Below, piece after piece: positions 1-64,000 of a stretch of DNA of 64,000 nucleotides. The stretch is taken from assembly GCA_965207455.1 (NCBI GenBank), contig CBDBMJ010000001.1, forward strand, positions 1,248,001 through 1,312,000. Reading direction: 5' to 3'. The notes beneath the pieces were generated by a model. It saw nothing but the letters and a program-made list of their open reading frames with translations, was not told the DNA's origin and searched no databases. The position numbers and the translations under genes are program-made. Each line of letters opens with the position of its first letter. Within the stretch, counting starts at the first letter, position 1. This DNA comes from Bdellovibrionota bacterium. GTDB taxonomy: Bacteria > Bdellovibrionota > UBA1018 > CAIPTA01 > JAALKR01.

Positions 1-1074
1 GATGAAAAAGAACAAATGCCTGAGGGTCACTTTCAAAAGCTGGCAAACATGGGGCTGCTGGGAATCACTGCTCCAGAAGAATTCGGTGGTGCAGGAATGG
101 ACTGTGTGTCTGCCACCATTGCCATGGAGGAAATATCGAACGCCTGTGCATCTACGGCCCTATCCTATCTCGCCCATAGTATTCTTTGTGTTCACAATCT
201 GGTCATCAATGGAAGCCAAGAGCAGAAAGAGAAATACCTGCCCGACTTAATCAGCGGAAAAAAAATAGGGGGAGTGGCTATTTCAGAACCCAATAGTGGT
301 ACCGACGCACTTTCCATTGCCACCAGCGCCGTAAAAAAAGGAAATCTCTATCTCCTAAACGGCACAAAGATGTTTATCACCAATGCTCCACAGGGCCACG
401 TTTTCTATACCTACGCCCGGACAGGACCAGAAAGAAAAGACCTCAGCACCTTTATTGTGGAGAAAGATTTCCCTGGGTTTCGTAGAGGAAAAAAGTTATC
501 AAAAATGGGAATGCGTGGTTCTCCCACAGGAGAGCTTATCTTTGAAAACTGTGAGGTGCCTGAGGAAAATCTTGTGAATAAAGAGAATACATCAGTACGC
601 CACATGATGAAAAATTTGGATATAGAAAGAATTACTATTGCGGGAATTTCTTTGGGCATTGGTAGAGCTGCGCTGGACGTAGCGATTGCATACTCTCGTG
701 AGCGACAGCAATTTAACCAACCCATTGGGAACTTTCAGATGATTCAAAAAATGCTGGCCGACGGGGATGCAGAAATGGCAGCTGCCCGTGCCCTCGTCTA
801 CGATGTGGGCAAGCAGTACGATATCGCTGTAAGCGAAGGCAAGCTTTTAGGAAAAGCTCAGTCCCACTTAGCTGCCCGGGCAAAGTTAATTGCGGCGCAA
901 ACAGCAACGAAAGTTTCTCTCGACGCTATACAGGTACTTGGAGGGTACGGCTATATGAGAGAATTCCCTGTAGAGCGCTATATGAGAGACGCAAAATTAG
1001 TAGAAATTGGTGCAGGAACAAACGAGGCCATGCGTATGATCATTGCCCGTGAATATCTCAATACAAACAAATAG
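1..1074 (+). CDS. ivd: Acyl-CoA dehydrogenase, isovaleryl-CoA dehydrogenase-like (5' end outside the window)
   Basis: Frame is open from base 1. ACAD motifs AISEPNSGTD, NGTKMFITN, KMGMRGSPTGEL, QVLGGYGY, RYMRDAK. LDIER plus EIGAGT (not EGT) fits the IVD type. Confidence 0.85.
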   Translation, partial: DEKEQMPEGHFQKLANMGLLGITAPEEFGGAGMDCVSATIAMEEISNACASTALSYLAHSILCVHNLVINGSQEQKEKYLPDLISGKKIGGVAISEPNSGTDALSIATSAVKKGNLYLLNGTKMFITNAPQGHVFYTYARTGPERKDLSTFIVEKDFPGFRRGKKLSKMGMRGSPTGELIFENCEVPEENLVNKENTSVRHMMKNLDIERITIAGISLGIGRAALDVAIAYSRERQQFNQPIGNFQMIQKMLADGDAEMAAARALVYDVGKQYDIAVSEGKLLGKAQSHLAARAKLIAAQTATKVSLDAIQVLGGYGYMREFPVERYMRDAKLVEIGAGTNEAMRMIIAREYLNTNK

Positions 1075-1085
1075 ATAAATAAAAT

Positions 1086-2405
1086 ATGGATATACATATA
1101 GATGGGAAAACGACAAAGCAAAGAGACTCACAGAGTCAGGATTCCTTGAATCTAGATTCCCTTGCGACGAAGCAATACAAAGCATGGGTCGATCCTCAAA
1201 ATGATCGGGAAAAAAATTACGGGTTTCGCAGTGTCTTAGATGAGCAATCGCCAGAGTGTACCGACCTAGGGGAATTGAAAAAAATCGTACAAGCACGACA
1301 ACAAGGAAGCACACAAAAACCCTTTAAATCTTTTGTTGTACTCGGCATAGGTGGCTCAAGTCTGGGAGCGGAGACTCTTATTCGTGGTCTATGTTCTGTG
1401 AATCACCCCGTACAATTCTTTTTTATGGATAATGGCGACCCCGCTTGGTTAGCCGACCACCTACAGCACTGGAACATGGAAACTACTCTTTTCTATGTGG
1501 TTTCGAAAAGTGGAACCACCCTAGAAACCTGGTCTCAGTTTCTTACTGTGATGGATCACCTAAAAGCACAGCTTCCAGCACAGCTTCCCAAAGACAGCAA
1601 CAACTGGCAAAAGCATTTTGTATTCTGTTCAGGTCCTCAAAAAGGAGCTCTCCGTAGCTTTGCCAACAAAGAAGCAATTCCTTGTTTTACAATTCCAGCC
1701 TCCATTGGAGGGAGATTTTCCGTCTTTACACCCGCAGGTCTATTCCCTGCCCTATTTGCTGGGCTCAATTGCGAAGAAATTCTCTTGGGCGCAAAAGAAT
1801 TGCTTGCATGGGAATCCTTAGACACAAATCCTGCGCTTGAGGTTGCAAAAATATTTTTTCAAGAACAAGCACGCAATACTTTTGTTTGCTTTTCTTACAG
1901 CTCTTACTTTCAGTCCTTTGGGCGTTGGCTTTCCCAGCTATGGGCAGAGAGTTTGGGAAAAGATGGCAAAGGCTTTACTCCCTACTCAGCCATTGGCACC
2001 ACTGATCAGCACTCACAGATGCAGCTTTATATGGACGGGCCCAAGGATAAAATATTTGCTTTCATACACATAAAGAATCACAACGTATGCTTGCCTGTTG
2101 TAAGCAAAAAGAATGAAAAAAAATTAGAGGCTGTGGAGGTGCTCCAAGGTCATTCTGTGGAAACTTTGTTTGGAGCCAGTTTTTTGGCCAATCAAAAGGC
2201 TATTTCCTCCCAAGGAATTCCCAACTTTACAATCACCCTGGACAGGTTAGATGAAAAAAACATGGGCGCTTTGCTGTATTTTTGGCAATGGGTGACTGTA
2301 TACACAGCAGCTCTCCTTGAAGTGAACCCATTTGATCAGCCTGGAGTAGAAAAAAGTAAAGTACTGTTGAGGGAGTATTTATCCAACAAGAAAACACGAA
2401 CCTAA
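1086..2405 (+). CDS. pgi: Glucose-6-phosphate isomerase
   Basis: GIGGSSLG, SKSGTTLET, GGRFS, QLWAESLGK, DQHSQMQ and NPFDQPGVE motifs. Confidence 0.95.
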   Translation: MDIHIDGKTTKQRDSQSQDSLNLDSLATKQYKAWVDPQNDREKNYGFRSVLDEQSPECTDLGELKKIVQARQQGSTQKPFKSFVVLGIGGSSLGAETLIRGLCSVNHPVQFFFMDNGDPAWLADHLQHWNMETTLFYVVSKSGTTLETWSQFLTVMDHLKAQLPAQLPKDSNNWQKHFVFCSGPQKGALRSFANKEAIPCFTIPASIGGRFSVFTPAGLFPALFAGLNCEEILLGAKELLAWESLDTNPALEVAKIFFQEQARNTFVCFSYSSYFQSFGRWLSQLWAESLGKDGKGFTPYSAIGTTDQHSQMQLYMDGPKDKIFAFIHIKNHNVCLPVVSKKNEKKLEAVEVLQGHSVETLFGASFLANQKAISSQGIPNFTITLDRLDEKNMGALLYFWQWVTVYTAALLEVNPFDQPGVEKSKVLLREYLSNKKTRT

Positions 2406-3598
2406 TCGCTGGTTACCTGCGCTCCCAATTCTCCCTTTGCTAACCGTAAGCGAATATCCTCTCCCCTTTGCACTTGAGACGAGTCCATCACCACGCTGCC
2501 ATCTTTTTTCAATACTAGGGAATAGCCTCGACTGAGCACTCTTAAGGGAGATAGATCTCCTAATCTTGCCTCTATCTCTTTTACTTGCTTACTCTTACGC
2601 TGTATCTCGTGGAGAAAACTCACTTGAAGGCGTTCCATCCAGTCATCGAAAAGTTGGCGTAGTTCATGGACTCGATCCTTGGGGTTTTTCAGTCGTGAGA
2701 TATGGGTGTCCAATTCCATTTGCCAGTGCTTAAGAATAAGGGTTGCGTGATGGACTAGTCGCTGGTTGAGATCGTCGAGTTCCTCCAAAAGTCGGACGCG
2801 TTCCTTTACAAGAATTTCTGCTGCTGTGGATGGTGTGGGTGCACGCTTGTCTGCCACAAAATCCGCAATGGTGAAATCCACCTCGTGACCCACGGCAGAT
2901 ACCACAGGAATGTCCGAGGCCACAATTGCACGAGCTAATTTTTCTGAATTGAAGCACCACAGATCTTCCAAGCTTCCTCCGCCACGGGTTAACAGAATAA
3001 CATCTCCTAGTTTATGCTTATTTGCAATTCCTATAGCTTCTACCAGTTGTTTTTCAGCACTCTCGCCCTGTACCAGGGAAGGAATAATCATAACCTCCAC
3101 ACCTGAGTGCCTGCGCTTTAAAACAGCCAGCACGTCTCGTATTGCTGCTCCCGTTGGGCTGGTGATCACTACCAGCTTTTCCAAATACTCTGGCAGTGGT
3201 CGCTTTCTCTCCTCTGCAAACAAACCCTCTGCTTGCAGCTTTTTTTTTAAATTTTCAAACTGTATCTGTAGGTTGCCTTCGCCCACAGGCTCTATGCTTT
3301 TAGCAATAATTTGATAGGAACCTCTGGGAGCGTATACGGAAACTCGTCCATGACAGATCACTTCTAAGCCATTTTTCATTTTCAACGATGGATGGGTTCC
3401 TCGTCCCAAGCTCCCTTTAAATAAAACAACAGCAATGGATGCTTCCCCATCTTTTAAGGAAAAATAAATATGACCACTGGCTGCTGGATGAAAATTGGAA
3501 ATCTCCCCTTGCACAGAAACAGTGCTTAGGGAACCTTCCAAAATATCTTTTATTTGGTCGGTAAGGTCTGAGACCGTATATATGGTTTCCACATCCAT
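2402..3598 (-). CDS. xseA: Exodeoxyribonuclease VII large subunit
   Basis: GEISNF..SGHIYFSLKD, TSPTGAAIRD, RGGGSLEDLW, SAVGHEVDFTIADFVADKRAPTP, LSRGYS. Confidence 0.97.
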   Translation of the reverse strand: MDVETIYTVSDLTDQIKDILEGSLSTVSVQGEISNFHPAASGHIYFSLKDGEASIAVVLFKGSLGRGTHPSLKMKNGLEVICHGRVSVYAPRGSYQIIAKSIEPVGEGNLQIQFENLKKKLQAEGLFAEERKRPLPEYLEKLVVITSPTGAAIRDVLAVLKRRHSGVEVMIIPSLVQGESAEKQLVEAIGIANKHKLGDVILLTRGGGSLEDLWCFNSEKLARAIVASDIPVVSAVGHEVDFTIADFVADKRAPTPSTAAEILVKERVRLLEELDDLNQRLVHHATLILKHWQMELDTHISRLKNPKDRVHELRQLFDDWMERLQVSFLHEIQRKSKQVKEIEARLGDLSPLRVLSRGYSLVLKKDGSVVMDSSQVQRGEDIRLRLAKGELGAQVTSD

Positions 3599-3653
3599 AA
3601 TTTTGTCTATCTTAACCAGTTCCTAAAGGCAATGTCAACCGTTTCCCTTCTTT

Positions 3654-4571
3654 TCATTTATACAGATCATGGAGAGCATCTTCTAGGCTTGTAAATATAA
3701 ATTTGTATTCATGTAAACGTAATTTTTCAGGCAACACTTTTTGACTCATTACGATCATTTCAGCCATTTCACCCAAAACAATTCTTAATGCAAATTTCGG
3801 TGCAGGAAGGCTAGCTCTCACGTTTAAAACACGTGCTAAAATTTTTGTAAACTCTCGGTTTCTCACAGGATTGGGAGCAACCACGTTTATGGGACCCTCT
3901 AGATCAGTATGGGACAAAACTGCATGAATAACACCAATAGCATCGTCAATATGAACCCAACTCATCCATTGAAGACCGTTAGAAAGTGGACCACCTATTC
4001 CTCGTTTAAATATGGGCACCATTTTCTCAAGGGCACCACCTTGATTGGAAAGCACAAGACCCAGCCGAAGTTGAATGGATCGACAATAAACTTTTTTTGC
4101 CTCTCTCTCCCAATCCTTACAAAGCTTTGCTAAAAAATCATCACCAGGATCAGACTCCTCTGTAAACGCCTCTCCTTCCCCATAAATTCCTATGGCTGAG
4201 GCACAGATAAACACTCGAATGGACCGGGCACTACGATTAATCGCTGTCACTAAATTTCTAGTAACCTCTATTCGAGAACTATAAAATTCTTTTTTTGCTT
4301 TTTTTGTCCATCGTCTACCTGCCAAGGATTCACCCATCAAGTGAATAACGGCATCCACGTTGAGAGCTTCTCGAAGCTGCGCCTCTTGAGACTCAGTCTC
4401 TTTTTTGGTGGACCATTGGTGGTATTCACAGGGAAGGGAAAAATTTTCACGGAACTCTGCCTGTGTTTTTCTTCCCAGAACCACAAGGCTCCAGCCATTA
4501 TCTAGCAGATTTTGGCATAGGCGTTGCCCGATACAACCACTAGCTCCTGTTACTAGTATTCTTTTTTCCAT
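3654..4571 (-). CDS. TIGR01777/YfcH-family NAD-dependent epimerase-like protein
   Basis: ILVTGASGCIG, ASAIGIYG, FLAKLCKDWE, GLQWMSWVHIDD, GPINVVAPNPV. Confidence 0.9.
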   Translation of the reverse strand: MEKRILVTGASGCIGQRLCQNLLDNGWSLVVLGRKTQAEFRENFSLPCEYHQWSTKKETESQEAQLREALNVDAVIHLMGESLAGRRWTKKAKKEFYSSRIEVTRNLVTAINRSARSIRVFICASAIGIYGEGEAFTEESDPGDDFLAKLCKDWEREAKKVYCRSIQLRLGLVLSNQGGALEKMVPIFKRGIGGPLSNGLQWMSWVHIDDAIGVIHAVLSHTDLEGPINVVAPNPVRNREFTKILARVLNVRASLPAPKFALRIVLGEMAEMIVMSQKVLPEKLRLHEYKFIFTSLEDALHDLYK

Positions 4572-4818
4572 GCTGTTGGATATCTCTTAAAAATTTTCAT
4601 TACTATTTTTTAAAATCTTAAAACGAGTTTCTATAACTGTACTCCATCTTTCTTACTAAAAGGAAGTTATTATAAGGTCCAGTCGTCCAGTACTAGAAAA
4701 TTTAGATTTAAAGCTCCACAAATGGAGCACACGGTAGCGGAAGCTAGCCATTCAAGTGTCCTCTGCTATTATTGAATAATACTCGACAATGGGTCACGAT
4801 TGACTCATAATAATCTAC

Positions 4819-5256
4819 ATGGACCACACAATAAATCTTTTTAGCAACTCTATACAAATAAAGAAATATAAACTAACTCTTCTCTTCATACATATCGCCG
4901 TAGGTATTTGTTTTGGAGCCATCTCCTATTACAATCCAGATACATCACTCTATAAAGTTCTGAATATTTCAATCCTTGTCCTTACCTTTCCACTGGGAAT
5001 TGTCTGGTACTTCTCTCTGGGCATACTATCTTACATGATACTGGGCCAACCTCCTTATGATATTAATTTTCTTTATTATTATGAGCCATTCAAATTTATG
5101 GGATTACTCACCGTTAGTTATCTACAATGGAGCTACTATTTCCCCAAGCTATATAAAAGTTCTATTATGAAAGGATTCACTCTTTCCATAACGAAAGTTG
5201 CTTTTGCTATTATCCTTGGTCTGATTCTTATATTTGTTATATTTACGGTCTTCTAA
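4819..5256 (+). CDS. Hypothetical membrane protein (about 4 TM)
   Basis: 145-aa ORF with several hydrophobic segments and no recognised motif. Confidence 0.55.
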   Translation: MDHTINLFSNSIQIKKYKLTLLFIHIAVGICFGAISYYNPDTSLYKVLNISILVLTFPLGIVWYFSLGILSYMILGQPPYDINFLYYYEPFKFMGLLTVSYLQWSYYFPKLYKSSIMKGFTLSITKVAFAIILGLILIFVIFTVF

Positions 5257-5604
5257 ATAGTACAAAAATGGTCTTACTTACAGGATCTCCCGAAAAGACT
5301 GTTCACGCTTTCAAAACAAATGACCATTTTTGGGATAAATTAAGGGAGATGAAGCCCAAGTTATTAAGAAACATATTGGGTTGTCGAGTTAAATTCCTTT
5401 CTTTAACTACTGGCACCATGTAGGTTTGCTTTTCACTGTATTTTTTATGCCTCAACTCGAACCATTAGAAAGGTCGACAAAACTGATCTCTCGCATTGCT
5501 ATGCGTTACTATATTGTGATAAATATGAGAATGAAAAAACAATAATCCAATCATGGAGCCAACCTCGCTTGGAGTATCATTTGAGGTGTGCTAAGGTAAA
5601 CAAA

Positions 5605-6111
5605 ATGATGAGAATCCTTATAGTAAGTCTAGTTTTCGTTTTTAGTTCATTAGCCCAGGCAGCTAGCGGCACCTATGTTGTTCCTACCTCTTGTCCTGCA
5701 CTGGATCCATACGCTAGTTTTCCTATTTCCCAAGTGGACGTTTCTCAAGATGAAAACAGTGTAAGCATTACTTATGCTCTTCCGGTAGAACTTACTGGTA
5801 TTGAGCTTCCTGCCATTACATTTAGTGGCACCATTGAGTCCTCAAAAAATCTTGTCCTTAGTAACCCCAACTACGACGCTAGTATTCTCTGCGACACCCC
5901 TATGATTGAGCTTACCAGCAAGTGTGATGTGACATACGGTGATACTTACAAAGATTTTCTAGCCTCTAAAGATAAAGATATCGAGGAAGCAATGGAGCGC
6001 TTAATTGATGACCCACAGCTTTTAAAAATTAGAAAAGCTATCTGGGAGAGTTTTAGTGGCGACCCAATTGGCGTTCTACATTTTGACAACTTAAAAAAAG
6101 AGTCTCAGTAG
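5605..6111 (+). CDS. Hypothetical secreted protein
   Basis: Signal peptide MMRILIVSLVFVFSSLAQA from ATG 5605. The 3' end is duplicated at 7265-7312. Confidence 0.7.
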   Translation: MMRILIVSLVFVFSSLAQAASGTYVVPTSCPALDPYASFPISQVDVSQDENSVSITYALPVELTGIELPAITFSGTIESSKNLVLSNPNYDASILCDTPMIELTSKCDVTYGDTYKDFLASKDKDIEEAMERLIDDPQLLKIRKAIWESFSGDPIGVLHFDNLKKESQ

Positions 6112-6130
6112 CATTAAACTCGAATATAGT
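6064..6130 (+). repeat. 67-bp perfect direct repeat, copy 1 (copy 2 at 7265-7331)
   Basis: ccaattggcgttctacattttgacaac...ctcgaatatagt is identical at both positions. Confidence 0.95.
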
Positions 6131-6310
6131 CTGATTACAGACGCACATTGCCTTTAGGATCTGCTTTAGCGACAGTTTCGGAGTTATTGCATAAATACCC
6201 TGCACTACTCATATTTTTGAGTTGAGAGATTTCAGCTTCCCTCAGGTGACAATATAATGAGGTTTCAGGCAATTATGCAACAACCTGGACAGTTCTCCTA
6301 AATGCATCAA
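6114..6310 (-). pseudogene. Collapsed remnant of the TPR/HTH regulator at 7315-9075
   Basis: Contains the regulator's stop region, an internal piece (6131-6173 matches 8665-8707 at 37/43) and its start region (6293 onward matches 9058 onward). Confidence 0.8.
6180..6287. mobile_element. 108-bp MITE-like element with IS5/IS903-type ends
   Basis: Terminal inverted repeats gttattgcataa / ttatgcaacaac. Flanked by near-identical 9-mers gacagtttc (6171-6179) and gacagttct (6288-6296). No ORF. Confidence 0.6.
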
Positions 6311-6391
6311 ATTGCTTCATTTAAATTAATATAAATAGTCGATTTCCATAATCTACCCAGCGATAAATGTCTTAAGGCAAGAATTTTGCCT
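6293..6391. promoter_or_regulatory. Duplicated divergent-promoter region (paralog of 9058-9156) with palindrome at 6375-6391
   Basis: Gap-free alignment with 85/99 identity. Palindrome aggcaagaattttgcct. Confidence 0.8.
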
Positions 6392-6412
6392 GTACCTGTA
6401 AAAGGAAAAGAG

Positions 6413-7243
6413 ATGATATCAATAGAACATTCCAAAGCAGAAAATTTAAAAGTAGAACATTCAAAATTTAATTTTGAGCATTCTCCTGAACCTATCATTT
6501 CTAAAATCCAATTTGATAAAAAACATATTTTTGTTGTCCGTGATGATCTATTAGAATCTGGAACAAAACAAAGAGCTGCCATTCCCTACATTTCTTCTCT
6601 AGCTCAAGAGGGATATTCACAGTTTGTATACGCCAGCCCTTTCTCAGGCTTTGCTCAAATTGCTCTAGCTTACGCCTGCTCTATTGTAGGCACAAGATGC
6701 GTTCTATTTTGTGAAAAAAGTACCGACGGTGACTTCCATCTATTTTCTAAAATTTCTGAGTCCTATGGTGCAGAAATATGCTTATGTGAAAATTTATCGG
6801 AAGCTCATGAAAGGTCTATTCAGTTTCTTGATTCTCAATCAGAGGGAAAGCTTATTCCTCTAGGTTTTAATGATCCACTTTTTAAATACTACCTTAAAAA
6901 AAACATTCAAAAACATTGGAAAAACTTAACAGTCTCTTACAAAATAAAAGAACTGTGGCTTCCAATTGGTAGCGGGACATTACTTCAGACATTTAAAGAA
7001 TTTATTGATGAGGATGTGAAGATTTATGGAGTCAATGTAAATATTTTAGAGGAGTCAGATCAAAGAATTTTTGATATCAAATCAAACCCTCGATTCCAAT
7101 ATATCAAGTCCTCTGAATCCTTTCACGATGTTGCAAAAGTAATTCCTCCAATCCCTTCAAATTCCTATTATGATGCAAAACTCTTTTCCCTGCTAAAAGC
7201 TCATGCTAAAAATGGGGCTTTTTGGTGGAATGTAGCAAAGTAA
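6413..7243 (+). CDS. Fold-type II PLP-dependent enzyme (ACC deaminase/D-cysteine desulfhydrase-like, divergent)
   Basis: VVRDDLLESGTKQR (Schiff-base Lys), PIGSGTL phosphate loop, YYDAK, WWNVA. RBS aaagga precedes ATG 6413. Confidence 0.7.
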   Translation: MISIEHSKAENLKVEHSKFNFEHSPEPIISKIQFDKKHIFVVRDDLLESGTKQRAAIPYISSLAQEGYSQFVYASPFSGFAQIALAYACSIVGTRCVLFCEKSTDGDFHLFSKISESYGAEICLCENLSEAHERSIQFLDSQSEGKLIPLGFNDPLFKYYLKKNIQKHWKNLTVSYKIKELWLPIGSGTLLQTFKEFIDEDVKIYGVNVNILEESDQRIFDIKSNPRFQYIKSSESFHDVAKVIPPIPSNSYYDAKLFSLLKAHAKNGAFWWNVAK

Positions 7244-7264
7244 AAAACTGAAAGATTGACAAGA

Positions 7265-7331
7265 CCAATTGGCGTTCTACATTTTGACAACTTAAAAAAA
7301 GAGTCTCAGTAGCATTAAACTCGAATATAGT
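7265..7331 (+). repeat. 67-bp perfect direct repeat, copy 2
   Basis: Identical to 6064-6130. Confidence 0.95.
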
Positions 7332-9075
7332 GGACCGACCGTGCCTTTCCCTTCCGAATCAATAGTCCTTCCTCCACTAATTCGCTTAAGTCTCGAGTAA
7401 CCGTAATGCGAGAGACTTCAAACTGTTTTTGATACTCTCTTGGTTTTAAAATCACTCCCCTATTTAGTTGTTCCACCAATTGTAATTGACGATAGTTCAA
7501 ATTGCTTGTCTTGATGGTCTCCAAAGAGCTTGTCAATGAAGAGGCATTTAGTTTTTTAAGAATCACTTTCTCTAGACCATAAACTTTTATATCTGCTTGA
7601 ATTTGTATTCCCTCAAAAACTTGTATTAGGTTGGCAATCCCTGGAGTTCTCTTCTTAATTCTACTCAAAGTATTATAAACTAAGGCATCGTGTTTATAGC
7701 CCACATAACGATAATTCCAAATGTTTTCCACCAATTCCTTCTTGGTTAGATTTCTGCGCTCGAATATAAATTTTAAAATATTATATTGAAATCTTGTTAG
7801 GTGCGGACTGGACCAATAAACATGGTTTTCGTACAAAACTAAAATACAGTTTTTTTTCAAGCCAAATAAAACACAGTTATCTTTAGAAAAAGTAAAGAAA
7901 TTGAGTAAGCCAAGTAGTTGAGATTGATCCAGCTTCAAAATAAATTCTTTTTTCGGAATGCTTTGTCTATCTTCCGACCGTAGAAGCATGTAAATTGGAT
8001 CGGAAACATCTCTTAGATCAACTGATTCATCTTGATAGGAATTGATGACTCGATTTAAAAAATAAGAGCTTTTTGACTCCATTAGCTCTTTTCGCTGCTC
8101 AATCTCATCATCTTTTTGACCCAGTTTTTGTAGGATCGATTTCTCCATACCCAATAGCTTAAGTTCAAGAACATTATCCACACCTTTATGAATAAATTGC
8201 CTTGCTCCCACTAGGCTAAAAAGTGCTTGCTCATAGTTTTTTTGCAAGGACAGCAAGTGTGCTTGCATGATATTTAGTAAAATTGATTGTCGATTATTCT
8301 TCGTTCTATAGATGTTATAAGAGGCTGCCTTAAGGGTTTCTCGCACTTTAGGTAGGTCGCCCATAAAATAATAAGCTTTTGCCAGTTGAAGCTGCGTTTG
8401 AGCCTGTAGATAAAATTCTTTTGTTTTACTTCCCTGTAGAATAGCAAGAGCATTTGGCACATTTTCTTTTAATTCAAAACCAGCCTCTAATTTATAACCA
8501 ATGATGGTGGTGTATATCGCCAAGGCTGTGCCATCGCAGTCTAAACTTTCAGCAAAGTTTTTTGCTTTTTCTAAGAAATCTATGGATTTATGAAAAGCTC
8601 CTGTTTGGTTATAAATATGGCCAATAATATCTATGCAATAAATCCTCTCATAGCTCTGCCCTTCCTGATCACAGACATACATTGCCCTTAGGGCCTGCTT
8701 TAGCGACTTCTCAAAAGAGCCTGTAAAGTAACGATAAAAAGCATGGGCTTGATGGAAGTAAAACAAGTTTCTTTTTATTTTTTTGCTAAGAAAAAAGGAA
8801 TCTTTTATTAGTGATCTTGCTTGGGCATATTGGGATCGCCTCAATAAACTAATAATCCAAAAAAATTGAACCACGATACGCAATTCATCGGACCAGTCTC
8901 TTGCTTGAAGCTGGAGTTCGGCTTCTTCCTCTCGACCCAACATAAAATAGGAGGCAACGGCATAGGCATGGTTATCCGCTATCTTGGGATTTTTCTGCCA
9001 AACCGCTATGGATTGTTCATATTTCCCCTGAAAATACAGTAACTTAGATTCCACTATTTCTCCTAAATGCATCAA
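7315..9075 (-). CDS. TPR-repeat transcriptional regulator with winged-helix and C-terminal DeoR-type HTH
   Basis: Helical TPR-like N-terminus. LTKKELVENIW...VYNTLSRIKK resembles an OmpR-type wHTH. FEVSRITVTRDLSELVEEGLLIRKG resembles a DeoR-type HTH. Confidence 0.75.
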   Translation of the reverse strand: MMHLGEIVESKLLYFQGKYEQSIAVWQKNPKIADNHAYAVASYFMLGREEEAELQLQARDWSDELRIVVQFFWIISLLRRSQYAQARSLIKDSFFLSKKIKRNLFYFHQAHAFYRYFTGSFEKSLKQALRAMYVCDQEGQSYERIYCIDIIGHIYNQTGAFHKSIDFLEKAKNFAESLDCDGTALAIYTTIIGYKLEAGFELKENVPNALAILQGSKTKEFYLQAQTQLQLAKAYYFMGDLPKVRETLKAASYNIYRTKNNRQSILLNIMQAHLLSLQKNYEQALFSLVGARQFIHKGVDNVLELKLLGMEKSILQKLGQKDDEIEQRKELMESKSSYFLNRVINSYQDESVDLRDVSDPIYMLLRSEDRQSIPKKEFILKLDQSQLLGLLNFFTFSKDNCVLFGLKKNCILVLYENHVYWSSPHLTRFQYNILKFIFERRNLTKKELVENIWNYRYVGYKHDALVYNTLSRIKKRTPGIANLIQVFEGIQIQADIKVYGLEKVILKKLNASSLTSSLETIKTSNLNYRQLQLVEQLNRGVILKPREYQKQFEVSRITVTRDLSELVEEGLLIRKGKARSVHYIRV

Positions 9076-9139
9076 ATTGCATCATTTAAGCTAGCATAAA
9101 TAGTCGATTTTTACAACATACCCAGCGATAAATGTTTTA

Positions 9140-9156
9140 GGGCAAAAATTTTGCCC
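9140..9156. promoter_or_regulatory. Palindromic operator candidate between the regulator and the adenylation operon
   Basis: gggcaaaa-a-ttttgccc has perfect 8-bp arms and is conserved in the paralogous promoter. Confidence 0.6.
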
Positions 9157-9176
9157 GTAAGGGAAAGGAGTAGAAA

Positions 9177-10757
9177 ATGTTACTGGAAAAAACACTAAAA
9201 ACGAAAAACCTGTTTTCAGATTTTAAAAAAAGTCCGCTTAAAGGACTAAGTAAGGAAGATCAGCTAAGATTTAAGACCTTTGCCAAAGGAGAGCCGCGTC
9301 AAAGCCCCTACACCTGCATCCATCATGCCTTTGAGGACTATGCCAGGACTCAGCCACATGCAATAGCCATTGAGCACGAAGGTCAATCGATTAGCTATGG
9401 AGAACTAAATGATAGGGCCAATGCTCTTGCTCAATATTTAATTCAAATTGGAGTCCAGCAAGGCGACAACGTTGGATTATTCTTAAACCGTTCTATTGAG
9501 CTTGTGGTTGGTATTCTAGGTGTTCTCAGAACTGGTGCAGCTTATGTACCACAGGACGTGCGCATTGTTCCTGACGTGCAACTTCAATTTATTGCCAAGA
9601 AAGCAAATATTAAAATTATTTTAAGTAAAAAAGAGTTTGCCGATAAATTATCGTTTCATACTAAAACTAAATACTTAGATGAATTGGATTATACGAATAA
9701 CAAAGAACACGTATTTATCTTACAAGGCAAGCAAACTAACTGCTTTATTCTCTTCACTTCAGGAACTACTGGTATGCCCAATGGTGTGCGAATTACCCAT
9801 GGGAATGTCTGCAATATTTTACTGAGTGCTCCTGGAAATTTAGGAATGCGCCCTGGATTGAAGGTTGCACAAATTCTCAATATATCTTTTGATATGTCTG
9901 CTTGGGAAATTTTAGGTGCACTATCTAATGGGGCTAGTTTAATAATCCGCGGGAACTCTATTCAAGAAACTGTGGAAAAAGCAGATATTGTTATTGCCAC
10001 TCCAAGTATATTGGCTAGCTTAGATAGTAAAACTTGCCGACAAGTAAAAACCGTTGCTGTGGCTGGAGAACCTTGCCCCAAACAATTAGCTGATGAGTGG
10101 TCAACATTTTCGCAGTTTTATAACTGTTGTGGTCCAACGGAAACAACCATTGTCAATACCATGCATAATTACAAAGGTTCAAAACAACCCATTTCCATTG
10201 GTAGACCAACACCCAATAATACAGTTTACATTTTAGATAAAAATCTAAAGCCACTACCAATTGGTGAAATTGGAGAAATGTGGGCTGGTGGTGACTGTGT
10301 TAGTGCTGGCTACATCGGCAACAATAGACTCAACTTTGAGCGCTATAAGCCAGATCCATTTTTAGGTAATGGTCGAAAAATGTTCCGAACGCGTGATTTT
10401 GGTCGCTGGAATAAAAATGGTGAGTTAGAGCATTTTGGCAGAACAGATGATCAAGTAAAAATTAGAGGATTTCGTATAGAACTAGATTCTGTTTCAACTG
10501 CACTAGAGTCTATAAAATCTTGCCACCAAGCAGTTACACTTAAGCTTGATGACCGAAAATTAGTTGCTTTCATTCGCCCCAGCACAGTAAACATTGAAGA
10601 AGCTAAAATAGCTGTAGAAACAAAGCTTTCCTACTACTGCTTGCCTTCACTTATCATTCCAATGGATGCATTTCCTAAAACCGACAGAGGAAAAATCAAT
10701 AAAAGAGAGTTAACTGTCCTAGCCGCTCAAAAACAAGAGGAGGCAAAAAATGCTTAG
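9177..10757 (+). CDS. Stand-alone NRPS-type amino-acid adenylation domain protein (no PCP or C domain)
   Basis: SYGELN, GAAYVP, FTSGTTGMPNG, SFDMS, AGE, GPTETT, GEIGEM, GRTDDQVKIRGFRIEL, GKI. The protein ends right after the A10 motif. Confidence 0.9.
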   Translation: MLLEKTLKTKNLFSDFKKSPLKGLSKEDQLRFKTFAKGEPRQSPYTCIHHAFEDYARTQPHAIAIEHEGQSISYGELNDRANALAQYLIQIGVQQGDNVGLFLNRSIELVVGILGVLRTGAAYVPQDVRIVPDVQLQFIAKKANIKIILSKKEFADKLSFHTKTKYLDELDYTNNKEHVFILQGKQTNCFILFTSGTTGMPNGVRITHGNVCNILLSAPGNLGMRPGLKVAQILNISFDMSAWEILGALSNGASLIIRGNSIQETVEKADIVIATPSILASLDSKTCRQVKTVAVAGEPCPKQLADEWSTFSQFYNCCGPTETTIVNTMHNYKGSKQPISIGRPTPNNTVYILDKNLKPLPIGEIGEMWAGGDCVSAGYIGNNRLNFERYKPDPFLGNGRKMFRTRDFGRWNKNGELEHFGRTDDQVKIRGFRIELDSVSTALESIKSCHQAVTLKLDDRKLVAFIRPSTVNIEEAKIAVETKLSYYCLPSLIIPMDAFPKTDRGKINKRELTVLAAQKQEEAKNA

Positions 10758-12114
10758 TCAAACCATCACATCAACGATAAAAAATACAAACGCTGTGGAG
10801 CTTGTGAATCAGGAAAGCTCCGCCCTACCTCCAAAGAAATCATTCCTATATAGGCTCAGTAAGGATCCTCTATGCATGCCCTACAACCGTCTAGCTATAT
10901 TTATTTTTGCTGCCAATGCTATAATTTTTACCACACTAGCAAGCACTTTTTCATTTTCTGGGCATGGCATAACGATAGATACGATTCTAAAACTTTGTCT
11001 GGCTAATTTCAGCATTGCTATTTTAATCCGACAGCAATATGTGGTTAATTTACTTTTTAAAGTAGCAACAAGCGCTCCACTGACTTGGCCCCTTAGTATT
11101 CGATGGGCTTTAGCTAAGGTGTATCACTTTGGTGGTATTCATGTAGGTGCTTACTTCTCAGGCAGTCTGTGGTTTGCTCTTTTCACATTAGCTTGTCAAA
11201 ATAGCACCGGCCATTGGGCTAATGTAAAGCTAATGTCTATTTTTCACTTAGCAATACTACTTGGCATAATGTGCGTATCCTTGCCAGCCTTTCGTCAGCG
11301 TCACCATAACCAGTTTGAAGTAATTGCTCGCTTTGGTAACTGGACTTCTTTAGCGTTGTTTTGGGCACAAACCATTCTCATTATTAAAATGAATAGCCAA
11401 GGTTCTTTGGCACTGGCACTGTTAGAGTCACCTTATATTTGGATTTTAAGTTTACTTACCTTCAGTGTAGCTCTACCTTGGTTGCGATTAAAAAAGGTAA
11501 ATATCGACTTATCAACTCCTTCCAATCATGTGGCATTAACTAGCTTTAATCATGGAGTCACACCCTTTGCTGGCTCATCCACTGAACTAAGTGTAAACCC
11601 ACTTTTTGAGTGGCATTCGTTTGCGAATATCAATACTCCTAACAAAGAAGGGTTTCGTTTAGCTATTTCACGTGCAGGTGACTGGACTGGTCGACTCATC
11701 GATAAAAAGCCAAAAAATATTTGGGTGAAAGGAATTCCAACCGCTGGTGTGGGCAATGTGGAGCTTTTATTCAAAAAAGTTATTTGGCTTGCCACAGGAA
11801 GTGGTCTAGGACCTTGTTTGCCCCATATCTTAGCCAACAATGTTCCTTCACAACTGGTTTGGTCCACTCGAACACCTCGTAAAACTTATGGCGATACCCT
11901 TGTTAATGAAATTTTAGCAGTACAAAAAGATGCAATTATTTGGGACACCACCGAGAAAGGAAAACCAAATTTAGTAGAACTGGCCTACAAAGCTTATCGA
12001 GACAGTGGTGCAGAAGCTATCATTTGTATTTCTAACAAAAGAACAACTTGGAATATGAAAAAAGAGCTGGAAGGCAGAGGAATCCCAGTATTGGGAGCAA
12101 TTTGGGATTCATAA
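10750..12114 (+). CDS. Ferric-reductase/NOX-like membrane protein (about 6 TM plus FAD/NAD(P)-binding domain), TmpL-like
   Basis: TM helices, then EWHSFA (FAD motif), AGDWT and ATGSGLGP (NAD(P) motif). Overlaps the upstream gene by 8 bp. Confidence 0.75.
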   Translation: MLSQTITSTIKNTNAVELVNQESSALPPKKSFLYRLSKDPLCMPYNRLAIFIFAANAIIFTTLASTFSFSGHGITIDTILKLCLANFSIAILIRQQYVVNLLFKVATSAPLTWPLSIRWALAKVYHFGGIHVGAYFSGSLWFALFTLACQNSTGHWANVKLMSIFHLAILLGIMCVSLPAFRQRHHNQFEVIARFGNWTSLALFWAQTILIIKMNSQGSLALALLESPYIWILSLLTFSVALPWLRLKKVNIDLSTPSNHVALTSFNHGVTPFAGSSTELSVNPLFEWHSFANINTPNKEGFRLAISRAGDWTGRLIDKKPKNIWVKGIPTAGVGNVELLFKKVIWLATGSGLGPCLPHILANNVPSQLVWSTRTPRKTYGDTLVNEILAVQKDAIIWDTTEKGKPNLVELAYKAYRDSGAEAIICISNKRTTWNMKKELEGRGIPVLGAIWDS

Positions 12115-12129
12115 AATAAGGAGAAAATT

Positions 12130-12909
12130 ATGAAATTGAATACATTAATTTTAGAAGAAAAAAAGAATATTATAAAAATTACGATCAATCGAGAGGCCAA
12201 GCTAAATGCTCTATCACAAGAAGTATTTGCTGAATTGGATCAAGTCTTAAAGGATACGGCAAAAAAACCATACCTTAAGGGGCTCATAATTACGGGAGCA
12301 GGTGAGAAAGCATTTGTGGCAGGGGCAGATATTAGTGAAATGGCTCAAATGAATCCAGAAGAAGGTGAGGCGTATGCAGCTAAAGCACAAGCTGTTACAG
12401 AGTTTATTGAGAACCTTCCCTTTCCCGTTGTTGCCTGTGTAAATGGTTATGCCCTTGGTGGTGGATGTGAGTTAGCCATGGCTTGCGACACAATCTATGC
12501 CAGCGAAAATGCTATTTTCGGTCAACCAGAGGTAAAGCTTGGACTTATTCCAGGCTTTGGTGGCTGTGTCCGCTTAATTCGCTATGTGGGTTTAGCAAAA
12601 GCCAAGGAACTCATTTATTCCGGCAAAAGCATTAGTGCTAAAGAGGCAAGCACGCTTGGCCTCGTGAGCAGGGTTTTCACAAATAAACAGCAGATGCTTA
12701 GCGAAGCAGAGTGCTTTTTAGAAAATACAGCAAAAAATTCCATGCAAGCTATTTCTCAATGCAAACAAGTTATAAACAGTACATTTGGCTGTTCCACGGC
12801 TGAAGCTTTAGAGATAGAAAGAAAAAAATTTCGTAAAGTTTTTGCTACAGAAGATAAACTGGAGGGTATAGATGCCTTTTTAAATAAACGAAGTGCAAAC
12901 TTCCATTAA
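12130..12909 (+). CDS. Enoyl-CoA hydratase (crotonase family)
   Basis: AFVAGADI, NGYALGGGCELA, FGQPEVKLGLIPGFGG. RBS aaggag. Confidence 0.93.
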   Translation: MKLNTLILEEKKNIIKITINREAKLNALSQEVFAELDQVLKDTAKKPYLKGLIITGAGEKAFVAGADISEMAQMNPEEGEAYAAKAQAVTEFIENLPFPVVACVNGYALGGGCELAMACDTIYASENAIFGQPEVKLGLIPGFGGCVRLIRYVGLAKAKELIYSGKSISAKEASTLGLVSRVFTNKQQMLSEAECFLENTAKNSMQAISQCKQVINSTFGCSTAEALEIERKKFRKVFATEDKLEGIDAFLNKRSANFH

Positions 12910-13141
12910 GTAAGAGTCAATAAATTTCTAACTCAAAAACCACAAATCATTGTGGCTGGTGAACTGCGGAATTTTATCATCGAAACTACTGTATTTTTGT
13001 TCAATTATTGATGATAAAATCACAATAATAATTTTTTTCTTTGAAAAATAATTGACTCTAATAAATTTTCATTTATAGTTGAAAAAAGATGCATGGTGTA
13101 TCTCTTAAATAAAATAACAAAAAAATAAAAAGGAAAATATT

Positions 13142-13660
13142 ATGAAAAACATGAAAACTATATTAATGGCAGCGAGCTTAACCGTGGCTCTATTCTAAAA
13201 TCCCGCTCTAGCACGTGATAAGGAAAGGTATCTAGACTTTAAATGTCCCTCTGTGAGTTCACCTGAAGACTATAGAATCTCAATAAAGTTGTACTATAAT
13301 GACTCAAAACCTCGAGAGGGGTTGCCCATCTCAGCATAAAAGACTATTTCGATCGTCGCAGGTTTAGTCGTTGTGATATTATCTGATCAAATGAGGATCC
13401 AAATTTTAAAAACAAAGGTGAGCGCTATATTCTTCCTGTTGTTATGCACTGTAAGAGAAATCCCGAGGGACTCTATGATGAAGGAATGTTTAATTTAGAT
13501 TTAACGAAGGGTGCAAGAAGCGCATCAGTAAATATACCAGATCCAACAGCCCATAATACATTTGATCATTATCTTTATTACTGGAGGTCAACCCGGCGGT
13601 AAATGGGTTAGAAGCAGAACAAAAATTCATAATTGCAAAGCAACATTGTGGCAAGAATAA
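13142..13660 (+). pseudogene. Degraded secreted-protein gene
   Basis: RBS, then MKNMKTILMAASLTVALF*NPALA, a signal peptide broken by TAA at 13196. Further stops and frameshifts follow, then a terminator. Confidence 0.55.
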
Positions 13661-13686
13661 AGCCAAGCACTTAACATAACAATACT

Positions 13687-13726
13687 AAATCCTCTGCCTA
13701 GCAATAGGCAGAGGATTTTTTCTTTT
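13687..13726 (+). terminator. Rho-independent terminator
   Basis: Perfect 14-bp stem aaatcctctgccta-gcaa-taggcagaggattt followed by a T run. Confidence 0.85.
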
Positions 13727-13830
13727 ATGTCTTATCTGAATATTAAAAACTAAATCACAGTAGAAAAAAAATATTTTAGTAGTATGAACCCCGTATCACC
13801 AAAAAGTTATTTAAGTGATATAATTTGATC

Positions 13831-14388
13831 TTAGTTCCCATTTGCGCAGTCTCTCCCCAAAATGCTAGTTACACCGTCAGAACAAGTGAGTGCAAAATTA
13901 ACATAAATATTATCAAATATGCCGTCAGAAGTCCTCAAAGCGGAAACATCCCAACCAGATAAATTGAGAGACTCTAAACTCGAAGCATGAGAAAACATTG
14001 AACTCATATTTATTACACTAGAGGTAACAAAATTAGACAGGTCAAGAGACTCTAAACTCGAAACATAAAAAAACATTGATCTCATACTCATTACAGTAGA
14101 GGTAACAAAATTAGACAGGTCAAGAGATTCTAAACTCGAAGCATGAGAAAACATATGCTGCATATCTTTTACACTAGAGGTAACAAAATTAGACAGATCA
14201 AGAGACTCTAAACTCGAAACATGAGAAAACATATATTGCATATTCGTTACACTAGAGGTAACAAAATTAGACAGGTCAAGAGACTCTAAACTCGAAGAAT
14301 AAGAAAACATATACTGCATACTCGTTACACTAGAGGTAACAAAATTAGACAGATCAAGAGACTCTAAACTCGAAGTATAAGAAAACAT
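13831..14388 (-). pseudogene. 5'-truncated DUF285/BspA-type LRR repeat protein (C-terminal fragment)
   Basis: Five full plus one terminal 26-aa repeats (MFSxxSSLESLDLSNFVTSSVxxMxx). Cys-containing C-cap like those of the genes at 48290 and 51625. Begins mid-repeat with no signal peptide or RBS. Confidence 0.8.
13960..14388 (-). repeat. 78-bp coding tandem repeat (about 5.5 units)
   Basis: Recurring blocks gagactctaaactcgaa and gaggtaacaaaattagacag with a 78-nt period. Confidence 0.9.
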
Positions 14389-14396
14389 TAGCGAAA

Positions 14397-14744
14397 ATGA
14401 ATCATATGGTTATCTATACTGCGATGATAGAAGAAACAAGAAAGTTTTGGGACTCTGTTTTATTATGTGAGAATGAATCAAGTAAAATGAAGCATCTCCA
14501 TTATGAGGTTGGACCTTTTATAGTAATGTTTAACGAAAACAAGGAGGCAGAACGAAATCTACTAAATGTAATTGGACATATAGGTTTTGAATTTGAGAAT
14601 AGGAGCCATATTGACTCTGAATTTGAAAGAATTTGAATAAAAAAACCTATTGGGGGCGTGAAACAGGATCCCTACCGATTTTATATCGACGACCCAAATG
14701 GAATTAAAATTGAATTTGAAACATGGGAAGGATGTTTAGAGTAA
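14397..14744 (+). pseudogene. VOC/glyoxalase-family gene interrupted by one in-frame TGA (14634-14636)
   Basis: MNHMVIY...GHIGFEF...I*IKKP...YRFYIDDPNGIKIEF in a single frame (116 codons). Confidence 0.75.
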
Positions 14745-14910
14745 CTGTTAAATCGAGGAAGAATTTTCATCAACGTCGGCCGGTTCGAGAGCCTGTAAGT
14801 TATTTTGTGTAACTGCGGTTTTAGCACCAAATCAACTCTCATCGTCAATGAAAAGTTAATTCAACTGCCGCTTCTATTTTTTTCCAGCAGCATTAACTGC
14901 TAGAAAATTA

Positions 14911-14939
14911 TTTATATCAAATCCATCTCTCCGTGTCAA
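14911..14939 (-). promoter_or_regulatory. Outward-facing sigma70-type promoter inside the IS 3' tail
   Basis: TTGACA-N17-TATAAA on the minus strand. Confidence 0.65.
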
Positions 14940-15107
14940 TCATGAAATTAAAAAAAATGTAAAATCTTAACGGGTAATAGCTTTCACTAAGTGAGTTTTA
15001 AGCAAAAACCATACAACCCCCTGGAACCCAAGGGGTAGTTTTTAGATAGCGAAGACTAGCTAAATAATTTATATTTTACTTCAAGCGAAAGGTTACTCTC
15101 TTTTGCC

Positions 15108-16310
15108 TCAGAGATCGAACCTGCCTTCATATTCAATTGCAAATCGGTTCATTGCTAAAGGCCAATTATGCAATGGCATTGTCCATTTACGAGATGCCTG
15201 TTGTGTTGCTAAATAAATTAACTTTAAAGCAGACCCATCGTTTGGAAATATTTTTCTATTCCTAATGCTCTTACGGATAACACTGTTTAAAGACTCTATC
15301 GCATTCGTTGTATAGATAACTTTTCTGATCTCATAGGGATAATCAAAAATAGAAATTAAATTTTCCCAATTATTCCTCCAAGAACGCTCTATCTGAGGAT
15401 ATTTATCCGACCATTTTTTCCCAAATGCATCTAGCGCTGTCTGGGCAGCTTCCAGTGTTGGAGCACCGTAAATTGCTTTTAGATCCTTAGCTACTGCCTT
15501 CTTATCTTTTGAGGGCACATATCGAAAAGAATTACGCATCATATGGACGATACATAACTGTATCTTAGCCTTAGGAAATGCCGTTGTAATTGCTTCCGGA
15601 AAACCAGTTAGACCGTCTACACAAACAATAAAAATATCCTTAACTCCTCGGTTCTGCAAATCTGTTAAAACACTTAACCAAAATTTAGCTCCTTCTTCAC
15701 CTGCAATCCAAAGACCAAGGAGTTCCTTGTGTCCCGACTGTGTAACTCCCAATGCAAGATAGACCGATTTATTTCTTACACGACCACTCTCATGAACTTT
15801 CACGACTATACAATCAAGGTATAGTATGGGGTATACCTTATCTAGGGAGCGACTCTGCCATTCCTTAACGGTATCTATAACTGCATCTGTGACATTAGAG
15901 ATAACCGTATGGGATATTTCTGCCCCACCATAGAGTTCCTTAATTGTTTCCTGAACATCTCGTGTGGTCATACCTCGGCTATACAGAGCCAGTATAGTGT
16001 CCTCAAAGCCCTCTAAGCGAGTTTTCCCTTTTGGGATAACTTTAGGCTCAAATGAGGCGTCTCTGTCTCTAGGAGTGCTCAAATCAAGCTCACCCTTATC
16101 ACATTTTATCGTTTTTGAGCTGTAACCATTGCGAGTATTCTTTCTTCGATTACCCAATTTATCATTTCTCTCATAGCCCAGGTGATCATCTAACTCTGCA
16201 TTGAGCGCAGATTCAAAAATCGTCTTTGTTAGCTGACCCATGATCCCTGAAATATCTTTTTGTGTTTTTACACCCCTGGCAAGTTCTTTGCCTATCGCAT
16301 CAATATCCAT
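15108..16310 (-). CDS. IS256-family DDE transposase
   Basis: RNGY, PRDR..F.P, LYSRGMTTRD, YLDCI, VDGLTGF, QLCIVH, YTTNAIESLN. Probable start ATG 16310 with RBS aaggag. Confidence 0.96.
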   Translation of the reverse strand: MDIDAIGKELARGVKTQKDISGIMGQLTKTIFESALNAELDDHLGYERNDKLGNRRKNTRNGYSSKTIKCDKGELDLSTPRDRDASFEPKVIPKGKTRLEGFEDTILALYSRGMTTRDVQETIKELYGGAEISHTVISNVTDAVIDTVKEWQSRSLDKVYPILYLDCIVVKVHESGRVRNKSVYLALGVTQSGHKELLGLWIAGEEGAKFWLSVLTDLQNRGVKDIFIVCVDGLTGFPEAITTAFPKAKIQLCIVHMMRNSFRYVPSKDKKAVAKDLKAIYGAPTLEAAQTALDAFGKKWSDKYPQIERSWRNNWENLISIFDYPYEIRKVIYTTNAIESLNSVIRKSIRNRKIFPNDGSALKLIYLATQQASRKWTMPLHNWPLAMNRFAIEYEGRFDL

Positions 16311-16406
16311 AACTACTTTCTCCTTCTGATGATTCATCATACCATTTGATGATTCCACCATATTATAAGTTAAGCAGTTACACAATTTACTTTACAGGCT
16401 CATTTT

Positions 16407-17189
16407 TTATTTACAAATCTCTTTTAAAATTATGTTTTCATTTTTCTGAATCTTTTTTATTTCAAGATATCTTTTACATTCCTTAGAGCTTGCCGGGTCT
16501 TTTTTACTCCATAAGCCAATAATTTTTTTATTCTTTTCAGTAATAATTCCATATTTTGGGTAAGTGGTATCCATATAAAGATAAATTCTAGCAATATCTC
16601 CTCGAATTTCATTTCTTGGCTCTACTATCTTTTTAGATTTATCAATTTCAATATCGCAGTTCCCAAAATTTCTAGCCTCTCCATTAATTTCTGATATATC
16701 GTAATTGCTTCTTATAGCATTGACTTGACCGATGGAAGGAACAAGATTATAAAGATCTGCCTCCATAAGCTGAAAAGTTGTATTAACTTTACTTAGGCAT
16801 TTCCTTCCTTTATAAGTTTCTTTTCGTTTTTTTCTCGCACATTTCTCATGACCATTTGTCCATTCTATAAAATTCTTTCCAAAAACAGAGGCTGGAACAA
16901 TATGCTCCCATTCTATTCTATTTGCCCTATTTTTGTACTTTTTATGAATTTTATAACCACATATAGTAAAATCTACTTTCCCATTTAAAGAATACTCACA
17001 AGAGCAATAAAAGGTTTCTCTCCCTAGAATTTTATAAATTTCTTTTAATCTTGTCTTTGCAGAACCAAAATTTTTTACTGTTTTATTTTTTTCAGGAATT
17101 ATATTTTTAATAATCTTTGATTTTTTCTCTATAAAAGAAGAACAAGCACTTAATGATAAGAGTAAGAAAATTATGATTATTTTACTCAA
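16407..17189 (-). CDS. Endonuclease I (EndA/Dns family), lipoprotein signal
   Basis: FYCSC, IEWEHIVPAS, MEADLYNLVPSIGQVNAIRSN, RGDIARIYLYM. Lipobox LSAC. Confidence 0.9.
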   Translation of the reverse strand: MSKIIIIFLLLSLSACSSFIEKKSKIIKNIIPEKNKTVKNFGSAKTRLKEIYKILGRETFYCSCEYSLNGKVDFTICGYKIHKKYKNRANRIEWEHIVPASVFGKNFIEWTNGHEKCARKKRKETYKGRKCLSKVNTTFQLMEADLYNLVPSIGQVNAIRSNYDISEINGEARNFGNCDIEIDKSKKIVEPRNEIRGDIARIYLYMDTTYPKYGIITEKNKKIIGLWSKKDPASSKECKRYLEIKKIQKNENIILKEICK

Positions 17190-17494
17190 AGAGAACCCTT
17201 CAATATTATTTTTTTAAATTAAATTCACTTAATTAATTTAACACGATTCTTATTAAACTGTGTAAAAAAATAGAATCATCTTTAATAAAAATGACTCTAT
17301 TAACGTGTAATTTCATAAGACCTATAAATTATCGTTATTGACAGAAAGAGATTAAAGAAAGAACCGTACCTTTATTACACGATATAATTAATAAAGTTAA
17401 ATTTCAAAGAAGGAGAGATATTAAAAATGCTTAAAATATTTATAAATAAAATATTTTTGTTAATATTTTTAATATATTTGCCGAAGTTAATTTT

Positions 17495-18697
17495 ATGACA
17501 AATTTATATGTAAAAGGAATATTTTTAATACTAATCACCGCTATCAATATGTTTTTTGTGTTTGAAGCGAAATCTAAAAATAAAACTCATAAAATAAAAA
17601 ATGCAGCTCCATCTTATGAAATTAAGAATGGAAAATGTCGTGCCCCACATAAATGTTCCTATGATATTCTCATTGGGACTAAATATTCCAAAAAAGATCT
17701 GACTGCTATAGCTTATGAATTAAAATCATTATCACCAGTAGTTAAGCGTATTTTTATAACATATTACCTTCCATGTATGGAGATTGGTGCAGGCGCATGG
17801 GCTACTAGTCATTTTTTACCTGAACTTTCTGTTAATACTTATGATGCTGTTCTTGAGCTTTTGGCAAAATGTGCAAAATTCCATAAAAAGAAGAGAAACA
17901 AACCAATAAAAACTAAAAATACTAAAAAAATAAATGTAAAAATTGACTTAAAGTCAGAATTTAAAAATGGGAAATTATATATAAAAGGAAAAACAAATCT
18001 ACCTGATAAAACTCGATTGCTTATCAGCTTGTCAAAAAAGAAATGTGACCATCATTATTTCTTAATTGATGCGAATGTTCAAAATAGAATTTTTGAAGGA
18101 GTCATATATAACGATAAGAATGAGGAAAAATCATTACCAAATGGAAAATATATAATAAAGATTGAAAGCTCATTAATTGAACTTATGGATAAATCAGTAC
18201 AAAAAACTTTAGGAATTTATGGTGAAAATATGACAGGAAAATTAATTTCTAAATGGAGTATAGGAGGCAGTAATAAGGTTAAATTCGTATCAAGATATGT
18301 TATAACTAATTCTTTTGATGTAAAAAGCGATTCTTTATTATTAAAAAAACAATTAAAAATTTTTAAAAACCATTATAATAAATTAAAAAAATTATGCTGC
18401 GGAAGATCTAGTTTGGACGCTACCGGCTTAGATTGGAGCGTAAAGGGCGTGGAATGGAATAGGGAAAGAGAGAGATTAATAGCTGATTTTTATAAAAAAT
18501 TTGGACGAACTTTAAATGAGTATGATGGTGTGTGCACAAGAGCTAAGCTAAACTCAAGTGCCTTTAGTCATTATATTTTCACTCTTTATCAACACATGTA
18601 TAGTAAAAGAGCAAAACATATAAAACAGTGGAAAAAAAATATAAAAGAAATTATTCTTGAAATTGAATCAGATCTAAAATCGTGCAGTAAATGTTAA
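17495..18697 (+). CDS. Hypothetical secreted, basic, Cys-rich multidomain protein
   Basis: N-terminal signal or TM segment, 400 aa, in the AT-rich island. Confidence 0.7.
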   Translation: MTNLYVKGIFLILITAINMFFVFEAKSKNKTHKIKNAAPSYEIKNGKCRAPHKCSYDILIGTKYSKKDLTAIAYELKSLSPVVKRIFITYYLPCMEIGAGAWATSHFLPELSVNTYDAVLELLAKCAKFHKKKRNKPIKTKNTKKINVKIDLKSEFKNGKLYIKGKTNLPDKTRLLISLSKKKCDHHYFLIDANVQNRIFEGVIYNDKNEEKSLPNGKYIIKIESSLIELMDKSVQKTLGIYGENMTGKLISKWSIGGSNKVKFVSRYVITNSFDVKSDSLLLKKQLKIFKNHYNKLKKLCCGRSSLDATGLDWSVKGVEWNRERERLIADFYKKFGRTLNEYDGVCTRAKLNSSAFSHYIFTLYQHMYSKRAKHIKQWKKNIKEIILEIESDLKSCSKC

Positions 18698-18731
18698 AAG
18701 ATAATTTTAATTAATTACGAAAGGAGAAAAT

Positions 18732-19022
18732 ATGGATAAAGAAAAAATAATGAGAATACCTCTCACAAAAAAATCTAGCGATTCATTGAAAACTATGCTA
18801 GAATCCCTAAATAAAAATATTAAAGCAAAGATAAAAAAGACAAATTTCTTGTCTTGGATCATTTTAGATTATCAAAATAAATATTTTTCAAAAAATATGA
18901 AAAAAATTCAAAGTGAGCTTCAAGACCCTATAGATTATGCCAAAGCGATACTAGAAGATCTGCAAAAATCTAAGAAGAAAGTAACTTTAAGTGAAATATC
19001 AACTATGCTTAAAAAATCATAG
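18732..19022 (+). CDS. Hypothetical small basic protein (possibly DNA-binding)
   Basis: RBS aaggag; 96 aa, Lys-rich. Confidence 0.6.
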   Translation: MDKEKIMRIPLTKKSSDSLKTMLESLNKNIKAKIKKTNFLSWIILDYQNKYFSKNMKKIQSELQDPIDYAKAILEDLQKSKKKVTLSEISTMLKKS

Positions 19023-19025
19023 ACC

Positions 19026-19244
19026 CTACAGTTCTTTTATAATTTCTGACATTTCCATATCTAAGGCTATTGCTACATTTTTAAGGGTAGTAAAACAAAT
19101 GTCTTGCCCAGACTCAATCCGTTGCCAATGCTTCCAGCACGGGAAGTTGAGCTTCGGCAAGGATATTTCCCTTTCTTGTCGCAGCGCTCTAATTCTTTTC
19201 CCTAGTTTTTTCTTTAACATTTTTTTCTGATGAGGCGTTTGCAT
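19026..19244 (-). CDS. XRE-family HTH regulator
   Basis: LGKRIRALRQEREIS...WQRIESGQDICFTTLKNVAIALD. Confidence 0.8.
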   Translation of the reverse strand: MQTPHQKKMLKKKLGKRIRALRQEREISLPKLNFPCWKHWQRIESGQDICFTTLKNVAIALDMEMSEIIKEL

Positions 19245-19323
19245 GATTTTCCCCTTGCTATCAAGGTTACCGTTAGATATATGTAGGCAATACCGTTAGT
19301 TAACGGTAGATTGTTTTGATAAA

Positions 19324-19737
19324 ATGGGAATAAATAGCGACAAACATAAAAAAACACCTTTGATCATAGCAAGGCTAATATTTGCTCAAAAGCTGGTTCA
19401 AATTAGGCGCAAGGCAAATTTATCTTTTTTTAAAGCAGCAAAACTTGCCAAAATAAGCCCAATTGTGCTTTTTCATTATGAATGGGGATTTAAAGACCCT
19501 CCAGGCTACATTATTAGCCGTTTACTCGGAAAGATTTATAATGCAAGTGAGGAAGACATTTTTTATTTCTGTTCTTTTCTGAGAACGTCGATGCTAAAAG
19601 AATTGAACGACAAGAGGCTGTGGAGATATTTATCTCTAATAGCACAAAAATTAAGCTATACTCCAAACCCTAAAAAATCCGAAAACAAAACAAACAACAT
19701 GCGTATGTTTTCTATTGATACCTCTATAAACAAATAA
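19324..19737 (+). CDS. XRE-family HTH protein
   Basis: FAQKLVQIRRKANLS..KAAKLAKIS....HYEWG..DPP. Divergent from the XRE gene at 19026-19244. Confidence 0.65.
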   Translation: MGINSDKHKKTPLIIARLIFAQKLVQIRRKANLSFFKAAKLAKISPIVLFHYEWGFKDPPGYIISRLLGKIYNASEEDIFYFCSFLRTSMLKELNDKRLWRYLSLIAQKLSYTPNPKKSENKTNNMRMFSIDTSINK

Positions 19738-19813
19738 TTATCACCTCTTAAAAACCTAAAAAAAACACCTTATATTTCAACTGTATAGACAAACATACGC
19801 CTCTTCTTATGAG

Positions 19814-20083
19814 GTGATTATGAAAGATATTGACTTGATTAATGAGTGTAATTCTGATAAAACTGTTAATACTACAGGTTCTACGAAAGATAGGACTTTG
19901 TTCTTTGAAAATTTGATAACGATAGATGAATTAGCGGCTGAATTGGGTATAGCCCCTAAGACGATTAGAAATTGGGTTGCGTTAAGAAAAATCCCATTTA
20001 TAAGACTGGGAAGACGCACCTTATTCCGTCAAGGAAGTTTGAAGGAATGGCTAGATCGAAAGGAGATCAAACCATGTCTGTGA
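19814..20083 (+). CDS. Excisionase-like helix-turn-helix protein
   Basis: LITIDELAAELGIAPKTIRNW....IPFIRLGRRTLF. Overlaps the integrase start. Confidence 0.85.
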   Translation: MIMKDIDLINECNSDKTVNTTGSTKDRTLFFENLITIDELAAELGIAPKTIRNWVALRKIPFIRLGRRTLFRQGSLKEWLDRKEIKPCL

Positions 20084-21282
20084 TAAATATAAAAAGAAAA
20101 AATAAAAATAAGTATCGAGCTGAGGTCTATGTGAGGGGAGTAAAGTTAGGTTGTCAAACCTTTTCTTCTAAAACCCTTGCATGGCAATGGCATGATGCTG
20201 AAAAAGAACGGCTAGAAAACCCCAAAAAAGCGAAAAAGAAAGAAATACAGGAAATGACTTTTAAAGAAGTTATTAAGCGATTTAAAAAAGAAAGGATACC
20301 TTATTTAAAAAGCTCCACGGCTGCAAACTATGAACAGTTATACAAATATTTACTTGAAGATAAGAAAACTTCAAATATAAAAATGTGTGACTTTGATTCA
20401 GAGGTAGTGGACGAGTGGCTAAGCTGGTTGTTGAAACACAAAACAGTTAAAAATAAGGGAAGAAAATCTTTTAATTTAGAGCTTAAACGCCTGTCGGCTA
20501 TTCTTAATTGGTATAAAAACTATATAAGTGCGGACTTTAATGTGCCTGTTGTAAAAAGGCATAGAGAACGATGCTTTTATAAACCTATAAAGTCACGTCG
20601 CCCCGACTACTACATAAACCCAGAGGACATAAGGAACTGGCTTAAAGAGCTAGAAAAGTGCTATACGCCGATATACTGGCATGTAGCTCAATTTATGACT
20701 CTCACAGGTGCTAGAGTAGGCGAGGCTTGCGGACTGAAATGGAGTGAGATCGATCTGGAACGAAAGACCGCCAGAATTATAAGGATAGTGAGTTGGCATA
20801 AGAAAAACAAAAAACCCTATGTTGTAGAATCCACTAAGACTGAGGAATCTGTGAGAATGTTGATATTGCCTCAAATTTTAGTCGATTTACTTTGGGAAAT
20901 AAAAACAACCCAAGGGAATGGAGAGGAGTTTGTTTTCTTAAGTCCAAAGGGCAGTCTTTTAAAGTACAATGCTATTCAGAACGCCTTTAATAGGGCATTT
21001 AAGAGGCTGGGGCTTCCGTGGAGGTCAACCCATATCTGTCGCCATACATTCGCTACGATAGCACTTATGGCAACCAGAGACCTATCTGCGGTGCAAGCTG
21101 CTCTTGGGCATACAGATATAAAGATCACCCAAAGGTATGCCAAGGCGGTAGCACTATTAAGTTCTGATACAGCAGAGAAAACAGCAGCAATGTTTAACCT
21201 TGATGAAAATAAAACTAAAAAGGATCGTTCTTTTAAAAATCAGAATATTTTCAGCAAAAGAAAACTTAGCATTGTTAGGTAG
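20074..21282 (+). CDS. Tyrosine recombinase/integrase
   Basis: TGARVGE, STKT, HICRH, LGH and TQRY catalytic residues. RBS aaggag precedes ATG 20074. Confidence 0.95.
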   Translation: MSVINIKRKNKNKYRAEVYVRGVKLGCQTFSSKTLAWQWHDAEKERLENPKKAKKKEIQEMTFKEVIKRFKKERIPYLKSSTAANYEQLYKYLLEDKKTSNIKMCDFDSEVVDEWLSWLLKHKTVKNKGRKSFNLELKRLSAILNWYKNYISADFNVPVVKRHRERCFYKPIKSRRPDYYINPEDIRNWLKELEKCYTPIYWHVAQFMTLTGARVGEACGLKWSEIDLERKTARIIRIVSWHKKNKKPYVVESTKTEESVRMLILPQILVDLLWEIKTTQGNGEEFVFLSPKGSLLKYNAIQNAFNRAFKRLGLPWRSTHICRHTFATIALMATRDLSAVQAALGHTDIKITQRYAKAVALLSSDTAEKTAAMFNLDENKTKKDRSFKNQNIFSKRKLSIVR

Positions 21283-21302
21283 TTACAGCGTTTTTTTAAA
21301 AA

Positions 21303-21399
21303 AATCGCTTCCAAATCACTTCCAAAATAGCAAAATAGGCATTTTTTAGTGAATCTTGAAAATGTCAAGCGAAAAAATCGCTTCCAAAATCGCTTCCAA
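21303..21399 (+). repeat. Two pairs of aatc(g/a)cttccaa direct repeats; probable integrase arm-type binding sites
   Basis: Copies at 21303, 21314, 21376 and 21388, between the integrase stop and the tRNA 3' end. Confidence 0.7.
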
Positions 21400-21450
21400 C
21401 GTGTAATTGGAAAAAAATAAGTTAGTAATTTCAGTAGTTTGTGCACTTTT

Positions 21451-21537
21451 TGGTGCCTCCCGGGAGAATCGAACTCCCACATCCGTGAAGATACGGGATT
21501 TTGAATCCCGCGCGTCTACCAGTTCCGCCAGAGAGGC
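21451..21537 (-). tRNA. tRNA-Leu (anticodon CAA)
   Basis: Reverse complement GCCTCTCTGGCGGAACTGGTAGACGCGCGGGATTCAAAATCCCG...GTTCGATTCTCCCGGGAGGCACCA. Long variable arm and encoded CCA. Confidence 0.97.
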
Positions 21538-21596
21538 GCACACAAGTCTGAAGGCTACCATTTATCTAGCGTAGTGTATAGATTCACAGCAGGGGT

Positions 21597-22424
21597 TTAA
21601 ATAATGCGCAGTGAAATTCCGCTGCTAAGATGGGCAATGGCTATGACGCTAAAGCTCAGCAGATAGATGAAAAAGTAGGCGTACTTCCAGTTTAAAAGTA
21701 TGCGGGTATAGAGATATAGAGAGCACGTCAACCAGGTCAGCACGGGAAGCACATTAGCTGTAACAAATTGAATAAGTTCAATGGCTCCCAAAAGTTGGTG
21801 ATTGTCTATCATTAAAAGAATTTTTGAGCATAGAGCGGTGGTGAGCAAGGGAATGGCAAACAGGACAAGTCGCTGACAGGAGTAATCGATTTCCTGAATG
21901 TGACGATCGAGGGGGAATTTATTTTTTGGAGTTTTCCACAGAAAGTACAATTTCTTTCCCAATACCCGTATCCACAGAAGCATACCTAAACCACAAAAAG
22001 TGCAGCCCAGTATAAAAGTACCTTGATAGAAGCTTAACTGCTGTAGCACTTCGGGTGTATTATGACCAAGAGGGGCGATGAAAAAGAGAAGAATGCTGCC
22101 ATAGAGAGGAAGAGAACCCGTATGGCTATCAGGATACACACTACTCATTAAAATTCCGACAAAATGAAATGCCCATGGAAGCAGGAGACGGGCAAAAGGA
22201 AGATCCTGGGAAATACCTAAATACAATCGAAAGCCATAGATCAGTAACGTTATAGTGAGGAAGAAAAACCCTGCTTTTTCCACCCAAGTGGTCCAATTTT
22301 TAAACGAGTAGTTCAACTTTATGGCACTAACAGCATGCCCCAACGCACCCAATAGATAGAAAAAAATAGTGCAGTAAAAGAGGCTGACCATAGATTCCTT
22401 ATAACAGAACTTTTTCATTATCAC
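21597..22424 (-). CDS. CcsA/YpjD-like polytopic membrane protein (degenerate; no WWD motif)
   Basis: About 8 TM. The IDYSCQRLVLFAIPLLT and LTWL...LY pattern resembles cytochrome c assembly proteins. Confidence 0.5.
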   Translation of the reverse strand: MIMKKFCYKESMVSLFYCTIFFYLLGALGHAVSAIKLNYSFKNWTTWVEKAGFFFLTITLLIYGFRLYLGISQDLPFARLLLPWAFHFVGILMSSVYPDSHTGSLPLYGSILLFFIAPLGHNTPEVLQQLSFYQGTFILGCTFCGLGMLLWIRVLGKKLYFLWKTPKNKFPLDRHIQEIDYSCQRLVLFAIPLLTTALCSKILLMIDNHQLLGAIELIQFVTANVLPVLTWLTCSLYLYTRILLNWKYAYFFIYLLSFSVIAIAHLSSGISLRII

Positions 22425-22431
22425 ACCAACT

Positions 22432-22447
22432 TGGCACTAAAATTGCA
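22432..22447 (+). promoter_or_regulatory. Sigma54 (-24/-12) promoter
   Basis: TGGCAC-taaaa-TTGCA, consensus match. Confidence 0.75.
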
Positions 22448-22459
22448 ACGTCTCATGCA

Positions 22460-23749
22460 ATGGAAGTTGTACAAGAAAAAACATTCCGCATGAAAAATCC
22501 CATTAAACAGCCAGAGGATGGGTTAAACCTCTATAGTAAGGTGGAGCTTTGTCCATTCTACGGAGTTAAGAAAAATATTTTTCTACGCCACCAAAGCTAT
22601 ACGTTTGGCTCCAGCCCCCAATGCGACATAAAATTAGATGATCCCTTTGTCTCCCAAACCCACGCAAAGATCACCCTAGGAAAGAACAATATTTATACCG
22701 TTGAAGACATGGGATCCAGAAATGGTCTCTACCTAAACGGCACTCGTTTGCAAAAAGCATACCTACCAAAATCAGGAGTCCTAAGATTCGGGCAGTCCTA
22801 TCTTGAGTGGCAAGAAGAGCGGAAAAAAATAATGAACTTTCCTCAAGGAATTCTCACCTCTTCCCCAAAAATGAAGTCCCTACTTATGGAGATAAAACAA
22901 GCTTCCCTTTCGCAAATGCCCATATTGTTATTTGGAGAAACAGGCACAGGAAAAGAGCTGGTGGCAAGAGCCATTCATCAATGGAGTGGGAGAAAAAAAT
23001 TTGTGGCATTAAATTGTGCTGGCCTAGATAACTCTTTGGTGGATAGTGAGCTGTTTGGTCACCGCAAGGGTGCCTTCACCAGTTCTGAAAAAAATCGATT
23101 GGGAGCTATTCTTAGTGCCCATAGAGGAAGTCTTTTTCTCGACGAGCTGGAGGAACTGCCTCCCTCTATCCAAGCCAAGCTACTTCGTGTGCTGGAAGGT
23201 GGAGAAGTGCGAGCCTTGGGTTCAGACAGTCCCCAAATCAGTGACTTTCGTCTCATAACAGCCACCAATAGACCCCTAGAAGAAGCCATAGAAAAAAAAC
23301 GATTTCGCCTAGACCTTTACTATCGTGTTGCTGGTTTTTGCTTTACCATTCCACCCCTAAGAGAACGAAAAGAGGATATTGAACTCATTGCCCAAAGCCT
23401 ATTAATGGATCAGGGTATGCAATTGAGTGAACAGTGCCTAGAAAAACTAAAGGAGCATAGTTGGCCCGGCAATGTTCGAGAATTGAAGTTGACGATCAAT
23501 CGAGCCATATCTTCTGCTAAACTCTTTCAAGCCAAAATCATTGAAAGCCAATGGATTAAAATTCACAACTTCAGCTATAATGAAAATAATTGTCATGAGA
23601 AGAAGAACCTACAGGAAGTTGAAAGGGAGCACATCCATAAAAGCCTCATACAATTTAACTGGCGATACAAGGCAGTAGCAAGTGAGCTGGGCATTGCTCG
23701 CTCCACTCTTTTTGAAAAAATAAAAAAGTATAATCTAAATAAAGAGTAA
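22460..23749 (+). CDS. FHA-domain sigma54-dependent transcriptional activator
   Basis: FHA (VSQTHA, DMGSRNG), GETGTGKE, SELFGHRKGAFTS, LFLDE, WPGNVREL, Fis-type HTH. Confidence 0.92.
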   Translation: MEVVQEKTFRMKNPIKQPEDGLNLYSKVELCPFYGVKKNIFLRHQSYTFGSSPQCDIKLDDPFVSQTHAKITLGKNNIYTVEDMGSRNGLYLNGTRLQKAYLPKSGVLRFGQSYLEWQEERKKIMNFPQGILTSSPKMKSLLMEIKQASLSQMPILLFGETGTGKELVARAIHQWSGRKKFVALNCAGLDNSLVDSELFGHRKGAFTSSEKNRLGAILSAHRGSLFLDELEELPPSIQAKLLRVLEGGEVRALGSDSPQISDFRLITATNRPLEEAIEKKRFRLDLYYRVAGFCFTIPPLRERKEDIELIAQSLLMDQGMQLSEQCLEKLKEHSWPGNVRELKLTINRAISSAKLFQAKIIESQWIKIHNFSYNENNCHEKKNLQEVEREHIHKSLIQFNWRYKAVASELGIARSTLFEKIKKYNLNKE

Positions 23750-23757
23750 AAAGTGTT

Positions 23758-24345
23758 CTACTTGAAAACTATTTTGTCGAAATAAATGTTGTGAATACGA
23801 CCTATACGCATCTTCTCATTTAAAATGCGCTTCATTTTTTCCTGTATTTCTTTCTTACCCTTACTACTCCTAATCATCTCTTCCCGAACATTCTGCACTT
23901 CTCCAATAATAGCATCATAGAGTATGGGGTGCTGGCTCTGAGCCCGTAGGGCAGTTTTAGGACTATCACACTCCAGTAAAATCGAAAAACTCACAATGCC
24001 AGTACTACCATCAGTTTTAGTAATGTTCATCCTCACATCAGTCAAATGGACCATCTTAGCAGCCGAACGCTTATCCTCCACTTTTCGAGACAACATTGTT
24101 TCCATTCTATGAAAGTCACCCTTCTTCTCTTTCACCTCTAATTCTTTTTTCTTTTCATAGATCATTTTAGAAAGTTTATCCTGAGGAATGCCTTCATCAT
24201 TGAAAAATAATAAAGTAAATAAGTTAATAGCGCCATAAACAGTAACGCTTAAACAAATAATAATCGTCAGAATAAAGACGGGTACATACACTCTACCCTC
24301 TTGCTTGCTCTCACCATATACTCGTATTTTTAAAAACCTAGCCAT
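23758..24345 (-). CDS. fliL: Flagellar basal body-associated FliL-family protein
   Basis: N-terminal TM; LTDVRMNI, ILYDAII, GKKEIQEKM, IHNIYF pattern. Confidence 0.7.
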   Translation of the reverse strand: MARFLKIRVYGESKQEGRVYVPVFILTIIICLSVTVYGAINLFTLLFFNDEGIPQDKLSKMIYEKKKELEVKEKKGDFHRMETMLSRKVEDKRSAAKMVHLTDVRMNITKTDGSTGIVSFSILLECDSPKTALRAQSQHPILYDAIIGEVQNVREEMIRSSKGKKEIQEKMKRILNEKMRIGRIHNIYFDKIVFK

Positions 24346-24436
24346 ACTTGCCTACCCTATTAAAACATTTTTATGCTTATCTCTCAATCCACGAAAAATC
24401 ATTAAATATTCTCTTAATCCAGACGATAAGTCCCAC

Positions 24437-25126
24437 ATGAGACAAATACTACAACTACTATGGGTGTTGAGTCTATGCCTAACCAACACTGGCTGCGCTA
24501 GCCTAGCGGTAGGACTGGGAGTCCAGCTAGAACCAGAGCCTGAAGAAACATACACGGAAATAATATACATAACTAATGCTCAAATAAGTAATGCTCAAAA
24601 CTCAAATTCTAATCGAGATCCAAGTTCAGCACTTCCATCCCTCGTACCTGATACCGTAATAAAAGAAATGAAAAAACCATACGAAGTTTCCAACCTATCA
24701 AAACAGGCACAGCCTGAACAGCCACAGCCTGAACAGGCACAGCCTGAACAGCCACAGCCTGAACAGCCACAGCCAGAGCAAGCACAACCAGAGCAACCAC
24801 AGCCTATGCAGCCAAAATCAAAAGCAATGCAGCAGGCAGAACTAAAACCACAACCAGTGCCTCTAGTAAGTAAGGAAGAAAAGGTTCGACAAGCCATCAT
24901 ATCCAGAGATATAATTTTAGGAATGTCTCGAGGCGAAGTAATTGAAAGCTGGGGAAAAGCCAGCATACGACAAACTTTTATTCCGGAAATAGCAACTACG
25001 GAAAAACAGCGCCAACCTGCTTCCGTTAGTGTCGGCCATGAACTTTGGATTTATGGGAACCCATACTCCCGACAAATAAAAAGAGAAATTATCTTTCATT
25101 ATGGATATGTAACGGGATGGCGATGA
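24437..25126 (+). CDS. Putative lipoprotein with a QPEQ(P/A) repeat linker
   Basis: MRQILQLLWVLSLCLTNTGC lipobox. C-terminal IILGMSRGEVIESWG...LWIY...IIF domain. Confidence 0.75.
   Translation: MRQILQLLWVLSLCLTNTGCASLAVGLGVQLEPEPEETYTEIIYITNAQISNAQNSNSNRDPSSALPSLVPDTVIKEMKKPYEVSNLSKQAQPEQPQPEQAQPEQPQPEQPQPEQAQPEQPQPMQPKSKAMQQAELKPQPVPLVSKEEKVRQAIISRDIILGMSRGEVIESWGKASIRQTFIPEIATTEKQRQPASVSVGHELWIYGNPYSRQIKREIIFHYGYVTGWR
24703..24807 (+). repeat. 15-bp coding tandem repeat (QPEQP/QPEQA)
   Basis: About 6 to 7 cagcctgaacagcca/gca units. Confidence 0.9.
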
Positions 25127-25842
25127 AAAAAGAAAGGACGAGGGCTATGAATTTTATGGTAGATTACTCGCTACATTTTGTTCGAATGATAATCTTTCTT
25201 TCCCTGATTTTTGTTGTCACTAATCTAGCAAACGCTCCAGCAAAAAATAAGTTTCAAAAGAGAGAACTCAGTAGCTTAGCCTCTATCCAAGAAAAACAAG
25301 TGGACGAAGAACTATCCAACTACCAACATTGCTACGGAATTCAAATGACCTATGGAGATATCTCATCCACACGAAGACGAACCTGCAAAGTAATGCTCCT
25401 ACATAAACTGAAAATGGCTCTCTCCACCCCAGGTACTTATTTTCCTCAAGCACTCCATTTTAAATGTAAAAATATAGGAATAGGCTTTACACAGTTTTAC
25501 AACAATGAAAACACTCTAAGCTTTAAACTCAAACCCAATGAAGAATATAAAGCCATCGATCTGGCTATCCGTAACTATATGAAAAAAGAAAAAGACATTC
25601 AAAAATGGATACAAGCCAAACAAGCCTGTCACTCCTATCTCAAGTGTCAAAAGTCCATGAAGCTATCAAAATTAAGCCTACGGGACTCGGAAGATTGCAG
25701 CAAAAATAACCCAAAGCCAAAGAGCTTTATCCAAGCCCTCTTCTATCAAAAACAAAACGGACCCTTTATTGCTGATTTTGTGGAATCCCAAACCACACTC
25801 ACCTCTGCCTCCCAGCAGAATCACAAACAAGAAAAAAGGTAA
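25123..25842 (+). CDS. Hypothetical membrane-anchored Cys-rich protein
   Basis: ATGA overlap with the upstream gene; one TM segment. Confidence 0.65.
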   Translation: MKKERTRAMNFMVDYSLHFVRMIIFLSLIFVVTNLANAPAKNKFQKRELSSLASIQEKQVDEELSNYQHCYGIQMTYGDISSTRRRTCKVMLLHKLKMALSTPGTYFPQALHFKCKNIGIGFTQFYNNENTLSFKLKPNEEYKAIDLAIRNYMKKEKDIQKWIQAKQACHSYLKCQKSMKLSKLSLRDSEDCSKNNPKPKSFIQALFYQKQNGPFIADFVESQTTLTSASQQNHKQEKR

Positions 25843-25865
25843 AACCAAAACAGAAAAGGAACACC

Positions 25866-26336
25866 ATGAATATCAATATCGGAATAGAAGAAAACAAAAG
25901 AAAAGAAATAGCCCTTGGACTATCAAACTTATTGGCAGACAGCTATAGCCTGTACTTGAAAACCCATAAATTTCACTGGAATGTTACTGGCCCCATGTTT
26001 CAAACCCTTCACACCCTGTTTGAAACCCAATACACGGAACTAGCACAAGCCGTGGACACAATCGCAGAAAGAATACGAGTCATGGGAATAAAAGCCCCCG
26101 GCTCCTACCGAGAATTTATGGAACTTTCCAGCATCAAGGAAGAAGAACCCAACGATATAGGAGCTAACGAAATGCTCCAATCCCTACTCCATGGACATGA
26201 ACAAGTTGTGAGAACCGCAAAAAAAATACTCCCCATACTCGATGGAGCCAATGACGAGGGAACCGTCGGACTTTTGGGCACTCGCATTGAAACCCATGAA
26301 AAAACAACCTGGATGCTAAGAAGCCTTATAGAATAA
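25866..26336 (+). CDS. dps: DNA-binding ferritin-like protein Dps
   Basis: KTHKFHWNVTGPMFQTLH, DTIAERI, HEKTTWML. Confidence 0.96.
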   Translation: MNINIGIEENKRKEIALGLSNLLADSYSLYLKTHKFHWNVTGPMFQTLHTLFETQYTELAQAVDTIAERIRVMGIKAPGSYREFMELSSIKEEEPNDIGANEMLQSLLHGHEQVVRTAKKILPILDGANDEGTVGLLGTRIETHEKTTWMLRSLIE

Positions 26337-26364
26337 ACTGAGGGTTTCAAGGTATACTGGGTAT

Positions 26365-27165
26365 ATGCGCCCCTATTACTTTCTATTCCTCTTAGCAGCG
26401 CCAATGCTCGCTTCTTGTGGTTTTCGTGATCCTCTGGCCGGATCGGATTCTGATATAGTCACAAATTTCACCAAATGTCGATTACATCCAGCCCAAGGAA
26501 GACATAGCATCCTACAGCCATGGAGAAACCTCCCTGTTAGAGTGGTGCTGGACCGTAATTTTTATGCCACTGACGAACAGGAACAGGCAAAACATATTAA
26601 AGGCGCTATTCAACGCTGGAACGACTGGGGAAAATTAAAAGGACTGAATATCTTCACCATTGTCAATGACGATCAAGAGGCCGCATCTGGATCAAATATA
26701 CCCGTTACAGAAACCTGCGATCTACGATCCATTATGATTAACCAAGCTCAAAATGTAGACATAGGGATTTGGAAGATTGAAGCCGGAGGGGATGCTCGAA
26801 ATACAAGAGATGTGGGCGGTACTCAATGCAATCTTTTGGAAAGAGATATCCAAGGATTAGCCGCCTGGAACTTGAGCAGTAATCGCATCGACAAAGCTGC
26901 TATTATATTAAATTTCGATACTTGGAATCGACCTGGAGTTGCAACCTTTGATCTGGAAAGCATAGCACTCCATGAACTGGGTCACGCCCTAGGACTTCTC
27001 CATAGCTGTAAGATTTCACCCGGCGACCAAACTTCCGCTCCAGACTGCGCTTCAGCTTCTATTCGACTCTTTAGAACTGCGGTAATGTTTCCAAGTCTTG
27101 GAGAAAGTACGTTGAGAAGGAATTTACGTCAAAACGACTACAACCGCATTAACTGCCTGTACTAA
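26365..27165 (+). CDS. Matrixin (M10/metzincin) metalloprotease lipoprotein
   Basis: Lipobox LASC, HELGHALGLLH, AVMFP Met-turn. Confidence 0.88.
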   Translation: MRPYYFLFLLAAPMLASCGFRDPLAGSDSDIVTNFTKCRLHPAQGRHSILQPWRNLPVRVVLDRNFYATDEQEQAKHIKGAIQRWNDWGKLKGLNIFTIVNDDQEAASGSNIPVTETCDLRSIMINQAQNVDIGIWKIEAGGDARNTRDVGGTQCNLLERDIQGLAAWNLSSNRIDKAAIILNFDTWNRPGVATFDLESIALHELGHALGLLHSCKISPGDQTSAPDCASASIRLFRTAVMFPSLGESTLRRNLRQNDYNRINCLY

Positions 27166-28606
27166 AAGTACTCTGAAAAGCACATTCATTTTTCAATAAA
27201 CTATACGCCGACTCATTCATATACAAACTGGGAATAAAGTTCTGTATATTGGAAAGAATTCGTACAATGGAATGCTGCCTGTCCACGAGAAGGCTCGCTT
27301 TCCCCCTATAATCTAAAATTTTTACTGGATCCCTCTCTTGGAGTATATTGTTTTTTGTTTTTCCATTTAAAATATCGTTCCTATGGGTCGCAAATACAAT
27401 ATCCGATTTGGGAATATCATAAAGAAGCCATTCCGTTCCTACCCCCTTTTTTTGAATGATATTTTCAAAATCCTGCACTAAACTTCTAATTTTTTGCTCC
27501 ATTTTTTTCCGTTCCCCAATACCATCCTTGTCCCTAGCAAATAATTGCTGCTCAAATGGAGGAATGGTAATCCGACGAGGACTAATACGATACAATAACA
27601 TCTTCGCCATCTCTTTAATTTTAGGATCCTTTATGGAATCATTTATATATTCCTTGTGGAGCAAACCCATAAAATAAAAATCGTTAAAACCAAAAAAATG
27701 GTCCGGCTCTTTGCCCACCATCTCCAGTAAATCTTCAAACTGCCATATCTTCTTTGTTTCTAAAAAATACTTCGTGATTGTTTCTCCAATAATGTCGAAA
27801 CGGGCGCCAGCACTTCCTCGTACAATTTGAGAATACCAACCAAAACGGGCAATAAGAAAATCCTCCACTGCGTGCATGGCATTGTCTCGAACACCAAGGC
27901 TTTTATTCCCGTCCCCCGAATCAAACGCAACCATATGGTAGAGAATATAATCATGGTCGATATGCCCATACTTAATGCCCGTATAGTGGGCATCTCTCAT
28001 CAAATAGTCCATACGGTCTGCGTCCACCTCCGAATGCAGCACCTGATTGGCCAATAAATTATCACTCTCCCCCTTAATAATGGTGGATATCTCCTGATAA
28101 TCCAGCTCCGTCTCTTCCAGTATTTGTGTAATCCCCCCCGGCTCCTTGCTATTTTTTAAAATATACGCTCCCAAATGCTCGTGGTTATTGGGATAGGACT
28201 TGCCCCGGGAAGCAGTAGAACCATGCTGTATATAAGCACCCTCGCAGGTATGGCTAAAAGGAAAGGTGCCAATATCATGGAGCAACGCAGCGATTCGTAT
28301 GTTTTTATGAAAGGTGGATGCGGGATCATTGGATTTTGTGTCGAATAGTTTCTCGGGCGGCACAGCATAACCAATGGCCTGGAGAATTTTATCCGCTATA
28401 TGCATAACCCCTATGGCATGGGCGAAACGATTGTGCTCAGCCCCTGGAAATAAATAACTGGAAAAACCCAATTGCTTGATCCAACGCAAGCGCTGGTAAT
28501 AGGGCGACTGGATAATCCTAGCCTCCGTCTCGGTGAGTTTGATAAATCCGTACAAAGGATCAAAGATGGTGCGAGCAGGTTTCGTTTTAAAATTTAAAGT
28601 CTTCAA
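27149..28606 (-). CDS. HD-domain phosphohydrolase (SAMHD1/dNTPase-like)
   Basis: QRLRWIKQLG, HNRFAHAIG, LLHDIG.FPFSH, DADRMDYLMRD. Confidence 0.9.
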   Translation of the reverse strand: MKTLNFKTKPARTIFDPLYGFIKLTETEARIIQSPYYQRLRWIKQLGFSSYLFPGAEHNRFAHAIGVMHIADKILQAIGYAVPPEKLFDTKSNDPASTFHKNIRIAALLHDIGTFPFSHTCEGAYIQHGSTASRGKSYPNNHEHLGAYILKNSKEPGGITQILEETELDYQEISTIIKGESDNLLANQVLHSEVDADRMDYLMRDAHYTGIKYGHIDHDYILYHMVAFDSGDGNKSLGVRDNAMHAVEDFLIARFGWYSQIVRGSAGARFDIIGETITKYFLETKKIWQFEDLLEMVGKEPDHFFGFNDFYFMGLLHKEYINDSIKDPKIKEMAKMLLYRISPRRITIPPFEQQLFARDKDGIGERKKMEQKIRSLVQDFENIIQKKGVGTEWLLYDIPKSDIVFATHRNDILNGKTKNNILQERDPVKILDYRGKASLLVDRQHSIVRILSNIQNFIPSLYMNESAYSLLKNECAFQSTFSTGS

Positions 28607-28714
28607 TGTATTTATCTCCTATGCGTCGCGTTTATGAGAAAGCTCATGCCTTCTACTAGTAAATAATATAAAATACCGTGATGGAGTAGAAGTTTTTTTA
28701 TTTTTTAATTTATT

Positions 28715-31700
28715 ATGCTAAATCGGTTAGTGTCATTTTTTGTCGAACGGGAGTTATTAGGTAACCTAATCACCGTCTTTATTTTTATTGTGGGCACTTT
28801 CTCCATTTTTGCCATTCGTAAAGACCTTTTCCCTCCAGTGGACTTTGATACTGTGCTGGTCTCAGCCAGTATGAGGGGAGCCTCTTCGGAACAGGTGGAG
28901 AAACTCTTAGTAAACCCCTTAGAGCAGGCCATTCGTAGCGTAGAGGGTTTAGAAAAGGTGACTAGCAGTGCCATTCAGGGGCTTGCTGGAATGGTACTTA
29001 CCTTGGATCCAGACGCCCGAGATCCCACAGATACCATGGCAGATATCCGTAGTGCCATCGATCAAATTCAAAATTATCCCGAATCTGCAAACGAACCCAA
29101 GATAAGAAAATTAAACGCATCCGACTCAACCCTTATTGCCATTGCCATAACAATGGAGGGTGCCACCCAGTATGAGTTGAGAGAAAAAGTAAAATTTTTG
29201 GCGAACAAGCTCGAAGATGTCAATGGAGTGTCCGGCATTGGTAAAACTCCCTGGTTCGACAAAGAAATTGTTATAAGCGTTCACGAAAGAAAATTATTAA
29301 GAAATAAAATATCTTTGGGGCAAGTAATTCAAGCCATTCGAAACCAAAATAAGCAACTCCCCGCTGGTGACAGCATGCTGGTTAACAAAAGAGAAGAGAT
29401 ATTTATTAAAACAGATGGGGAACTGATCAACCTCGAGGATGTACGCAATACCGTAATCCGGGCGAATATAGAAGGCTATGTAGTTCGAGTGAAAGATGTG
29501 GCCGACGTATCGCAACGCTTAGAGGAGAATAAAAAAATCTATCGAGTAGACGGCACACCCTCTTTTCTTTTAAATATACGAAAAAAAGCCAGTGCCGATG
29601 CCTTAACTGTGGTGAAGCGAATAAAGAAAAAAGTAGAAGAACTCAAACCCGCCCTACCTGCGAACATGCGCTTCAAGTTCATCAATGATTTCACAAAATA
29701 TTTAGAAAGACGTATCAATGTACTTAGCAGTAATATGATTATTGGTATAGGACTAGTGTTTTTTCTCCTCACCCTTTTTCTGCCTTTCCGAATAGCCATC
29801 ATTGTAGCTATCGGCATTCCATTTGCCATGCTGGCCGACATTGCCCTAGCCTACACCCTCGATCTATCCATCAACCTCTTGAGCCTAGTGGGCTTAATTA
29901 TCGTATGTGGCATGGTGGTGGACGATGTGGTGGTGGTGGTAGAAAATATATACCGCAAAATAGAAGATGGAATTCCCTCTAAAGAAGCTATTGTGAATGG
30001 TACAGCAGAGATGATCACTCCAGTGCTGTCCGCAGTGATGACCACCATAATGGCCTTCCTGCCTCTCATGTTTATGACAGGCATCTTTGGTAAATTTATC
30101 TTTCACATTCCTTTAATGGTAATAGGAGCCCTCCTTTTTTCTCTATGGGAAGGATTTTTCATAGCTCCCTGCCATATGCAAAGCTTTGGGGTTCCTAAAT
30201 CAAGAAATACGAAAAAAACACCAGAGGAACCCGGATTATACAAGCGATGTTTAGTTACATACGGAAACTTTATTCGCATATTAATTCGTCACCGCTATTT
30301 AAGCATGGTGGGCTTTTTAGGCATCTTTATACTCACTGGATTTGTGGCAAAAAATATGCGCTTTATCCTTTTCCCTCCCACCGGAATGAATACATTTTTT
30401 GTTTCTTTGGAGTCCAATCCTGGAACGGAACTAAAAGAAATGGAACGCATGACTTCACAGGTAGAGGAATTTATTAAACAAAACATACCCAAGTCAGACC
30501 TAACGAACTATATTAGCTCAGTGGGAATTCAGCAGAAAAGACCCAACGACCAATCCAAGCGAGGATCCAATTATGCGCAAATTCAAGTGGATTTAATTTC
30601 AAGTGAACTCCGCGAATATGAAACCACGGAACTTATAAAAAAAATCAGAGAGAAATTTAAACCTCCCAAGAAAATTACTCACTACTCTATTGATATAGCC
30701 AAAAGAGGACCTCCCCAAGGAGCGCCCATTTCCATTAATATCAAGGGAAGCGATTTTGCTGTTCTAAAACAAATTGCAAATAAATTGAAAAAAATCCTCA
30801 CCACTATTGATGGTGTGCACTCCATTCGAGACTCCGAGCTTCTTGGTAAGAGAGAACTAAGAATTATTCCCGACCCTGTAAAAATCAACCAAGCCGGCTT
30901 AAGCGTATTCGACGTTGCCCAAACCGTACAAGCTGCCTTTGGAGGAGTAAACGCTTCCACCATTCGTAGCCTCGATGAAGAAATAACCATACGGGTGCAA
31001 ATGGATAAAGGACAAGAGGACGCCCTGGAAAAAATTAAAAAATTAAAAATAGGAAATAAAAGATTCAATTTAATTCCCTTAACATCCGTGGCTAATATTG
31101 AAATCAACAATACTCGTCAATTTATACAGCACGAGGGTTTCGCTCGATTAACCAGTGTTATGGCAGAGGTGGATCTGGATAAAACTACTGCATTAGCTGC
31201 CACTAAGAAATTTTCAGAAAAATCAGCCCAAGTACTAAATGCCTACCCCGGCTATACTATGGAGTTAGGTGGAGAATCAAAAGATACAAACGAAAGTGTT
31301 GACGGATTGAAAAAATCCTTTTTATTGGCAGCGTTCTGTATCTATATTATCTTAATTTTAACCTTTAATAATTTCTGGCAACCCTTTCTCATCCTCTGCT
31401 CCATTCCCATGGGTATTGTTGGTATTATATGGGCCCTTTTTCTCCATGGCGAAGTTATGAGCTTTATGGGCATGCTGGCAATCGTGGCCCTATCGGGCAT
31501 TATTGTAAACAATTCCATCGTGTTTATAGATTTCTTCAACAAGAAGTGCAAGGATGGTCTCGATAATTTGGAAAACAAATTAGTGGAAACCGCAACCATA
31601 CGATTGCGCCCCATTATCCTCACCTCCCTTACCACGGTGCTTGGACTCATGCCCACTGCTTACGGCATAGGTGGAAGTGATCCTTTTATCGTAAGCCTCG

Positions 31701-31858
31701 CCATCGGTATTGGATGGGGACTAGCCGTAGGTTCCATACTTGCCACCGTAGCCATCCCCTGTGAAATTGCCATTGCCTATGATGTTGGAAATTTCCTGAA
31801 ACGGATTTGGCGCGCATTTACTGGACGATCAACGTATCCAACGCCTAGTGATCGATAG
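28715..31858 (+). CDS. AcrB/CzcA-family RND efflux permease
   Basis: 1047 aa; GMVVDDVVVVVENI, GIIVNNSIV, RLRPIILTSLTT. Confidence 0.95.
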   Translation: MLNRLVSFFVERELLGNLITVFIFIVGTFSIFAIRKDLFPPVDFDTVLVSASMRGASSEQVEKLLVNPLEQAIRSVEGLEKVTSSAIQGLAGMVLTLDPDARDPTDTMADIRSAIDQIQNYPESANEPKIRKLNASDSTLIAIAITMEGATQYELREKVKFLANKLEDVNGVSGIGKTPWFDKEIVISVHERKLLRNKISLGQVIQAIRNQNKQLPAGDSMLVNKREEIFIKTDGELINLEDVRNTVIRANIEGYVVRVKDVADVSQRLEENKKIYRVDGTPSFLLNIRKKASADALTVVKRIKKKVEELKPALPANMRFKFINDFTKYLERRINVLSSNMIIGIGLVFFLLTLFLPFRIAIIVAIGIPFAMLADIALAYTLDLSINLLSLVGLIIVCGMVVDDVVVVVENIYRKIEDGIPSKEAIVNGTAEMITPVLSAVMTTIMAFLPLMFMTGIFGKFIFHIPLMVIGALLFSLWEGFFIAPCHMQSFGVPKSRNTKKTPEEPGLYKRCLVTYGNFIRILIRHRYLSMVGFLGIFILTGFVAKNMRFILFPPTGMNTFFVSLESNPGTELKEMERMTSQVEEFIKQNIPKSDLTNYISSVGIQQKRPNDQSKRGSNYAQIQVDLISSELREYETTELIKKIREKFKPPKKITHYSIDIAKRGPPQGAPISINIKGSDFAVLKQIANKLKKILTTIDGVHSIRDSELLGKRELRIIPDPVKINQAGLSVFDVAQTVQAAFGGVNASTIRSLDEEITIRVQMDKGQEDALEKIKKLKIGNKRFNLIPLTSVANIEINNTRQFIQHEGFARLTSVMAEVDLDKTTALAATKKFSEKSAQVLNAYPGYTMELGGESKDTNESVDGLKKSFLLAAFCIYIILILTFNNFWQPFLILCSIPMGIVGIIWALFLHGEVMSFMGMLAIVALSGIIVNNSIVFIDFFNKKCKDGLDNLENKLVETATIRLRPIILTSLTTVLGLMPTAYGIGGSDPFIVSLAIGIGWGLAVGSILATVAIPCEIAIAYDVGNFLKRIWRAFTGRSTYPTPSDR

Positions 31859-32792
31859 CGATAGACGCCAACCCCAGTTTTTTTGCTTGCTCCAACGCCC
31901 GCTCTGCTCGACGCAAAAGATTGCTCCCTTCGTCCTGAAAAATATGATCAATGGTGGAAAGACCAAAGCAAGCCGTGAGCTTAATTTCCTTTCGTCCATG
32001 CTGAAATTTTTTATTTTTCATGGCGTTTAGTAATCGCTTAGCAACTTGCTTCGTATTTTCAATCGTAGCGTCGGGAAGAATAATCACAAATTCGTCCCCT
32101 CCATGGTGCCCACAAATATCAATATGTCGAGTATTTTTGCTGATCAAGCGCCCCACCTCTCCAACCACTTGATTGGCTAGGCTATGATCAAACTGATCAA
32201 TGACCTGCTTCATTTGATCAATGTCCATCATAATGCAAGACAAAGCACTGTTGTTTCTACGGGAACGCTGCACTTCCTCAGAAAGACGATTTTGTACATA
32301 GGTCATTTTAAATAACCCCGTCAACTCATCCTGAATACTTAACTCTTCTAACTTAAGGTTGTGTCGCTTAATTTGATCGTAGAGCTTTCGTTGCCTCAAT
32401 AGAGCATGAATACGGGCATTGGCAAGGGCAAGGTCTAACGGCGAGGTAAGCACCTCATCCACCCCATCCTCTAACATACTCGTAATATAGTTCGTATCGA
32501 GATTGGCTGTAAGTATGGCAGTCATCACATGGTCCCACTTGGACGCCTGCAAGCCAAAGGAGGTGATCTCCTGGACCCGTTTAATCAGGTCGATGGGAGT
32601 AATATTACTCATCTGATCGGAACTAATAATAAGATAGGGAGACCAGGCTTTTGCCTTATGGAGCAAATCTTCCGTAGTATATGCAGTTTGTATATTAAAA
32701 TGCTGATCCTGGAGTTTTTTTAATAAAAGCGTGTGATCCTCTGTTTTCGGGTGAGCAAGAAGAATACGACAAGTGTCCGATTTATTCGTCAT
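31845..32792 (-). CDS. Diguanylate cyclase with a degenerate receiver domain
   Basis: DELTGL, MMDID, RxxD I-site (RHID), GGDEF. The N-terminal REC-like fold lacks the acidic pocket. Confidence 0.88.
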   Translation of the reverse strand: MTNKSDTCRILLAHPKTEDHTLLLKKLQDQHFNIQTAYTTEDLLHKAKAWSPYLIISSDQMSNITPIDLIKRVQEITSFGLQASKWDHVMTAILTANLDTNYITSMLEDGVDEVLTSPLDLALANARIHALLRQRKLYDQIKRHNLKLEELSIQDELTGLFKMTYVQNRLSEEVQRSRRNNSALSCIMMDIDQMKQVIDQFDHSLANQVVGEVGRLISKNTRHIDICGHHGGDEFVIILPDATIENTKQVAKRLLNAMKNKKFQHGRKEIKLTACFGLSTIDHIFQDEGSNLLRRAERALEQAKKLGLASIAIDH

Positions 32793-32911
32793 AAACCTAT
32801 TCTACTATTTTTCTCTCCCTATGTATATCCAATGCACTCTTAGGAATCCAAGCATCTGTTGGCGTGTATATTCTTTTCATGTATAGTATGGAAAAAGGTA
32901 GAACAATAACG

Positions 32912-33388
32912 ATGGAAGAAAAAAGTCTCCAAGAAAAATACGCTCCCAACAGCATCTGCTTTGGTTGCGGTCCCGCCAACCCCCAGGGCCTACAAATTCA
33001 AAGTATGCTCAGTGGTGATACCTTAGTGTGCACATGGCAACCCAGTGGGCATCACCAAGCCTTTACGGGAATGCTCAACGGTGGCATTATTGGTTCCCTA
33101 CTAGATTGCCATTCCAATTGGGCTGCCGCTTGGCACTTGATGAAAAAAAATAAATGGGAAAAACCCCGTTGTACAGTAACCGCAAAATATTCCGTTACAC
33201 TACTGCGACCCACTCCCAGCAACAGGGAAGTGTACCTCATAGCCAAAGTAGTGGAATCCAAGGAAGACAGGGCCGTTGTAGAAGCCAGTCTCCTATCCAA
33301 CGCTAAGGAATGTGCTAAGGAATACGCCAAGTGCTTAGGCACATTCGTTGCGGTGCAACCAGGACACCCAGCCTACCATCGTTGGTAA
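32912..33388 (+). CDS. PaaI-family thioesterase
   Basis: CFGCGPANPQGL, LNGGIIGSLLDCH. Confidence 0.88.
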   Translation: MEEKSLQEKYAPNSICFGCGPANPQGLQIQSMLSGDTLVCTWQPSGHHQAFTGMLNGGIIGSLLDCHSNWAAAWHLMKKNKWEKPRCTVTAKYSVTLLRPTPSNREVYLIAKVVESKEDRAVVEASLLSNAKECAKEYAKCLGTFVAVQPGHPAYHRW

Positions 33389-33391
33389 AAC

Positions 33392-34582
33392 TTATTTCCC
33401 TTTTTCTGCCTTAAAAAGAGAAAGGTATTTTTCATAGCCTTTTTGCTTTAACTCCTTAACAGGAATAAAACGCAAAGACGCTGAATTAATACAGTAGCGA
33501 AGTTTCGTGGGAAGTGGACCATCGGGAAAAACGTGACCCAAATGGGAGTCAGCGTTCTTGGATCGGATCTCCGTTCTTGTAACAAAGAAATTTCTATCTT
33601 TCTTTTCTATAATATTTCCACTCTCTAGGGGCTGAGTAAACGACGGCCAACCCGTTCCCGATTTATACTTATGGGTGGAACTAAACAAGGGTTCTCCAGA
33701 AACAATATCCACATAAATACCCGATTCCTTATTGTCCCAGTATTTATTTTTAAAAGGAGGCTCCGTGCCATCCTTTTGAGTCACCTTATACTCCAAGGGC
33801 GTGAGTTCGGATTTCAATTTTTCTTTTGACTTTTCTATCGGCCATGTTTTTTTCTTCTCCATATTCATCCTTTTTGGTGGTGTATAGCTTAGGTTATTCC
33901 CCCACACTTTCAACAGAAATTTATCCCTTCCCGACCCTCTTCTATAATAAGAATAGGGAATAGGGTTCTTTTTATAGTAGTCCTGATGGTATTCCTCTGC
34001 AATATAAAACGTAGTTGATCGTCGTATGGGAGTGGTTATTTTTTTTGAAAATATTCCCTTTTGTTGCAATTTTCTTTTGGATTTCTCCGCTGCCTTTCTT
34101 TGCGCTTCGTTGTGATAGAAAATAGCGGACTGGTATTGGGGACCACGATCCACAAACTGCCCACCAGAGTCTGTGGGATTAATGTTTCTCCAAAAAACTT
34201 CCAATAAATCTTCGTAACGTATTTTTTTTGGGTCAAATACAACCTCCACGCTTTCTATGTGACTGGTCCTTCCTGAGGCCACTTGCTTATAGGTTGGACT
34301 TTTCCGTTTTCCTCCCGTATAGCCAGAAACCGCACTTTTTACACCATCTAATTTCTCAAAGGGCGGCTCCATGCACCAAAAACAACCTCCCGCAAAAGTG
34401 GCTTTTGCCAAGCCAGCGGCTGCCTTCTTGCTCTCACTTGTAGCATGGGACTCCGTTATAGCGATAGGTGGGAAAAATCCAGCCTGCCATAGAGCAAATA
34501 CAGTCAAAGAAAAGAAAAGAAAAAAATAGAACTTCTTTTTTTTTAAAAACCCCATCGCACCCATCGCACCCGTCGCACCCAT
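33392..34582 (-). CDS. msrAB: Exported bifunctional methionine sulfoxide reductase MsrA-MsrB
   Basis: N-terminal TM or signal. GGCFWC and YHQDYY (MsrA); GTGWPSF, HLGHVF and RYCINS (MsrB). Confidence 0.95.
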
Positions 34583-34660
34583 GGCAATCCCCCCTATAGA
34601 GATAAAGTATAGCCTGATTTTAGTTGACTTTCCATCACATTATTATATCCTTAAACGTGA

Positions 34661-35110
34661 ATGGTTATTTTCGGATTATTTTTCAACGCTGCCATAGTAT
34701 TGACATTATTTTTTTATGTCACTGCCTATATGGTGGGTGCCACCATTAACTATTCCCTATTGATATGGGGTCTACTCTTTCGAGGCAATAGAAAGATACA
34801 CGTACCCTGCATGAATACAGCAATTTTTTTAGACGTCACGATAGTACTAGCACTGGAGTTAAGTCGAGATGCCGTTGCCACCGCAGCTTCCTTTTCCCTA
34901 TCTTTCTGGCAACAGTTTCATATTGCTGCTTCCCTAATTGCCGTACTCCTGTATCTCCCCACCGTTGTGTTGGGCTGGAAACGTTTTTACCAAAAGTCCC
35001 CCAGAGGAAAAATCTTTTATTGGCATAGAGGTCTAGGAATAACTGCCTTTTTCTTTCGCACCCTAGGTTTTCTCTCCATGTTTTCCATGATAGAGCATGT
35101 GATTAGTTAA
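34661..35110 (+). CDS. DUF420-like small membrane protein
   Basis: Four TM with His residues (KIHVPCM, FHI, WHRGLG). Confidence 0.6.
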   Translation: MVIFGLFFNAAIVLTLFFYVTAYMVGATINYSLLIWGLLFRGNRKIHVPCMNTAIFLDVTIVLALELSRDAVATAASFSLSFWQQFHIAASLIAVLLYLPTVVLGWKRFYQKSPRGKIFYWHRGLGITAFFFRTLGFLSMFSMIEHVIS

Positions 35111-35113
35111 ATA

Positions 35114-36187
35114 ATGAGATTCTTTTTGTTGTTACTCCTCCTCTGTAGCAACGCCCTTGCTTCTGCTAAAACCAAAGGCACTTGGTCCATGTCCATCGAT
35201 GGCCTGTGGGTAAGCGATAGCCTCTCCGAGGCAAGCATAGTGGGATTGGAGCTAAATGCCCAAATTACCCACAGGTTTTCTCCTTTTATATCGAGTTATA
35301 TAGACGTGGAAACCCTACTGGAGGTGGGTAATATTCAATCCACCTTCGATAAAGAATTTGAACCCCAAAAAACAATTATTTTAAACGATGCTCGCCTCTC
35401 TTGGAAACCCAATCCTTTTCTTCGCCTCCATATGGGAGCCATTAACCAACGCCATCATGGTTCCCCCATACTTATTCACAACACTGCCTTCCCTGCCCTA
35501 CAGGAAAAGATCCATTTTATGATCCAATCCATGAAGATCTCCTTGGACTTCCAACAGGCCATTCCCACCTCCCAGACCCTCTTGTCTCAAAAACTAGCCA
35601 AGGAATCTAATCCCACACTCTATACAGGAAAAATATTGGCCGAATACCGCAAAAAGAAATTCCATATGAAAGCACGCCTAAACTATTTTAATTTTCAAAA
35701 CCTCACAAGAGGAACCATTAGAGATAGCCGGTTGTATGGAAATACGGTTGACGGTACAGGAGAAGATCTGAGTTTCCGTTATAAATACTACGGCTGGGAG
35801 TTGGGCTTCAACCTCTCTCTTGCGCTACACACTCAATGGAGTATTTTTACGGGAACTAGTTTTGTGGACAATAGGGGTGCTGCCAACAATAACCGTTCCC
35901 AATATTTATTTGGAGGTGCTCAATATAAAAATAAAATTCTAGAATTCCAAGCCACAATAAAAAGTTTTCATATTGGTGCGGACGCTTCTCCCGCTGCCTA
36001 CACCAATAAATACCTGGGTCACAACAATCGCAAGGGCTATGGGCTAACCTTCTCTGGAAAGCTAGAAAAATTAAAAATCAGTTTACATTATACCAATGCC
36101 AAGATCATTAGCCCCAACCATCACCAAGCAGATAGAACCTATTTTTCTGTGGAAGTGGCCACCCTACCTGCAGTTCTCTTTCAGTGA
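35114..36187 (+). CDS. Putative outer-membrane beta-barrel (porin-like) protein
   Basis: Signal peptide; alternating aromatic strands; NNRKGY motif. Confidence 0.6.
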   Translation: MRFFLLLLLLCSNALASAKTKGTWSMSIDGLWVSDSLSEASIVGLELNAQITHRFSPFISSYIDVETLLEVGNIQSTFDKEFEPQKTIILNDARLSWKPNPFLRLHMGAINQRHHGSPILIHNTAFPALQEKIHFMIQSMKISLDFQQAIPTSQTLLSQKLAKESNPTLYTGKILAEYRKKKFHMKARLNYFNFQNLTRGTIRDSRLYGNTVDGTGEDLSFRYKYYGWELGFNLSLALHTQWSIFTGTSFVDNRGAANNNRSQYLFGGAQYKNKILEFQATIKSFHIGADASPAAYTNKYLGHNNRKGYGLTFSGKLEKLKISLHYTNAKIISPNHHQADRTYFSVEVATLPAVLFQ

Positions 36188-37980
36188 CCGCCGGATCTCG
36201 TTCCCAATACGGTTTCGCTAGACATGGCTTTCCCGTCACGCGTCCAATGTACCGTAATTTTCTCATTGGGACGATAGAATCGCAAAGCAAACACAAACTC
36301 ATGTAAGTTGCGTATTTTTATTTCCCCAATACCCACCAGTATGTCGTTTTTCTGTAAACCTGCTTTTTCTGCAGGAGAGTCCCGCTTTACTCCCTGAAGA
36401 AGCACACCATCGTCCCCTCGAGTGTGAAAATCCGGAATGGACCCAAAATAAGCTCCATAGCCACGCCCACCACGCTGAGGAGCAGGGTCTATAAAATTCT
36501 CTTCTTCATTATAGGTGGGAGGACTCTGGGCCGCATCCACTTGTTTTATATATTGGTACGCAAATGCTTCTATCTTTTTCATACCTTCATAATTAATTTT
36601 CTCCGCTGTATCTGTACTGCGATGATAGTCATCATGGGGACCCGTTGTAAAAAATAGGGCAGGAATTTTGGCTCGTAAAAAAGAAGCATGATCGGAACTT
36701 CCCCAAATATTTTTATTACTGGATAGGGTTAGGGAATGGCGTATTTTTTTCCCCATCTCTGGAAATTCATGGGCTGACGTTTCACCAAAAACAATGAGTT
36801 TATTCTCTCTCATTCTACCCACCATATCGAAATTAAACATGGCAATTACTTTTCCACCTTCCACTACAGGTGGATTATTTACAAAGGCTTGGGAACCCAG
36901 TAAACCCACCTCTTCTGCGGAAAATAGGGCAATTAAATGGGGACGCTGGAGCTTATCATTGGCAATTTTCTTTGCCAAATTGATCACCATTTGCACACCT
37001 GAGGCGTTATCGTCTGCGCCAAAATGGATTTTCCCCTTCCCGTCTTTCTCCAAGGAAGATTCCTCTCCATATCCCAAGTGATCATAGTGGGCTCCTAATA
37101 CAATATATTCCGTTTGCAGCTTTGGATTTGTACCTGGAATAAGAGCCACCACATTTGCCACTGTCCCCACTTGGTGTATAAGGCGCACACCCATCGTGGC
37201 TTTTTTTCCTAAAGAAAAGCTTTGGGGTTTTTGTGTTGTATTGATTGTTTCCTGCAATGCCTCCAGTTTTTTTGTTTCCAGCAGTTTGTTTGCATGGTCC
37301 AGGGAAAGCCTACCTGAGACTATGTCGAAAACAGCACCGCTGCCCCCCCTAGAGTGAAATATAAAGGCAGGCTCCTCTTCCCCACCCAATTCTATGGGGT
37401 TTTGTACCAGCACAATACCCACAGCCCCATGTTGAGCCGCATTTTGTACCTTATATAAAGCGGTGGAATAAAAAAAATGTTCGGGGTTACGAAACAAGGA
37501 ATCTTTGTTACCAATGCCCGGATCCCCTGTCATTGCAATAACGATTTTATCCTTCACATCTACACCATAATCGTCATATTCTCCTAGAAAGGTAATACCG
37601 TAACCGACAAACACCAACTCCCTGGAACCAAGGTTCCGGGAGAGGGAATAGGACTGGGGCATAAACCCAGCGCTTTCGGCTGTTATGGAGGAAAAATAGT
37701 TCGTGGGTTTTGGGTTTTCCTCAGAGGGAGGAACCATCACACTACCCGCAAAGGCTTGAAATTCTTGGGTATAAGACTCATTTGGGGGCTGGAGTTTTAG
37801 CCTTTCCACCTCTTGAACCAAGCGGTTACGGGCCTTTTCCAGCCCTTGGGTTCCCATGCCCCGTCCCTCATACTCTGGAGAGCTTAGCTCATCAATCAGG
37901 GTGACCCCAGCAGGGGCAAAGGCTAGCGTGAGGGCTATTGTGAGAGCCAAGAAAAGCTTCCTAGTGAGTGAGAAAACCAT
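36181..37980 (-). CDS. M28 aminopeptidase with PA and PDZ domains
   Basis: GAHYDHLG, GADDNASG, AEEVGLLGS, SDHASF, YHRSTD; C-terminal PDZ (SPAEKAGL). Confidence 0.93.
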   Translation of the reverse strand: MVFSLTRKLFLALTIALTLAFAPAGVTLIDELSSPEYEGRGMGTQGLEKARNRLVQEVERLKLQPPNESYTQEFQAFAGSVMVPPSEENPKPTNYFSSITAESAGFMPQSYSLSRNLGSRELVFVGYGITFLGEYDDYGVDVKDKIVIAMTGDPGIGNKDSLFRNPEHFFYSTALYKVQNAAQHGAVGIVLVQNPIELGGEEEPAFIFHSRGGSGAVFDIVSGRLSLDHANKLLETKKLEALQETINTTQKPQSFSLGKKATMGVRLIHQVGTVANVVALIPGTNPKLQTEYIVLGAHYDHLGYGEESSLEKDGKGKIHFGADDNASGVQMVINLAKKIANDKLQRPHLIALFSAEEVGLLGSQAFVNNPPVVEGGKVIAMFNFDMVGRMRENKLIVFGETSAHEFPEMGKKIRHSLTLSSNKNIWGSSDHASFLRAKIPALFFTTGPHDDYHRSTDTAEKINYEGMKKIEAFAYQYIKQVDAAQSPPTYNEEENFIDPAPQRGGRGYGAYFGSIPDFHTRGDDGVLLQGVKRDSPAEKAGLQKNDILVGIGEIKIRNLHEFVFALRFYRPNEKITVHWTRDGKAMSSETVLGTRSGGH

Positions 37981-38135
37981 GATTTCACCTTATGCAAGAG
38001 CATGAACTATAGTCAAGTCTATAGACAGGTGACAAAAATTTAGTCGATTTAGGTGAAGATATCATAGGCAAGTATAGGCATGGAGTTCCACATAAATGGT
38101 TGAAATTAAACAACAAATCAAAATGCTCCAGTACT

Positions 38136-38151
38136 TGGCACGCTCATTGCA
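38136..38151 (+). promoter_or_regulatory. Sigma54 (-24/-12) promoter
   Basis: TGGCAC-gctca-TTGCA, about 50 nt upstream of ATG 38202. Confidence 0.75.
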
Positions 38152-38201
38152 ATACAATCTATATGAAAGAAACAAAAGGAAAATTTTGGAGGAAAAGAAA
38201 A

Positions 38202-38909
38202 ATGAAACATAATAACATAACTATAATACTATTTGCCTCACTACTTATTTTAAGTGGGTGTGGTCAAACATCAACATCAGCAACCGACTCAAACTATAAT
38301 ACTAGAGGCGGAAGTACCGACAGAACCAGGGAGCCGATCAACGATATAGATGATAGGCGTGTACCAGATGAGCATTGTACTAATGATGATGAGAATTCTG
38401 AGGGTGAGTCCCCTTTAGTTTTCGACATTGAGCAAAAAGGGCCAGATGCCTTTACCACTGAAGTAGTTGAAGGAGCCGATAGCGTTCTAAAAATTCATTA
38501 TCAGGTGGGCGATATAGGCACAAACGCTATTAGTGCCACTGAAATGAAGGTGAAGATTACTGTAAACGGACAGTCTAAAACTCCTCGCTATACAACGGAC
38601 TCAAAATGTACTGATTCCTCAAAGAAATATTGTGTATATGGACGACCCGCTGATGGAAAGAGTGCAGTTATGGATTTCTCTAGCGCTATCAGCCCTGGAG
38701 CTAAACTTACAATTACGATAACTCCTCAGATGTCTGACTTTCATTGCCAACTGTATCTGAGATACGGTGACTATTTATCTGCAATATTTTACGACCGTAA
38801 AAAAGGTTATTGTAACTATACAAAAATACCTTCTGCCATGTTTTGGGAAGGAACGCTAACGGTTCAAGTTGACGATACGAACGAAAAAGAATTTATATGT
38901 AACGATTAA
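38202..38909 (+). CDS. Hypothetical lipoprotein
   Basis: RBS ggagg; lipobox LSGC; Cys-containing beta-rich domain. Confidence 0.75.
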   Translation: MKHNNITIILFASLLILSGCGQTSTSATDSNYNTRGGSTDRTREPINDIDDRRVPDEHCTNDDENSEGESPLVFDIEQKGPDAFTTEVVEGADSVLKIHYQVGDIGTNAISATEMKVKITVNGQSKTPRYTTDSKCTDSSKKYCVYGRPADGKSAVMDFSSAISPGAKLTITITPQMSDFHCQLYLRYGDYLSAIFYDRKKGYCNYTKIPSAMFWEGTLTVQVDDTNEKEFICND

Positions 38910-38957
38910 GTTTTTTCTATAATTATTTTTTCCATCCTAATATTTATGTTTGTTTAG

Positions 38958-38989
38958 AGGCTCCTTTGAAAAAAGGAGCCTTTTTTTTT
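38958..38989 (+). terminator. Rho-independent terminator
   Basis: aggctccttt-gaaa-aaaggagcct followed by a T run. Confidence 0.85.
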
Positions 38990-39623
38990 AGAAGAGCCAA
39001 GAAAATCCAACGGATAGATTTCTATTAGAACTCAAATCAGAGGTTTTAAAGTTGGGAAGATAGACCACGTACTCCCCTTTCAAAGCCATGTGTTTCGTTA
39101 AGAATAAGCGAAGCCCTGCCCCTATCACTCCCGTGTTCTCAGTTTTTTTCTGTTCTCTGCCGTTAAGAGCAACAGAGTATGTGACTTTTTGTTTCCGTAT
39201 CAAGCGACCTGCACCAACCTTAACATATGGCTGAATAATAGATTTACTGGAAACGAGGTTTTGTATCCAACTTGCACTAATTGCTGCGTCCTCATAGACA
39301 ATAGTTTGACTCACTTCTGGCACCAGTAAACTACCTATTCTTATGGTGGTTCCCACAGTGCTCTCTGAGTGCATATAGGAAAGTTCAATAGCAGAAACTT
39401 TTGTAACACGATAGGCGATAGAAGCTGTATAACGAGACTGCTTTATTCTACCCGAATCTCCCACGTTAGTATCACCATAGGAAATTAAGGCAGAGGTTTC
39501 TATCACTCCTGCAAAAATTATTTGTGGAAATAACAATACTGTAATAGATAACAGTAAAGATAGCTTCAATTGTTTTTTTAATTTATTCATATTTTCAAGA
39601 TAACAAGAAAAATATTTTTTCAC
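38988..39623 (-). CDS. Outer-membrane 8-stranded beta-barrel protein
   Basis: Signal peptide, IQPYVKVGAG, GAGLRLF, C-terminal SVGFSWLF. Confidence 0.75.
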   Translation of the reverse strand: MKKYFSCYLENMNKLKKQLKLSLLLSITVLLFPQIIFAGVIETSALISYGDTNVGDSGRIKQSRYTASIAYRVTKVSAIELSYMHSESTVGTTIRIGSLLVPEVSQTIVYEDAAISASWIQNLVSSKSIIQPYVKVGAGRLIRKQKVTYSVALNGREQKKTENTGVIGAGLRLFLTKHMALKGEYVVYLPNFKTSDLSSNRNLSVGFSWLF

Positions 39624-39634
39624 AATACTGAATT

Positions 39635-40699
39635 TTAAAAATTTTCTAATAAATTTTCATACCTTGTATTTGGATAATTAAATAAGGTATCTTCACTGTT
39701 CTTTTTTTCCAAGGCCTTCAGCCTCTTCAATGAATTTGTTATCACTGCATCTTCTTTCTGCGATGTTAGCACCCTCTTCACTTTCTTCAATTTCCTTGCC
39801 TTTTTGCTCAAAACCTTTCTTCTCTTATATTTTCGAGTATTATTTTTCCTAGCCTCTGATTTTAAAATCACTTTTGCAATATTGGGATGTATGGCAAGAG
39901 TGGGCAAAGGAATGGCTGCTGCCTCCTCAGGCGTGAGCACGCTAATACGTTCTTGATGCAACACTTTATATTCATTTGGAATTTGACTCTTTCCTCTGAG
40001 TGCAGAAGAGGTATAGCGATTCTCATAAATAGCATGCTCTTTAGGAAAGAATTGCTCCAACTCTTTTTCTACTAACAAAGGATCTTTTTCTTTTTTTCTA
40101 CGCACCTTCGTGTATCGATTGGGAATAACCTTAACAAGGCTCTTTAAGAGGATTTCTTGATCTTGAGCCGACCATTGGTAACTACTTAACCAGTGGCTCA
40201 AACCAAACACGGTAAGCCCTTTTTGAATTTCTGGTTCCATGCCCTTTATGCCCAACACAGCCCCTTCATTTTCATGCAATACTTTCTTCGCTTCACTATA
40301 ATGACGATTACGAAAATTCACTTTTCCTGCTATCGCAAAAACAGAAGTGATGAGATTTTTCTTATCATAGGAGATAATTATCTTCCCTTTAAAATTCACA
40401 ATAGAATTAGCTGTCTCTATTGTCCGTTTTTTTAGAGAATATAAAAAAGCAGAGCCCGATAGTATATGAAGGTTACCAGAATCCATCATCATGGCAATAG
40501 AGTTGGAACTGATTTTCATTTCCATATTTTCTCTATCGCGAAGCAAGCGAAACCCATCCAGCTTTACCTGAAAAATTTTTCCTGTCTCCACTGTATCATT
40601 GGAATGCAAATCTATAATACCCATATCCACGCCTCTTGCCTTTCCAGAAAGGAGCAAAGAAAAAATCATGACCATGGTGCTGTAAATATATACTCTCAT
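39635..40699 (-). CDS. Hypothetical exported protein, FecR-like N-terminal domain
   Basis: Signal peptide; LHILSGS, IETANS, VFAIAGKVNF pattern. Confidence 0.5.
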   Translation of the reverse strand: MRVYIYSTMVMIFSLLLSGKARGVDMGIIDLHSNDTVETGKIFQVKLDGFRLLRDRENMEMKISSNSIAMMMDSGNLHILSGSAFLYSLKKRTIETANSIVNFKGKIIISYDKKNLITSVFAIAGKVNFRNRHYSEAKKVLHENEGAVLGIKGMEPEIQKGLTVFGLSHWLSSYQWSAQDQEILLKSLVKVIPNRYTKVRRKKEKDPLLVEKELEQFFPKEHAIYENRYTSSALRGKSQIPNEYKVLHQERISVLTPEEAAAIPLPTLAIHPNIAKVILKSEARKNNTRKYKRRKVLSKKARKLKKVKRVLTSQKEDAVITNSLKRLKALEKKNSEDTLFNYPNTRYENLLENF

Positions 40700-41361
40700 C
40701 GATGTATCCTATCCAATGTTTTCAACCATAGTTGTGTTCTTTTCAAAATATTATGGTTCGCATATGAGTCTCCCATCTCATTAACCTTTTGAAAGAATTT
40801 TTTTGCCAACTTATAATCATTTGCCTTATAGGCAATAACCCCACCCTGAAAAAAATTTTCCACTGTTTGAAATTCATTTTGATCATCACTGGTGAGAATT
40901 TTCTCCATAAGTACCAGTGCATCTCGAAATCGTTTCGATTTACTGTGGCGAATAGCCAGATTAAATAATTCTTCCGAACTAATGGAAGAAGAAGACAAGT
41001 ATTCTATTTCTTTAGGAAAATCACTTTTCACACAATTTTTCCCATTGGACCTAGTGGTATACAGATCCCTATTTTTTTTGGTCACCCATTTTGCTTGGAG
41101 CGTTTGGTAACGATACTCCAACTCCAGATGAGCCGTTTTGAGCTTCTTATACTCCTGAAGCAATACTGTGTGCCTATCCTTTACCTCTTGGATATTTTTC
41201 GATTTTTCATTGATCTGGTGCCAGAATTCTTCCACCTGAGCGCAGCTACTTAGGAGCAGCATTGCGCCAAGCCAAACCACCATATTAGCCCTATATTTCA
41301 AAGTAAATCCTCCATTCTTCTTATCGTTCTTTTGCCCAAAAAACTTAATCCTAGCCAACAA
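40696..41361 (-). CDS. Coiled-coil/TPR lipoprotein
   Basis: Lipobox LSSC, coiled coil, C-terminal TPRs. Confidence 0.6.
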   Translation of the reverse strand: MLARIKFFGQKNDKKNGGFTLKYRANMVVWLGAMLLLSSCAQVEEFWHQINEKSKNIQEVKDRHTVLLQEYKKLKTAHLELEYRYQTLQAKWVTKKNRDLYTTRSNGKNCVKSDFPKEIEYLSSSSISSEELFNLAIRHSKSKRFRDALVLMEKILTSDDQNEFQTVENFFQGGVIAYKANDYKLAKKFFQKVNEMGDSYANHNILKRTQLWLKTLDRIHR

Positions 41362-41454
41362 AATCCCACACGATTAGCGTGTAAAAAACACAATTACGGG
41401 AAAAAATACGCTCCTTATGCGCCCATAGAACAAAACTTGTGGTAAATATTAAAA

Positions 41455-43176
41455 ATGCTTCCGTACTACCGAGCCATAGCTAGCCTTCTTAGCTCCCACT
41501 TCTCCTGTGGAGAAGAAAAAATCCTAAGCTTGCTGGAACGTCCCCCAAACTCCCAACACGGAGATATTGCCCTACCCTGTTTTTTCTTTGCGAAAGAACT
41601 GCGCACCTCTCCCCCAAAAATCGCAAAAGACCTGGAAGCTACCCTATCCCTTCCAGAGGGCTTTTCCAGTATGAGTGCCCAGGGTCCCTATCTAAATTTC
41701 TCTCTGTCTTCCAGTAGTGTGTGGGGGTTTGCAAAGGAAGTGCTCACTCAACAGGAAGGCTTTGGAAAAAGCAACTTTGGACAAGGAAAGAAAGTGGTGA
41801 TTGAGTTCTCCAGCCCCAATCTAGCCAAGCCCCTTCATATTGGTCACTTTCGTAACACTATTTTAGGGCAGTCCTTAAGCAATATCTACAAAGCCACCGG
41901 TCATGAAGTTATAAAAATTAATCACCTAGGAGATTGGGGTAGTCAGTTTGGAAAAATAGCCTATAGCTTTTTACACTGGGGAAAAGAAAGTGAGCTTGCT
42001 GCAAACCCCATTGCCTACCTCACAACACTCTATGTTCGTTTCCACGAAGAAAGTAAAAAAAATCCTGACCTGGACAAAAAAGCCCAAGCGATTTTTAAAA
42101 AAATTGAAGAACGGGATCCAGAAATAATGGCCCTTTGGCAACGTTTTGTGGACATAAGCCTCAAGGACTTAAAAAAAATCTATCGTCGACTGCATGTGGA
42201 CTTCGACCACTACTGGGGGGAAAGTTTTTATGTGGATAAAATCGACTCTTTGCTGGAAGAATTAAAGGCAAAAAAATTATTAGTAAAAAGCGAGGGCGCT
42301 CAAGTGGTCCTCCTAGAGGATTTAGATGCCCCACCCTGCTTGATTATTACTAGCGAAGGCACCACCCTGTATGCCACCCGGGATTTAGCCGCTGCCATTT
42401 ATAGAAAAGAAAAATTACAGTTTGATTCTGCTCTCTATGTGGTGGGTAGTGAACAAAACCTACACTTTAAGCAGATTTTTGCCGTACTGGATCGTATGAA
42501 CCATGCTTGGTCCAAGAACCTCCATCATGTGAGCTATGGACTCTACCGGTTCAAAGATGGAAAGCTTAGTACACGGGCAGGAAAAATTGTACTTCTCCAG
42601 GATGTCATCGATCAAGCTGTCCAGAAAGTGCGTGCTCTTATGCAAGAGAAAAATCCGGATCTGGAGAACCAAGAAGAAATTGCGGAAATGGTGGGTCTTG
42701 GAGCTCTTATCTATAACGACCTTTCCACAGACCGAAATAAGGATGTGGAATTCGACTGGAAGCGTATTTTAGATTTGGAGGGAGACACGGGGCCTTACCT
42801 ACAATACTCCTACGCACGAGCCTCTTCTATTTTAAGAGAAGCGAAAAAACAGGGCTATACCCTGGGGAAAACTCCGAGCAAGTCCTGCCCCCATACTCTT
42901 ATCTCTTGTCCCGAAGCCATGACTCTACTAAAAAGTTTTGGCGAGATGGAAAGAACTCTACTGGGAGCTGTTCGTCTACAAAAACCATCCATAGTAGCCC
43001 ACTACGCCCTAGACGTAGCCAAAAACTTTCATTCCTTTTATAATTCCGTCAAAGTATTGGATCCAAACATTAAAAGAACAGAGGTGGAGGATCGTATTTC
43101 CGTGGTGGAAGCTAGCTGCCTAGTAATGAAAAGTACTTTTCACTTACTCTGTATGGGTGCCCCTTCCAAAATGTAG
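41455..43176 (+). CDS. argS: Arginine--tRNA ligase
   Basis: EFSSPNLAKPLHIGH, NHLGDWG, YATRDLAA, KLSTRAG, GPYLQYSYAR. Confidence 0.97.
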   Translation: MLPYYRAIASLLSSHFSCGEEKILSLLERPPNSQHGDIALPCFFFAKELRTSPPKIAKDLEATLSLPEGFSSMSAQGPYLNFSLSSSSVWGFAKEVLTQQEGFGKSNFGQGKKVVIEFSSPNLAKPLHIGHFRNTILGQSLSNIYKATGHEVIKINHLGDWGSQFGKIAYSFLHWGKESELAANPIAYLTTLYVRFHEESKKNPDLDKKAQAIFKKIEERDPEIMALWQRFVDISLKDLKKIYRRLHVDFDHYWGESFYVDKIDSLLEELKAKKLLVKSEGAQVVLLEDLDAPPCLIITSEGTTLYATRDLAAAIYRKEKLQFDSALYVVGSEQNLHFKQIFAVLDRMNHAWSKNLHHVSYGLYRFKDGKLSTRAGKIVLLQDVIDQAVQKVRALMQEKNPDLENQEEIAEMVGLGALIYNDLSTDRNKDVEFDWKRILDLEGDTGPYLQYSYARASSILREAKKQGYTLGKTPSKSCPHTLISCPEAMTLLKSFGEMERTLLGAVRLQKPSIVAHYALDVAKNFHSFYNSVKVLDPNIKRTEVEDRISVVEASCLVMKSTFHLLCMGAPSKM

Positions 43177-43884
43177 GCATGCCCTTACCGGTGAAAAGCT
43201 TATTCGATGCTCCTTACAAGGACCATACTGCTGCAATAGCTCTTTGTGACGAGGAGTGGGATATCCCTTATGGGTTGTAAAATCGTATAAAGGAAATTTT
43301 TTGTTTAATTTTTCCATATACCTATCTCTCGAAACTTTTGCCAATATGGAGGCTGCTGCAATGGATACGGATTTTTGATCTCCCTTAATATAACAAATTT
43401 CCTGGAGCCGTTGTTGCTGAAAAAAATCTCTTAATCTGGGGAATTGTTTTCCATAAGTTGGGTTATGTATAAAAAGGTCTGCTCTTCCAATGATGGGTAC
43501 TTTTCCGTCGGATAGAAATACAGTATTTTCTGGTGTGGCAGCATGTGTTTTTTGAAGGATTGCCTCCACTGCCCTCGCTGCTGCCAATGAAGTGGCTCGA
43601 GAAATATTCCAAGTATCGATTTCCTCTCTTTTTGCGGAACCCGTGGCAAACAACCAAGCCGAGGACTGAATCTCTTCATACATACACTCTCGCCTCTCAG
43701 GTGTGAGTTGTTTAGAATCCCGCACAGGGGGTGCGGAATGGATGCTAGGAGACCATGCTAAGGCTGCTGCATATACGGGACCAGCCAAGCACCCCCGCCC
43801 AGCTTCATCTATGCCAAACACATGGCGTATACCTTTATTCCAAAGAAAGGTTTCCTCATTAAGCGTGGGGTGAGAGTTTTTCAT
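43144..43884 (-). CDS. rnhB: Ribonuclease HII
   Basis: GIDEAGRGCLAGPV, DSKQL, IKGD, IAAASILAKVSRD, HKGYPT, HRISF. Confidence 0.95.
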   Translation of the reverse strand: MKNSHPTLNEETFLWNKGIRHVFGIDEAGRGCLAGPVYAAALAWSPSIHSAPPVRDSKQLTPERRECMYEEIQSSAWLFATGSAKREEIDTWNISRATSLAAARAVEAILQKTHAATPENTVFLSDGKVPIIGRADLFIHNPTYGKQFPRLRDFFQQQRLQEICYIKGDQKSVSIAAASILAKVSRDRYMEKLNKKFPLYDFTTHKGYPTPRHKELLQQYGPCKEHRISFSPVRACLHFGRGTHTE

Positions 43885-43888
43885 AGAA

Positions 43889-45613
43889 TTAGGAACTTTT
43901 AGATATTTCCCTATCCAGTACATCCACAGCCGCAGCGATAACAGGCTCTTCCAAGCTCCAATCCAGCCTTCCTCGACGGAATAAATCCTTTAAGCCAAGG
44001 GTGCCTCCCACTGCTAGAGAGCTTTTATAATCCTTTAGGGCTTCCTTGGGATCTTCTTTATACTTCCTTAAAAACTGGAGTGCTCCTATTTGAGCAATTC
44101 CATATTCAATATAGTAGAAAGGTACGGTGAAAATATGGGGTATTCGCTGCCAACTAGTGGACTGGTACTCCTCTTCCCCGGTTATATCCAATATAGATGG
44201 ACGATAGGCATCGCCAAGTTCCTTCCATTTTTTGTCTCTACAAACAGCGTCTCCTCCCTCTTCATGGGTATACAGCCAGTGTTGAAAAGCATCTATTTTC
44301 GCTACCTGTATAAGTAGATTTGGAATAGCAAGTAAAGTTTGACGAATCAGCTGTCCTACAGCTTTCGGATCAAATGCTTTTTTCAAAGAGGATAAGCTCA
44401 TGAGTTCCATACTCATACTTGCCACTTCAGAATATTCCATGGGTGCCCTTATTTGAAAAGGATCCTGCTCTCTAGCAAGAAAGCTATGAAACGAATGACC
44501 ACTTTCGTGAATCAGAGTAGTTACATCACGATGGGCACCAACGGCATTCATAAAAATAAACGGCAGGCGGCTTTCTAAAAGAAAAGCTTGGTATCCTCCA
44601 GGTGCCTTTCCCACGCGGTTTTCTAGATCAAATAATTTTCTATCATGTAAAACTTTGTAAAAAGAAGCCAACTCCTCGTCCACATCCTGGAACAAAGTAT
44701 ACGTTTTCTTTTTTAATTCTTCCACATTGGCAAAAGGAGAATGGAAGGCTTCCCGGGTAATGTCTACAGATAAATCCCAGGAACGAAGGGAAGATAGGTT
44801 TAGTTTTTCTTTACGTTCTTCATATAACTTTTCCAGAAGAGGCAGCACATATTCTTTCACCCCACTGTAAAGGTTGGTACAGTCGCTAGGAGTGTAATCG
44901 TAGCGGTGTTTCGATTGAAACATATAATCTCGATAATTATCAAAGCCTGCATTTTTTGCCACCTGCCTTCGCTCAATAAGCATCTCATCAAATATGGCAT
45001 CTAAGACCGGCTTAACTTCTAGCTGTTTTTGGGTGTTTAATTTATAGGCTTTTTCTCGCCGATTCCGATCCAGACTATTCTGTTCCAAAGCAAGTTTTTG
45101 GAGAGTAATTGTGCTGCCCTCCCAGTCCACAGTTAGGGAAGATCGCAATTCATTATTTTTCTGGGATAGGTTCTCAATCTTTGTAAAGAGAGGTATATTT
45201 TTAGAAGAGTATATAGATGTATTTGTCTCTAGTTTTTTTAATAGCAAGGGAGATTCTTTTCTACTGCGCTCCTTAAGAAATACATTGCTCAAAAGTTTTT
45301 CTGTTAGAGCTTGATCTTTCTCTGTATAAATAGGATTAATCTTTTCTATAAAAAATTTAAAACGATCTGCTATTTTTTTATCCTTCGTATCACAAGTGGA
45401 GTGAATATAACGAATCATATACTCTTCATCAATCATAGACTCTAACTCACGACACGCCCGGTGCCAATCGATAGCCATTTCATCCGTTGTAATTTCTTTT
45501 TGCAAGAGGGTATTATAGCAGGCAGAGAGGGATTCCGTGGAGTCCCACTGTATACCTTGGGGAAAAAACTCCCGCTCTTTATAGGGTTTTAAATGACTGA
45601 AATCTATACTCAC
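43889..45613 (-). CDS. M3 family oligoendopeptidase F
   Basis: GKAPGGY, HESGH, EVASMSME, PFYYIEY. Confidence 0.92.
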   Translation of the reverse strand: MSIDFSHLKPYKEREFFPQGIQWDSTESLSACYNTLLQKEITTDEMAIDWHRACRELESMIDEEYMIRYIHSTCDTKDKKIADRFKFFIEKINPIYTEKDQALTEKLLSNVFLKERSRKESPLLLKKLETNTSIYSSKNIPLFTKIENLSQKNNELRSSLTVDWEGSTITLQKLALEQNSLDRNRREKAYKLNTQKQLEVKPVLDAIFDEMLIERRQVAKNAGFDNYRDYMFQSKHRYDYTPSDCTNLYSGVKEYVLPLLEKLYEERKEKLNLSSLRSWDLSVDITREAFHSPFANVEELKKKTYTLFQDVDEELASFYKVLHDRKLFDLENRVGKAPGGYQAFLLESRLPFIFMNAVGAHRDVTTLIHESGHSFHSFLAREQDPFQIRAPMEYSEVASMSMELMSLSSLKKAFDPKAVGQLIRQTLLAIPNLLIQVAKIDAFQHWLYTHEEGGDAVCRDKKWKELGDAYRPSILDITGEEEYQSTSWQRIPHIFTVPFYYIEYGIAQIGALQFLRKYKEDPKEALKDYKSSLAVGGTLGLKDLFRRGRLDWSLEEPVIAAAVDVLDREISKSS

Positions 45614-45662
45614 AAATAATGACTAACATAGGGAAAATAAAAGGTCTAGGAACGGTGCAACT

Positions 45663-47024
45663 TTAGAATTTCCAAGTGACCACAATGAAGGTTGCTGTCT
45701 GTTCATAATTATCTTCTGGAGTATTCTCAAATTCTCTCTCCTTTTTGGTTCTTTGAACTGAAACAGATAGAACCTCTGATACAGGAACTTTTACTCCAAA
45801 TTTACTTTCCTGTTCAGTCTTGCTGGATCCATTTTTATTATCCATTTTATAAAAAAACTCGGGCTTATACTTCCAGTCTAGAGTCCATGAAAGACCTACA
45901 CCATATTGAGTAAAATACCCGGAGTGATTTTCACTTGACTCCTTTCTCTTAAAGGATTCATATCCAGGACCAATATAGGGAGTGATATTTATATTATTGT
46001 CAAAAAGATTGGTGAAAGCATGATTCAAAAGACTAGCAACTGAGTCTTCCTCATATTCATCTTCAGTAACAAATTTATAACGAATTTTTATATCTGAATT
46101 AAATATAACGTCAGAACTATTTACTCCAATTTCTCCAGATCTTCTTTTAAAATCAATCTCTGTATCGCCTTTTCGAGAGTTAGATGTATAATAAGTTACC
46201 TTCATAAAAAGCACATTCTTATCATTAATATTACAGTTTGCCTCTCCATTTATTTTATATATCTCCTGTTCAAAGTCACGTCGACTATCGGAATTAAAAT
46301 TCACAGAACCACTTACTTTACCATCAATATTAAATCTATAGCATCGTTCATTTGTTCGCCTATTAGTTTCAATTTCTTTTGTATTTACACTTGTATTTTC
46401 CATTTTAATCGTACGTACCTTGAAGCGACTTAAAAATAAAAGCGACCGACTCCCTGGATACTCCTTCAACAGCTCATCTCTTAACTCTAAAACTCCCTTG
46501 CTGCTTCCCTTGGGATTTAAAGAAGCCCGTGATGCTAACAAAAGTCGCATGATAGGATAGCAAGTCGAGGATACACTTTTATATAGTGCCGTCTCATTCT
46601 TACTATCCAAAAAGTCCATCCGGCTTTTATTTTGAGATAAATATTGAGCAAAGGCATTCAAACCATCCTCCCTCAATTGACCGCTAAAATAAAAGTTGTA
46701 TTCTGCATTGTAACTAGCAGCCAATCGGCTAAGTGCCTCTGCTTGACAATTTTCTGCGGCTTCCATAAAAAAGTTTTTCTTTTTCTTTGTCTGTTCAGCA
46801 TCTAAAAAATAATGAACACTATCTCCATCACTAATCTTTACTCCAAAAAGTGCCCGCACTAAAGAGGGCTCTTCTGCCATGGATATGCCAGAAACAAAAG
46901 TGGAATAAAGAATCACTAAAAATAAAGGCTTACTCCATATTGATCGTTGTTTTTTCATTTTCATATTTTCTCCTTCGGTGATAATTAATAATGCACAATA
47001 CCATAAATAGACAATAAGTGTCAA
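45663..47024 (-). CDS. Exported ankyrin-like domain fused to a DUF481-like outer-membrane beta-barrel
   Basis: Signal peptide; ETALYKSV...IMRLLLASRASLN is ankyrin-like. The C-terminal half is amphipathic strands ending VTWKF. Confidence 0.6.
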   Translation of the reverse strand: MTLIVYLWYCALLIITEGENMKMKKQRSIWSKPLFLVILYSTFVSGISMAEEPSLVRALFGVKISDGDSVHYFLDAEQTKKKKNFFMEAAENCQAEALSRLAASYNAEYNFYFSGQLREDGLNAFAQYLSQNKSRMDFLDSKNETALYKSVSSTCYPIMRLLLASRASLNPKGSSKGVLELRDELLKEYPGSRSLLFLSRFKVRTIKMENTSVNTKEIETNRRTNERCYRFNIDGKVSGSVNFNSDSRRDFEQEIYKINGEANCNINDKNVLFMKVTYYTSNSRKGDTEIDFKRRSGEIGVNSSDVIFNSDIKIRYKFVTEDEYEEDSVASLLNHAFTNLFDNNINITPYIGPGYESFKRKESSENHSGYFTQYGVGLSWTLDWKYKPEFFYKMDNKNGSSKTEQESKFGVKVPVSEVLSVSVQRTKKEREFENTPEDNYEQTATFIVVTWKF

Positions 47025-47376
47025 CCCCCTTTACATTTTCTTGCCAAAAAAAAATCCATATAAAAAACAGATAGTTAGAGAAATTAAGGCAGGCATGCGC
47101 ATGGAAAGATAAGAAAAGCCTGCCAAGAGCATCCAACCTTTTTACTCCACAAACCTAGAAAAACAACCACCCCACTGCTCGCCTTTGGGCCAAAAAACCT
47201 TAAGCTTTACATTATGTATGGAGGGTTGCTCTTCCAGTATCAACATAACAGAAATAAAAATAGAGCAAAATTCGAGGGCGCCGTGTTGAAATCTGCAGAA
47301 TTAGAAAAAATAGTGGGTATATCCCTGTTTCAATGGTATTTAGAGAAAGGTCAGTAAATAAAAAGGTGATTTTTTT

Positions 47377-47583
47377 ATGCCAACAACCGATACTAATAAT
47401 GTGAGTACAAAAACAAAAAAAAAGTGCGAGCCTGAAAGAACGGATCTTTTCTTTAAATTTTTTGTGAAAGGACGCATCAACGAGCCTTTTACTGATCCTG
47501 AATACTTAATAGATCATGAGTATGCAAAAAAAATCCAGAAGTTAGTAAAAGCCAAGGGCAAAAAGAGAAAAGCAAAAAAGTAA
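47377..47583 (+). CDS. Small basic hypothetical protein
   Basis: RBS aaggtg; 68 aa. Its 3' end is duplicated at 50448-50478. Confidence 0.55.
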   Translation: MPTTDTNNVSTKTKKKCEPERTDLFFKFFVKGRINEPFTDPEYLIDHEYAKKIQKLVKAKGKKRKAKK

Positions 47584-47589
47584 GGCTAA

Positions 47590-47953
47590 GTGATCCCTGT
47601 TTACTCCACAAGCCTAGAGAACTATATAATAGCTCCATATTTAGATAGTTGGCTCTGGGTCATTCCTGGTTTACTTTTTCTTTGGTATTTTAATCGTGCA
47701 AGACCTATCAATAATATTGGACTAGATGGTTGGAGATATTTTTTTCTTTATCTCTGTTGCACTCCTCTATGAGGCAAAAATTCATAAAACGAGATTCATC
47801 CGTCGATTTCTCAATATACTAATCTTGATAATCACATTTCCTTTACTTACTTACTTACATCTCCAATATATCTCGGAATATATACCTGAAATGTACTATA
47901 AGAATAATCTTAGAGAATTACTAGCAAGATTACTTTTTCAGCAAAAAAACTGA
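47590..47953 (+). pseudogene. Deleted and frameshifted copy of the membrane protein at 50485-51324
   Basis: Identical 5' about 150 nt, an internal deletion between T-runs, and homology ending at about 47909. Confidence 0.88.
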
Positions 47954-48087
47954 GTTCTGTAGTTTACTCTCTCACAACCGTCCCTGGAATTTTTTTAACC
48001 CAAATTCACACAAAACATTAAACGGACAATTTCCCTGAAATAGGGGAGATATTATTGGAAGATCGGGAAACATTCTAAAAGGTTAAA

Positions 48088-48210
48088 TTATTTTTGATCA
48101 AAACGCATGATTATTTTTCATACACGGTATTGGAGTTCAAATGAAGAATTTTTTAACACTCTTTCTTGTATTTATTTTTTCTTTGACACGAATTCTCTCC
48201 GTTTCACAAA
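48088..48210 (+). repeat. 123-bp conserved upstream element (copy 2 at 51406-51528)
   Basis: Gap-free near-identical copies ahead of both LRR lipoprotein genes. Confidence 0.85.
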
Positions 48211-48218
48211 ACTCACAG

Positions 48219-48245
48219 TAAAGAAAACTTTGCATTCAACCGAAA
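48219..48245 (+). promoter_or_regulatory. Sigma28/FliA-like promoter
   Basis: TAAAG-N16-CCGAAA. The same spacing recurs at 50406-50432 and 51544-51570. Confidence 0.6.
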
Positions 48246-48289
48246 GGAATAATGGAAGGTTAACGTAATAAAATTAAGGAGAGATTCCC

Positions 48290-50380
48290 ATGTATCACTT
48301 TCTATTTTTCTTTAGAGCAATGTTTTTTCGAGTAAAGTCCATAATAGTACTGTTGTCCTCTATTTTTATACTGAGTGGCTGTAGCAACGGCATTGGCATT
48401 GATATTTTAGGGAGTTCGGTAAAGATACCGATTTTATCGCTTGTAACGGCAAGCCCGTCAAATGATGGAAATCCTATTTTTAAAGTAGAAAATCTAGAGG
48501 AAGATGGAATTGTAAGTATTTACTCTGATCCAGATTGTACGCAAGAGATTGAAATAGATTCAGACTCAATTACTTCTATTGGAACTGACGAAATAAGTTT
48601 AAATCTTTTCAATGAAATTTCTGGAGATGATGATTATTCTTACTATGCAAAACAGATAAAAGATGATGAGAGTTCCCCTTGTTCTTCTGGTGTCATATAT
48701 ACACTAGATACCATGGCTTCCGAACCTACGTTAGATTTGGCTCAAGGAACCGTCAGTCCATCAAGTAATAAAACACCTAGTTTTATGGTGTCTAATGTAG
48801 AAAATGGAGCATTGGTTAGTCTACACACAGATAGTAGTTGCAGCAGTGATTCAGTAGCATCAGACACATCTGATGGTGACTCTATTGTATTAAGAATAGA
48901 GACTGATCTAAGTGTCGATGGAACCTATACCTATTATGCAAAACAGGTGGATAGAGCTGGTAATATTTCTGGCTGCTCCAGTGCAGGTGTGGATTATGAA
49001 TTGAATACAGATCCATTGCTACCAAGGATAGAGTTGGCGCAAGGAACCGTCAGTCCATCAAATAGTAACACAGCACCTAGTTTTACTGTCTCTAATTTAG
49101 AAGATGGAGCATTGGTTAGTCTACACACAGATAGTAGTTGCAGCAGTGATTCAGTAGCATCAGGCACCGCCAGTGGTGGCTCTATTGTACTGACAATTAC
49201 TCTAATTAACGATGGAATCTATACTTATTATGCAAAGCAAGTGAATACAGAGAACAATATTTCTCCTTGCTCCAATGATGCAAGTTATACATTAGATAGA
49301 CAAAGACCTGTTGTACCCACGTTATCACTAGCAACATCTACTCCTTTTAATGATTCTACTCCAACGTTTAGTCTGGGAAATTTAGAGATTGGATCTAGTG
49401 TTGGATTATATTCTGACGATAGCTGCAACACTTTGGTGGAGACCACGAGTGCAGTAACAGAAGTGAGTATGGAAATAGCATTATCTACACCGTTGGCTAA
49501 TTATGGCATCTATTCTTATTTTGCAAAACAGGAGGATGGGGCTGGCAATGCCTCGGACTGCTCCAATGCGGTGATCTATGAATTTGTCAATACTAGTTTT
49601 AACTCCATTTGGCGTGTTGGAGACTCGGAATATGGAGATGGAAGTCTAAGTGTGACCCTTCCTCTAAGAGAGGGATATGAATACGATTTTACTGTTGATT
49701 GGGGTGATGGTTCTCAACTTCAAGCAGTTACTGCGTATAGTGCTACTATTACTCATGACTATGCAAATGCAGGAGACTACACAATTAAAATAACAGATCC
49801 AAAGTTTCCAGCTTGGTATTTTAATAATAAAGGAGATAAGAATAAAATTATTGAGGTAAAAAACTTTGGAATAGTGGGTTGGGAAAATTTGGAGCGTGCT
49901 TTTCATGGTTGCTCAAAACTTACTAAATTTACTGCAGGCACCACAGATACCTCTGGCGTAACGAGTATGTATAATATGTTTCGCAAGGCTTCGAGTTTAA
50001 CTGAACTTGATTTATCTAGTTTTAATACATCTAGTGTAACGAGTATGAGCAATATGTTTCGCGAGGCTTCGAGTTTAACTGAACTTGATTTATCTAGTTT
50101 TAACACCTCTAGTGTAATCACTATGACTAGTATGTTTACTAATGTTTCGAGTTTAATATCCCTTGATTTATCTAATTTTGATGTTTCCAATGTAACGGCT
50201 ATGGATAGTATGTTTTATGACACTCCCGATTTACTATCCCTTGATTTAAGAAGTTGGAACCCCAACAATGCGGTGAGTAAATATAATATATTTGGAAGCA
50301 CGAACGATTATAACAATTATCTTGTTATAAAATGTAGTGCTACCCCTATTTTGGGTAAAGCCTGCGCCGTATCGCAATAA
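48290..50380 (+). CDS. Surface lipoprotein: 4 Ig-like repeats + PKD-like domain + DUF285/BspA LRR
   Basis: Lipobox LSGC; about 97-aa repeats ending YYAKQ.D..GN.S.CS; DFTVDWGDG; 26-aa MF..ASSL..LDLS.F.TS.V repeats. Confidence 0.9.
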   Translation: MYHFLFFFRAMFFRVKSIIVLLSSIFILSGCSNGIGIDILGSSVKIPILSLVTASPSNDGNPIFKVENLEEDGIVSIYSDPDCTQEIEIDSDSITSIGTDEISLNLFNEISGDDDYSYYAKQIKDDESSPCSSGVIYTLDTMASEPTLDLAQGTVSPSSNKTPSFMVSNVENGALVSLHTDSSCSSDSVASDTSDGDSIVLRIETDLSVDGTYTYYAKQVDRAGNISGCSSAGVDYELNTDPLLPRIELAQGTVSPSNSNTAPSFTVSNLEDGALVSLHTDSSCSSDSVASGTASGGSIVLTITLINDGIYTYYAKQVNTENNISPCSNDASYTLDRQRPVVPTLSLATSTPFNDSTPTFSLGNLEIGSSVGLYSDDSCNTLVETTSAVTEVSMEIALSTPLANYGIYSYFAKQEDGAGNASDCSNAVIYEFVNTSFNSIWRVGDSEYGDGSLSVTLPLREGYEYDFTVDWGDGSQLQAVTAYSATITHDYANAGDYTIKITDPKFPAWYFNNKGDKNKIIEVKNFGIVGWENLERAFHGCSKLTKFTAGTTDTSGVTSMYNMFRKASSLTELDLSSFNTSSVTSMSNMFREASSLTELDLSSFNTSSVITMTSMFTNVSSLISLDLSNFDVSNVTAMDSMFYDTPDLLSLDLRSWNPNNAVSKYNIFGSTNDYNNYLVIKCSATPILGKACAVSQ

Positions 50381-50484
50381 GAGATCTCCTGACTTAATCT
50401 TTATGTAAAGAAAACTTTGTATTCAGCCGAAAGGAGTAATAACAAGTCAAGGGCAAAAAGACAAAAGCAAAAAAGTAAGGCTAA

Positions 50485-51324
50485 GTGATCCCTGTTTACT
50501 CCACAAGCCTAGAGAACTATATAATAGCTCCATATTTAGATAGTTGGCTCTGGGTCATTCCTGGTTTACTTTTTCTTTGGTATTTTAATCGTGCAAGACC
50601 TATCAATAATATTGGACTAGATGGTTGGAGATATTTTTTTGCTCTAGTATTTATTGGATCCATTACCTTTACTTTAGTCCAATACATCCCCTATAGAATT
50701 CTTCTAAATTCCTTACTTATTTTTTTCTTTATCTCTGTTGCACTCTTCTATGGGGCAAGATTTCACAGGATGAGACTCATCACTCAATTTCTTAATATAC
50801 TAATCTTGATAATCACATTTCCTTTACTTACTTACATACATCTCCAATATATCTCGGAATATATACCTGAAATGTACTATAAGAATAATCATCTATTCAA
50901 CATCTTTCTTGCATCTTTAACTTCGTTATTCCTTTCCCAAATCCTTAGTTATCCCCCTATTGCAAACTGGTTATTCCCACACATATCTGACCTACTACTA
51001 AAGAAATGTGTGGAAATGGACAATAGTAAAGATCAAGAAGATAAAATTGCAATAATTACATTGGAGAACAATAAAGCTTATATTGCTTGGCTTTCAGAAT
51101 TTTTTGAAAAAGAAAATTTAGATATTGAAAAGCAAATCATAACAATTATACCCATAATGAGTGGTTATCGAAAGGGAGAAGATCAGAAAATCAGGTGGAA
51201 TGTGAAGTATCCCATAGATAAAGATGAAGATCCTAATAAATCTATCTCTCTATTAATACCCAGATCTGAAATAGTGACATTTTCTAAGTTTAATGAAAAT
51301 TTTCATGCTTCTGAAAACTCCTAA
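50485..51324 (+). CDS. Hypothetical membrane protein with a C-terminal soluble domain
   Basis: About 5 TM, then ITLENNKAYI...IPIMSGYR...LLIPRSEI. Confidence 0.75.
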   Translation: MIPVYSTSLENYIIAPYLDSWLWVIPGLLFLWYFNRARPINNIGLDGWRYFFALVFIGSITFTLVQYIPYRILLNSLLIFFFISVALFYGARFHRMRLITQFLNILILIITFPLLTYIHLQYISEYIPEMYYKNNHLFNIFLASLTSLFLSQILSYPPIANWLFPHISDLLLKKCVEMDNSKDQEDKIAIITLENNKAYIAWLSEFFEKENLDIEKQIITIIPIMSGYRKGEDQKIRWNVKYPIDKDEDPNKSISLLIPRSEIVTFSKFNENFHASENS

Positions 51325-51543
51325 GGCTAAATAGTTTTTATTTTTCTTTCTGCAACCTATACACAAACAAATATCGCAAATAGATCCGGGCCACATTTTG
51401 CTGCTTTATTTTTGATCAAAACGCCTGATTATTTTTCATACACAGTATCAGAACTCAAACTAAGAATTTTTCAACACTATTTCTTGTATTTATTTTTTCT
51501 TTGACACGAATTCTCTCCGTTTCACAAATTTTGCAACAAAAAG

Positions 51544-51570
51544 TTAAGACAATTCTAAATTGTTCCGAAA
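51544..51570 (+). promoter_or_regulatory. Sigma28/FliA-like promoter
   Basis: TTAAG-N16-CCGAAA upstream of RBS aaggagg and ATG 51625. Confidence 0.6.
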
Positions 51571-51624
51571 CATTGTATAGCTAACAAATTATTGGATTTG
51601 AAAAATAACAAGGAGGTATTTTAA

Positions 51625-53932
51625 ATGAGTTCATCTAAAATAAGTTTTTTACAGCGAAATATACATATCATAATGGTGCTGTTTTTCGTGACTGCACTGA
51701 GTGGCTGCAGCAGCGCCAGTGATACCTCAGAAGATTCCCTAAAAACACCAAGCTTATTGCTTGTAACTTCAAGCCCATCAAATGTGAAAAAGCCTACTTT
51801 CAAAGTAGAGAATGTAGAGAAAGATGGAACTATAAGTATTTACTCTGATCGAGATTGTACGCAAGAGATTGAAATAGATTCAGACTCAATTACTTCTATT
51901 GGAACTGACTTAATAAGGTTCAATATTTTAAATGAAATTTCTCCAGATGATAATTATTTTTATTATGCGAAACAGACAAATAATAGTGGCAAATCCTCTT
52001 CCTGTTCCTCTAGTGTTTCATATATACTAGATACTGTAGCCTCTCAGCCCACGTTAGCTTTAACAGAAGAAACATCGAGTCCCTCAGTAAATACAATGCC
52101 TAGTTTTCTTGTGTCTAATGTAGAAGATAGAGCAGTGGTTAGTTTACACACAGATCGTGTGTGTTCGGAGGCAAACAAAGTGGATTCAGGCACAGCTAGT
52201 GGTAACTCTATTACATTAGAAGCAACTGCTCTAAGTAGCGATGGAGTATATACCTATTATGCAAAACAGGAGGATAGCGCCCGCAATATCTCTGACTGCT
52301 CTAGTGCAGTGGAATATGAACTGGACAGAAATGTCCCTACACCAATGATAGGATTAACCCAAGAAACCGTCAGTCCGTCACAGAATACAACACCTAGTTT
52401 TTTTGTGTCTAATGTAGAAGATGGATCAATGGTTAGTTTACACACAGATAGTGAATGTTTGGAGGCAAACAAAGTGGATTCAGGCACAGCTAGTGGTAAC
52501 TCTATTACATTAGAAGCAACTGCTCTAAGTAGCGATGGAGTATATACCTATTATGCAAAACAGGAAGATAGCATTGGTAATTCTAGCTGCTCCGATTCTA
52601 TAAGTTATTCATTAGACACAATGGCTGCCGCACCTACTTTATTACTAGTAACATCTAGCTCTGCTGATAATCCTTTTCCAATTTTTAGTCTGGACAATTT
52701 AGAGATTGAAGGCACTGTTAGATTATATTCTGATGAAAGCTGCTCTACAATAGTACAAGATGAAGTTGAAATAACAGAAGAAAGAATGCAAATAACTCTA
52801 TCTATAGCTTTAACTGATGCTGGCACCTATTCTTATTACTCGAAACAAACAGATAAATCAGGGAATATTTCAACTTGTTCCACTCCTATATCTTATGAAT
52901 TTATCAGTAACAGTTTTATAACTGTTTGGCATGTTGGGAGCATGAGACATGGAGATAGAGACAATACCGTCACCCTTCCTCTAAGATCGGGGTATGAATA
53001 CGATTTTACTGTTAATTGGGGTGATGGCACTCAACTTCAAACATTTACTACTTATCGTGACATTACTCATAACTATCAAAATGCAGGAGAATACACAGTT
53101 ACAATAACAGGTCCAAAGTTTCCAGTTTGGTATTTTAATAATGATAATGATGGTATTTTAATAAGATAAAGAAAAAATTATTGAAGTAAAAAACCTTGGA
53201 ATAGTAGGTTGGAAAAATTTAAAGCGTGCTTTTGAGGGTTGCGTAAACCTCACTAAATTTACTGCTGGCAATACAGACACCTCGAATGTAGTGGCTACAG
53301 ATTCTATGTTTGGCCATACTTCGAATTTAACTGATCTTGACTTATCTGGTTTTGATACCTCTAATGTAACGAATATGAATTATATGTTTTCTAGCGCCAT
53401 AGGTTTAACTGAACTTGATTTATCTGGTTTTGATACCTCTAATGTAAAAACAATGAGAGATATGTTCAGTAGCACTCTAGAATTAGTTGAACTTGATTTA
53501 TCTAATTTTAATACCCTTAATGTAAAAGAGATGAATTCTATGTTTAATACTACTCCGAAATTAGTTTCCCTTAATTTGTCTAATTGGAACACCTCTAATG
53601 TAACAAAGATGCAGTATATGTTTAATCAGGCCTCGGGCTTAACTTCCCTTGATCTGTCTCATTTTGATACCTCTAATGTAACGAGTATGAAGAGTATGTT
53701 TCAGGAGGCTTCAGGTTTAAATTCCCTTGATTTATCTAATTGGAATACCTCTAGTTTAGAGAATATAGAGAATATGTTTCGTGATGCTACAGGTTTAAGA
53801 TCCCTTAATTTGTCTAATTGGAATATTCCTAATGTGGAAGGGGATACTACCAGAATCTTTGAGAACACCAGTTCTCTTGTGCTCACTTGTTCTATGGAGA
53901 GTTTTTTTGGGAAAACTTGCACCAGTAATTAG
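51625..53932 (+). pseudogene. Second Ig/PKD/DUF285 surface lipoprotein, frameshifted at about 53150
   Basis: ORFs 51625-53169 and 53291-53932 together are collinear with 48290-50380. A 14-nt duplication tggtattttaataa (53128-53141 and 53151-53164) breaks the frame. Confidence 0.88.
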
Positions 53933-53970
53933 CATTTGGATATAAAGCTCTGTATACCTCAAAACAAAGA

Positions 53971-54330
53971 CTAGTGCCTCTTATCCCGGCTCTTTATTTT
54001 AGCGGATTTTCCAAAGAGTTTGCGGAGGTAGTAAATACGCCCTTGACGAACTTTTCCTCTCGAAACCACCTCTATCTTGGTGACTTTCTTCGAGCACAAG
54101 GGATAGATAATTTCCACACCCACGCCACCAGAAATTTTTCGTACTGTAAAGGTGCGGCTAGTGCCTTTACCACTTAGGCGTAGGGCTACTCCTTCCACCA
54201 TTTGTATACGTTCCTTGGTGCCTTCCTGAATTTTTGCGTGCACTCGGATGGTATCTCCAGCACGAAATTGAGGGAGGTCCGAGCGTTTAAACTGTTCTTC
54301 CACTGAGGCTACTAATTTTGAAACATGCAT
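53971..54330 (-). CDS. rplS: 50S ribosomal protein L19
   Basis: FRAGDTIRVH, TFTVRKISGGVGVE, GKVRQGRIYYLR. Confidence 0.97.
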   Translation of the reverse strand: MHVSKLVASVEEQFKRSDLPQFRAGDTIRVHAKIQEGTKERIQMVEGVALRLSGKGTSRTFTVRKISGGVGVEIIYPLCSKKVTKIEVVSRGKVRQGRIYYLRKLFGKSAKIKSRDKRH

Positions 54331-54349
54331 ATTGTCTTACTCCTTCTTA

Positions 54350-54973
54350 TTACTCTCTGTTTTCTCTCTCACCCACTTGCTCACCCGCTTGTTCACCCAG
54401 TAAGCGATCTAAGGTGATCGCAACAGCTGACCGTACAGATAAATGTAAATACTCAGTTTCCCTCTCTGGACGCAAAGGCGGTAGCACCGCATCTGCCTTT
54501 CTGAGAAGGTCACTTTCTATACCCCAGCCCGTACCAAAAACCAATACTATGGGTTGGGAACTTTGCTGAAGCCGTACCTGTAGTTCTCTATACCTCATAA
54601 TTTTTATTTTTTCCACTGTACGTGCCGAAGTCATGACTAAAAAGGGGGCACACCCCCATTTTTCTTCAATCTGGTCCATGGCCTCTTGGAGCCAGGAGTG
54701 AATTTGAACCCTGGAGAGGGCCTCTGCGCGGTCCTGGTTGTAGCTTTTGCCCGCACTGGACTGCCAGTGGTCAATAATTCGCTTGGCTATATTTTGTTGC
54801 TCCCTATCTGGGTTAAGGAGAAAATAGCCAGACACCCCATACGTGCGACAAGCCCTTGAAATATCATGGATATCCAGATTTGTAATGGCTGTATTAATCA
54901 CCTGCCCCGATTTATTCAAAATGGAGTGGTGGAGGAGGCCCACATAGATGGGTGGGGAAAGTGGATCATTCAT
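54350..54973 (-). CDS. SPOUT-class RNA methyltransferase (TrmD-associated)
   Basis: YVGLLHH, TAITNLDIHDISRACRTYG, LVFGTGWG, YLHLSVRSAVAITLDRL. Confidence 0.88.
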   Translation of the reverse strand: MNDPLSPPIYVGLLHHSILNKSGQVINTAITNLDIHDISRACRTYGVSGYFLLNPDREQQNIAKRIIDHWQSSAGKSYNQDRAEALSRVQIHSWLQEAMDQIEEKWGCAPFLVMTSARTVEKIKIMRYRELQVRLQQSSQPIVLVFGTGWGIESDLLRKADAVLPPLRPERETEYLHLSVRSAVAITLDRLLGEQAGEQVGERENRE

Positions 54974-55661
54974 GGTTTTCTTGTCTCTGTATGAGGTCCG
55001 GTCGCTTGGCCAGGGATTGTTTTTGGGACTCTTCCTTGCGCCAGTGTTCAATGCGGGCGTGGTCTCCCGAAAGCAAGACTTCGGGTACGCTCCGGTTGCG
55101 AAAAGTGGAGGGTCGTGTGTAGTGGGGATATTCCAGCAGGCCATTGGAAAAGCTCTCTTGGGCTAGGGAGTCTTTATTGCCCAAAGCACCTGGGAGGAGT
55201 CGAACTATAGCGTCCACTACTACCATGGCAGCCAGCTCTCCCCCGCTGAGAATGAAATCTCCAAGGCTTAGTTCCTCATCCACACAGTCCTCAATAAAAC
55301 GTTCATCCACTCCCTCATAATGTCCGCACACGATGATATAACGGGGTTCTCTTAGGTTCTCCACATGGGCTTGGTCTAGGGGCCTGCCCTTAGGGCTCAT
55401 CAGTAGTGTTGTGGCCCGTTTTTCAGGGCGACGTGCTTGGGCGAACTCCCAAGCCCGGAAAAGCACATCATACTTTAAAACCATACCTGCACCTCCGCCG
55501 TAAGGAGCATCGTCGACTGTTCCCCTAGCGTCGTCGCTAAAATCACGAAGGGAGTGGAGGTGGAAGGAAACCAGTTCCTTGCCAACAGCACGACCAATAA
55601 TACTTTCACTAAGCGGCTGGGAAAACATAGTGGGGAATAGGGTAATAATATCAATTTCCAT
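54966..55661 (-). CDS. trmD: tRNA (guanine37-N1)-methyltransferase
   Basis: VDDAPYGGGAGM, CGHYEGVDER, SLGDFILSGGE, LLEYPHYTRP. Confidence 0.97.
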   Translation of the reverse strand: MEIDIITLFPTMFSQPLSESIIGRAVGKELVSFHLHSLRDFSDDARGTVDDAPYGGGAGMVLKYDVLFRAWEFAQARRPEKRATTLLMSPKGRPLDQAHVENLREPRYIIVCGHYEGVDERFIEDCVDEELSLGDFILSGGELAAMVVVDAIVRLLPGALGNKDSLAQESFSNGLLEYPHYTRPSTFRNRSVPEVLLSGDHARIEHWRKEESQKQSLAKRPDLIQRQENHE

Positions 55662-55671
55662 CTCAGGCAAC

Positions 55672-56847
55672 TTAGTATGTCTTGGCCTTAGAGTCAACAG
55701 AGCAAACAGCAATCAGCAGGGCTAGGGCCACAATAAGACCAGAGGTGTATAGTGGCCAAGAAATTCCCAGTCGAATAAAAAGATAGCCTGCTATGGGTGG
55801 ACCCAGTATGCGAGCAAGGGATCCGCCGCTTTGGTAAATTCCCATATAGGCACCACTGTGTCCGGGAGGAGCTGCCTTCGACATTATACTCATCAAAGAG
55901 GGGTTGGTCACACTTTGTCCCACAGACAGGAGCAGGAGGAAGAAAACAAAAAAGGATATATCTGTTACAAATCCACTGCCCACCATTCCCAATATAAGGA
56001 GAATAAAGCCAGCAGTAATTAATTTTTGTTCTCCAAATTTTCTGGAGAGTTTACCTATGGCTCCCCCTTGAATCAGTGCCATCACGGTGCCCATCATGGC
56101 AAGGAGAAGCCCCGCACTTTTTGCATCGTAAAGGTAGCGCTCACTCACAAAAAAAGCAAAGCTCATTTCTAGTTGGGAAAACGCCAGGGTATTGAGGAAA
56201 AATAAGACGATAGGTAGAGATGTTTTTTTCAAACCCAGTGCTTTTTTTATCAAGGCAAAGCTAAAATGGCTGCGATTCTTCCGTCGTTCTTGGGAGTATA
56301 GGACTGTTTCTTCCAATACAAAGAAGGCAAAAATAGTGTTGCAAAGGATGAGGACTCCAGCCAGTAGCAAAGGCACGGAGTAACCGTAAGGGGCGAGTAA
56401 ACCTCCTATGGCAGGCCCAAAAACAAAACCTAAGCCAAAGCCTGCACCAATAATTCCCATACCCTTGGCTCGATTTTCTTCCGTGGTGCTATCTGCAATA
56501 TAGGCTGCTGCCGTGGAAATATTAGCGGCAAAAAAGCCGGTTACCAGTCGACAGAAAAAGATACTCCAAAAGGAGGCTGCGTATGCCATAACCAAAGTAC
56601 TTGCTCCCATACCCAGCAGGGAAATAAGAAGTATGGGTTTTCTTCCATAGCGATCCGACAAGCTTCCCCAAACAGGTGCCATAAGAAATTGCATAATGGA
56701 ATAAATTGCCATTACCCAACTCCAGCCAAACGCATCAGAGCCAAAGCTTTTTGTATAGTAAGGAAGTATGGGGATGACAATGCCAAAGGCAAGGAGATCG
56801 AAGAATACGATGAGGAAAATGACGAGAAGGGATTTCTTATTATCCAT
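55672..56847 (-). CDS. MFS transporter, DHA1/TetA-like
   Basis: WGSLSDRYGRKP, AYIAD, GFVFGPAIGG; 12 TM. Confidence 0.92.
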   Translation of the reverse strand: MDNKKSLLVIFLIVFFDLLAFGIVIPILPYYTKSFGSDAFGWSWVMAIYSIMQFLMAPVWGSLSDRYGRKPILLISLLGMGASTLVMAYAASFWSIFFCRLVTGFFAANISTAAAYIADSTTEENRAKGMGIIGAGFGLGFVFGPAIGGLLAPYGYSVPLLLAGVLILCNTIFAFFVLEETVLYSQERRKNRSHFSFALIKKALGLKKTSLPIVLFFLNTLAFSQLEMSFAFFVSERYLYDAKSAGLLLAMMGTVMALIQGGAIGKLSRKFGEQKLITAGFILLILGMVGSGFVTDISFFVFFLLLLSVGQSVTNPSLMSIMSKAAPPGHSGAYMGIYQSGGSLARILGPPIAGYLFIRLGISWPLYTSGLIVALALLIAVCSVDSKAKTY

Positions 56848-56922
56848 CGAAAATAAGCATATCTTTTTTTCTTGCTTTTTGGAATTTTATTCCTTATGAC
56901 TAGAGTTATGATTAGAAGAAGT

Positions 56923-57831
56923 ATGAACAAATTCTTATTATTATTTCTTATTTTTTGTAATGCGCTGATCTCCTCTCCATTCGCACTTGCCCAGTCCTCA
57001 ACCTCTCAACAAGCTATCCTAAAAATTGATAACCAAGAGTGGCGCATTACCTGGGGCAACGAAGTCATTAGACCCCAAGAAAATATACACAACATAGTGA
57101 TAATCAAAGGGCAGTTACGTTTTTTTGGAAGAGCCGACCGTATGGTTATCGCAGGTGGTAACGTTATTTTAGAGGATGGCTCCCATGTAAACGAGTCACT
57201 CGTCATCTTGGGTGGAAATTTGAAGAAAAGAAATGGTGCTTTTGTGACTGAGAACATACGCTTTGGCTCCCCTGACGATCTACCCGACTGGGTAGACTCC
57301 AGCGCCGCAAGACACATTATTACAGCCTCCAACTTAGACTTTGGCTTCTTCTTTATCTCCTTGCTAACATTGTTCCTGTACATACTGGGCTTGCTGCTGA
57401 TTCGATTTTTTCCAAGCTTCGTAAACCATGTGGAAAATAAACTCCTTGCCTTTCCCCTGCGTTCCTATTGCTACTCTATTTATTCTGTCCTATTATTTGT
57501 ACCCATCTTACTTATATTAGTAATCTCCATTCTAGGCATTTTCTTCATCCCTCTACTCTTTCTTATCTATTCGCTTATCTATTTATTTTCTATTCTCGCC
57601 TTGGCAAATTTTACAGGAAAACGCTTACCACCCAAAAAATTCCCTAATCCCTATCTTAGATTTTCCTATGGTTTCGTTGCAGTCCTACTAGTTTCTTCCA
57701 TACCCTATATCGGTCCACTAGCGATCATAATCATTGCTTTCGGTATAATGGGTGCCACCATGGGAGTGCTCCTAAAGAGCAAGTTTGGTCAACACCAGTT
57801 AAGCAACACACCTCCCAAGCAACTTAGCTAG
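56923..57831 (+). CDS. Membrane protein with an exported beta-helix (bactofilin-like) domain
   Basis: Signal peptide, VIAGGNV and LVILGGNL repeats, C-terminal TM bundle. Confidence 0.6.
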   Translation: MNKFLLLFLIFCNALISSPFALAQSSTSQQAILKIDNQEWRITWGNEVIRPQENIHNIVIIKGQLRFFGRADRMVIAGGNVILEDGSHVNESLVILGGNLKKRNGAFVTENIRFGSPDDLPDWVDSSAARHIITASNLDFGFFFISLLTLFLYILGLLLIRFFPSFVNHVENKLLAFPLRSYCYSIYSVLLFVPILLILVISILGIFFIPLLFLIYSLIYLFSILALANFTGKRLPPKKFPNPYLRFSYGFVAVLLVSSIPYIGPLAIIIIAFGIMGATMGVLLKSKFGQHQLSNTPPKQLS

Positions 57832-58210
57832 TGAACTTTGATTTCGTAAGAATAGTCTCCACCATCTGTATCAGATCTTTTATTTTTAACGGTTTTTCCA
57901 TATAGCCGGCAGCACCGCTGGAAAGTATTTGCTCTTTAGAATAATTAGAAAACCCCGTCATTAAAACAACAGGTGGCTGCTTAGAGGATAACTTTTTAAT
58001 ATTACTCAACAGCTCCATACCATTACCATGGGGCATGGAAATATCACTCACCACCAGATCCACGGAATTTTTTTTCAGCGCTTGAAGCGCTTCATCTCCA
58101 CTGTTTGCTGTGCGCACGTAATAATTAGCGGACTCCAACTGTGCCTTTACCACTTCACAGATATCCCAGCTATCATCCACAACGAGTATCAGTTTTTTGC
58201 TATCATCCAT
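57824..58210 (-). CDS. Single-domain response regulator
   Basis: LVVDD, VVSDISMP, MTG, EKP. Confidence 0.92.
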   Translation of the reverse strand: MDDSKKLILVVDDSWDICEVVKAQLESANYYVRTANSGDEALQALKKNSVDLVVSDISMPHGNGMELLSNIKKLSSKQPPVVLMTGFSNYSKEQILSSGAAGYMEKPLKIKDLIQMVETILTKSKFTS

Positions 58211-58310
58211 GAACGCTCCTTAGATTCCATGCTTCCTATCCATTATACTATTTTTCCCCAATCACCATCAATCTTCTTGCAATATTTCTTATTTAAACTA
58301 TACATTACTT

Positions 58311-58763
58311 ATGATGAAGGCAACATTTGCAGCAGGGTGTTTCTGGGGAGTGGAAGAGGCTTTTCGTATATTACCCGGTGTGGAAAATACCTCAGTTGGT
58401 TATACGGGTGGTACTACAGAAAATCCCACATACAAAGAGGTTTGCACAGGCAATACTGGTCACGCTGAAGCTATTCAAATTGAATTTAATTCTCACGTTA
58501 TTTCTTATGAGCAATTACTCAACACGTTTTGGGAAATCCACAACCCCAGCACAAAAGATCGACAAGGAGCAGATGTGGGACGACAATACCGTTCTGCCAT
58601 CTTCACCCACAATGAGGAACAAAAGTCCTTAGCCCATTCCACTATGAAAAAACAATCCTCTCGCTACAGCCAACCCATTGTTACGGAAATCACTCCCATG
58701 GCTTGCTTTTACCCAGCAGAGGAGTACCACCAGCAGTATATAGAAAAAGGAAACCGCACCTAG
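58311..58763 (+). CDS. msrA: Peptide-methionine (S)-S-oxide reductase
   Basis: AAGCFWGVE, GHAEA, QYRSAIF, AEEYHQQY. Confidence 0.95.
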   Translation: MMKATFAAGCFWGVEEAFRILPGVENTSVGYTGGTTENPTYKEVCTGNTGHAEAIQIEFNSHVISYEQLLNTFWEIHNPSTKDRQGADVGRQYRSAIFTHNEEQKSLAHSTMKKQSSRYSQPIVTEITPMACFYPAEEYHQQYIEKGNRT

Positions 58764-59065
58764 CTTTTATAAACAATTTCCACACTATTTAAATAAGTTT
58801 CCATTTTTTCCGTAAGAGTTTTAATTTTTTTGATATCTGATTTATTTGCAGCCATCTCCATATCAGCCCCTATAACAGATAATTCATGGAAGCCGTAACT
58901 CTGAGCACATCCAGCAATACTGTGACCAATGAGCATAATAGAATGGTAATTTTTCGACTTTATGGATTCTTTTATCACATCCATATCTTTCCAAATATTC
59001 TCTAAAAATTCAGGTGCCAGTTCTTGGAAGAATTCGTCTGGATAAATTTTAATGGCTTCTGGCAT
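58760..59065 (-). CDS. Hpt (histidine phosphotransfer) domain protein
   Basis: GHSIAGCAQSYGF..LS.IG..ME. Confidence 0.8.
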   Translation of the reverse strand: MPEAIKIYPDEFFQELAPEFLENIWKDMDVIKESIKSKNYHSIMLIGHSIAGCAQSYGFHELSVIGADMEMAANKSDIKKIKTLTEKMETYLNSVEIVYKS

Positions 59066-59664
59066 ATCAACTCCGTTATTAATAATTATTATAACAGAGC
59101 TTCCCAGAGTCTTTCGTGTGCGGAAAAAATATTTAAATCCTTGGGCTAGCCAGCCTTTTTACTTTCTAATTCAGGTACGCTTTCTTGAGAATCCGAATGT
59201 AAACGCAATTCTTAACTACCGCATCTAGCGAATAATCACCATTTTAAATCCTTCATGATCTACAGTTATATCAGCGCTAAAAGGTTCTTATTCTACAGCG
59301 CAGTTATGTGTATGAAAAGTTCATCACCATTATCTATTTCTTCTACTATATACTTCTTATCATTAAATTTACTCTTTATGAGCTCAAAACTCCTATTACA
59401 CGAATCTGAAATAAGCCGAAAACTATTTCCAGCTATACTCTTCGGAAGACTCAGATTAGCGTTTACATTATTAGTCAAGAACTAATTTGACCTTTTTTCT
59501 CAGAAAATTATAAAGATTTGTTTTTATTGAATTAATCCGATATTTTTCTTTTGCTTCTGCTCCAGCCCTAGCATCCTTTGTAGTGATAAAAAAGGTGTTG
59601 TTGTGTAAATAGATCCAAATTGAGTCCGAGGGGGACTCGTCCCAGTGCTCTCATTAGGAAAAGT

Positions 59665-59931
59665 TTATTCCTTGGCTGGTTCTGGTTTTTTGGCTTGTTT
59701 TTTGGCTTGTTTTTTTGTTGTTTCTTTAGGCTTTGCTGCTGCTGGTGCTGGTGCTGCTTCCGCTTTTGCCTCTTTGGGTTTTGGGGCAGGAGTTTTCACT
59801 AGGCCAGCCTTGAGTAATGCCCGAACCTTGTCGTCCCCGTTTAGCCACTTTCCCTTGAGGCCTTTAACCGCATACCTGCCTGTTTTCTTTTTATAAATTT
59901 TATGTTCTTTTGTGTCTTTTACTAGTTCCAT
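59665..59931 (-). CDS. Small basic protein with a Lys/Ala/Pro-rich tail
   Basis: RBS ggag; IYKKKTGRYAV...WLNGDDKVRAL, then a low-complexity tail. Confidence 0.75.
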   Translation of the reverse strand: MELVKDTKEHKIYKKKTGRYAVKGLKGKWLNGDDKVRALLKAGLVKTPAPKPKEAKAEAAPAPAAAKPKETTKKQAKKQAKKPEPAKE

Positions 59932-59994
59932 TGTATCTCCGTTATTTCCTGTTCTATACCACTGGGAATGTCCCTTTGTCTATGGGTTATCTGT

Positions 59995-61389
59995 CTATTC
60001 ATGATCTGGGGTAGGATTAGCAAAGCTGGTGTACTGGCTAAGCCAAGCTAGTTTCACTACACCCACCTGCCCAGAGCGGTGTTTTCCAATAATAATTTCT
60101 GCTACTCCTTTTTGTTCTGAACCTTCGGGGTCGTATTGCTCGTCACGATGAATAAACAATACTAAATCCGCGTCCTGCTCAATGGCACCAGACTCCCTTA
60201 AATCGGAAAGCCTGGGACGCTTATTGTCCCTAGAGTCCACACTACGATTGAGCTGTGAGGCTGCTATAACGGGCACCTGCAGTTCCTTGGCAAGCGCCTT
60301 GAGTCCCCGTGAAATTTCTGCCACCTCTTGCTCCCTATTCGATCTATTATGTCTAGCTAGGCCCGTACCCTGCATAAGCTGGAGGTAATCCACAATCACT
60401 AAACCCAGTCCATAACTACTCTGTATACGACGACACCGAGCCCGAATCTCCATAATATTTAAAGCGGGAGTGTCGTCTATAAACATGGGACACTCAGCAA
60501 GTTTCCCTGCTGCCTGCTGCAAACTCTTCCAATCCTTGTCCTGGAGTCGCCCTGTTTTTAAACGATAGGAGTCCACCCTAGACTCCATGGAAAGAAGGCG
60601 CATACCCAACTCCGACTTTTCCATCTCCATGGAAAAAATACCCACCGGCTTTTGATTCTCTATGGTGCAGTTAAGACCCAGGTTGAGCATAAAAGAGGTT
60701 TTTCCCATACCTGGCCTAGCAGCCACAATGATGAGTTGCCCTGGCTGCCAACCCGTGGTGAGTTTGTCCAAATCCGTAAATCCTGAAGACATCCCTGAGT
60801 GGTCCTTGGTCTTATTTTTTTCAATCTGGTCGAAATTACTGAGGAGAATCTCTTTCAAAGAGGAAAAAGCGTTGGTTTGCTTTTGGCTCGTAATGGAGAA
60901 AATTTCTTTTTCTATCGTATCTAAAAATCCTTCTTGCTCATCCACCCCCTCATTGGCTTGCTTTACAAGCTCCATGGAAGTTTGAATAAACTTTCGAAGC
61001 ACGGACTTTTCTTTGACAATTCGACCATAACTGGGAACATTGGCAGAAGAAAACTCCAACTCCACTAAACCCGACAGGTAAGAAGCCCCTCCACATTTCT
61101 CCAATTCATCACTACGGAGCGCTTCTGTAACTGTAATAATGTCGGCTGGATTCCCTTTTGCAATCAAGCTCGTAACCACTCGAAAAATATGCTGATGACC
61201 TAACTTGTAAAAATCCTCCCACTGGAGTTGCAAATCAGCCATCGTATGGTGAGCATGGTTGTCCAAAAGAAGTCCACCCAATACTCCTCGCTCTGCCTCT
61301 ATACTATGGGGAAGGGTCTTTAAAGCACCGCTAGGGGGAAAAGGCGCCCGGGCTTGCTTTGAAAATCCAACCTCTGCTTTTGTATCCAA
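59995..61389 (-). CDS. dnaB: Replicative DNA helicase
   Basis: PHSIEAE, AARPGMGKT, VDYLQL, SQLNR, DLRESGAIEQDAD. Confidence 0.97.
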   Translation of the reverse strand: MDTKAEVGFSKQARAPFPPSGALKTLPHSIEAERGVLGGLLLDNHAHHTMADLQLQWEDFYKLGHQHIFRVVTSLIAKGNPADIITVTEALRSDELEKCGGASYLSGLVELEFSSANVPSYGRIVKEKSVLRKFIQTSMELVKQANEGVDEQEGFLDTIEKEIFSITSQKQTNAFSSLKEILLSNFDQIEKNKTKDHSGMSSGFTDLDKLTTGWQPGQLIIVAARPGMGKTSFMLNLGLNCTIENQKPVGIFSMEMEKSELGMRLLSMESRVDSYRLKTGRLQDKDWKSLQQAAGKLAECPMFIDDTPALNIMEIRARCRRIQSSYGLGLVIVDYLQLMQGTGLARHNRSNREQEVAEISRGLKALAKELQVPVIAASQLNRSVDSRDNKRPRLSDLRESGAIEQDADLVLFIHRDEQYDPEGSEQKGVAEIIIGKHRSGQVGVVKLAWLSQYTSFANPTPDHE

Positions 61390-61404
61390 GGCCTCTATAC
61401 CTTT

Positions 61405-61851
61405 TTATACTTCTGTTACAACAGCTATATTCAATTGTGCCACCACTCCGTTCATCAAATGACAAGGAACTTTATGGGCACCTAGACTTTTAATCGGCTG
61501 AGTAAGCTCAATCTGCTTGCGCTGAACCTTCACTCCTTTTTCTAGGAGCTGCTTATGAATATCTTGATTGGTCACCGATCCAAAAAGCTTATTATTTTCT
61601 CCAGATTTACGTCGAATGGTAATGGTCAACGCTTCCATCTGATCCTTTAAAATTTCTTTTTCCTTCTGGACCAGCTTAAGTTTTCGCTGGAGAGCCCTCT
61701 TGTGGTGCTCCAACTGCTTCACCTGCTTGCTACTCGCTGGTATGGCCACACCTCTGGGAAATAAATAATTACGGGCGTGCCCAGGAGATACATTCACCAC
61801 ATCTCCAATCATTCCAAGTGTTTCTACTATTTCTTTTAATATTACCTTCAT
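61405..61851 (-). CDS. rplI: 50S ribosomal protein L9
   Basis: MKVIL....LG..GDVV.V..GHARNYLFP, KLFGSVT. Confidence 0.97.
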   Translation of the reverse strand: MKVILKEIVETLGMIGDVVNVSPGHARNYLFPRGVAIPASSKQVKQLEHHKRALQRKLKLVQKEKEILKDQMEALTITIRRKSGENNKLFGSVTNQDIHKQLLEKGVKVQRKQIELTQPIKSLGAHKVPCHLMNGVVAQLNIAVVTEV

Positions 61852-61854
61852 GTT

Positions 61855-62817
61855 TCATCCCTTCAATTCTTCTTCCTTTGGCGGCTTTGGTTGCTTGGGT
61901 TGGATGCGATTACGAAACTGAAACCACAAATCAAAAAACCCAAAGCAAACAATCATCGGGGCTAGGAAAAGTAAACCTATACCATAAATAAGCACCCTGA
62001 TGGGAGCAGCCAAACGAAATATATCCAAAAAATAGGCCAAAATACTCATACCATGGAATAAATAAAGAACAATAAATACCTTTACTAGGTTATTTCCAAG
62101 CACCATGTAGGGTTCTGGAGCGAAAATCATCAGCGCTAGGCAGATCAAGCAGGGCCAGACTAGCCACTCAGGGGTGGACCAGCGCCTAAGAAAATCCCGG
62201 GGTACTCCTATACGCTGTTGAAAATTTTGGGGATTCCAGGACAGGAGAATAATAATGGGAGCAGAGCACAGGATTAAGACCAACGTCAACAATATCCCTG
62301 GGCTTTCCCGTAAAACAAGGTTGGGTTCTTTGAGAAGTTTTTCAATATCTGCTCGAGAGGCGTCGGTAAGGGCAGCCTTATTTTCTTCCAGCGCTCCCTT
62401 GGCAATGCCCTGAATAACGATAGTGGCCTTGGCCTGGATCTTTTCTATGGATCCGCCTTGCTGCAACCACAGGGAAAATGCCCCTCCAAGGCTAAAAAGC
62501 ACCAATAGTATCGCCAAACCAACCGACTTCTCCACCGTATACTTTTTATCTAAACCCAACCCTATCGCTAAGGCAGGCAAAGGACCCAAGATAAGATAGG
62601 AGAGAGATAGACCGGGGCCAGCAATGATACTACAAACCAAAAAACCAATCGGTATAGAAGCATATGCCCACAGGCGACTGTTCCCAAATGCTCCCCGATA
62701 GAGATAAAAGATAGGCACGGGAGTGAAAATAGTAAGAATAGTGGAAGTAAAGAAAAAGGAAGCCAATAGGCAAAGGGCAAGGTTAAATGCCCAAAAACTG
62801 TGCTCCCGCTGGATCAT
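61855..62817 (-). CDS. DUF2232/YybS-family membrane protein
   Basis: Polytopic; lies between rpsF and rplI; GFFDLWFQFR C-terminal motif. Confidence 0.8.
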   Translation of the reverse strand: MIQREHSFWAFNLALCLLASFFFTSTILTIFTPVPIFYLYRGAFGNSRLWAYASIPIGFLVCSIIAGPGLSLSYLILGPLPALAIGLGLDKKYTVEKSVGLAILLVLFSLGGAFSLWLQQGGSIEKIQAKATIVIQGIAKGALEENKAALTDASRADIEKLLKEPNLVLRESPGILLTLVLILCSAPIIILLSWNPQNFQQRIGVPRDFLRRWSTPEWLVWPCLICLALMIFAPEPYMVLGNNLVKVFIVLYLFHGMSILAYFLDIFRLAAPIRVLIYGIGLLFLAPMIVCFGFFDLWFQFRNRIQPKQPKPPKEEELKG

Positions 62818-63284
62818 TCCTTAGGCGAGTACTCCTCAGACTTTGACTCTGATTGTGGCTCTGGCTTTGACTCTGATTGTGGCTCTGGCTCTGACCTTGG
62901 ACTCTTGGCTGGTCTTACATCAGTTACCGACGCACTCAGCGATGGTTTCATTATGGGTGTTGGGCCTTTCAAACTTTTTATGTCCTCTGGACTAACTCCG
63001 TCGTTCACACGAACACTCATATAGAGCGTTATGTTTTCGTCGATACCCAAATTCCGCTCCAGCTCTGCCACTGCTCCCGTATCTCCCGTATAAGCGAAAT
63101 ACTGGTAGTGACTCCTTAGCTCATTTTTTATCCTAACGGCCAGCTTGCGCTTTCCCCAGATCTCGTAACAAAGAAGCTCTCCGTCGTGTTTTTTGAGGAT
63201 GTCCTCCACTTTGCTGCGAACAGCATTATGGACCTCCTCAGTACTAGATAGTTTCGTAATGACAGTTGTCTCGTAACCAGGCAT
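62814..63284 (-). CDS. rpsF: 30S ribosomal protein S6 with a C-terminal extension
   Basis: YETTVI, WGKRKLAVRIK, Y.YFAY, ELERNLGIDENI. The tail has a perfect 24-bp duplication at 62841-62888. Confidence 0.92.
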   Translation of the reverse strand: MPGYETTVITKLSSTEEVHNAVRSKVEDILKKHDGELLCYEIWGKRKLAVRIKNELRSHYQYFAYTGDTGAVAELERNLGIDENITLYMSVRVNDGVSPEDIKSLKGPTPIMKPSLSASVTDVRPAKSPRSEPEPQSESKPEPQSESKSEEYSPKE

Positions 63285-63416
63285 ACTTTTTTCTCCTTCA
63301 GGTGCTATTTCTACCACATAGCATTTATTTATCAAAGTCGGAATTCTTGAATCGGAGAGAAAAATCGTCTATCTTGGATAAATATATGGAACTAAAGCAA
63401 TTATATGAGGATTTTT

Positions 63417-64000
63417 GTGCCTGATACGGTCCATTACAACGCAGCCATCCTAGCCGCAGGCAAAGGCACCCGCATGAAAAATGACCTGCCCAAGTGCCTA
63501 GCCCCACTAGCAGGTCGACCCATGCTTTTCCATATTACCGATGTTTTACTCCAGACCCCCTCCTGTGAGCAGATTTGCTTTGTGCTGGGCTTTGGAACCC
63601 AAACCGTCGCCCAAGAAATAGAGTCATGGAAACTGCCCAACCTACGGGAACGCACCCTCCTTGCCATACAAAAGGATCAAAAGGGCACAGGGGATGCGGT
63701 TGGCTGCGCCTATGATGCCCTATCGTCGAAAAAAAAACCGTGGCCCATCGTAATTCTGAGCGCAGACACTCCTCTCGTCACAAAAGAAGTTCTCCAGAAC
63801 CTACTCCACCGACACAAAAAACAAAACGCCCACCTCACCGTGGGAACCATGACCGTTTCCAACCCCACTGGCTATGGCAGGATTTTTGAAGTGGACGGTT
63901 GTGTGAGTGCCATTGTGGAGGAACGGGAAGCTAGCCCCAAGGAAAAGGAAATATCCACCGTCAACGGCGGCATCTATGTGGTAGAACCTGACTTTCTACA
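63417..64000 (+). CDS. glmU: GlmU N-terminal nucleotidyltransferase domain (runs off the window; not in the ORF track)
   Basis: AILAAGKGTRMKNDLPKCL, QKGTGDAV, DTPL, PTGYGRI, IVEE, NGGIY. Confidence 0.9.
   Translation, partial: MPDTVHYNAAILAAGKGTRMKNDLPKCLAPLAGRPMLFHITDVLLQTPSCEQICFVLGFGTQTVAQEIESWKLPNLRERTLLAIQKDQKGTGDAVGCAYDALSSKKKPWPIVILSADTPLVTKEVLQNLLHRHKKQNAHLTVGTMTVSNPTGYGRIFEVDGCVSAIVEEREASPKEKEISTVNGGIYVVEPDFL

What the first reader, a model, noticed from the sequence alone, without database searches (positions are those of the whole stretch)
9177..12909. Carrier-less adenylation domain + NOX/ferric-reductase-like membrane protein + crotonase: split bacterial TmpL/NPS12-like system
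Seen: a three-gene operon (8-bp overlap, then a 15-bp gap) under a dedicated divergent regulator. The NRPS-type A domain has no PCP, C or TE domain, and no carrier or PPTase gene is present in the window. Its coupled partner has about 6 TM plus FAD (WHSF, GDWT) and NAD(P) (TGSGLGP) motifs. Known: fungal TmpL (Alternaria, Aspergillus) and NPS12-type proteins fuse an AMP-binding domain, TM segments and an FAD/NAD(P) domain, and TmpL is linked to redox homeostasis and virulence; I know of no resolved chemistry for them. Inference: a tractable bacterial two-protein version that couples adenylation to membrane redox chemistry, with a crotonase and the co-promoted PLP enzyme as possible substrate-supplying steps. 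This is the best candidate for an undescribed system here.
Basis: partly seen in the sequence, partly recalled or inferred. Interest (0 to 1): 0.82.

Follow-up and report, generated by a model that had tools for sequence, protein, structure and literature searches.

The report
Heme-stripped bacterial TmpL-type enzyme trio
Three linked genes (an amino-acid-activating enzyme with no carrier, a membrane flavoprotein shaped like an NADPH oxidase, and a hydratase) are the bacterial split form of a fungal enzyme whose chemistry is unknown, and this copy belongs to a branch that has lost most of the residues that hold heme, which makes it a natural test of how the family works.

Summary
Observation confirmed. 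The three genes are a split bacterial homologue of fungal NPS12/TmpL/TmpB (42% identity in both halves to a Mycena NPS12; Pfam 03009_C). The crotonase is a core part: it follows in 63 of 70 related loci that have the A domain and in 0 of 15 that lack it, and was recruited twice from unrelated hydratase lineages. The host genome has no condensation domain and only the fatty-acid ACP. The membrane protein has the NOX fold but keeps one of four heme histidines. The whole family lacks the outer pair. A Bdellovibrionota branch that includes this copy has also lost the TM5 inner ligand kept by TmpL and TmpA, filled the pocket with Phe/Tyr, and in some members lost the last histidine, while the amino-acid pocket is unchanged. 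Best reading (0.45): aminoacyl-AMP to aminoacyl-CoA, an NADPH/FAD redox step on the cytoplasmic face, then (de)hydration. The product is unknown. The PLP gene shares a duplicated promoter here but is not conserved; the regulator is not dedicated. The scan reported this cassette before on other DNA; the notes shown did not mention the inner-ligand loss.

The parts
9177..10757 (+). Stand-alone NRPS-type adenylation enzyme of the NPS12 clade, no T, C or TE domain; specificity code DMWIAACIVK; A5 motif NxCGPTE with Cys in place of the usual Tyr
   Evidence: positions read against GrsA numbering from recall and the alignments
10750..12114 (+). TmpA/TmpL-type membrane flavoprotein (PF26733, 03009_C): six helices plus FNR-type FAD/NAD(P)H domain, NOX fold; keeps His131 only of four heme histidines (Phe145, Ala193, Ala206/Gln207); branch signature Tyr135, His166, Asn197, Glu279
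12130..12909 (+). Enoyl-CoA hydratase (Crt-like lineage) with both catalytic glutamates (Glu114, Glu134); core third gene
9058..9159 (+). 5' end of the regulator plus the divergent promoter region; palindrome at 9140-9156 (candidate operator, inferred)
7315..9075 (-). TPR plus winged-helix regulator of a family widespread in this phylum; local controller here, not part of the conserved unit
6413..7243 (+). Fold-type-II PLP enzyme (PALP; ORF opens at TTG 6386, ATG 6413 is the likelier start); sits behind a second copy of the promoter; not conserved with the trio
6293..6394 (+). Second copy (86%) of the regulator 5' end and promoter
6064..6173 (.). Left copy of a 67-nt direct repeat (6064-6130, identical to 7265-7331) followed by a 43-nt remnant of a second regulator copy; marks the 1201-bp PLP cassette as an insertion
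   Evidence: repeat at about twice the flanking depth
5569..6111 (+). Small protein of no Pfam family that is the regulator's usual neighbour (5 of 11 regulator loci examined)

Best explanation
A carrier-free three-enzyme pathway on the cytoplasmic face of the membrane that turns one small aliphatic amino acid into a small metabolite. Step 1 (shown by sequence): the A enzyme forms an aminoacyl-adenylate. Step 2 (inferred): with no carrier protein, coenzyme A takes the acyl group. Step 3 (fold and motifs shown, reaction inferred): the membrane flavoprotein uses NADPH and FAD for a redox step on the activated species; electrons do not cross the membrane, and in this branch they probably do not pass through heme at all (about 0.7 for loss of heme). 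Step 4 (inferred): the hydratase adds or removes water at the alpha-beta bond of the CoA thioester. The likeliest product class is a dehydro- or beta-hydroxy amino-acid derivative used as a diffusible signal or defence compound, by analogy with the fungal phenotypes. Family identity is near certain (0.97); the full mechanism is not.
For: Hydratase directly downstream in 63 of 70 loci with the A gene (3 of the 7 misses have one convergent and adjacent) and 0 of 15 without it. Operon hydratases form two clades drawn from different housekeeping lineages; one clade is rejected at p-AU 4e-8 (22 operon rows against 12 others; NCBIfam best hits differ). Both catalytic glutamates in 71 of 71. Crotonases of this type act on CoA thioesters (established knowledge). 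One PP-binding and one ACPS match, both beside fatty-acid or housekeeping genes, and no condensation domain in the genome; no carrier among 60 flanking ORFs scanned; linker of a natural fusion is one helix. [quoted passage not shown] Fungal TmpA works with a 4-coumarate-ligase-like enzyme (PMC4804170), and a Streptomyces copy without the A gene has another AMP-binding enzyme nearby. NOX fold, Z 23.6 over 366 residues to SpNOX. Outer-heme histidines not conserved. Position 193 is His in 82 of 82 distant homologues but not in 62 of 207 close ones; those 62 all have Phe/Tyr at 135, 56 have His166, 59 have Asp/Glu279, and 5 lack His131 against 0 of 145. The specificity code is the same in both groups and in two of five fungal proteins.
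Against: No enzyme of the family has a known product, and no assay was run. The A9 region reads YYC-P, without the basic residue I recall from dedicated acyl-CoA ligases. FNR-type flavins normally hand on single electrons, so the chemistry of step 3 is open. His131 is kept in 57 of 62, which also fits a five-coordinate heme. 4 of 70 A-containing loci have no adjacent hydratase. Loci are related and partly duplicated, so the counts overstate independence; the A-less lineages may stem from one to three losses. Of 10 phylum genomes with the membrane gene, one has in-frame stops and one is truncated.
Confidence: 0.45

Rival explanations
1. Direct reductase: the A enzyme hands the aminoacyl-adenylate (or a thioester) to the membrane protein, which reduces it with NADPH to an amino aldehyde or alcohol. 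The hydratase only supplies or clears a side metabolite.
For: The Pfam name 03009_C comes from a Coprinopsis protein called an adenylate-forming reductase (PMC6461984 uses the term). The two halves are fused in 87 longer hits and 5 of 73 loci and overlap by 8 bp here.
Against: Does not explain why a hydratase was recruited twice and is lost with the A gene. Known adenylate reductases use a thiolation domain and a Rossmann reductase (established knowledge), both absent.
Confidence: 0.2
2. The A enzyme loads a carrier in trans, most likely the fatty-acid ACP, and the other two enzymes act on the aminoacyl-ACP.
For: One ACP and one AcpS exist in the genome. Bushley and Turgeon proposed transfer to another NRPS for such stand-alone A domains (PMC2823734). 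The genome is 94.7% complete, so a carrier could be missing from the assembly.
Against: No condensation domain in the host, no carrier near related loci, and the partner hydratases fall among CoA-dependent housekeeping enzymes.
Confidence: 0.13
3. Redox or ROS device: the membrane protein oxidises NADPH and reduces oxygen or quinone for redox control, with the A enzyme as sensor or effector source.
For: NOX fold. TmpL mutants show altered ROS handling (PMC2766074, passages). A fusion of the domain to a cyclic-nucleotide-binding domain exists.
Against: No outer-heme site in the family and no complete inner site here. [quoted passage not shown] No role for the hydratase.
Confidence: 0.12
4. This branch is decaying: loss of the histidine reflects relaxed selection on a cassette that no longer works.
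For: Longer branches in the clade; one relative with two in-frame stops and one truncated; slightly lower within-group identity (membrane part 0.49 against 0.52, flavin part 0.71 against 0.75).
Against: All three frames are intact here. His126, His186, Glu190 and Arg194 stay in 61-62 of 62, and new residues are fixed (Phe/Tyr135 in 62, His166 in 56, Ser200 in 58, Phe448 in 57). The trio persists in several families of the phylum.
Confidence: 0.1

Closest known systems
Fungal ChNPS12 / TmpL (Alternaria brassicicola, Aspergillus fumigatus) / TmpB (A. nidulans AN9129); Coprinopsis CC1G_03009 and CC1G_06235 (Pfam PF26733, 03009_C)
   Same: NPS12-type A domain without T or C, six helices, FAD/NAD(P) domain; 42% identity in each half to Mycena crocata NPS12; shared motifs with TmpL and TmpA in Figure S2 of PMC2766074; an enoyl-CoA hydratase gene is reported beside tmpB (PMC4804170).
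   Different: Two proteins instead of one; bacterial; lacks the TM5 inner-heme histidine that TmpL and TmpA both keep; uses a Crt-like hydratase.
A. nidulans TmpA with AfeA
   Same: Stand-alone membrane flavoprotein of the same family working with a separately encoded adenylating enzyme.
   Different: AfeA is 4-coumarate-ligase-like and, by the paper, has very low similarity to the TmpB A domain; here the partner is the NRPS-type A enzyme.
NADPH oxidase / ferric reductase family (SpNOX 8QT6, NOX2, DUOX1)
   Same: Six-helix plus FNR fold (Z 23.6, rmsd 4.7, 366 aligned); profile match to DUOX1 and NOX2 at E 3e-5 and 5e-5; C-terminal aromatic residue.
   Different: One of four heme histidines; no route for electrons across the membrane; tied to adenylation and hydration.
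Stand-alone A domains with carriers in trans (DltA, VibE, MxcE type)
   Same: Free-standing adenylation enzyme; DltA accepts CoA in vitro (PMC4176424).
   Different: No carrier protein or NRPS in the locus, in the flanks of relatives or, apart from the fatty-acid ACP, in the genome.

Membership tests
NPS12/TmpL/TmpB (03009_C) | NPS12-clade amino-acid adenylation domain | tested here: met
   TIGR01733 over cut-off; 42% over 510 aa to Mycena NPS12, E 3e-134; identical specificity code
NPS12/TmpL/TmpB (03009_C) | No thiolation or condensation domain | tested here: met
NPS12/TmpL/TmpB (03009_C) | TmpA-type domain: six helices plus FAD/NAD(P) motifs, PF26733 | tested here: met
NPS12/TmpL/TmpB (03009_C) | A domain and membrane domain in one polypeptide | tested here: not met
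   Two ORFs in different frames, letters confirmed by a contig; fused bacterial forms exist. Filed as split homologue, not as TmpL itself
NPS12/TmpL/TmpB (03009_C) | Both inner-heme histidines as in TmpL and TmpA | tested here: not met
   Ala193 here; His in TmpL and TmpA and in 82 of 82 distant homologues
NPS12/TmpL/TmpB (03009_C) | Bound flavin (shown for the TmpL C-terminal part) | not testable with these tools
   Motifs present; needs a spectrum
NOX / ferric reductase | Six-helix domain joined to an FNR-type domain | tested here: met
NOX / ferric reductase | Four heme-ligating histidines in TM3 and TM5 (SpNOX H69/H129 inner, H83/H142 outer) | tested here: not met
   Mapped through a four-histidine bacterial homologue, NOX2/DUOX1 and PMC11564096: His131, Phe145, Ala193, Ala206/Gln207
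NOX / ferric reductase | Transmembrane electron transfer to oxygen or metal | not testable with these tools
   Needs an assay; unlikely without the outer site
Modular NRPS | Carrier and condensation domains in cis or trans | tested here: not met
   genome 94.7% complete
Ordinary acyl-CoA ligase | Scores over an acyl-CoA ligase model; no amino-group aspartate | tested here: not met
   All acyl-CoA ligase models shown score far under cut-off; Asp239 invariant
Enoyl-CoA hydratase (crotonase) | Oxyanion motif and two catalytic glutamates | tested here: met
   AGADI, Glu114, Glu134; 71 of 71 operon copies; residue roles from established knowledge
Enoyl-CoA hydratase (crotonase) | Member of a named NCBIfam equivalog | tested here: inconclusive
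   Best PRK05809 278.8 bits, cut-off 394

The most novel reading that the evidence does not exclude
A carrier-free, CoA-based amino-acid pathway shared by bacteria and fungi, in which a NOX-fold membrane enzyme that has given up heme performs NADPH-driven chemistry on an aminoacyl-CoA at a His/Glu site beside the flavin (His126, His186, Glu190, and His166 in this branch), and a crotonase finishes a dehydro- or beta-hydroxy amino-acid signal. That would be a heme-free catalytic use of the NOX scaffold and would explain TmpL/TmpB.
Probability: 0.3. Interest if true: 0.85.

Novelty: new variant of a known kind. Interest (0 to 1): 0.63.

Why it matters
[quoted passage not shown] A compact bacterial cassette gives a soluble A enzyme, a separate membrane enzyme and the likely third step, so substrate, acceptor and product can each be tested. 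The branch seen here adds a natural experiment: same amino-acid pocket and same hydratase partner type, but the heme ligands removed step by step. If it makes the same product as His-bearing copies, heme is not the catalyst of the family, and the NOX fold has a use other than moving electrons across membranes.

Tried and rejected
Complex prediction of A enzyme with membrane protein: no verdict, score 0.00; it says nothing either way. Fold of a natural fusion (958 aa): pLDDT 90.5, pTM 0.60; two good halves, no usable statement on docking. Sequencing runs: no RNA holder listed. Viral contigs: no relative of the membrane protein or of the PLP enzyme. Promoter and terminator scan of 6100-13300 at chance level (22 against 20.9; 8 against 6.2). 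Rfam: only the tRNA. Pfam copy lacks PF26733, hence 0 hits for the membrane protein. No conserved fourth gene among 105 loci beyond regulators and synteny of close kin. PLP enzyme as pathway step: rejected. I first judged it not co-promoted, and corrected this. Equal contig lengths for a membrane-gene homologue and a PLP homologue (P0004 and P0464, 7713 bases) were seen by eye and not tested; two other such matches had different sources. Built-in cysteine carrier: Cys356 is 53 of 82 in distant homologues and the A5 cysteine sits at the adenine-stacking position by recall, so not favoured. Labels 'ECHc' for L033, L035 and L046 in the tree came from an identity threshold on partial genes and are unreliable; L033 falls in the other clade. 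mis-scored L026 (wrong strand); one search is the corrected count. The hydratase tree is the quick tree; the careful search did not finish. Brandenburger et al. (PMID 27457378) is not held. Searches for a paper on the bacterial cassette or its chemistry found none; subscription journals are mostly outside that library.
Full report
Observation. The three ORFs, the 8-bp overlap, the 15-bp gap and the divergent gene are as described. The A enzyme passes the amino-acid adenylation model and nothing else. The membrane protein gives a confident model with six long helices and an FNR-type domain. The third protein is a crotonase. The genome (2.38 Mb, 94.7% complete) has one PP-binding match, inside a fatty-acid gene cluster, one AcpS-sized ACPS match and no condensation domain. 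A contig of a public run covers 7302-13200 without a difference; the run may be the assembly's source.

Family. Both halves match one fungal protein named NPS12 (Mycena crocata, KAJ7109738.1): 42% over 510 residues and 42% over 418. All 120 listed near-length hits carry PF26733, which names 03009_C, with neighbouring clusters called TmpA family. The TmpL and TmpA sequences printed in Figure S2 of PMC2766074 show the same motifs (compared by eye). Fused forms exist in bacteria too: 87 longer hits, 86 of them with both domains listed, named ones mostly Aquimarina. In a model of one fusion the linker is a single helix, so no carrier domain hides there. PMC2823734 already placed stand-alone bacterial A domains (Hahella, Salinispora) in the ChNPS12 clade but did not describe partners in the passages I read. 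PMC4804170 notes an enoyl-CoA hydratase gene beside tmpB in several Aspergilli.

Conserved unit. I examined 105 loci: 24 from genomes, 1 from a relative and the best 80 of 448 metagenome hits; some are duplicates and all are related, so counts overstate independence. The A gene lies directly upstream in 71 of 89 loci with room, split in 68 and fused in 5 of the 73 that have it. A hydratase follows on the same strand in 63 of 70 loci with the A gene; 3 of the 7 misses have one adjacent on the other strand; 0 of 15 loci without the A gene have one. In 401 genomes of the host's phylum, 10 have the membrane gene and 9 the A gene, the same genomes and adjacent. So the cassette is patchy: 2 of 61 nearest genomes. 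The operon hydratases are two clades nested among different housekeeping enzymes, and their union is rejected (p-AU 4e-8; 22 of the operon sequences against 12 unlinked ones, quick tree). A generic CoA-thioester hydratase was therefore recruited at least twice. No carrier protein turned up among 60 chosen flanking ORFs of the 24 genome loci or by motif.

The membrane enzyme. It has the NOX fold (Foldseek E 8e-12 and Z 23.6 to SpNOX). SpNOX binds its inner heme with H69 and H129 and its outer heme with H83 and H142 (PMC11564096). Mapping through a four-histidine bacterial homologue (profile probability 54%, E 1e-4) and through NOX2 and DUOX1 for TM5 puts these at His131, Ala193, Phe145 and Ala206/Gln207. 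The outer pair is not conserved anywhere in the family, so transmembrane electron transfer is unlikely. Position 193 is His in TmpL, TmpA and 82 of 82 distant homologues, but not in 62 of 207 close ones (the query, 119 stand-alone hits and 87 longer hits). In a tree of 118 sequences the window's protein sits in a 12-row clade (support 99) whose named members are all Bdellovibrionota and which all lack His193; three also lack His131. All 8 other full-length phylum copies lack it too (five of them are loci already counted). Among the 62, all have Phe or Tyr at 135, one turn from His131, where His-bearing copies have Ala, Thr, Asn or Ser; 56 have a new His166; 59 have Asp or Glu at 279; 5 have lost His131 (Asn, Gln, Ala, Pro) against 0 of 145. 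Two genomes show a halfway state, Ala193 with Ala135 and Gly197 kept. A separate pair of loci has Lys193. My reading is that the inner pocket was emptied and then filled (about 0.7); a five-coordinate heme is the alternative. His186 and Glu190 are invariant and align with SpNOX Y122 and R126, which contact FAD (PMC11031084), so they lie beside the flavin. Arg or Lys at 374 in 48 of 48 close homologues suggests NADPH, by recall of FNR-family 2'-phosphate binding.

The A enzyme. Its code is DMWIAACIVK; 23 copies of the His-less group and 128 others share DMWIAA(S/C/A/G)I(V/I)K with minor variants, as do two of five fungal proteins. The substrate class has thus not changed with the heme site. The aspartate points to an alpha-amino acid and the pocket to a small aliphatic one. 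I recall that the Coprinopsis homologues activate L-Ala, L-Val and L-Ser in vitro (Brandenburger et al., PMID 27457378), but the paper is not held and I saw only its reference entry.

Mechanism. Shown: an adenylating enzyme without carrier, a flavin/NAD(P)H enzyme without a path across the membrane, and an intact CoA hydratase that comes and goes with the A gene. Inferred: CoA is the acceptor (such side activity is known, PMC4176424), the flavoprotein changes the redox state of the thioester or a product of it, and the hydratase moves water at the alpha-beta bond. I give this 0.45, direct reduction 0.2, a carrier in trans 0.13, a redox device 0.12 and decay 0.1. Against my reading: no product is known, single-electron flavin chemistry on such a substrate has no clear precedent that I can name, His131 is mostly kept, and 2 of 10 phylum copies are broken.

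Local setting. The regulator belongs to a family found in 66 of 401 phylum genomes and is unlinked from the trio in the two others that have both; its usual neighbour is the gene at 5569-6111 (5 of 11 loci). Four related genome loci use a divergent LysR gene instead. The PLP gene lies in a 1201-bp unit bounded by a 67-nt direct repeat, behind remnants of a second regulator copy and an 86% copy of the promoter; a third partial promoter copy lies elsewhere in the genome. Co-regulation here is plausible, but neither gene occurs in the 105 loci, and the PLP gene was found in 1 of 9 genomes of the branch, at 27% identity on another contig.

Papers seen: PMC2766074 (passages, supplement list, Figure S2 text); PMC4804170 (first 10,000 characters, passages, supplement search without hits; its Figure S10 is not among the files held); PMC2823734 (passages, section 21); PMC6461984, PMC11031084, PMC11564096, PMC12403569, PMC4176424, PMC10282164 (passages). 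Searches found no paper on the bacterial cassette, its product or the histidine loss; most subscription journals are not covered.

Verdict. A real, conserved system of a known but biochemically unsolved family. The scan has reported the cassette before in other genomes. What this copy adds is the branch without a complete heme site and evidence that the hydratase was recruited twice. New variant of a known kind; interest 0.63.

Noticed in passing
window 6064-7331: The PLP gene sits in a 1201-bp insertion flanked by a 67-nt perfect direct repeat and carries remnants of a deleted second regulator copy; part of the remnant (about 6180-6285) matches several other places in the genome.
   Followed up: partly
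G000:C1:204605-204674: Third partial copy (83% over 70 nt) of the promoter region, upstream of a 360-codon frame that looks exported; may mark a small regulon or another lost regulator copy.
   Followed up: partly
G000:C1:1020868-1024718: 24-residue remnant of a PLP-gene paralogue next to a LysR gene that is divergent from a cupin plus aminoacyl-tRNA-synthetase-like frame and an FAD oxidoreductase (my reading of the translations); possible natural-product cluster.
   Followed up: no
window 6413-7243: The PLP enzyme belongs to a family of 799 hits whose named members are mostly Bdellovibrionota and matches phrog_7093 (E 1.5e-12); function unknown.
   Followed up: partly
window 7315-9075 and 5569-6111; loci L147-L157: TPR plus winged-helix regulator and a small unannotated protein form a recurring pair in this phylum, with changing divergent cargo genes.
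   Followed up: partly
L119:5893-8644 and L120:5875-8590: Distant cyanobacterial plasmid homologues of the membrane gene (28%) lack the A gene and are followed by an HlyD-type membrane-fusion gene.
   Followed up: partly
protein P0211 and its cluster: The membrane domain fused to an N-terminal cyclic-nucleotide-binding domain (46-member cluster).
   Followed up: no
L013:2099-9284: A Streptomyces copy without the NPS12-type A gene lies downstream of a cyclopropane-synthase-like gene, another AMP-binding enzyme and a nitroreductase.
   Followed up: no
L136 (G004:C9) and L135 (G228:C13): One relative has two in-frame stops in the membrane gene; another keeps only its 3' part and the hydratase beside a LysR gene and a transposase-like frame.
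   Followed up: partly
window 13831-14466: DUF285/leucine-rich-repeat gene made of six 78-nt units.
   Followed up: no
window 14789-16401: Insertion sequence with 28-nt terminal inverted repeats around a 425-aa transposase-like frame (IS256 type by recall).
   Followed up: no
window 16407-21537: Low-GC block (about 0.29) with an endonuclease-like gene and an integrase-like gene ending next to tRNA-Leu(CAA); probable integrated element.
   Followed up: no
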